DNA of 29,587 bases from Candidatus Zhuqueibacterota bacterium RBG_16_48_16 (GTDB lineage: Bacteria > Zhuqueibacterota > Zhuqueibacteria > Residuimicrobiales > Sediminimicrobiaceae). Position numbers and translations under genes: made by a program. Below the pieces are notes generated by a model that was not told the DNA's origin, did not search any database, and was given only the letters and a program-made list of their open reading frames with translations. The stretch covers positions 599 to 30,185 of the forward strand of contig METF01000314.1 of assembly GCA_001771235.1 (NCBI GenBank), written 5' to 3'. Shown here one piece after another: positions 1-29,587 of this stretch. The stretch's first letter is position 1. Each line of letters opens with the position of its first letter.

Positions 1-2
1 AG

Positions 3-437
3 GCAAACAGCGCCAACCTGGGATTCAACATTGTGACCAAATATCCAAAGTCTCATTATGTTTGCATCGATGAGCGGGAAATACGACTGGCGGAGCACAG
101 CAAGCATGGCTCGATAAAGGATATGGTTTATCATATTGCCGGGCGTATGCAGGCCGAGACTATCAGCGTCACGCTCGGCGAAGAAGGCGCCCTGGCTTAT
201 CGCGCCGGAAATGGCTTTAGCACTGTGCCGATTTTTTCAGACGGGGTTATCGACACAGTAGGCGCCGGAGATGCGTTTTTAGCTATCACTTCTTTAACAG
301 CTCTGGCAGGCCAGCCGACGGATGTGATCGGATTCATTGGCAACGCCGTGGGCGCACTGGCGGTTCGTATTGTTGGAAATAAGGAATCCATAGAACCCAC
401 CGCGCTTTTTAAATTTATTCAGACTTTATTGAAATGA
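3..437 (+). CDS. PfkB-family carbohydrate kinase, C-terminal part (RfaE/HldE kinase-like); 5' end lies outside the window
   Basis: The frame is open from position 3 (ANSANLGFNIVTKYP...). It carries the PfkB C-terminal signature DTVGAGDAF and sits directly upstream of a gmhA-like gene. Confidence 0.8.
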   Translation, partial: ANSANLGFNIVTKYPKSHYVCIDEREIRLAEHSKHGSIKDMVYHIAGRMQAETISVTLGEEGALAYRAGNGFSTVPIFSDGVIDTVGAGDAFLAITSLTALAGQPTDVIGFIGNAVGALAVRIVGNKESIEPTALFKFIQTLLK

Positions 438-446
438 AGGATAATC

Positions 447-1088
447 ATGAACGATCAGCTTTTTTCGAAACGGTACTTGGCAGAGTTAACCTGTGTTCTG
501 GAAAATCTCAATTTGAAGGTTTGGTCCAAGATCCTCCAAGAGCTGGAACGGGTCTTTTACGAGAATGCGACAATTTTCCTGATCGGCAATGGCGGCAGCG
601 CCTCTACTGCCTCGCATATAGCCAATGATTTGATGCTGGGAGCAGCCAGGGAAGGAGGGAGGGGATTTAAAGCCATATCATTATGCGACAACGCTGCCGT
701 GACGATGGCGATTGCCAACGATACAAACTATGACCAAATTTTTTCCCGGCAGTTAAAGGTGTTAGCCAGACACGGCGATGCGCTCTTGTCCATTTCAGGC
801 AGCGGCAATTCTCCCAACCTGATAAAAGCCGTTCGAACAGCGAATGAGCTTGATATGATTACCATTGGCTTTTTAGGGATGGATGGTGGAAAATTGCTTA
901 AAATGTGCGGTACTTCCATTGTCGTACCGTCTGATGATTACGGACTCATCGAGACCGTGCATGTAGCGCTGGATCACCTGTTGGTTGACTATTTTAAACA
1001 ATTGCAGAAGAGCCACGAGAACATTGATCACGTCCCCGGCACAGGTCTCTCTGTTGCTCAACGTGCCTGGATTGCTGAAACGGCCTAA
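447..1088 (+). CDS. gmhA: SIS-domain phosphoheptose (sedoheptulose-7-phosphate) isomerase
   Basis: Motifs IGNGGSASTASH, AIANDTNYDQIFSRQL, SISGSGNSPNL, GFLGMDGG and IETVHVALDH are typical of GmhA. RBS aagga at 437-441. Confidence 0.85.
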   Translation: MNDQLFSKRYLAELTCVLENLNLKVWSKILQELERVFYENATIFLIGNGGSASTASHIANDLMLGAAREGGRGFKAISLCDNAAVTMAIANDTNYDQIFSRQLKVLARHGDALLSISGSGNSPNLIKAVRTANELDMITIGFLGMDGGKLLKMCGTSIVVPSDDYGLIETVHVALDHLLVDYFKQLQKSHENIDHVPGTGLSVAQRAWIAETA

Positions 1089-1222
1089 GTGTCTGAACGA
1101 AAACTGGCAAAATAAAAAAGAGCTGTCATTGCGAGCGGAGGAAATGAGTCATTTCCCGTTCAATTTGCTTTTTTGGAGCGAAGCAATCTCGGAACCGTTT
1201 GGGTTTTCGTTCAGACAAGTAG
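1085..1222. mobile_element. MITE-like miniature element bounded by 20-bp inverted repeats
   Basis: ctaagtgtctgaacgaaaac (1085-1104) matches the reverse complement of 1203-1222 at 18/20, with a perfect 15-bp core (1090-1104 / 1203-1217). No transposase and no clear target duplication. Confidence 0.55.
1123..1190. repeat. Left half of a GTCATTGCGAG...CGAAGCAATC palindromic intergenic repeat
   Basis: 1123-1188 matches 23275-23340 at 60/66 nt. It contains the mini-hairpin ggaaatga-g-tcatttcc. Confidence 0.85.
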
Positions 1223-1372
1223 TCCATTTCAGAATTATTTGCCGGGTTATGGAAAAAGCAAAAAGTTCATAGTCCAGCCTTTAGGCCGAAATTGTCAAGC
1301 CAAAGCTTGAACTACAGACAAAAAACCCAACATGAACTTATGAAATGGAGCAAGTTCGCAAAAGGAACACAC

Positions 1373-2308
1373 ATGATAGCCGTTGAACAAGATTACACAA
1401 AATTTATCCAAAAGGGATTCAATGCGCCAGACGAAGGTAAGGGACGCCTGCCGGATTTTATCGGATTGGGCGTCCGCAGGTGCGCATCCACCTACCTGCA
1501 AAACATGCTCATGCAGCACCCGGAATTGGCGTTTCCAAGAATCTCGCCCGATGTCCCATTCTGTTGCGATCCCGGCTTTTTTGAGAAATTGAAGAAAGAG
1601 GGTCCCTTTATTTTAAAAGAATCGCACATGTGGACGCCTTTTTACTTAGATTGGAAGCAAAAGTTAGGGTATCTAAACACCTACAAGCGGCTGTTTGAGC
1701 ATGCCCAACCCTGGCAGAAAGCGGGAGAAGTCTCAGCGATTTACCTGCTGTTTTTGACCTATGGCAATTTCATTGGCGACTTTAAAAAGATACTGCCCCA
1801 TGTCAAATTGTTTTTCACCATCCGCAACCCGGTCGAGCGTTTGATCAGCGACTTTTTTCATTGGCCGCCGAATGAAGAGGAAAATCCTGATTTTGAAGCG
1901 TGCGTCAATACCATTGCCTGGCGTGTGTCAAATAACCAGGTCAACACGGTGGATTATCACAACCGGCTTTTTCTGACCGGGTTTTATCATAACAGCATCC
2001 AAAAACTTTACCAATATTTCCCAATCGACCAGGTACATATTATCTTGTTTGAAGAGATCAAAGAAAATCCTAAAGTCGCGTTGCGTCGTTTGTGCCGGTT
2101 TCTTGACATCGACGAGGGGTTTGAGTTTCGGGATATTGAGAAACCGGTCAAGCCGGCGCTGGTGGAAAAATCCTATAAAAAAAGAAATACAGCAACTGCG
2201 GAGCAGAAACAGAAACTCATCGACTTGTACAGGCCGTCTATATTGAATCTATCTAAAATTATCAATCGGGATTTAACCGGCTGGCTGGATGTAGAATCAA
2301 TAAATTAA
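1373..2308 (+). CDS. PAPS-dependent sulfotransferase family protein
   Basis: 5'-PSB-like loop PDFIGLGVRRCASTYL and 3'-PB motif IRNPVERLISDF. Start moved from the ORF-track TTG (1292) to ATG 1373, which follows an aaagga RBS at 1361-1366. Confidence 0.8.
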   Translation: MIAVEQDYTKFIQKGFNAPDEGKGRLPDFIGLGVRRCASTYLQNMLMQHPELAFPRISPDVPFCCDPGFFEKLKKEGPFILKESHMWTPFYLDWKQKLGYLNTYKRLFEHAQPWQKAGEVSAIYLLFLTYGNFIGDFKKILPHVKLFFTIRNPVERLISDFFHWPPNEEENPDFEACVNTIAWRVSNNQVNTVDYHNRLFLTGFYHNSIQKLYQYFPIDQVHIILFEEIKENPKVALRRLCRFLDIDEGFEFRDIEKPVKPALVEKSYKKRNTATAEQKQKLIDLYRPSILNLSKIINRDLTGWLDVESIN

Positions 2309-2323
2309 AAATAAGGTGCCTAT

Positions 2324-2953
2324 ATGAATCCTGCTAATACACTACAGTCGATAGAAGATTGGAATGAGCTTCAATTTCACCTCGCCCAGCGAGAGAATCA
2401 AAAGCCTGTAGCCGAAAAATTAGACCGTCCTTTTAACATGGCAAAAAAGCAGATATTCGAAAAATTCATTCCAAAAAATAAACCTTTGAAAATCCTGGAA
2501 GCCGGTTGCTTTACTGCAGCATGGGGAGAATACTTTGCCGGAATGGGCCATGATGTCTTGTGTGTAGATCTGCCGGAAGTGCTGGATATTGCCAGGCGCG
2601 ATATTCCTGTAAGGTATGCTCCATGCGACTTGAACAACAATTTTCCGGATGGAAAATTTGATATTATTCTTTGTACGCAGGTGATCGAACATGTCGCCCG
2701 GGACTTTGAATTGCTGAGGAATATCTGCACTCATCTGGAGCCGGACGGACTGGCCTTTATCGATACGGTCACGGAAATACCGGACAAGGTCGAGGACCAT
2801 GGACATTTAAGGGCTTATCCGGGCTATAGCCTGCAGGCTCTGATGAAAACGGCTGGATTTGAAATTGTCTTTTTTGCCAGGATTGTCTTGAAGCAATCGA
2901 ATGATGAGAATGTTTTTGCTATTGGTAAAAGAGCGACGTGTGCTGCATGTTAA
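2324..2953 (+). CDS. Class I SAM-dependent methyltransferase
   Basis: Motif I variant ILEAGCFTA, VLCVDL, then FDIILCTQVIEHV and LEPDGLAFI. RBS aaggtg upstream. Confidence 0.8.
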   Translation: MNPANTLQSIEDWNELQFHLAQRENQKPVAEKLDRPFNMAKKQIFEKFIPKNKPLKILEAGCFTAAWGEYFAGMGHDVLCVDLPEVLDIARRDIPVRYAPCDLNNNFPDGKFDIILCTQVIEHVARDFELLRNICTHLEPDGLAFIDTVTEIPDKVEDHGHLRAYPGYSLQALMKTAGFEIVFFARIVLKQSNDENVFAIGKRATCAAC

Positions 2954-2976
2954 CCGATCATCGAGGTATTATTTCA

Positions 2977-4122
2977 ATGGCTTTAGCAGACGATTGGAAA
3001 GATAACACAACATCTCCTGCTGTCGCGCAACAAGGCCTTGCTCATGGAGCGGACGGGAATCGGGATCGGAGGGCGGATTCCTGGAAGAAATACTATGACC
3101 AGGGTTGTGCCGCTCTCACTGCAAATGATTTACAGCAAGCCCGGACGCTTTTCAATCTCGCTATAAATGTTGACTATAACCAGCCGCTAACATGGATAAA
3201 AACAGCGATGATGTTTCAAAGGCAAGGCGACATGAGCTCGGCCATAGCCGCCATCCAAACAAGCCTTGATCTGGATCCTGAAAATACGATTGCGCGCTAT
3301 TACGCCGGGATTTTTAACCGCGTCATGCTGGAACGATTCGCTGACAAAACCGGCAAAAAGTTATCCTGCTATCAGGAAGAAATCGTCTACACAACGGAAG
3401 ACGAGCTGCTGGTGAAACGCGGCGATAAAATCGATGATGTAAATTTCGCCAGAGCTCTGGATGCCTTTTGGACCGGCTTTGTTGGGGGCGACTGGAACGC
3501 TGTACGAACACGGCATGAATTTTCTGAAGAACAAATGAAACAATACATCGATCACATAGCTCGAATGCTTGCAATGGAATTTTTTGGCGTCAAGATCCAA
3601 AAAAATGACCGCATTCTTGATATCGGGACAGGCGCCGGCAAGATTTTACACGTCCTGGCTCAACACGGCCTGCTGAAGAATGTTACGGCTACCGATGTCG
3701 CGGTGAATGAGCTTAGAGGGCTGAAAAGGAAATTTTATAAAGCGCATCATGATCAGCCCTTAGGCTACGTAGGACTGTTGGCACAACAGCTACCTTTTAA
3801 AAAGCAGGTGTTTGACGTCATTCTCATGATGGATATCGTGGAACACCTCTATCATAACGAGCTCGTAGCGGTTTTAAAAGAGATTAAGAATATTTTAAAA
3901 CCCGGCGGCAGGATATATATACAGACACCCAATGGAATGCGGTACATGGGAAAATTAGAGAGACTGCCTGACAATAAAATCAATATCCCCGAGATGAACG
4001 GCAACTGGCAGCACGTAGCAGAAAAATCGATGGGATATTTGAAAAAGACATTAAATGATTGCGGCTATGACGTGGAGGTCTTAAACCGGCTGCGTTGCGC
4101 GGTGAAAGCGACGGTTGCTTGA
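2977..4122 (+). CDS. TPR-repeat plus class I SAM methyltransferase fusion
   Basis: N-terminal TPR-like helices (ARTLFNLAINVDYNQPLTW; AIAAIQTSLDLDPENTIARY). C-terminal ILDIGTGAG, FDVILMMDIVEHL and LKPGGRIYIQTPN. Start chosen after gaggt at 2963-2967; ATG 2947 is an alternative. Confidence 0.8.
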   Translation: MALADDWKDNTTSPAVAQQGLAHGADGNRDRRADSWKKYYDQGCAALTANDLQQARTLFNLAINVDYNQPLTWIKTAMMFQRQGDMSSAIAAIQTSLDLDPENTIARYYAGIFNRVMLERFADKTGKKLSCYQEEIVYTTEDELLVKRGDKIDDVNFARALDAFWTGFVGGDWNAVRTRHEFSEEQMKQYIDHIARMLAMEFFGVKIQKNDRILDIGTGAGKILHVLAQHGLLKNVTATDVAVNELRGLKRKFYKAHHDQPLGYVGLLAQQLPFKKQVFDVILMMDIVEHLYHNELVAVLKEIKNILKPGGRIYIQTPNGMRYMGKLERLPDNKINIPEMNGNWQHVAEKSMGYLKKTLNDCGYDVEVLNRLRCAVKATVA

Positions 4123-4166
4123 AAGTATCAGATCGATGAGCTGCAAAAATAAAACCTGCTAATGGA

Positions 4167-4213
4167 TTGAATGCTTGAGTCCATGCAATCATACGTTCAT
4201 AAAATTCGGAGAA
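4167..4213 (+). repeat. Duplicated leader of GT2-TPR paralog 1
   Basis: ttgaatgcttgagt plus ccatgcaatcatacgttcataaaattcggagaa recurs at 5377-5390 and 5439-5471 (two substitutions in the second block). Confidence 0.9.
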
Positions 4214-4219
4214 CGACTT

Positions 4220-5380
4220 GTGACGAAAACTGCAAAGAAGAATAAACAAAAATTGGCCCGACCGACCCTGTCTCTCTGCATGATTGTCAAAAATGAAGAA
4301 ATGTACTTGCCAACTGCTCTGGAAAGTATCAAAGATATCGTCAATGAAATGATTGTCGTGGATACCGGTTCTACGGATCGGACGGTGGAAATTGCGCAGA
4401 AAAACGGCGCCCACGTATTCCATTTCGAATGGTGCGACGATTTTTCCAGGGCGCGCAACTATTCGCTTGATCACGCCGCCGGTGATTGGATCTTGAGCCT
4501 CGATGCTGACGAGCGCATCCCGCGCAGTGAGCTGGCAAAAATTCGGCAGGCAATATATTACTCCGAAATTGCCGCGGTTTCCATGATTCAGCGCATTCCC
4601 CAGGCAAATGAAAATCTGGTGCCGTTTGTCGATAGCGAATATTGCCGGCTTTTTCGCAACCATCCTGAAATCCGCTATCAAGGCCGCATTCATGAGCAAA
4701 TTTTACCGGCCATACAAAAACTCAATGGCAAGGTATTGCAAAGCGACATTGTCATCGATCATTGGGCTTATGGCGCAACAGCGGAAAAGAAGAAAAAGCG
4801 GGCCCAACGCAATATGAGGTTGCTGTTAAAAGATGCGGATGAAAATCCCTGCGACCCATTTATTTGCTATAATCTTGGGATGACTTTTCGGGAATTGGCG
4901 AACAATACAAAAGCAATTTTTTGGCTGCAAAAGGCGATTGAAAATGACGATAAGAAGATAAAAAGAGAAATCATTGCCAATTCGCATCTGGCTCTGAGTC
5001 AGCTCTTTTTGCAAGCTAATCATTTCGGCCTGGCCGAATCGCATGCCAACTGGGCGTTTTTAATAAACTCGAGAAATCTAATTTCCCTTTATATTCAGGC
5101 TACCATTTCTGTTTGTAGAAAAGACTATCAACAAGCAGTGGAAAGATTGGAGAATTTGATTCGTCTTTCGGCAAAAGAAAACATAGTGGAAAGGAAGATT
5201 CCTGCGCGGCAGCTCTGGAACGACTTGGCCGGATGCAGGGCGGCTGCCGGAGATTGGCAGGGAGCCGAAATCGCCCTTAGTATGTCAAGCGATAAAAGTG
5301 AGCAGGAATACGATTCCCGGTTCAAGGTTGCCATCTCGGAGATCAAGCCATTCATGACCTTGCCGGAAGCTTCAGTTTGA
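4220..5380 (+). CDS. Glycosyltransferase family 2 with C-terminal TPR repeats (paralog 1)
   Basis: TLSLCMIVKNEE, VVDTGSTDRT, FSRARN, DWILSLDADE and IHEQ, then TPR helices. GTG 4220 follows ggaga and aligns with the start of paralog 2 (VTKTAK vs MAKTAK). Confidence 0.9.
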   Translation: MTKTAKKNKQKLARPTLSLCMIVKNEEMYLPTALESIKDIVNEMIVVDTGSTDRTVEIAQKNGAHVFHFEWCDDFSRARNYSLDHAAGDWILSLDADERIPRSELAKIRQAIYYSEIAAVSMIQRIPQANENLVPFVDSEYCRLFRNHPEIRYQGRIHEQILPAIQKLNGKVLQSDIVIDHWAYGATAEKKKKRAQRNMRLLLKDADENPCDPFICYNLGMTFRELANNTKAIFWLQKAIENDDKKIKREIIANSHLALSQLFLQANHFGLAESHANWAFLINSRNLISLYIQATISVCRKDYQQAVERLENLIRLSAKENIVERKIPARQLWNDLAGCRAAAGDWQGAEIALSMSSDKSEQEYDSRFKVAISEIKPFMTLPEASV

Positions 5381-5471
5381 ATGCTTGAGTGCATGGTTGC
5401 ATGAATGCATGGCGGCGTGACGGCATGCAACCATACATCCATGCAATCATGCGTTCGTAAAATTCGGAGAA
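5377..5471 (+). repeat. Duplicated leader of GT2-TPR paralog 2, with an extra 48-bp hairpin-forming segment
   Basis: Same leader as 4167-4213 plus 5391-5438, which contains the perfect 11-bp inverted repeat atggttgcatg / catgcaaccat and a 4/8-bp periodic (a/g)tgc pattern. Confidence 0.85.
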
Positions 5472-5477
5472 TGACAC

Positions 5478-7229
5478 ATGGCGAAAACAGCAAAGTATAA
5501 ATTAAAGTCGCCCCGGCCAACCCTGTCTCTTTGCATGATTGTGAAAAACGAAGAACAATTCCTCGGACAATGCCTGGACAGCGTGCAGGATATTGTTGAT
5601 GAAATGATCATAGTGGACACAGGCTCGACGGACAGTACCGTCGAAATCGCCGGGCGATACGGCGCTCAAATCTTTCATCATCCCTGGCAGGGCAGCTTTA
5701 GCGAGGCGAGGAATTATGGATTGCAATACGCTACCGGCGATTGGATCCTGCAAATGGACGCGGATGAGGAGCTGGAAAAGGCCGATATCCCGATTTTAAA
5801 AAAGGTACTCCGGTCCGATTTGTATGACGCCATTTTTGTCGCTCTGTTGAATGATAGTCCCGAGGGTTGGGCCAAACATTATTTTCAACGTATATTTCGC
5901 CGGGGAAAGGCGCATTACGAGGGGATCGTGCACAATCAATTGGCCTACAAAGGCGCCGATCTGAGAACAGAGGTCCGCATTTACCACTGGGGATACAATC
6001 TTTGTGAAGAAAAAATGGCGGCGAAAATGCGCCGCACCGAGGAGCTGTTGCTAAAACAACTGGCGGAGGACGAAACCAATCCTTTTTCTTATGTGAATTA
6101 CTTACGGGTTCTGAGAGCACAGAAGCGATATGATGAGGCCGTGCAAACGGGGGAGAAGGCACTGGAGATTTGCCGACAGCGTATGACAGAGATTCACCGC
6201 CAAATGATCTTTTATGATACGGCTTACAGCGCCCTGCATGCCGGCCAGGAAGAAAAGGCGGAACAACTTTGTCAGGAAATTCTCAAAGAGTTTCCAGAAA
6301 ATATCGACATTCTTTTTACTGTGGCGACCGTTTTAATCAGCCAAAAAAAATATCGACAGGCGATTGAAACGTTTCATCGTTTTTTGGATATTCAGCAAAA
6401 ACTGAAAATAAAGCCTCAACATACCAGGCTGATCATCGACACATATAATTTTGATCATAAAGCCTGGGGACATATCTCAGATTGCTATTACGAATTGCAG
6501 GAATATGATAAATCCCTAAAAGCAGCCGAAAAGGCTGTTGCAGCGCGCAAGACCCCGCCAGCCTATCAGGTGACGTTGGCAAGGGTGTTGCTCAAATTGA
6601 ATCGCGTCGATGAGGCACGAAAAGAATTGACCGAGGTGGAGAGGACAGACCAGACGAATGTGCTGTTTTATTTGAAATGGGCGGCTCTTTGTAAGAGAAA
6701 TCCTGAATTGGGCGATGAAATGGCGCAGATCGAGCTCGGTTTGAAACGCTTTCCTCATTCTGAGGAGCTGCTCAACTACCGGGCTTATGCACTGCAAAAC
6801 GAGAATCCGCAGGAAGCGGAGAAAGTATGGCGAAACGTCATCGGGATTAATCCCGATCATGTGGGAGCCTATGTAGGGTTGGCAAAAATTGCCGCCAAAA
6901 ATCGACATTTGCAGGATTTGGAAAATTATGTGGAGGCCATCCTGAACAAAGCCGATAGTCCACCTGTCTTTAAAGAAGTCGGCGGATACTGTCTGCACGC
7001 CAGGCTGTATCGACAAGCCATCGATTTGTTCAGCAAATACCTGGCTAAAAAACCTGACGATGTCGAGGTCTTGACAGACGTGGCCACCTGCTATGCAAAA
7101 CAAGGGCATATTGAAGCTGCCATGTATGGTTTTCAGGCTGTTTTGGGGATAGCGCCTGAAAATGGCCGTGCCAGGGATAATTTGGCTAAAGTGATTATAG
7201 TGTTGCAAAGGAAGAGAGCGGTTGTATGA
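5478..7229 (+). CDS. Glycosyltransferase family 2 with many TPR repeats (paralog 2)
   Basis: TLSLCMIVKNEEQFL, IVDTGSTDST, FSEARN, DWILQMDADE and VHNQL, followed by a long TPR array. RBS ggaga. Confidence 0.9.
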   Translation: MAKTAKYKLKSPRPTLSLCMIVKNEEQFLGQCLDSVQDIVDEMIIVDTGSTDSTVEIAGRYGAQIFHHPWQGSFSEARNYGLQYATGDWILQMDADEELEKADIPILKKVLRSDLYDAIFVALLNDSPEGWAKHYFQRIFRRGKAHYEGIVHNQLAYKGADLRTEVRIYHWGYNLCEEKMAAKMRRTEELLLKQLAEDETNPFSYVNYLRVLRAQKRYDEAVQTGEKALEICRQRMTEIHRQMIFYDTAYSALHAGQEEKAEQLCQEILKEFPENIDILFTVATVLISQKKYRQAIETFHRFLDIQQKLKIKPQHTRLIIDTYNFDHKAWGHISDCYYELQEYDKSLKAAEKAVAARKTPPAYQVTLARVLLKLNRVDEARKELTEVERTDQTNVLFYLKWAALCKRNPELGDEMAQIELGLKRFPHSEELLNYRAYALQNENPQEAEKVWRNVIGINPDHVGAYVGLAKIAAKNRHLQDLENYVEAILNKADSPPVFKEVGGYCLHARLYRQAIDLFSKYLAKKPDDVEVLTDVATCYAKQGHIEAAMYGFQAVLGIAPENGRARDNLAKVIIVLQRKRAVV

Positions 7230-7406
7230 AGGCCTGGCATTATTCCGAAAACAGAAAGCGCTTTTTATTGAAATCCCCAAAAGCAAAATGATTTGATGGC
7301 AAAATAAATTCGATATGGTGATCTGTTTATTTGCGGGGAATGCCTTTTTGATTATCCAATTTTTTCATTAGCTCTTTAATCAAAATAAATATTCGGGAAA
7401 AAAAAC

Positions 7407-7433
7407 TAAAGTTTGTCGAACTCGAGTCGATAA
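7407..7433 (+). promoter_or_regulatory. Sigma-28 (FliA/SigD) promoter of flagellin
   Basis: TAAAGTTT (7407-7414), 11 nt, GTCGATAA (7426-7433): one mismatch to the extended consensus TAAAGTTT-N11-GCCGATAA, preceded by an A-rich tract. Confidence 0.9.
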
Positions 7434-7485
7434 CAGTGAATGAGAGTCATAGATAAATCCTGACTCAAACTCACAACAACATAGC

Positions 7486-7516
7486 GGCAAGGAAGCCTCG
7501 AAATCCAACAAGGAGG
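7486..7516 (+). promoter_or_regulatory. Two candidate CsrA/RsmA binding sites in the flagellin 5' UTR
   Basis: GGC-AAGGAA-GCC places GGA in a hairpin loop (7486-7497). A second AAGGA overlaps the Shine-Dalgarno (7510-7516). This is the arrangement known from Bacillus hag leaders. Confidence 0.65.
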
Positions 7517-7524
7517 TACTAGTC

Positions 7525-8781
7525 ATGGCACGAGCAGATTTTACCCGTATCGCAACCAACATCGGCGCCTTGAATGCTTTAAATTCGCTGAAGAATGTGA
7601 ATAATCAACTGGCCATTCATCAGCAAAGGCTGGCGACCGGTAAACGTATCAACAGCCCTGCTGATGATGCAGCCGGTTGGACGATTAGCTCTACATTAAG
7701 TCTCAAAAGCACCGGACTTGGCGTTGCTTTGGACAACATTGGATCTGCCAAGAATCTGATGAGCGTTGCCGAAGGCCACCTGACCAATATCCGTGATATT
7801 TTGGCGGAGATGAAAGCAAAGGCCCAGCAGGCGGCAAACGATACCTTAGGCACAGATGAGCGAGCCGCCATTCTCGCAGAGCTTCAGGACTACAACACCC
7901 AGATCAATTCTGAAGTAGCCCAGGCCACCTGGTCCGGCATTGACATCCTGTCAACGGACAAGAACTTTCAAATCGGTGTGGGCACTTCGACGAGCGAGGA
8001 ATTGACCTTTAACGTTGCCGAGTTTGTTTGGAGCAACGGCACAAACACTACTTTTAATTCCGCCGGACTCGATGTAACAGCTTCTTCTTCGACCGTCAGA
8101 ACCGCGGCAACCACGACGACTACCGCGACGCTGAACATCGGATTTGGCGCCACGCCATTAGACACATCGGCGAACCTGAACAGCCTGGCAGGTGAATTGG
8201 AAACCGGGCATTATACCGTCGAAATATCCTCGGATGGCGCAGGCAGCGGCACCAACACGATAACCATCACCGTTCGGGATGGCAATGGAGATTTGGTCAC
8301 AATAGACGCTGACGGCGCTGCGAGTGGAGCTGTAGGCACAAGTCTTTCGACCACTTTTGCCGGGTCAGGCACCAATCCAGCCGCTGTTAATCTCGGCGTC
8401 GGCATTGTTATCGATCTCGCCAACGTTGCTACAGGAGCGGCCGGGTCAGGTGTTATGCACGTCGACTATGCACAGGGCGGTCAGGCGGTCGACACCATGG
8501 CCAATGCCCAGGCCTTTATGGACCAGATCGATACGGCCCTTGAGAATGTGAACGACGGTCTGACCTATATCGGTAACCAGGTGAACCGTTTAACATTCCA
8601 GGAACAATCACTGACCGTAGCTAAATTGAACACCGAAGCTTCATACAACCAGATCATGAACGCGGATATGGCTTTGGAACAATTGGAAGCTACAAAACTT
8701 ACGATTCTGCAACAAACTGCAACCGCCATGTTGGCCCAGGCGAACGCCGCGCCGCAAGGTGTGTTGAGCCTGTTCCAGTAG
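7525..8781 (+). CDS. fliC: Flagellin
   Basis: N-terminus RIATNIGALNA...QRLATGKRINSPADDAAG and C-terminus ADMALEQLEATKLTILQQTATAMLAQANAAPQGVLSLF. Strong RBS aaggagg. Confidence 0.97.
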   Translation: MARADFTRIATNIGALNALNSLKNVNNQLAIHQQRLATGKRINSPADDAAGWTISSTLSLKSTGLGVALDNIGSAKNLMSVAEGHLTNIRDILAEMKAKAQQAANDTLGTDERAAILAELQDYNTQINSEVAQATWSGIDILSTDKNFQIGVGTSTSEELTFNVAEFVWSNGTNTTFNSAGLDVTASSSTVRTAATTTTTATLNIGFGATPLDTSANLNSLAGELETGHYTVEISSDGAGSGTNTITITVRDGNGDLVTIDADGAASGAVGTSLSTTFAGSGTNPAAVNLGVGIVIDLANVATGAAGSGVMHVDYAQGGQAVDTMANAQAFMDQIDTALENVNDGLTYIGNQVNRLTFQEQSLTVAKLNTEASYNQIMNADMALEQLEATKLTILQQTATAMLAQANAAPQGVLSLFQ

Positions 8782-8802
8782 AATTCATCACACAAGATCA
8801 AA

Positions 8803-8830
8803 AGCGCGGCCTGAAAAGGGCGCGCTATTC
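8803..8830 (+). terminator. GC-rich hairpin after flagellin (possible partial terminator or processing stem)
   Basis: agcgcg-gcc-tgaaaa-ggg-cgcgct stem-loop, followed only by attc, so the U-tract is weak. Confidence 0.5.
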
Positions 8831-8873
8831 GTGTTTATAAACGTAGCAAATGGAACGACAGAGAGGATCGAAC

Positions 8874-9209
8874 ATGTTTTATCCCCGGTGCAATGGAAAG
8901 AAAGCAATGCTCGATAAATATCATGAGAATGAGATTTTTGTGGCAAGACCCGAACAGTTATTGCTCACTCTTTATGATCAGGCGATTTTGGGGTGCAAAA
9001 AACAGGATGAAGGGAAAGCGTCCTCTGCGCTCGCAAGGTTAATAGACGCTTTAAATTTTGAATACGCAGAAATTTCCGCCGGATTATTCCGACTGTACGA
9101 ATATGCCCTGAGGATGGTCAGACAGAAAAATTTCGGCCAGGCTCTGCCAATACTTACCGAGCTGAGGCAGACATGGACGGAAGCAATCCAAAAAGCAAGA
9201 GCTGCATAA
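8874..9209 (+). CDS. fliS: Flagellin export chaperone FliS
   Basis: ARPEQLLLTLYDQAI and LIDALNFE...LFRLYEY...ILTELRQTW follow the FliS pattern. ATG 8874 follows gagagg. Confidence 0.88.
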   Translation: MFYPRCNGKKAMLDKYHENEIFVARPEQLLLTLYDQAILGCKKQDEGKASSALARLIDALNFEYAEISAGLFRLYEYALRMVRQKNFGQALPILTELRQTWTEAIQKARAA

Positions 9210-9220
9210 AGGAGAATTAA

Positions 9221-10987
9221 ATGGCTGGCACGGCATCTGTTGGAAGTACAGGGAGTCTTGAATCGTTGATTCAACAGTACATGACCCTGGAACGGCGACC
9301 TTTGACGACAATGCAGGCGAACAGAAATTCTCTTTCTACAAAGTCAACCTTATTTGATGACGTAAAGACCCAACTGCAGGATTTGCAGGATTTGGCTGAG
9401 GAAATGGCAGAAACGGATGCCGATGAGTCTGTTTTCAATACCGTTCAGGCTTCTTCCGGCGATACGGATACCATAACTGTCAGCGCGGATGAAGGAGCGG
9501 CAGAAGGGACCTACCTTTTCAGAGTCAGGCAGTTAGCGACATCGACGACCATGAAAAGCACGGGGTATTTAAATACAGCCGCTTCGGTAAAAAGCAGCTC
9601 GCAAGTTGTCGCGGGAACAGGTTATTTGACTACAAGCAGAAGCTGGGCTCTGGCAGGATTTGCTACAGTCCCGGACGGTACGGCAACGATTAACGGCAAG
9701 ACTTTTACTTTATCCGATTATTCGACAGTTGACGCCTTTATGACGGCTGTGAACAATGACGAGGATGCGGACGCTCACATTTATTACAACCGGAGTACCG
9801 ACAGGTTTGTGATCGAGCACGATACGCCGGGAGAAACGCTGACTTTGGCAGAATCTGCAAGCGGTTTTTTGACGCAAGTTAATATAACGGCCGGTTCTTA
9901 TGCAGCAAATACGACCGGCGTTCAAACAGATGTACTTTTAAAGAATGCGAACTTTGATTACGCTTTCTCAGCCGCAGAGACGGGCAGTTTTACCATTAAC
10001 GGCGTTGAGATTGATTGGGATGCTGATTCGGACACGCTTGGAGAGATTATCTCCAGGATAAACGCCTCCGAGGCAAATGTAACGGCTTTTTACGATGAAT
10101 CATTGGATAAAGTAACCTTCACGGCCAATGAAACCGGAAGCGAAGAAATCCAATGGGAAGACGTTACCGGAACATTCCTGGGCGATGCGCTCAAGCTCAC
10201 GGGCGTGACGCAAAGTGTGGGCAATGACGCCAAATTTACTATCAATAGTGCCGATAGCGAAGATGAGATAACAAAAACATCAAATACATTTACCCTGAAC
10301 GGTCTGTCTGTTACTTTAAAAGATATAACAGTAGCCAACGGCAGCTATGCGGATTCCGGCACGACATCCGTAACAATAACATCGACGCAGGATACATCGG
10401 CCATTAGAACAAAAATATCGTCCTTTCTCACCAAATTCAATACGGTCAGAGATTATCTGAAGAACAAGCTGAGTGTCGATCCGACCACCTATTCGAGAGG
10501 CGCTCTGGCGGGTGAAACGACTTTTAGAAATCTACTGACAAATATGACGACCATTATTCTCGACCAGGTTTCAGGTGTGGGTGCGAATGATCCGTCAACG
10601 CTCTATGAAATCGGGATTACTTTTGATGAAAAGTTGCATGCAAGTATTACGGATGAATCCACCATGAATGATGTGATCGAGAGTGATCCCTCTGCCGTTG
10701 CAGCTATTTTTAATTCGACTTATGGTATTGCGACCAGATTATATGACGTGTTGGATCTTTATACGGAAACTGACGGCATCATTGATGGGCGAAAAGATAT
10801 CATTGAAGACCAGATACAGGATATTGATAAGAGGGTGGACAAATACCAGGTAAGATTATCTATCAAGGAGAGACAATATCGAAACGAGTTGTATGCTGTT
10901 CAAAATCTGCTCAATCGTACTATTCAGCAGCAGAATTTAATGAGCTCTATCCTTGAGAGCGTGAATACATTATTGGGGTTGACCTAG
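9221..10987 (+). CDS. fliD: Flagellar filament cap protein FliD
   Basis: N-terminus LIQQYMTLERRPL and GTYLFRVRQLATS. C-terminus SRGALAGET, LYEIGITFD and a coiled-coil tail. RBS aaggaga. Confidence 0.92.
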   Translation: MAGTASVGSTGSLESLIQQYMTLERRPLTTMQANRNSLSTKSTLFDDVKTQLQDLQDLAEEMAETDADESVFNTVQASSGDTDTITVSADEGAAEGTYLFRVRQLATSTTMKSTGYLNTAASVKSSSQVVAGTGYLTTSRSWALAGFATVPDGTATINGKTFTLSDYSTVDAFMTAVNNDEDADAHIYYNRSTDRFVIEHDTPGETLTLAESASGFLTQVNITAGSYAANTTGVQTDVLLKNANFDYAFSAAETGSFTINGVEIDWDADSDTLGEIISRINASEANVTAFYDESLDKVTFTANETGSEEIQWEDVTGTFLGDALKLTGVTQSVGNDAKFTINSADSEDEITKTSNTFTLNGLSVTLKDITVANGSYADSGTTSVTITSTQDTSAIRTKISSFLTKFNTVRDYLKNKLSVDPTTYSRGALAGETTFRNLLTNMTTIILDQVSGVGANDPSTLYEIGITFDEKLHASITDESTMNDVIESDPSAVAAIFNSTYGIATRLYDVLDLYTETDGIIDGRKDIIEDQIQDIDKRVDKYQVRLSIKERQYRNELYAVQNLLNRTIQQQNLMSSILESVNTLLGLT

Positions 10988-11014
10988 AACCGGTTTGCCC
11001 CAGGGAGTGCTATT

Positions 11015-11383
11015 ATGAAAGTCGATAGTTTGGAAAATGACTCCAGCCAAAGCACAGGCAAGAGCTTGTCTATGGCTGATGGTGTGCAAAGTGGGAATAA
11101 CAACCGCAGCGATCGACTTATAAGCGAACCAACGAAACTTGCGGATGATCAGCAAATCTCTGGGGAACATCTTGAAAGGACTGTAGAAAATTTGCAAAAG
11201 GTCGCCGCCAATCTCAAATCTCGTCTCAGTTTTAGCACGGATGAATCGACTGGAAAGACGGTTATCACGGTCCTTGAGGAAGATTCCGGAAAAATCATTC
11301 GCCAGATACCGCCGGAAGAGGTTTTAAGGCTGTCTGCAAAAATGACCGAAGTGATCGGGATCCTGTTTGACAAAGGCGTGTGA
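11015..11383 (+). CDS. flaG: FlaG (YvyC) family flagellar protein
   Basis: C-terminal LSFSTDESTGKTVITVLEEDSGKIIRQIPPEEVLRL...GILFDKGV is the FlaG signature. Confidence 0.92.
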   Translation: MKVDSLENDSSQSTGKSLSMADGVQSGNNNRSDRLISEPTKLADDQQISGEHLERTVENLQKVAANLKSRLSFSTDESTGKTVITVLEEDSGKIIRQIPPEEVLRLSAKMTEVIGILFDKGV

Positions 11384-11384
11384 G

Positions 11385-11807
11385 ATGGCCCAAGAACCTT
11401 CAAGTAATTTAGGATTCGTTCTGAAGGAGCAGTACGAAAATTTATGTTCGCTGGAAATGATGAACAATGCTTTGCTGGCAAGGTTTGATATTGACGACGG
11501 TGAATCGGTCAGTCACGATCAAATTGATGCCTATTTCAAAGATTGCGAGCGTCACCTGACAAAGCTTTTTGAGTGTGAAAAAACTGTCAAAACGGCTATT
11601 CAGAGAGCCGAAAGCCAATGTACCGGGCAGGGCAATGCGGATAAAATGCGAACATTGATGAACATCCGTAACAAGGCCATTTCGATAAGAAAAACACTCG
11701 ATTTGCTGGTGGAAAAAATCAGTCGTCGGCGTAATGGATTATCAAAAAAAACATTGCAAATTTCGAAAAATAATCAGAAAATACGCCTGTACGCTCAGAA
11801 TATGTAA
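11385..11807 (+). CDS. Alpha-helical hypothetical protein, possibly a FlgN/FliT-type export chaperone
   Basis: About 140 aa, amphipathic helical pattern, starts 1 nt after the flaG stop. Function is inferred from context only. Confidence 0.5.
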   Translation: MAQEPSSNLGFVLKEQYENLCSLEMMNNALLARFDIDDGESVSHDQIDAYFKDCERHLTKLFECEKTVKTAIQRAESQCTGQGNADKMRTLMNIRNKAISIRKTLDLLVEKISRRRNGLSKKTLQISKNNQKIRLYAQNM

Positions 11808-11848
11808 GACAGCCCCTGCTTATTTTTTGCTACGAAAAGGATAGTTGA

Positions 11849-12250
11849 ATGAAGATCTCAAACGAAAGCGCATACCTGCTAAAATTTCATTCTCGGCTGG
11901 ACAACTCGAGAGATAAATCAAAGACCGATCACGTCGACTCGAAAAAAGAGAGAGAAAGGGATCGTATCACTCTCTCTACAAAGGGAGAGAATGTTCGCGA
12001 AAACGATGCGGATTCAATTTACAGTCGCCAAAAAATCAACGAAGCACCAGGCCCGCGGGAATACGAAGTGGACACCAATGAAGGGAAGGAGCAGCACCGC
12101 GTGATGCAACCAGAGAGCGAGCAGGATTTGACGCCGTCGAACAGGCTGGAGCAAATCAAAATCAATATTCAAGATGGATATTATGAACAAGAGCAGGTTA
12201 TTAGCGAGGTATCGAAAATTATCGCAGAAGAGATATCGAGTAAAAAGTAA
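11849..12250 (+). CDS. flgM: FlgM-like anti-sigma-28 factor
   Basis: Low-complexity charged N-terminus with DRITLS, and C-terminal RLEQIKINIQDGYYEQEQVISEVSKII resembling the FlgM sigma-binding helices. At 133 aa it is longer than typical FlgM. Confidence 0.6.
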   Translation: MKISNESAYLLKFHSRLDNSRDKSKTDHVDSKKERERDRITLSTKGENVRENDADSIYSRQKINEAPGPREYEVDTNEGKEQHRVMQPESEQDLTPSNRLEQIKINIQDGYYEQEQVISEVSKIIAEEISSKK

Positions 12251-12489
12251 TTTTTTGAGATTTATTTTGAGATCAGGTGCAAAAATCCCAAGATGAATGC
12301 GTTTAGCCCTCCTTTGAGTATCACCCCTCATTGTTTTTTGCTGTTTTTTCATCCTGTTCATTCGTTTATGCCAGGCGATCCATGAACTTACACAAGGCGC
12401 GGTTTCTGCATTCCTGAGTAATTTTTGTAGATATTTGTGTTCTTTTATGCTCTATTTCATAAACCAGTTTAGGTAAAAATACTCCAATC

Positions 12490-13467
12490 ATGGCCAAGCT
12501 CGTTTACAGTGCGCTAAAGAAAATCGCTCCTCCCCTCATACGCTATTCCACTATTCCATTCATTCGTCATATTCCGAGAAAGTCCGCCGCCATAATTGCC
12601 ATTCATGATTATGAGTCAAAGCTTTTATATGATTGTCTGGCGAAATTGAAAGAGAACTATCGTGTCATCCCGCTGTCTGTGTTAACAAACGACCTGCTCG
12701 ATGATCGGCTCGATTCCGGCTCGGTGGCCATCACATTGGACGACGGCATTTTAATACAGGTGAGGACAATTGCACAGATATTGGAGCAATTGTCCCTGCC
12801 GGCAACTTTTTTTATTTGCCCCGATTTTTTGGATTCGGACCATGTCTATTGGTGGGAAGAAGTAAGATTGCTGCTTTCTTTTACTTCGAAGATGAATATT
12901 CAGTTTGACGGCAATTTTTATTCGTTGAAGAACAAATACGAAAGATTCTCCGCATTCAAAAAGATCAACAAAGGCTTTTACTCAAAAAGCCAGGAAGAGA
13001 TTGAAAGTCGGCTGGTGCAGTTACACAAAGCCTGCGACATCGGCAGGGAGGATCTTCCCGTTCACCATTCCATTCGCATGGCAAAGACGGAAGACATAAC
13101 CAGGTTGATGAAAACAGGTCTCTTTGAAATAGGTAGCCACTCGATGGATCATCCGTGGCTGGCGCTTCAGACCGAAGAGGAGATAATCTACCAGGTAGGG
13201 GGTTCGAAGAAAAGGCTGGAACTGCTTTTTGGCAAAGTATCGGAATGCTTTTGTTATCCTTATGGACCGCGCGAAAGCGTCAATCAAAAAACATTAGAGG
13301 TGGCCGGCCGATTCTACAAGAGCGCGGTAACCGCTCAATATGGCCGCGTTCGATCCGGCGATAATCCTTTGCTGCTGAAAAGGGTGTTCCTGATGCCGGG
13401 TGAGAATTACTCAGTCTGGGAGGCCAAAATTAACGGCGTTTGGAAGCAGGTCGAACAATACCTATAG
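12490..13467 (+). CDS. Polysaccharide deacetylase (NodB homology, CE4)
   Basis: Motifs AITLDDG, EIGSHSMDHPWL and FCYPYG. Confidence 0.88.
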   Translation: MAKLVYSALKKIAPPLIRYSTIPFIRHIPRKSAAIIAIHDYESKLLYDCLAKLKENYRVIPLSVLTNDLLDDRLDSGSVAITLDDGILIQVRTIAQILEQLSLPATFFICPDFLDSDHVYWWEEVRLLLSFTSKMNIQFDGNFYSLKNKYERFSAFKKINKGFYSKSQEEIESRLVQLHKACDIGREDLPVHHSIRMAKTEDITRLMKTGLFEIGSHSMDHPWLALQTEEEIIYQVGGSKKRLELLFGKVSECFCYPYGPRESVNQKTLEVAGRFYKSAVTAQYGRVRSGDNPLLLKRVFLMPGENYSVWEAKINGVWKQVEQYL

Positions 13468-13482
13468 TACAAAGTTCCGTTT

Positions 13483-13701
13483 ATGAAACAGCCGAAGAAA
13501 GAAATTAATTGTTACCGGTGTCAGCATTTCCGAATCACATGGGAGCAAGCTTTCCCGTACGGGTGCCGTGCTTTTAAGCTCAAAGCGAAAAGATTGCCTT
13601 GCATTGAAGTCCTGTCAGCCTCCGGGGTCGATTGCCAAATGTTCGTCCAAAAGGACAGGCCATTCCTCGATGTAAAAATAAACCGATTATGGGCTAAATA
13701 A
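13483..13701 (+). CDS. Small Cys-rich protein of unknown function
   Basis: 72 aa, pattern CYRCQHFRITWEQAFPYGCRAFKLKAKRLPCIEVLSASGVDC with five Cys. From memory it resembles a small family often auto-annotated as uracil-DNA glycosylase despite being far too short. Confidence 0.7.
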   Translation: MKQPKKEINCYRCQHFRITWEQAFPYGCRAFKLKAKRLPCIEVLSASGVDCQMFVQKDRPFLDVKINRLWAK

Positions 13702-14039
13702 TTTCACACGACACAATGAATTTATATTGTGTAAATCGCAATAATTCTTAAATTAGGCAGTATTTCATAGTAAACTTACGGAATAGCCTTTTTCTCAGAA
13801 ATGTTTTGAGCAAAGCACGGTTGAATTTTTACACAACAGTTATGTTTCCCGGGCATACAACACGCACTCCAACCTTATTGTTTTATTGTGGGAATCATAA
13901 TGGTATAATTTTTGATACTTTCGTTCTACGCTAAGCTCAATCGCTGGCAAAAGATATTATGGATTAATCACAGAAAAGAGGTTTATCCGTTTATTCGTAA
14001 AATCTCTGCGAAAAGTACCGGTTTCTTTCAAGTTTAATC

Positions 14040-14068
14040 TTGACTTTTAGCAAACGAGCAATTACATT
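14040..14068 (+). promoter_or_regulatory. Candidate sigma-70 promoter
   Basis: TTGACT (14040-14045), 17 nt, TACATT (14063-14068), upstream of ORF 14152. Confidence 0.55.
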
Positions 14069-14151
14069 TTTTTAGCTTGTTACTAGATAATCAGTTGTCT
14101 TGCAAGAGAGAATGCATCATCAGATTTTATCCTTTTAATGGATAGTGACCT

Positions 14152-15333
14152 ATGGTAAGCAGTAGAGCGCAACGATTCCCTAGGGAATTCAGAAAGCAAA
14201 AACTTGTATCCTTTGATTGGCGTTTTGCAGCGATAGTGCTCATTACACTTATTTTTCACGTCGGTTTCATCTATTTTTTTGGTACGCATTTGTCTACCAT
14301 TCTCAGAACTGATACAATTATGCAAATTCAACAGAGGTACGCCAACTTGCTTTTGGAGCGTGATTTGACTCATCCACGACCCTCGACTGAGCTTTCCCAA
14401 ATGGACCTTTTGAAAGAGGATATTCTGTACGCCGGCTATCGCAGTGAGGCTGCCGCCGAAGCGGGGGAGGTCTTGGAAGCGCCTTCGGGTTTGGCGTCCG
14501 CCGGTGGCGGAAGAGGATTTGAAATTTCCGGTAGTGCGGAATCGAATCTGCCTACGGCCGGCGAGATGGCTGCTGCCGGGGGGAGAGGTGGCGGCAGAAG
14601 GCGAAACGTGAACGATATTGCGAATGAAGTCGGGGAGATCGGTTTTTTGCGTATTTTAACGTCGGGTACAGGTTATGTTCCGCAGCAGTATATTGACTCT
14701 ATTAACGATTACAGCGAGAACGAGCATAAACGGCTGGGAAGCGTTCTGTCTTCTCTGGATGCTATGCAAGTTTCGCGCGGCCCTGATGGCAAAGGCTGGG
14801 GAACAGGACAGGGAGGACCAGGCGATGCTTCCACCGATCTGACCCGGGGGAGGGTTGTTCGAGGGACAAGACGTGAATCCCGCGCTCTGGATGCGGACCA
14901 GTTGATCGGCGCTTTGCAGCCGACAGGAACCGTGAGCTTTGAAAACATCGAGCGCGATAAAGAGGGGTTGAACACCACGCTGGGTGCTCTCAACGATTTA
15001 CCTGTTGAAGCTTCCTACCTTGATGACCAACAGCGTCTTCGACGAAAATCCGAATATGTCCAAGGCATAATCGCTCAACATCAGGCCGCAATCCTTGATT
15101 GTTATAAAAGAGTTCTCAAGCAACAGCCTGATTTAAAAGGGGAAGTTGAGATTCGTTTCGCGATCGATAAAGAAGGACGAGTCGAGTGGGCGGAAATACT
15201 CCATTCTACTTTGGGCAGTGACGAGCTGCATGATTGTATGTTGCGACGCATCAAAAGATGGAATGATTTTGGCCAGGGTGATCCGAACGGCCCGTCGGAG
15301 GTCTACCGCCAGACGTTCACATTTGGCTATTGA
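14152..15333 (+). CDS. Single-pass membrane protein with C-terminal AgmX/PglI (TonB-C-like, GltG/GltJ-type) domain
   Basis: One hydrophobic helix (FAAIVLITLIFHVGFIYFF), a Gly-rich linker, and C-terminal AAILDCYKRVLKQQPDLKGEVEIRFAIDKEGRV...LHDCMLRRIKRW with two paired Cys. Confidence 0.75.
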   Translation: MVSSRAQRFPREFRKQKLVSFDWRFAAIVLITLIFHVGFIYFFGTHLSTILRTDTIMQIQQRYANLLLERDLTHPRPSTELSQMDLLKEDILYAGYRSEAAAEAGEVLEAPSGLASAGGGRGFEISGSAESNLPTAGEMAAAGGRGGGRRRNVNDIANEVGEIGFLRILTSGTGYVPQQYIDSINDYSENEHKRLGSVLSSLDAMQVSRGPDGKGWGTGQGGPGDASTDLTRGRVVRGTRRESRALDADQLIGALQPTGTVSFENIERDKEGLNTTLGALNDLPVEASYLDDQQRLRRKSEYVQGIIAQHQAAILDCYKRVLKQQPDLKGEVEIRFAIDKEGRVEWAEILHSTLGSDELHDCMLRRIKRWNDFGQGDPNGPSEVYRQTFTFGY

Positions 15334-15338
15334 GTGTC

Positions 15339-15370
15339 AAAAAGCCGGGCTTCAGGAACCGGCTTTTTTT
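15339..15370 (+). terminator. Intrinsic terminator
   Basis: aaaaagccgg (15339-15348) pairs with ccggcttttt (15359-15368), continuing into a T-tract. Confidence 0.85.
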
Positions 15371-15385
15371 ATGGCCAAAAACAGC

Positions 15386-15414
15386 TTGCAATAAAACAAT
15401 TTTTTTACTATAAT
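15386..15414 (+). promoter_or_regulatory. Sigma-70 promoter of the ffh operon
   Basis: TTGCAA (15386-15391), 17 nt, TATAAT (15409-15414). Confidence 0.85.
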
Positions 15415-15450
15415 TACCGGCTTTATAATTACTGAAAACCGAAAAAGGCT

Positions 15451-16773
15451 ATGTTCCAGGATCTCACTGAAAAATTAGAAACCGTCCTCAGGAAATTAAA
15501 AGGACACGGCAAGCTCACCGAGAAAAATATTTCGGAGAGCATGAGAGAAATCCGCCGGGTGTTGCTGGAGGCGGATGTGAACTATAAAGTCGCCAGGCAG
15601 TTCATTGCCGGCGTGGAGCAAAAGGCTTTAGGCCAGGAAGTTCTGAAAAGCATAACGCCGGGCCAGCAGGTGGTCAAGATCATTTATGATGAGCTCACTT
15701 TTCTCATGGGTGAGAAAGCGGATCAGATCCAATTTTCAAATGTCCCGCCTAGTGTCATCATGCTTGTCGGACTTCAGGGATCCGGAAAGACGACTTTGGC
15801 CGGTAAGATAGGACAATACCTGCGAAAAAAAGGCAGAAATCCCCTGCTCGTCGCCGCCGACATTTATCGACCCGCGGCCATTCAACAGCTTTCGGTCGTC
15901 GGTCGTGCAACGGGCTTGAAGACTTATTCGGAAGAATCCCAACATGCGGCTGCAATTTGTGAACACGCCGTAGATTTTGCGCGAAAAAATATGTTTGACA
16001 CCGTGATCATCGATACTGCAGGCCGGCTGCACATCGATGACGATTTGATGGGCGAGCTGATAGATATCAGAAAAGTGACCAACCCAAGTGAAATACTCTT
16101 TGTTGCCGACGGCATGACCGGCCAGGACGCGGTGAACACCGCCAGCGCCTTTCAGGAAAAGCTTGGTTTTGACGGCATCGTATTGACCAAGATGGATGGT
16201 GATGCACGCGGCGGCGCCGCCCTGTCCATTCGCGCGGTTACCGACAAGCCGATTAAATTCCTGAGTGTTGGTGAAAAATTCGACCGGCTCGAAGTATTTC
16301 ATCCCGAGAGAATGGCATCGCGGATTTTAGGCATGGGCGATGTGGTTTCTTTGGTTGAAAAGGCCCAGGAAGCGATAGATCAGGAAAAAGCCATCAAACT
16401 GGAAAGAAAACTTTCCAGGGAAGAGTTCACTCTCGAAGATTTTTATGATCAGCTTCAGCAAGTAAGGAAGATGGGTCCGTTACAGGATATTCTCGCCATG
16501 ATGCCCGGACAAATGAACAAGGCACTGCGCGGTGTGACCGTTGACGACAAGGCACTTGTTATGATCGAAGCGATCATAAATTCCATGACCAAAGAGGAAA
16601 GGCGCCGTCCGAATCTCATCAACGGCAGCCGGAAAAAGAGAATTTCAAGGGGCAGTGGCACCACGGTGCAGGACGTGAATCGCCTGATCAATCAGTTCAA
16701 TATGATGCAAAAGATGATCAAAATGATGAAAAAAGGCGGGGGAAAAAGAATGAGAATACCATTTGGATTTTAA
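15451..16773 (+). CDS. ffh: Signal recognition particle protein Ffh
   Basis: GLQGSGKTT, DTAGRL, TKMDGDARGG and the Met-rich M domain with RISRGSG. Confidence 0.98.
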   Translation: MFQDLTEKLETVLRKLKGHGKLTEKNISESMREIRRVLLEADVNYKVARQFIAGVEQKALGQEVLKSITPGQQVVKIIYDELTFLMGEKADQIQFSNVPPSVIMLVGLQGSGKTTLAGKIGQYLRKKGRNPLLVAADIYRPAAIQQLSVVGRATGLKTYSEESQHAAAICEHAVDFARKNMFDTVIIDTAGRLHIDDDLMGELIDIRKVTNPSEILFVADGMTGQDAVNTASAFQEKLGFDGIVLTKMDGDARGGAALSIRAVTDKPIKFLSVGEKFDRLEVFHPERMASRILGMGDVVSLVEKAQEAIDQEKAIKLERKLSREEFTLEDFYDQLQQVRKMGPLQDILAMMPGQMNKALRGVTVDDKALVMIEAIINSMTKEERRRPNLINGSRKKRISRGSGTTVQDVNRLINQFNMMQKMIKMMKKGGGKRMRIPFGF

Positions 16774-16792
16774 CTAACCGGAGGAGAACTCA

Positions 16793-17338
16793 TTGGCAGT
16801 TAAGCTAAGGCTGCTGAGAATGGGCAAAAAGAAGCAGCCTTTTTACCGCATTGTCGCTATCGATTCTAGAAAGCGTCGCGATGGCAAATACCTGGAAAAG
16901 ATCGGGCATTATAATCCCTTAAGAAAACCGGCGGAAATCATTATCGATAAGGAAAAAGCCTTAAAGTGGCTCGATCGAGGGGCTATTCCGACGGACACCG
17001 TCAAAAGTTTCTTGAGCCAGGACGGTCTGCTGATGGAATGGGATTTGCGCAAGAAAGGCTTTGACGAAGAACGGATTACCTCCGAGCTGAAGAAATGGGA
17101 AACCATCCAGCTTGAAAATCAAAAACGGATCGAAGCCGAATCGGCCATGAAGAAACGCGAAGCCGATAAGGAAATGGAGCGCCAGGCCAGGGAACTGGCA
17201 AAACAGCAGGAAGCTGAAGCCAAAGCGAGAGAGAGCGAGAAGCAGGAAGAGGAGCCCAGCGGTGAAGCTCCTGAAGAAGAAGCTGTAGCGGAAAAGTCGC
17301 AGGAAGATACAATCAGCCAGGAAGAGAAGCAAGAGTAA
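16793..17338 (+). CDS. rpsP: 30S ribosomal protein S16 with a long acidic C-terminal extension
   Basis: [44 protein letters not shown] start after ggagga. Confidence 0.97.
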
Positions 17339-17385
17339 TTTCCCGTTATCGATTGTTCCCATTTCCGTAAATAGAGGATTCATCC

Positions 17386-17925
17386 ATGACGGACTCCGAT
17401 GAACATCATTCCAGGTTGCCCGATTATGTTGTCATAGGCCAGATTCTCAGACCGCATGGAGTGGCGGGCAAGATGCGGGTGGAGCCGATCACGGATGATC
17501 CGAACAGGTTTTATCTTTTAAAAAGAGTTTTTCTCAGCAAGGATGGCTTGTCGCGGGAACAAGCGAAAATGACCGGTGTGCAAGTCGGCCCGCGTTTCGT
17601 TATCGTGGCTTTGGAGTCAATCGATTCACGCGAGCAGGCGGAAAAATACCGGGATTTTTATGTCGAAATTCCGCGCCAGGAATGTTTACCACTGCCTGAG
17701 GGCCGCCATTATATCTTTGAGTTTATCGGCTTGCAGGTTTATACGAATTCCGGCGCATTTGTGGGCGAAATAAGCGATGTGCTGCTGCTCCCGGCCAATG
17801 ATGTCTTTGTTGTTACCTGTAACGACCGGGAATATTTGATTCCGGATGTGCCGGAGATCGTGGAAGAAAAAAAGCCGAGTTCCGGAAAAATCATCATCAA
17901 TCCTATTGAGGGATTGCTAAGTTAG
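17386..17925 (+). CDS. rimM: 16S rRNA processing protein RimM
   Basis: IGQILRPHGVAG, LPEGRHYIFEFIGLQV, ANDVFVV and EYLIP, plus operon position. Confidence 0.95.
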   Translation: MTDSDEHHSRLPDYVVIGQILRPHGVAGKMRVEPITDDPNRFYLLKRVFLSKDGLSREQAKMTGVQVGPRFVIVALESIDSREQAEKYRDFYVEIPRQECLPLPEGRHYIFEFIGLQVYTNSGAFVGEISDVLLLPANDVFVVTCNDREYLIPDVPEIVEEKKPSSGKIIINPIEGLLS

Positions 17926-17936
17926 AAAAACAGAGA

Positions 17937-18671
17937 TTGGTTGCTTTGGAAATACACATTGTAACGGCATTTCCAAAGATTTTTGACGGCCCTTTGAATG
18001 AGAGTATCGTCAAAAGGGCTGTGAATAAAAATCTGGTTACTTTTTATTTACACGATTTTCGTGCTTATTGCACGGATAAACACAAGAAAATAGATGATTA
18101 TCCTTACGGCGGCGGCCCAGGTATGATTTTAAAGCCCGAGCCTATTTACCGCTGTATTGAAGACGTTCGCGATAAATATAATCTTCACCGTACACCGGTG
18201 ACGCTGCTGTCGCCGGTGGGCACGGTTTATACGCAAAAATCGGCTGTCGAATTGTCTTTGCGCGAAAAGCTGATTTTGCTCTGCGGGCATTACAAAGGCC
18301 TTGATGAACGAGTCATCGAGCAGATCGTTGATGAAGAAATTTCCATAGGCGATTATATTCTGACCGGAGGAGAATTAGCGGCACTTGTCGTCATCGATTC
18401 CGTCGTGAGGTTATTGCCGGGTGCTATTGGCGATATCGACTCAGCCGTGACGGATTCGTTTCAAACGGGCTTGCTGGATCATCCGCACTATACCAGGCCC
18501 GAGGAATTTCGCAATGCCAAAGTGCCGGAGGTCTTGTTATCAGGAAATCATCAAAAGATCGAACAATGGCGAGCGGATATGGCTCTTCAGCGCACCAAAA
18601 TGCGCCGTATCGATCTGTATAATAAATTCATTCAGGAAGATTGGAACGATTCTGATAGAGATGAGGAGTAA
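17937..18671 (+). CDS. trmD: tRNA (guanine37-N1)-methyltransferase
   Basis: [36 protein letters not shown] and PHYTRP. TTG start. Confidence 0.97.
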
Positions 18672-18676
18672 GAACA

Positions 18677-19024
18677 ATGAATAAACTTGATGCTGTTTCT
18701 GCGGCGGAGTTGAAAAGCGACATTCCTGATTTTCACAGTGGGGATACTGTTGTGGTTCATGTGAAAGTACTTGAAGGCGATAAAGAGAGAATTCAGGCCT
18801 TTGAAGGCGTCGTCATCAACCGGCGAGGATCGAGCAGCAACGCCACTTTTACGGTCCGCAAAATATCTAACGGTGTGGGTGTCGAAAGGATTTTCCCCTT
18901 ACATTCCCCCAATATCGCCAAGATCGAGCGGATCAAAGAAGGCCGGGTGAGACGTGCCAAGCTCTACTACTTGCGTGAATTGCGCGGCAAAGCGGCCAGA
19001 ATTGAAGAAAAACGAGCAGATTAA
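18677..19024 (+). CDS. rplS: 50S ribosomal protein L19
   Basis: [23 protein letters not shown]...GVGVERIFP...[10 protein letters not shown]. Confidence 0.98.
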
Positions 19025-19091
19025 GCTTACCGCATGGTACCGAAATGAAATTGGGCCTTTTTTTCGTCTTAACATAGGTGTTATAAAAATG

Positions 19092-19126
19092 AAACCGGAA
19101 TTCTTGTATTTCGGTTTTTTATTTTT
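19092..19126 (+). terminator. Intrinsic terminator after rplS
   Basis: aaaccggaa (19092-19100) pairs with tttcggttt (19109-19117) with one G-U pair, followed by a T-rich tract. Confidence 0.7.
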
Positions 19127-19160
19127 AACATTTTCCTAAAATCACAAAAGGAGAGCCCAC

Positions 19161-20831
19161 ATGCCAAAACTAACGACTGAAACTATCAAGGAGCTGTTTC
19201 TTTACAGCACCAAAGAATTTGCCAACGAACAAGCCACTTCTTTCGTTGATGAAGAGCCGTTTACTTACGGACAAATCGAGCGATATTCCAAAGCACTGGC
19301 CAATTCTTTGCTCAAGCTTGGGGTGAAAAAGGGCGACCGCGTGGCTATTTTGAGCGAAAATAGCCCGAGATGGGGCATAGCTTATTTTGCCGATTGTCTC
19401 ATCGGGGCGGTAAATGTCCCTATCCTGCCGGATTTTCACAGCTCGGAAATAAACCACATCATAAAAAACTCGGGATCCAAAGTCATGTTTATTTCCAGCA
19501 AGCTCGTACACAAAATCGAGGACGGCAAGTTCGCCGAGCTGGAATATGTGATTCCGATTGATGATGTCAAAGATGGGCTTGGCAAATTCAAAGTACGCCT
19601 CTTTTCCGACCTCGTCAGAGCGGGTGAGGATAAATCGAAAGAACCTGTTGAGAAAAGAGTTGAGATAAAGGAAAACGATCTTGTTGAAATTTTATACACA
19701 TCCGGAACTACCGGACATTCCAAAGGGGTTATGCTGACAAACAAGAACATTGTGGCCAACGCGCTGTCGGCAACGGAGCTTATCCAGATCACGAAAGATG
19801 ACAAGTTGTTGTCCATCCTTCCCATGTCCCATTCTTATGAAGGCACCTGCGGATTCATTGCGCCCTTTTTAATGGGAGCCAAGATTTATTACATCAAAGG
19901 ATTGCCGACGCCCCAAACATTATTGCCTGCGGTCGATGTTGTCAAGCCGACGATCATATTGGCCGTGCCGCTCATCATGGATAAAATTTACAAAAAACGG
20001 GTATTGGGGCACATCAATGGCAAATTCGCAACACGGTTGCTGTATAAATCCGCTCCGGGGAGAAAGCTTTTGAATCGCATTGCCGGCCAAAAATTGTACA
20101 AAACTTTTGGCGGTAATCTGCGCATCATGGTATTTGGTGGCGCGGCCACGCCGGTTGAGGTAGAGATTTTCCTGACCGAGGGGGGCTTTCCGTATATTAG
20201 CGGTTACGGCTTGACAGAGACAGCGCCTTTGCTCACTGCCAATCCTGTCGGCAAACAGAAGATACAATCGGCGGGAGTGGTCGTGCCGAGGGTTATGCTA
20301 CGGATCGATGATCCCGATCCGAACACGGGCATTGGCGAAATAGTCGCCAAAGGGCCTAATATCATGCAGGGTTACTACCTCAACGAAGAAGCGACAAAGA
20401 AAACTTTTACCGAGGACGGATGGCTCATCACCGGAGACAGGGGCTATATTGATGAGGACGGCTATCTATTTATCAAAGGCCGGTCGAAAAATATCATTGT
20501 CGGTCCCAGTGGTGAAAACATTTTCCCGGAAGAGATTGAATTTCACCTGTCACAAAATCCTTACATACTTGAAGCGCTTGTATATGAAAAAGACGGTAAA
20601 ATTTTGGCGCGGGTGTTTTTGGACTATGAAACCATTGATAAGGAGCTGGGTAAGCACGGGGTGGATGAGTCCAAGGCCTCCAGGGAAGTTCAAAAATTGC
20701 TCGAGGAAATTCGCAAAGACGTGAACACCAAAATCTCGGCGTATTCACGTATTCACAAAATTATCGAGCAGCCCGAGGAGTTTGTCAAGACGCCGACCAA
20801 GAAGATCAAACGGTATCTCTACACCGAGTAG
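19161..20831 (+). CDS. Long-chain fatty acyl-CoA synthetase (AMP-binding)
   Basis: ANL-family motifs YTSGTTGHSKG, GYGLTE and TGDRG...GRSK. RBS aggaga. Confidence 0.9.
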   Translation: MPKLTTETIKELFLYSTKEFANEQATSFVDEEPFTYGQIERYSKALANSLLKLGVKKGDRVAILSENSPRWGIAYFADCLIGAVNVPILPDFHSSEINHIIKNSGSKVMFISSKLVHKIEDGKFAELEYVIPIDDVKDGLGKFKVRLFSDLVRAGEDKSKEPVEKRVEIKENDLVEILYTSGTTGHSKGVMLTNKNIVANALSATELIQITKDDKLLSILPMSHSYEGTCGFIAPFLMGAKIYYIKGLPTPQTLLPAVDVVKPTIILAVPLIMDKIYKKRVLGHINGKFATRLLYKSAPGRKLLNRIAGQKLYKTFGGNLRIMVFGGAATPVEVEIFLTEGGFPYISGYGLTETAPLLTANPVGKQKIQSAGVVVPRVMLRIDDPDPNTGIGEIVAKGPNIMQGYYLNEEATKKTFTEDGWLITGDRGYIDEDGYLFIKGRSKNIIVGPSGENIFPEEIEFHLSQNPYILEALVYEKDGKILARVFLDYETIDKELGKHGVDESKASREVQKLLEEIRKDVNTKISAYSRIHKIIEQPEEFVKTPTKKIKRYLYTE

Positions 20832-20875
20832 AGATGTGAATTTTCCAATCCGATATATCGTCAACATCGGTAAAT

Positions 20876-20977
20876 AAAAAAATCAGGCCGAATCCCTTGA
20901 TCCATTGTGCATCGTCATCTCCGCTTGTATCCTCAGGACTATCTCATCATCTCCGCTGGGTTCAGCCTGATTTTTTA
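20876..20977. terminator. Long-loop inverted repeat between convergent genes (possible bidirectional terminator or structured RNA)
   Basis: aaaaaatcaggc (20877-20888) is a perfect inverted repeat of 20965-20976, extended imperfectly by about 7 bp. The loop holds a 13/14 direct repeat (20912-20925, 20944-20957). Confidence 0.55.
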
Positions 20978-20981
20978 TATG

Positions 20982-21965
20982 TCAGAACCTATCGCTTTGC
21001 GATTGGAATGTGACGGTCAGTTTTGTGCCGATCTTATTTTCAATCTGCAACCGGCCGCCAAGCTGTTGGATTAATATATCAACCAATCTCAATCCAAGTG
21101 TGGAATAGCTGTCAATATCAGAATTTTCGGGTCTGCCAATCCCGTTATCGGCAACAACTAACTCGCAATCGCGGTTTTCTGCCGCCCTGAAAGAGATGTC
21201 AATTCTGCCATTTTTATCGCCGGGGAAAGCATGCCTGAATGCGTTGGTCAACAATTCATTGATAATTAATCCGCAGGGCACGGCATCGCGGATACTCAGG
21301 AATACATTTTGAACATCCAGATTCACCTTGATTTTTGGTGCACTGTTGAACCTTCTCTGCAGGGCTGTCGTAAGATTTTGGACATAGTCATCAAATTTTA
21401 CCTGTACGACATTTTTCGAGGTGTATAAAAGCTCGTACAGAAGGGCTAATGTCTTAATTCGGCATTGTGCCGCTTTAAATGCATCCAGCGCTTTCGGATC
21501 GGACACAAGCTCGGACTGGAGACTGATGAGACTCGAGATGACTTGCAGATTATTTTTGATCCTGTGATGAGCTTCTCTAAGAATGGCCTCCCTTTCTTCC
21601 GCTGCATTTTGTTGGGCCTCCATATCTTTTCTATCGACCGATATGTCACCTTCCGTGCCCTTGACTCCCATAACATTCCTCTCCAGATCCAGATAAAGAT
21701 GACGGCCCTGATCGCCGACTCGTACAACCGTATCCTCTATCGACTCCGTAAGCATTCTCTCCTGTTCTTCGTTCTTTTTCACTTCTTCGTTCCGCCTCAT
21801 CTGTTCCACAAGCATTCCGTTTCCGCTAGAAATAGTCGTCAGGAGCCGCCAATCTTCATCTGTAAAATTGATATTATTGTGATGATTTATCTCGTTTAAA
21901 GGCAAACCGTTCAAGCACGCCCAGCCATTAATAGCCGATTTTGTCGAGCCAAAGGAGTTTTGCAT
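20982..21965 (-). CDS. HisKA_2 (HWE/HisKA2 superfamily) histidine kinase with vestigial sensor region
   Basis: H-box EAHHRIKNNLQ, N-box NELLTNAFRHA, G1 VADNGIG and G2 TLGLRLV. RBS ggaggg. Confidence 0.9.
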   Translation of the reverse strand: MQNSFGSTKSAINGWACLNGLPLNEINHHNNINFTDEDWRLLTTISSGNGMLVEQMRRNEEVKKNEEQERMLTESIEDTVVRVGDQGRHLYLDLERNVMGVKGTEGDISVDRKDMEAQQNAAEEREAILREAHHRIKNNLQVISSLISLQSELVSDPKALDAFKAAQCRIKTLALLYELLYTSKNVVQVKFDDYVQNLTTALQRRFNSAPKIKVNLDVQNVFLSIRDAVPCGLIINELLTNAFRHAFPGDKNGRIDISFRAAENRDCELVVADNGIGRPENSDIDSYSTLGLRLVDILIQQLGGRLQIENKIGTKLTVTFQSQSDRF

Positions 21966-21980
21966 AATCCCTCCGTTCCT

Positions 21981-22394
21981 CTATTGTTGAGTTCTGTGCA
22001 AAGGCTGTTTCACGTTATGCTTTTGCCTCATCAATGTATTTATCAAAAGCGGCAATTGATGAAATTCGTCATAAATATCCAGAATGAAATTCGCACCTGC
22101 TGCCGTGCAGTACGATCTGTATTGAACATCGCCGGAATCGGCCAATACGATGATGATGATCCGGCTGTTGATTTTTTTTATTTGCTTAACAAGCTGCAGG
22201 CTTTTTTTACCATCCAGTCCCGATTCAATGATGATAGTCTCGGGACTGTTTTCCAAAAGATGTCTTTTTAAAGAACGGCTCTCGGTAATGATATCGATAC
22301 AGGAAATTGCCTGTGATATGAATAAAACTTTTTTGAGCCGCTCCGCGATGATCGCAGAATTCTGGATGATGGCGACACGCATTGCTGTCCTCAT
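21981..22394 (-). CDS. Atypical (pseudo-)receiver domain protein
   Basis: Receiver-like pattern of hydrophobic strands and similarity to the neighbouring receiver, but with IIQN for the acidic pair, IIIES at the phospho-Asp position and no conserved Lys. Confidence 0.7.
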   Translation of the reverse strand: MRTAMRVAIIQNSAIIAERLKKVLFISQAISCIDIITESRSLKRHLLENSPETIIIESGLDGKKSLQLVKQIKKINSRIIIIVLADSGDVQYRSYCTAAGANFILDIYDEFHQLPLLINTLMRQKHNVKQPLHRTQQ

Positions 22395-22528
22395 AGTATG
22401 CTTTCCACTTGCAGGGACAATATAAGAATAGCGACAGTCTGCCGCTATAGCAGGCCGTTTGAAAATTATGTCACGCAGGAATCACAAATTGTGTCACAGT
22501 ATTCTTGACATGGCCGATGTCGATTGGC

Positions 22529-22634
22529 TAAGGGGGTGTGAAAAAATAAATTGGCATTCTTTGAAGCATACTTCGACTATTTTAACTGAGCTTGGGAAAG
22601 GCAGATTCCCAAGTTATTCTTTCACACCCCCTAA
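22529..22634. mobile_element. 100-bp MITE with 18-bp terminal inverted repeats and a TAA target duplication
   Basis: gggggtgtgaaaaaataa (22532-22549) matches the reverse complement of 22614-22631 at 17/18. TAA flanks both sides (22529-22531, 22632-22634). Internal 8-bp hairpin cttgggaa/ttcccaag. Confidence 0.75.
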
Positions 22635-22724
22635 GTAAGAAGAATGGTTGATGAAGCCCCACACTTCCAAAGAGTGTGAGATTTTACCCGCAAGTGGGGA
22701 TACAACGTTATGATCAAAGAGCGC

Positions 22725-23102
22725 CTATCTTATTTCCTCCGAAGTAGCGGAATACTGTTCTATTAAATGGATGGCTTTTTCAAACTCGGTCGATTTATCG
22801 AAAAAATATTTCGCCCCTAGCTGGTTACATTTTTTTCTGAATTGTTGAGAGGCGTGATTCGTGAGCACTATAGGAATCGATGAAATATCCATTCTGTTCA
22901 TTTCCCGGAGAATATCAAAGCCGTTTCCATCCGGAAAGCGAATGTCCAAAAGAACGATATCCGGCTCGGTTTTTTTAAGCAAATGGATGGATTCCGTAAC
23001 GTTATTCCCTTCGCCGACAATGTCAATGTTTTTGATGGTGGATAGCATTTTCAGAATTCGTCGACGAACGTGTACGGCATCTTCTGCAATGAGAACTTTC
23101 AC
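22725..23102 (-). CDS. Single-domain response regulator (receiver only)
   Basis: VLIAED, IVLLDIRFPDGNG, IVLT and YFFDK retain the canonical receiver residues. GTG 23102 follows ggaagg; ATG 23132 is an alternative. Confidence 0.9.
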   Translation of the reverse strand: MKVLIAEDAVHVRRRILKMLSTIKNIDIVGEGNNVTESIHLLKKTEPDIVLLDIRFPDGNGFDILREMNRMDISSIPIVLTNHASQQFRKKCNQLGAKYFFDKSTEFEKAIHLIEQYSATSEEIR

Positions 23103-23188
23103 AGCGAGACCTTCCCTTATGACGGATTTCATTAGTGTAATATTATGAGGTGAGAAGTTAAAAAAAATCCCAATTTTTATCTATTTCT

Positions 23189-23207
23189 TGTCATATTTTT
23201 TATGACA
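23189..23207. promoter_or_regulatory. Perfect palindrome, candidate operator
   Basis: TGTCATA-ttttt-TATGACA upstream of the stand-alone receiver gene. Confidence 0.45.
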
Positions 23208-23274
23208 GGAGTAGCGTAAAATTTTCGGGAGGGAATTATTCAGAGTCCGGACGAGAATTAAATTTGAAAATTTA

Positions 23275-23413
23275 CTGTTATTGCGTGCGGAGGAAATGAG
23301 CCATTTCCCGTTCGATTTGCTTTATTGGAGCGAAGTAATCCCCTAACTCTTCAGGAGATGGCTTCGGCAAAACTTGTCCTGAGCTTGTCGAAGGAAACGC
23401 CTCGCGATGACAG
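23275..23413. repeat. Complete composite palindromic intergenic repeat (GTC-tagged REP-like)
   Basis: Outer arms ctgttattgcgtg / ctcgcgatgacag and inner arms cgaagtaatc / gagatggcttcg. Nested ggaaatg-agc-catttcc hairpin and a cttgtcctgagcttgtcgaagg segment. The left half matches 1123-1188. Confidence 0.85.
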
Positions 23414-23450
23414 AAAATTCTTAAATAAGTAGTATTCGTTCGGACACTCT

Positions 23451-24083
23451 TTAATCAATCAGCTTATTTCTGATGGCATAATGAATGAGCTCGGAGTGGT
23501 TATTCATGTTCATCTTGTCAAATATCCGCGCCCGGTAGGTATTGATAGTGCTTTGGCTGAGAAATAATTCTTTGGCAATTTCCGCCACGGGCTTGCCCAT
23601 GGCCAGCGATAAAAAGACCTGAAACTCACGATTCGACAGACGCTCGTGAGGGAGCTTTTCAGCATCCCGACCGATATTCATGGCCAGCTTTTCGGCTAAC
23701 GTGCTGGTGATGTATTTGCCGCCTTTATGGATTTTTCGGATGGCTTGCACCAGTTCTTCCGGCGCACGCTCTTTGGTAATGTATCCCGAGGCCCCGGCTT
23801 TTAAGGCGCGAATGGCAAAACGCTCCTCCGGGTGCATACTGAGAATGAGCACGGCAATTCGGCCATAGTATTCCCCCAGCTCGCTCAGCAAGTCCAGGCC
23901 GGACTTTTCCGGCATGCTGATGTCTAACACAATCACGTCGCATTCGTTCCTGGACAGGAATTGCAGCACTTCATTGCTGTTTTGAGCTTCTCCCACAACT
24001 TTTAAATCAACCTCTCTGGAGATGATTTTTTTAAATCCCTCCCGGATGAGGCTATGGTCATCGGCAATAAGAACTCTGATCAT
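23451..24083 (-). CDS. NarL/FixJ-family response regulator (REC plus LuxR-type HTH)
   Basis: VLIADDH, VLDISMP, ILSMH and GYITK, then LSNREFQVF...IAKELFLSQSTINTYRARIFDK. Confidence 0.95.
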   Translation of the reverse strand: MIRVLIADDHSLIREGFKKIISREVDLKVVGEAQNSNEVLQFLSRNECDVIVLDISMPEKSGLDLLSELGEYYGRIAVLILSMHPEERFAIRALKAGASGYITKERAPEELVQAIRKIHKGGKYITSTLAEKLAMNIGRDAEKLPHERLSNREFQVFLSLAMGKPVAEIAKELFLSQSTINTYRARIFDKMNMNNHSELIHYAIRNKLID

Positions 24084-24242
24084 ATATTTTTCCCCTCTGT
24101 TATAACTATTTTATACGGAAATTTAATGGCATTAAAGTTGACCGCGGCCTGTTACTCAATGACCGATATCTGCCTATTAAAACCTGGCGACGATTCGTTC
24201 CTATTCCTGCAAGATGATATTTCGTGTAATTTTTTTTGTGAT

Positions 24243-25733
24243 TCATTCCCCGGTCGGCAACGTGACAGTAACTGTCGTGCCTGCTGCCTTATTTGATTCT
24301 ATGATACAAGAGCCGCCGAAGACAATCGCCCGTTCTTTCATGCCCAAAAGTCCGAACGATTTTGGATTGTCCAGGATGTCCATGGAAAAGCCCACACCGT
24401 CATCGATAATCCGAATGACAATGTGCCGGAGTTTCTGATCTATGGTGACCTTGACAGTTTTTGCCCGGGCGTGTCGGCCGATATTGGTCAACGCTTCCTG
24501 AATGATGCGAAAAATAGCTATTTCTCTATTTTTGTCAAGAGATAATTCTTTACGATTCATTTGAAAATCGCATCGGACACCGGACCTGGATTGAAAATCC
24601 TTGATCTGCCATTCTATCGCGGGTACAAGCCCCAGGTTATCAAGGGCCTCGGGCCGCAGTTCCGTAATCAGCCTGCGCAACTTTTTAATTGTCGCGTCAA
24701 TCAACGATTGCATCATGACAATATCTTTTGACAGTTTTGCCAGGCTGAATATTTCATCTCTTTCCTTGATATCCATCTCGATCAGGGACAAATCCATTTT
24801 CAATGCCGTGAGCACCTGAGCTAACTCATCATGAATTTCTCTGGCGATCGCCCCTCTTTCGTCCTCCCGGATGGTTTGCAGGTGTGCCGCCAGAGATCTA
24901 AGTTGCACTTCCGATTTTTTCAGATATTCTATGTTTTGTTTTTGTCGGGTAATGTCCATGGCTGTAAAAGTAAAGCCCTGTTCTGAATCAGATGGGTCGA
25001 GCGGCGCCGCGCTGAGATAGACATCGATGAGGTCTCCGTTTTTCGTTTTGAACCGCGTTTCAATGATGCCCACTCCTTTTTCTGCGATATGCCTATACAC
25101 CTCCTCTCCCACTCTTTGAAATTCTTCTTCAGTTTCATAGATCATTCGCGCGCTTTGGCCAAGCAATTCTTCTTTTGCGTAGCCACTCACCTGGCATGCA
25201 TAATCATTTACGAAGTAAAAAGTTCGATTTTTGATAATGCCGATGCCGATTGGGGCAGCCTGCAAGATACTGCGCATCGTAGCTTCGCTTGTGCGCAGGG
25301 CCTCCTCTGCTTTTTTTCGTTCTGTAATATCTTCGCCCGAGCTCAGTGTCCCGATGATTCTGCCGTTCTCATCTTTTAGAAGAGTGTTACTCCAGGCAAT
25401 GAGCCGGTTCTCGCCGCTTTTTGTACGAATGAAATTTTCAAATTTCGCCATGGATTCGATATCAGCGCCAATATACTTCTTAAAGCCGGTGCGAGTTCTT
25501 TCCCGATCCTCGTCAGGAAGAAATTCGTCGAACCAGTTTTTTCCAATGATTTCGTCTTCTCGATGTCCGAATAATTCGCACCCTTTGCGGTTGATCATCG
25601 CAACCTTCTGTTCACCGTCCAAGGCGACCAGAATGACGCCGGCAATATCCAGACAACGTTGCGCCAGCTCTTTTTGCTGAAAAAGCAGTTGCGAGTGCAT
25701 ATTGTCCTTGACGGACGAATTGTCTTTTTGCAT
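24243..25733 (-). CDS. Cytoplasmic PAS-PAS HisKA_3 sensor kinase
   Basis: Two PAS/PAC units ending DITERK and DITRQK, H-box IAREIHDELAQ, QEALTNIGRHA, DDGVGF and FGLLGMKER. No transmembrane helix. ATG 25733 follows gaggg. Confidence 0.93.
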   Translation of the reverse strand: MQKDNSSVKDNMHSQLLFQQKELAQRCLDIAGVILVALDGEQKVAMINRKGCELFGHREDEIIGKNWFDEFLPDEDRERTRTGFKKYIGADIESMAKFENFIRTKSGENRLIAWSNTLLKDENGRIIGTLSSGEDITERKKAEEALRTSEATMRSILQAAPIGIGIIKNRTFYFVNDYACQVSGYAKEELLGQSARMIYETEEEFQRVGEEVYRHIAEKGVGIIETRFKTKNGDLIDVYLSAAPLDPSDSEQGFTFTAMDITRQKQNIEYLKKSEVQLRSLAAHLQTIREDERGAIAREIHDELAQVLTALKMDLSLIEMDIKERDEIFSLAKLSKDIVMMQSLIDATIKKLRRLITELRPEALDNLGLVPAIEWQIKDFQSRSGVRCDFQMNRKELSLDKNREIAIFRIIQEALTNIGRHARAKTVKVTIDQKLRHIVIRIIDDGVGFSMDILDNPKSFGLLGMKERAIVFGGSCIIESNKAAGTTVTVTLPTGE

Positions 25734-25751
25734 GTTAATTCCCTCTGTCAA

Positions 25752-25787
25752 AATCCGTCCTACCCGTCTCATCCGTTAAATCTGTGT
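25752..25787. repeat. Degenerate 9-bp tandem repeat, four units
   Basis: aatccgtcc tacccgtct catccgtta aatctgtgt. Confidence 0.5.
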
Positions 25788-25890
25788 TCCATCCTGGTTC
25801 TACTTTGTCCAGGTTACTATCTAAGCAGTAAAATTTCGACTATTTCTGGCAAAATATTTTTTAATACCCATTATATCCATAAGAGCTTGT

Positions 25891-25923
25891 AACTCCGGCA
25901 GGGTTCAAAACCCTGTCAGAGTT
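25891..25923. repeat. REP-like hairpin
   Basis: aactccggcagggtt-caa-aaccctgtcagagtt, 13/15 inverted repeat. Confidence 0.65.
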
Positions 25924-26369
25924 GCACTGCGTAAATCTTCATTCAAATTTTCGGTTCTGGCTTGCCCAGGTCAGGATAGAGCTCGAGCGGTTGAAACAAA
26001 AGTATTCATATTTTTTCACTCATCAAGATCTCTACTGAATATGCTTTTCAAAGTCGTTTTGAGGGGTGTTACTGCTGTTCGGGGACCTGAAACTTGACGG
26101 TTGGGGTTCTTGATGTGTAGGAGTTATTTCAACGCTGCAAGCCGTTTTGCATCATTCTTTCTCACAGTAACAATGAAATACGTCGCGGCATTTCCTACCT
26201 TGCTATAATTCTTGCGTTTAAAAAGATAAGGTAGTTTATATGAGAATATTTGGATCGCTGATGCCTTCTATATAGATCAAGTGAACTGTACTAAATATTC
26301 TGCCATGACATAAAAAGCTTGGGAGTAATAGTCCCGTCAGTGGGGTTTACTTTTGTTCGATAAAAGCGC

Positions 26370-26398
26370 TTGTGGGTGATTTTTATGGTAATTATATT
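26370..26398 (+). promoter_or_regulatory. Possible sigma-70 promoter of the men genes
   Basis: TTGTGG, 17 nt, TATATT. The -35 match is weak and the region is AT-rich. Confidence 0.35.
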
Positions 26399-26464
26399 AG
26401 TCACTTTAAAATCAAAACAATATGAACAAGCTTTTTTAGGGAAAGGATCCAATTAGAAGAATTT

Positions 26465-27184
26465 GTGGATTTTATACAGAAGAATAGTTCCCGGCAAAAT
26501 GTAGGGATGATGTTTGACCGTATTTCCCGAAGGTATGATTTTTTAAACAGGCTTCTTTCGCTGCGCCAGGATGTTCGCTGGCGTCGTCGCATGTCGGCCT
26601 TGTTGCCCGATAAAAATAATCTGGACATTCTCGACCTGGCTGCAGGCACAGCGGATGTTCTGGTGATGCTGTCCCGACAAAACGATAAAATACGCTTGGG
26701 CGTGGGCATGGACATGGCGACCCGGATGTTGGCCATAGGGCGGCGAAAAATCTCGCGACTCAAAAGTGCTTCCATATTAAAACTCCTGCCGGGCGATGCG
26801 GCGCATTTGCCATTTCACAACGATCGCTTTGATGCCGTGACCATAGCTTTTGGTATTCGCAATTTTACCGATGTGGATCAGGCGCTTGATGAAATTTACA
26901 CCGTTCTAAAAGCAAATGGCCGTTTGATCGTTCTCGAATTCTCCCTGCCGACAAATGGCGCTTTCAAATCTTTTTATCTGTTTTATTTTCGCAATATCCT
27001 GCCGTTCATCGGCAGCGTCATCTCCGGCGATCCCGCCGCCTATCGATATTTAAATCGTTCCGTGGAAGCCTTCCCTTATGGAACGGCATTTTGCGACTTG
27101 TTGAAACGCCACGGTTTTGCAGACATCACCTCCCATCCGCTCACATTCGGCATTGCCACAATCTACCTCGGCCACAAGCGCTAA
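26465..27184 (+). CDS. menG: Demethylmenaquinone methyltransferase (UbiE/MenG)
   Basis: MFDRISRRYDFLNRLLS...DVRWRR, LDLAAGTAD, TIAFGIRN and LIVLEFS...YRYLNRSVEAFP. Confidence 0.93.
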   Translation: MDFIQKNSSRQNVGMMFDRISRRYDFLNRLLSLRQDVRWRRRMSALLPDKNNLDILDLAAGTADVLVMLSRQNDKIRLGVGMDMATRMLAIGRRKISRLKSASILKLLPGDAAHLPFHNDRFDAVTIAFGIRNFTDVDQALDEIYTVLKANGRLIVLEFSLPTNGAFKSFYLFYFRNILPFIGSVISGDPAAYRYLNRSVEAFPYGTAFCDLLKRHGFADITSHPLTFGIATIYLGHKR

Positions 27185-27278
27185 GAGACCCGGATTTCCG
27201 GAGGGAGAGGAAATTGGCTTTATTGTTTTCCCAGGGATGGTTAAATTGTTTGGACGTAACTTTTCATAAGGAGATTTT

Positions 27279-28661
27279 TTGCACGAGTTAGAGGCAGCAT
27301 ACCGACAACTGCACGACGCATTCGAGCTTGAAACAATCAAGATGGCATCCGAAGATACCGAAGCGGTTTCGAATAAAATCCATCGAATTGAAATTCCTGT
27401 CGAGCCTGTCGATCTAATTAGCTGGTTGCATCACCAGGATTTTGAAGAAAAAATTTACTGGTCGAACCGGAATCGTACATTCGAGATGTGCGGCGTTGGT
27501 TCCGCCTGCTTGATTTCGGGCAACGAAGCTGTGGATTATCCTTGCCTGTTCGACCGCATCGATGCCCTGCTCAAATCGTCCGACCAAAACGTGCGCTGTT
27601 TTGGCGGGCTGGTATTCGACCAGAGCCAGCAGCCGGATGAGGCGTGGCAACACTTTTCCAAATATCGCTTTGCGGTACCAAAGTTCGAAATTGTCCGAAA
27701 TGAAAACTGGTACATGCTGGCGCTCAATTTTGAGATTGACGATAGCCGGGCTCTCCAGGAGCAGACCGGCTCCTTGCGCAATGACATCCTCAGGCTGCGT
27801 CCTCCGAAACCATTAGTTCTTAAAACTACTCCCAAGGTTCTGTCGCGTGAAGACCTGCCGGACCTGGACAGTTGGCTGAACAACGTTAAAACGGCATTAC
27901 GGCTTTTTGATGAAAACGAGCTGCAAAAAATCGTTCTCGCCCGGAAATCGATACTGCGCTTTGGCCGGGAAATGGATCCCACCCAATTGTTGCATTTGCT
28001 CGCTGTCAACAACTTTAAGGCATTTCATTTTTATTTTCAGTTACGCCGTAATTATGCGTTCCTGGGCATTACCCCGGAATTGCTCTATAAAAGAAACGGC
28101 GATGAAATCTTCAGTGAGGCCATTGCCGGAACTCGCCCCAGGGGAGGAAGCGATGCGGAAGATAACGCATTTGGCGACGATCTGTTGAACAGCGACAAAG
28201 ACCTTCGCGAACATCGCTGGGTGAGTGATATGGTGAATGACAGCTTGAAGCCGCTTTGCACCACCATCGATGTGCTTGAGAAGGAAATTCTGTTAAAACT
28301 GTCGCACGTGCAGCATCTTTACACCCAATATCGAGGCGTGCTAGACAACAACACCTCGGATGGCGAGATTCTGTCTATTTTCCACCCAACGCCGGCCGTG
28401 GGCGGTATTCCCCGGCAAAAATCGATGGCAAAAATTGCCGAAATGGAACCTTTCTATCGCGGCTGGTACGCCGGCCCGGTCGGCTGGATGAGCAAAGAGT
28501 CCGCAGAATTCGTCGTCGCCATTCGCTCCGCCCTGGCGATCGGACAGACGTTATCGCTTTTCGCCGGATCGGGTATCGTCAAAGGCTCTTTGCCTGAAAA
28601 GGAATGGGAAGAAACCGAAAACAAGATATTGAACTTTACCAGGCTTTTTTCGCCCCAGTGA
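27279..28661 (+). CDS. menF: Isochorismate synthase
   Basis: KIVLARK, TPELLYKR, EAIAGTRPRG, KDLREH, HPTPAVGG, RGWYAGPVGW and FAGSGIV. Lies directly upstream of menD. TTG start after aaggag. Confidence 0.92.
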   Translation: MHELEAAYRQLHDAFELETIKMASEDTEAVSNKIHRIEIPVEPVDLISWLHHQDFEEKIYWSNRNRTFEMCGVGSACLISGNEAVDYPCLFDRIDALLKSSDQNVRCFGGLVFDQSQQPDEAWQHFSKYRFAVPKFEIVRNENWYMLALNFEIDDSRALQEQTGSLRNDILRLRPPKPLVLKTTPKVLSREDLPDLDSWLNNVKTALRLFDENELQKIVLARKSILRFGREMDPTQLLHLLAVNNFKAFHFYFQLRRNYAFLGITPELLYKRNGDEIFSEAIAGTRPRGGSDAEDNAFGDDLLNSDKDLREHRWVSDMVNDSLKPLCTTIDVLEKEILLKLSHVQHLYTQYRGVLDNNTSDGEILSIFHPTPAVGGIPRQKSMAKIAEMEPFYRGWYAGPVGWMSKESAEFVVAIRSALAIGQTLSLFAGSGIVKGSLPEKEWEETENKILNFTRLFSPQ

Positions 28662-29587
28662 AGCTCTCTGACGAAAACATCAATATGTATTGGTGCTCGC
28701 TTATTGTCGAAGAGCTGGTGAGAAACCAGGTCGTCTATTTTTGTATTTCCCCCGGCTCGAGGTCAGCGCCACTCGCAGTCGCCGCAGCTCGCCATCCGGC
28801 CGTTGATATGATTGTCTGTTATGACGAGCGCGGCGCCGCTTTTCATGCTGTTGGATACGCAAAAGCCTGCGGCCGGCCAGCAGCCCTGATATGCACTTCG
28901 GGTACGGCGGCGGCAAATTATTTCCCCGCCGTTGTCGAAGCCTTTATGGATTATGTGCCTTTGATCGTCCTCACGGCGGACAGGCCGCCCGAATTGCAGG
29001 ATACCGCCGCCAACCAGACCATCTTCCAGTCGCATCTTTACGGCCATCATACCCGCTGGTTCGTTAACTTTCCGTGCCCGGATAGCGCCATCTCTTCCAA
29101 AATGGTTTTGACTACGGTGGACCAGGCCGTTTACAAAGCAAAGGGAAATCCCGCCGGCCCGGTCCATATAAATTGCATGTTTCGCGAGCCCCTGGCGCCG
29201 TCGCCCGCTCCGATGCCGTCGGGCTATTCCCGTGACATTCGGCAGTGGCAAGAGAAGGATTCCCCTTATACATGCTATGCTGAAAAAACAAGCCGGACGG
29301 CATCGAGCACCAACGACCGGCTGAGAGCGGTATTTCAAAAAGCCACCAGGCCGATGCTGGCTGTCGGAAGGCTGCGCCGGCATGAGGACGCGAAAGCGGC
29401 AAGGGGACTGGCGGAGAAGCTTCAGTGGCCGGTGTACGCCGACATCGCTTCCGGCTTGCGGCTTGGCAACAAGAGCAAATACCTGTTGTCCCATTTCGAT
29501 CTGCTCATGCTTTCCGAAAAGCTGATGTCAAAACATCAGCCGGATGTCATCCTGCAAATAGGCGGCCGAATGACTTCCGCACGATAT
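28658..29587 (+). CDS. menD: SEPHCHC synthase MenD, 3' end outside the window (absent from the ORF track because no stop is reached)
   Basis: GTG overlaps the menF stop (GTGA). Translation gives MKLSDENINMYW...ISPGSRSAPL...DERGAAF...ICTSGTAAANYFPAVVEA...LTADRPPEL...ANQTI...GPVHINCMFREPL. Confidence 0.96.
   Translation, partial: MKLSDENINMYWCSLIVEELVRNQVVYFCISPGSRSAPLAVAAARHPAVDMIVCYDERGAAFHAVGYAKACGRPAALICTSGTAAANYFPAVVEAFMDYVPLIVLTADRPPELQDTAANQTIFQSHLYGHHTRWFVNFPCPDSAISSKMVLTTVDQAVYKAKGNPAGPVHINCMFREPLAPSPAPMPSGYSRDIRQWQEKDSPYTCYAEKTSRTASSTNDRLRAVFQKATRPMLAVGRLRRHEDAKAARGLAEKLQWPVYADIASGLRLGNKSKYLLSHFDLLMLSEKLMSKHQPDVILQIGGRMTSARY

Follow-up and report, generated by a model that had tools for sequence, protein, structure and literature searches.

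The 29,587-nucleotide window (the whole stretch of DNA analyzed here) probably contains the downstream half of an ~18-kb cytoplasmic flagellin O-glycosylation island, with the upstream half on a second contig of the same genome, C185. Judging from domain content and order, the gene set ahead of the sole flagellin gene very probably serves to equip the filament with a sugar chain that is derived from heptose (likely a 4-amino-heptose), methylated, and perhaps sulfated, a chemistry so far undescribed for any flagellum. What was observed directly are domain identities, synteny, conserved motifs, and a separate set of housekeeping heptose genes.

Gene order around a single flagellin gene

Seven plus-strand genes lead into the flagellin gene, so that all eight are co-oriented, and each domain call was upheld by Pfam or NCBIfam. 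This bears out the first-pass annotation, which had described seven co-oriented genes with these domains ahead of flagellin. Features of the window are as follows.

3..437, + strand, C-terminal 144 amino acids of a bifunctional nucleotidyltransferase-PfkB sugar kinase (PF00294, 59 bits)
447..1088, + strand, divergent paralogue of SIS_2/GmhA-like sedoheptulose-7-phosphate isomerase (TIGR00441, 119 bits, cutoff 209)
1091..1216, no strand, MITE-like insertion of 126 bp that separates the isomerase gene from the sulfotransferase gene (its 14-bp terminal inverted repeats are perfect, as read from the sequence)
1373..2308, + strand, carbohydrate-type sulfotransferase (Sulfotransfer_3/_1, Pfam 49 and 44 bits, both above cutoff)
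2324..2953, + strand, SAM-dependent methyltransferase MT1 (Methyltransf_23, 60 bits)
2938..4122, + strand, TPR-containing SAM-dependent methyltransferase MT2 (Methyltransf_11, 62.5 bits; weak TPR matches)
4175..5380, + strand, GT2-TPR glycosyltransferase b (Glycos_transf_2, 76 bits, plus TPR; best NCBIfam match a SunS-type peptide glycosyltransferase, 96 bits)
5478..7229, + strand, GT2-TPR glycosyltransferase c (Glycos_transf_2, 93 bits, with extensive TPRs)
7407..7433, + strand, predicted sigma-28-type promoter for fliC (TAAA and GTCGATAA with 15 nt between them; consensus match by eye)
7525..8781, + strand, flagellin (fliC), the presumed acceptor (Flagellin_N, 95.5 bits; Flagellin_C, 57.6 bits)
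8850..9209, + strand, fliS, filament chaperone (Pfam FliS)
9221..10987, + strand, fliD, filament cap (Pfam FliD_N/FliD_C)
11015..11383, + strand, flaG, filament length associated (Pfam FlaG)

The assembly has one flagellin gene; the sole other PF00669 match is shorter and weak and is probably FlgL. The central region of the flagellin (residues 151 to 330) is 26% Ser plus Thr and has zero Lys. The downstream order fliS-fliD-flaG recurs in the related loci L026 and L028.

The window holds roughly half of the island, as the gene set extends upstream onto C185, which lies in reverse orientation and whose part of the island is 83 to 88% identical to L026. The two contig ends abut inside the short-chain dehydrogenase (SDR) and fusion genes. 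C185 encodes a Cj1427-like heptose C4-dehydrogenase (the SDR), a C4-aminotransferase (DegT), a methyltransferase, a 1121-amino-acid (aa) glycosyltransferase protein, and a third GT2-TPR protein. Farther upstream, C185 also carries genes of AsnB-like and radical-SAM type and a second DegT gene, to which no role was assigned. The assembly is of metagenome type and 79% complete.

Glycosyltransferases and linkage to fliC

Beyond its own genome, the fliC-linked island was found in three lineages (L026/L027, L028 to L030, and L032). GT2-TPR c lies directly 5' of fliC in all fliC-linked relatives, with orthologues in L026, L028, and L032. Its closest solved structure is the Listeria flagellin glycosyltransferase GmaR (E = 3.9e-31); DTGSTDST and DADE motifs are common to both, and the DxD is retained. 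Like the island GT2-TPR proteins, the Listeria monocytogenes enzyme (a flagellin O-GlcNAc transferase; PDB 22ao) carries its TPRs after the GT2 catalytic domain, and it works on flagellin in the cytoplasm (PMC9638930). However, GmaR adds single GlcNAc residues and is also the MogR anti-repressor, whereas the island encodes three GT2-TPR paralogues together with a GT-B protein of three modules and a sugar pathway of its own, with donors unspecified, a combination that implies an oligosaccharide.

The 1121-aa protein of C185 combines GT9, GT1-like, and Gtf3-like modules. GT9 is the heptosyltransferase family, and this domain (100 bits) matches WaaF and WaaC. A PDB search with the 1121-aa protein returned only WaaF, WaaC, and a GT9 protein of unknown function, with no direct match to TibC. 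The TibC/Aah autotransporter heptosyltransferases are a precedent for direct cytoplasmic protein O-heptosylation from ADP-heptose, although they are dodecameric enzymes with autotransporter adhesins as targets (PMC4358343). The best mechanistic model for TPR-fused transferases of the kind seen here, including the GT9 and Gtf3-like proteins of L028, which likewise bear TPRs, is Caulobacter crescentus FlmG, in which the TPR domain binds flagellin and a GT-B domain transfers the sugar (PMC7591256). FlmG shares the modular design but transfers pseudaminic acid with a GT-B fold, while the island has GT2 and GT9 folds and lacks nonulosonic acid genes.

The GmaR-like GT2, the fliC-linked order in three further lineages, and the absence of export and polymerase genes strengthen the earlier claim of flagellin glycosylation. 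The comparison drawn with GT2-TPR enzymes of Firmicutes stands for mechanism but does not extend further; this host carries LPS-type heptose genes, which suggests a diderm.

If the cluster instead made a cell-surface polysaccharide, LPS, or S-layer glycan and lay next to the flagellin operon by coincidence, one would point to the GT9 enzymes as classical LPS heptosyltransferases, to the unassigned genes farther upstream on C185, and to the fusion-family loci fetched at species level, where flagellin was nearby in 1 of 80 and the other 79 had no flagellar genes. This explanation is nevertheless very improbable. None of the island copies (window, C185, or relatives' loci) showed a flippase, polymerase, ABC exporter, or initiating phosphoglycosyl-transferase, the six soluble glycosyltransferase modules are mostly TPR fused, the nearest solved relative is GmaR, and fliC adjacency is kept down to 57 to 63% protein identity. 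The biosynthetic core alone occurs in more than 500 species, mostly without flagellar genes, and in most other phyla it lies in ordinary polysaccharide clusters, with a Wzx flippase in L114. The first-pass annotation had named consistent linkage to LPS or capsule export genes rather than fliC as evidence against its reading; the copies in polysaccharide clusters are distant ones of the sugar module, and the nearest clade is fliC linked, so their linkage does not refute a flagellin target. In L113, a TPR-methyltransferase and a GT2-TPR protein are present with no flagellin within 10 kb, and the isomerase is missing from both L113 and L032.

A candidate pathway to an amino-heptose

The kinase open reading frame runs open to the contig start, and the N-terminal ~171 aa of the fusion fall in the unassembled gap before it. 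In full (L001:22-1035), it aligns end to end with RfaE domain I (89 bits, cutoff 345), has a GAGD motif, and is 92% identical to residues 172 to 515 of the 515-aa fusion in L026. In relatives, a PF01467 nucleotidyltransferase precedes the kinase within a single ~510-aa protein, of which the kinase forms the C-terminal half, and the best NCBIfam matches are RfaE domain II for the N-terminal domain and RfaE domain I for the kinase. The isomerase has phosphoheptose isomerases as its top PDB matches (E = 5e-28); compared with GmhA, it retains the histidines but has Asp for the catalytic Glu and Glu for Gln. Isomerase, kinase, and nucleotidyltransferase all score under their NCBIfam equivalog cutoffs.

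By sequence and by fold, the top match of the SDR is Cj1427 (E = 3e-39; TM 0.83 to 0.91; 31 to 33% identity), a heptose C4-dehydrogenase (PMC10680097). The SDR has the motif SSSSVYG...YxxxK and lacks the TDE dehydratase triad. The families that best match the adjoining DegT protein are all C4-aminotransferases. A Cj1427-like SDR beside a C4-aminotransferase points to a 4-amino-4-deoxy-heptose, and the island sugar is thus likely NDP-4-amino-4-deoxy-heptose. The earlier proposal of heptose therefore survives as a pathway, with the fused nucleotidyltransferase, the GT9 module, and the Cj1427 relative in its favor, but not as plain heptose. The suggestion to look upstream for nucleotidyltransferase and phosphatase genes yielded the former, fused to the kinase, and not the latter: the island has no GmhB gene, and one lies elsewhere in the genome (C325). 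Cassettes of relatives add a GmhB-like phosphatase. A canonical ADP-heptose set (HldA, GmhB, GmhA, and HldC, with a better GmhA copy at C313) is separate from the island, which argues that the island pathway is dedicated.

As in the Escherichia coli HldE/GmhA/GmhB route to ADP-heptose, the same three enzyme families would act in the order isomerase, C1 kinase, and nucleotidyltransferase. Compared with HldE, the fusion is reversed (nucleotidyltransferase before kinase), beyond the lower scores, the missing GmhB, and the separate LPS set. In the Campylobacter jejuni capsule pathway (PDB 6vo6/6vo8; PMC10680097), as with the island SDR, a 4-keto-heptose nucleotide would be the branch point. That pathway makes GDP-alpha-heptose via a GHMP kinase and HddC, and oxidation is followed by epimerases and reductases toward capsule; the island has a PfkB kinase and an HldC-like nucleotidyltransferase (beta-anomer type), followed by an aminotransferase, with flagellin the presumed target. 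C4 oxidation followed by pyridoxal phosphate (PLP)-dependent transamination is shared with the septacidin L-heptosamine route (SepI/J/A/G), the sole described route to 4-amino-4-deoxy-heptose (PMC9978623). The septacidin enzymes act on an adenine-attached heptose with an FAD-dependent oxidase for a secondary metabolite, in contrast to the NDP-sugar, SDR, and protein glycan proposed here.

Subthreshold scores of the three early enzymes, the altered catalytic residues of the isomerase, and the polysaccharide-cluster setting of the core in other phyla could also mean that the GT2-TPR enzymes put another sugar on flagellin and that the PfkB/SIS/SDR/DegT product is either not a heptose or a heptose derivative for LPS or another surface glycan. 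We consider this unlikely: all four enzymes, each searched independently, have heptose-pathway proteins as best matches (GmhA, RfaE domains I and II, and Cj1427), GmhB is part of relatives' cassettes, a heptosyltransferase-family module sits within the same operon, LPS already has its own heptose genes, and in four lineages the core remains flanked by GT2-TPR genes on one side and fliC on the other.

Methyltransferases

MT1 and MT2 correspond to a single MT-TPR-MT gene, which L026 has in one piece and which, by DNA alignment, a 41-nt insertion splits here. MT1 is the first domain (86% identity to L026 residues 13 to 218), and the TPR matches of MT2 are under Pfam cutoffs apart from a marginal TPR_2. 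The "two methyltransferases" listed earlier are therefore one split gene. Methylation of the flagellin glycan is still plausible, given three methyltransferase domains in the island, one with TPRs; the C185 methyltransferase has 269 aa.

Proposed mechanism

We infer each chemical step, and the acceptor, from sequence relationships. The GmhA-like isomerase would convert sedoheptulose-7-phosphate to heptose-7-phosphate, the PfkB domain of the fusion would phosphorylate C1, the GmhB phosphatase from C325 would remove the 7-phosphate, and the fused HldC-like domain would form an NDP-heptose (nucleotide unspecified). Oxidation at C4 by the Cj1427-like SDR and transamination by the adjacent DegT enzyme would then yield NDP-4-amino-4-deoxy-heptose, which the 269-aa enzyme may N- or O-methylate. 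The GmaR-like GT2-TPR enzymes would dock on flagellin by way of their TPRs and begin O-glycosylation in the Ser/Thr-rich central domain, after which the GT9/GT1-like/Gtf3-like protein would add the heptose-derived sugar and extend the chain. MT1 and the TPR-methyltransferase, and the sulfotransferase if PAPS is supplied, would decorate the glycan.

Sulfotransferase, PAPS supply, and a MITE-like insertion

The mechanical open reading frame of the sulfotransferase spans 1292 to 2308, and the 311-aa L026 orthologue indicates 1373 as the likely start. In the PDB, the enzyme matches 3rnl and heparan sulfate 3-O-sulfotransferases. Its 3'-PB residues (R151/P153/R156/S159) do not vary within the family; in the 5'-PSB loop, Arg replaces Lys and Ala replaces Gly, and the former position alternates between K and R across the family. 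The enzyme looks catalytically intact. Precedents exist for motility filaments that bear O-methyl sugars and negatively charged sulfur-containing groups, namely the type B flagellin glycan of Clostridioides difficile (PMC5207245) and the sulfated archaellin N-glycans of Halobacterium salinarum (PMC11980604). The former, however, carries taurine sulfonate on a peptidylamido cap rather than a sulfate ester, its early "heptose" mass assignment has been superseded, and a sulfotransferase goes unmentioned (PMC5207245); the latter is N-linked, lipid assembled, and archaeal (PMC11980604).

Whether the glycan carries sulfate at all is about an even call. Flagellin could be glycosylated but sulfate free, with the sulfotransferase idle for want of PAPS, acting on another acceptor, or a recent, possibly phage-derived, passenger. 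The cysDN/cysC genes sought as a PAPS source were not found, nor was Sat, in the 79%-complete genome, and the island gene is the lone Sulfotransfer_3 gene of the assembly; the earlier sulfation claim is weakly supported, as the enzyme keeps its PAPS-binding motifs but gains no PAPS source. The subfamily is tiny, partly phage borne, and confined to this lineage, and the gene itself is limited to the own/L026 lineage (its slot holds an NTP-transferase in L028 and nothing in L032). Of its four closest relatives, two come from phage-like contigs; the nearest homologue, on such a contig, has beside it a methyltransferase 47% identical to MT1. The loop substitutions and the MITE-like element immediately 5' also fit a sulfate-free glycan. 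Against this, the 3'-PB residues and the family-wide K/R alternation indicate a preserved site, the L026 copy is 86% identical in an unchanged operon position, another relative (L123) adjoins a GT2-TPR protein, and a cysDNC operon could easily escape an assembly with 21% of the genome missing.

The MITE-like element has at least 40 copies genome-wide. L026 lacks the element and has an isomerase-sulfotransferase spacer of 28 nt; in the window, the element's position upstream of the sulfotransferase gene could affect expression of that gene.

A flagellin-linked gene island divided between two contigs

ORF listing combined with Pfam and NCBIfam scans bore out every domain and position that the first-pass annotation had given for the genes leading into flagellin, all of them on the plus strand.

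Island genes in the window, identified with Pfam and NCBIfam
3-437, plus strand: PfkB-family kinase
447-1088, plus strand: SIS_2/GmhA-like isomerase
1292-2308 (ORF), plus strand: sulfotransferase
2324-2953, plus strand: methyltransferase (MT1)
2938-4122, plus strand: methyltransferase with TPRs
4175-5380, plus strand: GT2-TPR glycosyltransferase
5478-7229, plus strand: GT2-TPR glycosyltransferase (GT2-TPR c)
7525-8781, plus strand: flagellin, followed by fliS, fliD, and flaG

The kinase ORF has no start inside the contig and is open at the beginning of C314, the contig that carries the window (G000:C314:599-30185). A 109-kb metagenome contig, L026, encodes an isomerase 89% identical to that of the window. 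The gene order there begins with a GT2-TPR protein (401 aa), a GT9 plus Glyco_trans_1_2 protein (1108 aa), a methyltransferase (271 aa), a DegT aminotransferase (375 aa), and a short-chain-type dehydrogenase, or SDR (329 aa). It continues with a fusion of a PF01467 nucleotidyltransferase to PfkB (515 aa), the SIS isomerase, the sulfotransferase, and a fusion of two methyltransferases (598 aa), and ends with two GT2-TPR proteins, flagellin, FliS, FliD, and FlaG. When the L026 proteins were compared with the same genome as the window by tblastn, the missing upstream genes mapped to the reverse strand of a second contig, C185, at 83 to 88% identity. Because the SDR is cut by the end of C185 and the fusion resumes on C314 at residue 172, the two contigs are placed next to each other, separated by an unassembled gap of about 0.55 kb, a junction that we infer from synteny and not from the assembly.

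Runs of N on C185 (371-426, 3790-3819, 9647-9669, and 9872-9945) interrupt the SDR, a second DegT, and a giant glycosyltransferase, so the intact L026 orthologues were taken for modeling. N runs also flank the window (G000:C314:571-598 and 30186-30381), representing scaffold gaps or masked stretches. Relative to L026, a 41-nt insertion (window 2910-2980) has converted one methyltransferase-TPR-methyltransferase gene (598 aa) into the overlapping ORFs at 2324-2953 and 2938-4122. Both halves are open, and identity to L026 is 86% in the first and 59% in the second.

Farther upstream on C185 (locus L031), the minus strand at 8634-12905 encodes a PseC-like second DegT, a 136-aa protein of no family, a radical-SAM/SPASM protein, and an AsnB-like amidotransferase. 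About 1 kb lacking any long ORF separates these genes from the first GT2-TPR gene. No other genome has these genes upstream of the island. Since L026 has a toxin-antitoxin pair in their place, they may lie outside the island; they could contribute a sugar with an amide or some other modification, or serve another pathway.

A candidate heptose-type pathway

Starting from the known role of GmhA and an HldE-type kinase in initiating heptose synthesis, the first-pass annotation proposed a possibly heptose-containing glycan. This held in part: the nearest families are those of heptose pathways, but the isomerase, kinase, and nucleotidyltransferase all fall below their equivalog cutoffs, and the domain order of the kinase protein is reversed. 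The best matches of the isomerase are GmhA structures (E = 5e-28), and it scores 119 bits against the TIGR00441 cutoff of 209.45. Compared with 1tk9 and 5ltz, its histidines are kept, while Asp replaces the catalytic/Zn-binding Glu and Glu replaces the Gln ligand. Its sequence places it in a related GmhA subfamily, not among the equivalogs.

The kinase and RfaE domain I align over their full length (89 bits versus a cutoff of 345). A search for a nucleotidyltransferase on the upstream contig, also suggested by the first-pass annotation, found one fused to this kinase: the N-terminal domain of the fusion best matches RfaE domain II (106 bits versus a cutoff of 181.5), with GAGD and HxGH motifs conserved. 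In Escherichia coli HldE, the kinase is N-terminal and the adenylyltransferase C-terminal, whereas the island fusion has the reverse order, with both domains below equivalog level.

Heptose genes elsewhere in the same genome form a separate housekeeping set.

Housekeeping heptose genes outside the island
C325: HldA, 353 bits, above the equivalog cutoff
C325:22406-22828: GmhB-type phosphatase, directly beside HldA
C313: GmhA, the better copy, 190 bits
C86: HldC-like adenylyltransferase, 175 bits

Given this set, the island genes are extra, divergent paralogues. The presence of LPS-type heptose genes also suggests a diderm host. The phosphatase that was sought along with the nucleotidyltransferase was not found in the island, which lacks GmhB; a GmhB-like HAD gene is present in the cassettes of relatives (loci L120 and L121). 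In other genomes, the same SIS subfamily occurs in cassettes with (nucleotidyltransferase-)PfkB, SIS, a GmhB-like HAD phosphatase, and a PF00483 NTP-transferase, and these cassettes support the heptose assignment for the family in general. ADP-, CDP-, and UDP-heptose are all within reach of HldE-family enzymes (PMC11461863), and for this reason the island's putative product is given simply as NDP-heptose.

Predicted C4 oxidation and transamination

The closest solved relative of the SDR is Cj1427, both by sequence (6vo6/6vo8; E = 3e-39) and by fold (TM 0.83-0.91 at 31-33% identity, using an AlphaFold model with a pLDDT of 89.5), with the identity of 6vo6 as Cj1427 taken from the fold-search title. 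In Campylobacter jejuni, Cj1427 oxidizes C4 of GDP-D-glycero-D-manno-heptose (PMC10680097). The SDR family carries the motif SSSSVYG...YxxxK, with Y144 and K148 invariant, and does not have the TDE triad of 4,6-dehydratases, on which ground an assignment to that enzyme type was rejected. Because identity to Cj1427 is only 31-33%, we treat the substrate of the SDR as a prediction. The adjoining DegT protein matches C4-aminotransferase families only (PseC, ArnB, dTDP-4-amino-4,6-dideoxygalactose transaminase, LegC, and perosamine synthase).

In the proposed route, the SDR would convert NDP-heptose to NDP-4-keto-heptose, which DegT would then transaminate. The simplest reading of these genes has NDP-4-amino-4-deoxy-heptose as the end product. 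In the searchable literature, synthesis of an amino-heptose is described only for septacidin, whose L-heptosamine pathway works on a different scaffold and with an FAD oxidase (PMC9978623), whereas the island is predicted to act on an NDP-sugar with an SDR.

Glycosyltransferases and flagellin as the likely acceptor

The gene for GT2-TPR c precedes fliC in the same orientation, with 295 nt between them. Among all PDB chains, its GT2 domain is nearest to GmaR (E = 3.9e-31), the Listeria flagellin O-GlcNAc transferase, with SunS next, and the motifs DTGSTDST and DADE are common to GT2-TPR c and GmaR. The GT2-TPR enzymes match PF00535 at 76-93 bits in addition to their TPRs. In the island, TPRs are carried by three GT2 enzymes and one methyltransferase, and in the lineage of L028, a relative's locus with the island beside fliC, N-terminal TPRs are also found on a GT9 protein and a Gtf3-like protein. 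Caulobacter FlmG binds flagellin through its TPR domain (PMC7591256).

The giant 1121-aa glycosyltransferase on C185 consists of three modules: GT9, Glyco_trans_1_2, and a third conserved module. The WaaF/WaaC-like GT9 module scores 100 bits against a PF01075 cutoff of 22, in an alignment that spans positions 76-239 of the 247 in the profile, and its match to WaaF (1psw; E = 1e-8) lies in the C-terminal nucleotide-sugar domain. L028 encodes, as a protein of its own, a homologue with 44% identity to the third module, which is Gtf3_C/GT4-like according to language-model features.

Flagellin residues 151-330 contain 26% Ser plus Thr, versus 14-15% in the terminal domains, and this central region contains no Lys, so that a modification requiring Lys was judged unlikely for the exposed domain, though less so for the terminal ones. 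The gene has a putative, near-consensus sigma-28 promoter at 7407-7433 (TAAA-N15-GTCGATAA). No second flagellin was found in the assembly; the other Flagellin_N match, on contig C30, is weak and is probably FlgL. Complex prediction for GT2-TPR c with flagellin scored 0.00, which is evidence neither way. No flippase, polymerase, ABC exporter, or initiating phosphoglycosyl-transferase was detected by Pfam in window 1-8781, on C185, or in the L026 and L028 islands. The GmaR match, synteny with fliC, the Ser/Thr-rich domain, and the lack of export genes all agree with the earlier proposal of flagellin O-glycosylation by GT2-TPR enzymes encoded beside fliC, making flagellin the likely acceptor of the predicted glycan.

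A sulfotransferase-methyltransferase pair

The sulfotransferase scores above both Pfam cutoffs and resembles 3rnl and heparan sulfate 3-O-sulfotransferases. In the family alignment, the 3'-PB motif R..P..R..S is invariant, and the 5'-PSB loop reads RRCAST, with Arg for Lys and Ala for Gly; Lys and Arg alternate at that position among homologues. An exhaustive HMMER search recovered 1,307 relatives at E <= 1e-10, and only 5 clusters, including its own, at E <= 1e-30. In 40 genomes of the same order, there were only weak matches (26-33% identity). The nearest relatives are on phage-like, terminase-bearing contigs (L122:924-2651, 47% identity, and L116:8454-10912, about 40%). Two genes from the sulfotransferase of L122 is a methyltransferase that shares 47% identity with MT1, just as the two sulfotransferases share 47% with each other, and the sulfotransferase and methyltransferase genes look like a mobile decoration module. 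Another relative, in locus L123, belongs to a NeuB/DegT cluster and has a GT2-TPR-GT1 protein beside it, and a more distant one lies within a Wzx/Wzy cluster.

The cysDN and cysC genes, suggested by the first-pass annotation as a source of PAPS, did not turn up: the genome, which is 78.9% complete, gave no true match to APS kinase, ATP sulfurylase, CysD, or CysN (PF01583, PF01747, TIGR02039, and TIGR02034). The island gene is also the only Sulfotransfer_3 gene in the 78.9%-complete genome. Motifs and Pfam scores speak for a sulfotransferase, but with no PAPS genes found in the incomplete genome and the subfamily so small, we put sulfation of the glycan at an even chance or slightly below.

Distribution of the sugar module and its linkage to fliC

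A scan of species-representative genomes returned 506 loci encoding the fusion, and the best 80 were annotated using island proteins as queries. The fusion family maintains 55-60% identity across phyla. Within these best 80 of 506, FliC, FliS, FliD, and GT2-TPR proteins were near the fusion only in L032, which is also the nearest (67% identity). An SIS gene adjoined the fusion in 44 of the 80, a close SDR homologue (>300 bits) was present in about 25, usually with DegT, and several had GT9-like genes. Locus L113 (67%) combines a TPR-methyltransferase with a GT2-TPR yet lacks flagellin within 10 kb, L114 (62%) holds its fusion homologue in a Wzx-type polysaccharide cluster, and L115 (60%) is without flagellar genes.

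Linkage of the gene set to fliC, which the first-pass annotation wanted examined across genomes, was found in the window's own genome, L026/27, L028-30, and L032, but 79 of the 80 annotated species-level loci have no flagellar genes. Homologous clusters were not consistently tied to LPS or capsule export rather than to fliC. Judged by gene neighborhoods, the genes of the predicted biosynthetic core form a sugar module that is widespread but coupled to fliC in this one clade only. Its distribution resembles that of nonulosonic-acid modules, which serve LPS or flagella. Genes common to the fliC-linked clade are DegT, SDR, the fusion, a methyltransferase, one or more GT2-TPRs, and fliC. The isomerase is variable, being missing in L032 and in L113; the sulfotransferase-MT1 pair is found only in the window's own genome and L026, and within the clade the PF00483 transferase is found only in L028.

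Fusion proteins of about 510 aa, in the reverse order of HldE, were seen at 50-60% identity in Chloroflexota, Omnitrophota, Elusimicrobia, Rokubacteria, Methylomirabilia, and others. They are often flanked by Cj1427-like SDR and DegT aminotransferases (80 species-level loci, L035-L111; e.g., L086:10001-14370). The fusion, SDR, and DegT look like a widespread, uncharacterized NDP-(amino)heptose module.

Precedents and implications

Flagellin glycans are chemically very diverse and influence filament assembly, motility, phage adsorption, and immune recognition. To our knowledge, those characterized so far contain nonulosonic acids, HexNAc, deoxyhexoses, or viosamine-type sugars. The first-pass annotation knew of no characterized flagellin glycan with this combination, and the searchable literature likewise yielded none with heptose or heptosamine and no bacterial flagellin sulfated by a sulfotransferase. 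In Clostridioides difficile RT027, an early heptose mass assignment was replaced by a sulfonated peptidylamido-glycan (PMC5207245), and the sulfated glycans of archaellins are N-linked and archaeal (PMC11980604). Islands of GT-TPR genes beside flagellin are already known; this one differs in combining a dedicated heptose-type pathway with C4 oxidation and transamination, a GT9 module, several methyltransferases, and a sulfotransferase.

Our account of the island as a whole is one that we infer from the sequence of an uncultured organism. In full, it would have flagellin carry a methylated and sulfated O-glycan built on 4-amino-4-deoxy-heptose, made from its NDP-activated form by an undescribed nucleotide-sugar pathway (the reversed HldE-like fusion, the Cj1427-like dehydrogenase, and the C4-aminotransferase) present in hundreds of mostly uncultured species of many phyla and recruited here to the flagellum, with the sulfotransferase and methyltransferase as a mobile module shared with phages. 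We consider it rather unlikely that this complete picture is correct. If true, this would be the first time that heptosamine is seen in a protein glycan of any kind and that a bacterial flagellin is seen to bear a sulfate ester. For flagella, an amino sugar derived from heptose would be a new sugar class, and a function would be assigned to a widespread, strongly conserved, uncharacterized pair, the fusion and the Cj1427-like dehydrogenase. As NDP-heptoses are innate-immune agonists (PMC11461863), new heptose nucleotides matter beyond this organism.

Other features of the window

Directly after the isomerase stop is a 126-bp MITE-like element (window 1091-1216) with perfect 14-bp terminal inverted repeats (GTCTGAACGAAAAC / GTTTTCGTTCAGAC). 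At least 40 copies with 82-95% identity occur on both strands across the contigs of the genome, and the element is missing from the corresponding site in the 89%-identical relative L026. An Rfam scan of the window gave no match, and scans of 1-12500 for sigma-70 promoters and terminators gave only chance-level results.

After flaG, window 11367-13467 encodes no-family ORFs of 146 and 133 aa, followed by a protein with a polysaccharide-deacetylase domain (12490-13467). Because flaG of L028 also has an ORF of no assigned function (148 aa) behind it, the first of the two small ORFs may belong to a conserved set of flagellar accessory genes. Downstream, a housekeeping block, ffh-rpsP-rimM-trmD-rplS, at window 15451-19024 places the island on the chromosome and not on a mobile element.
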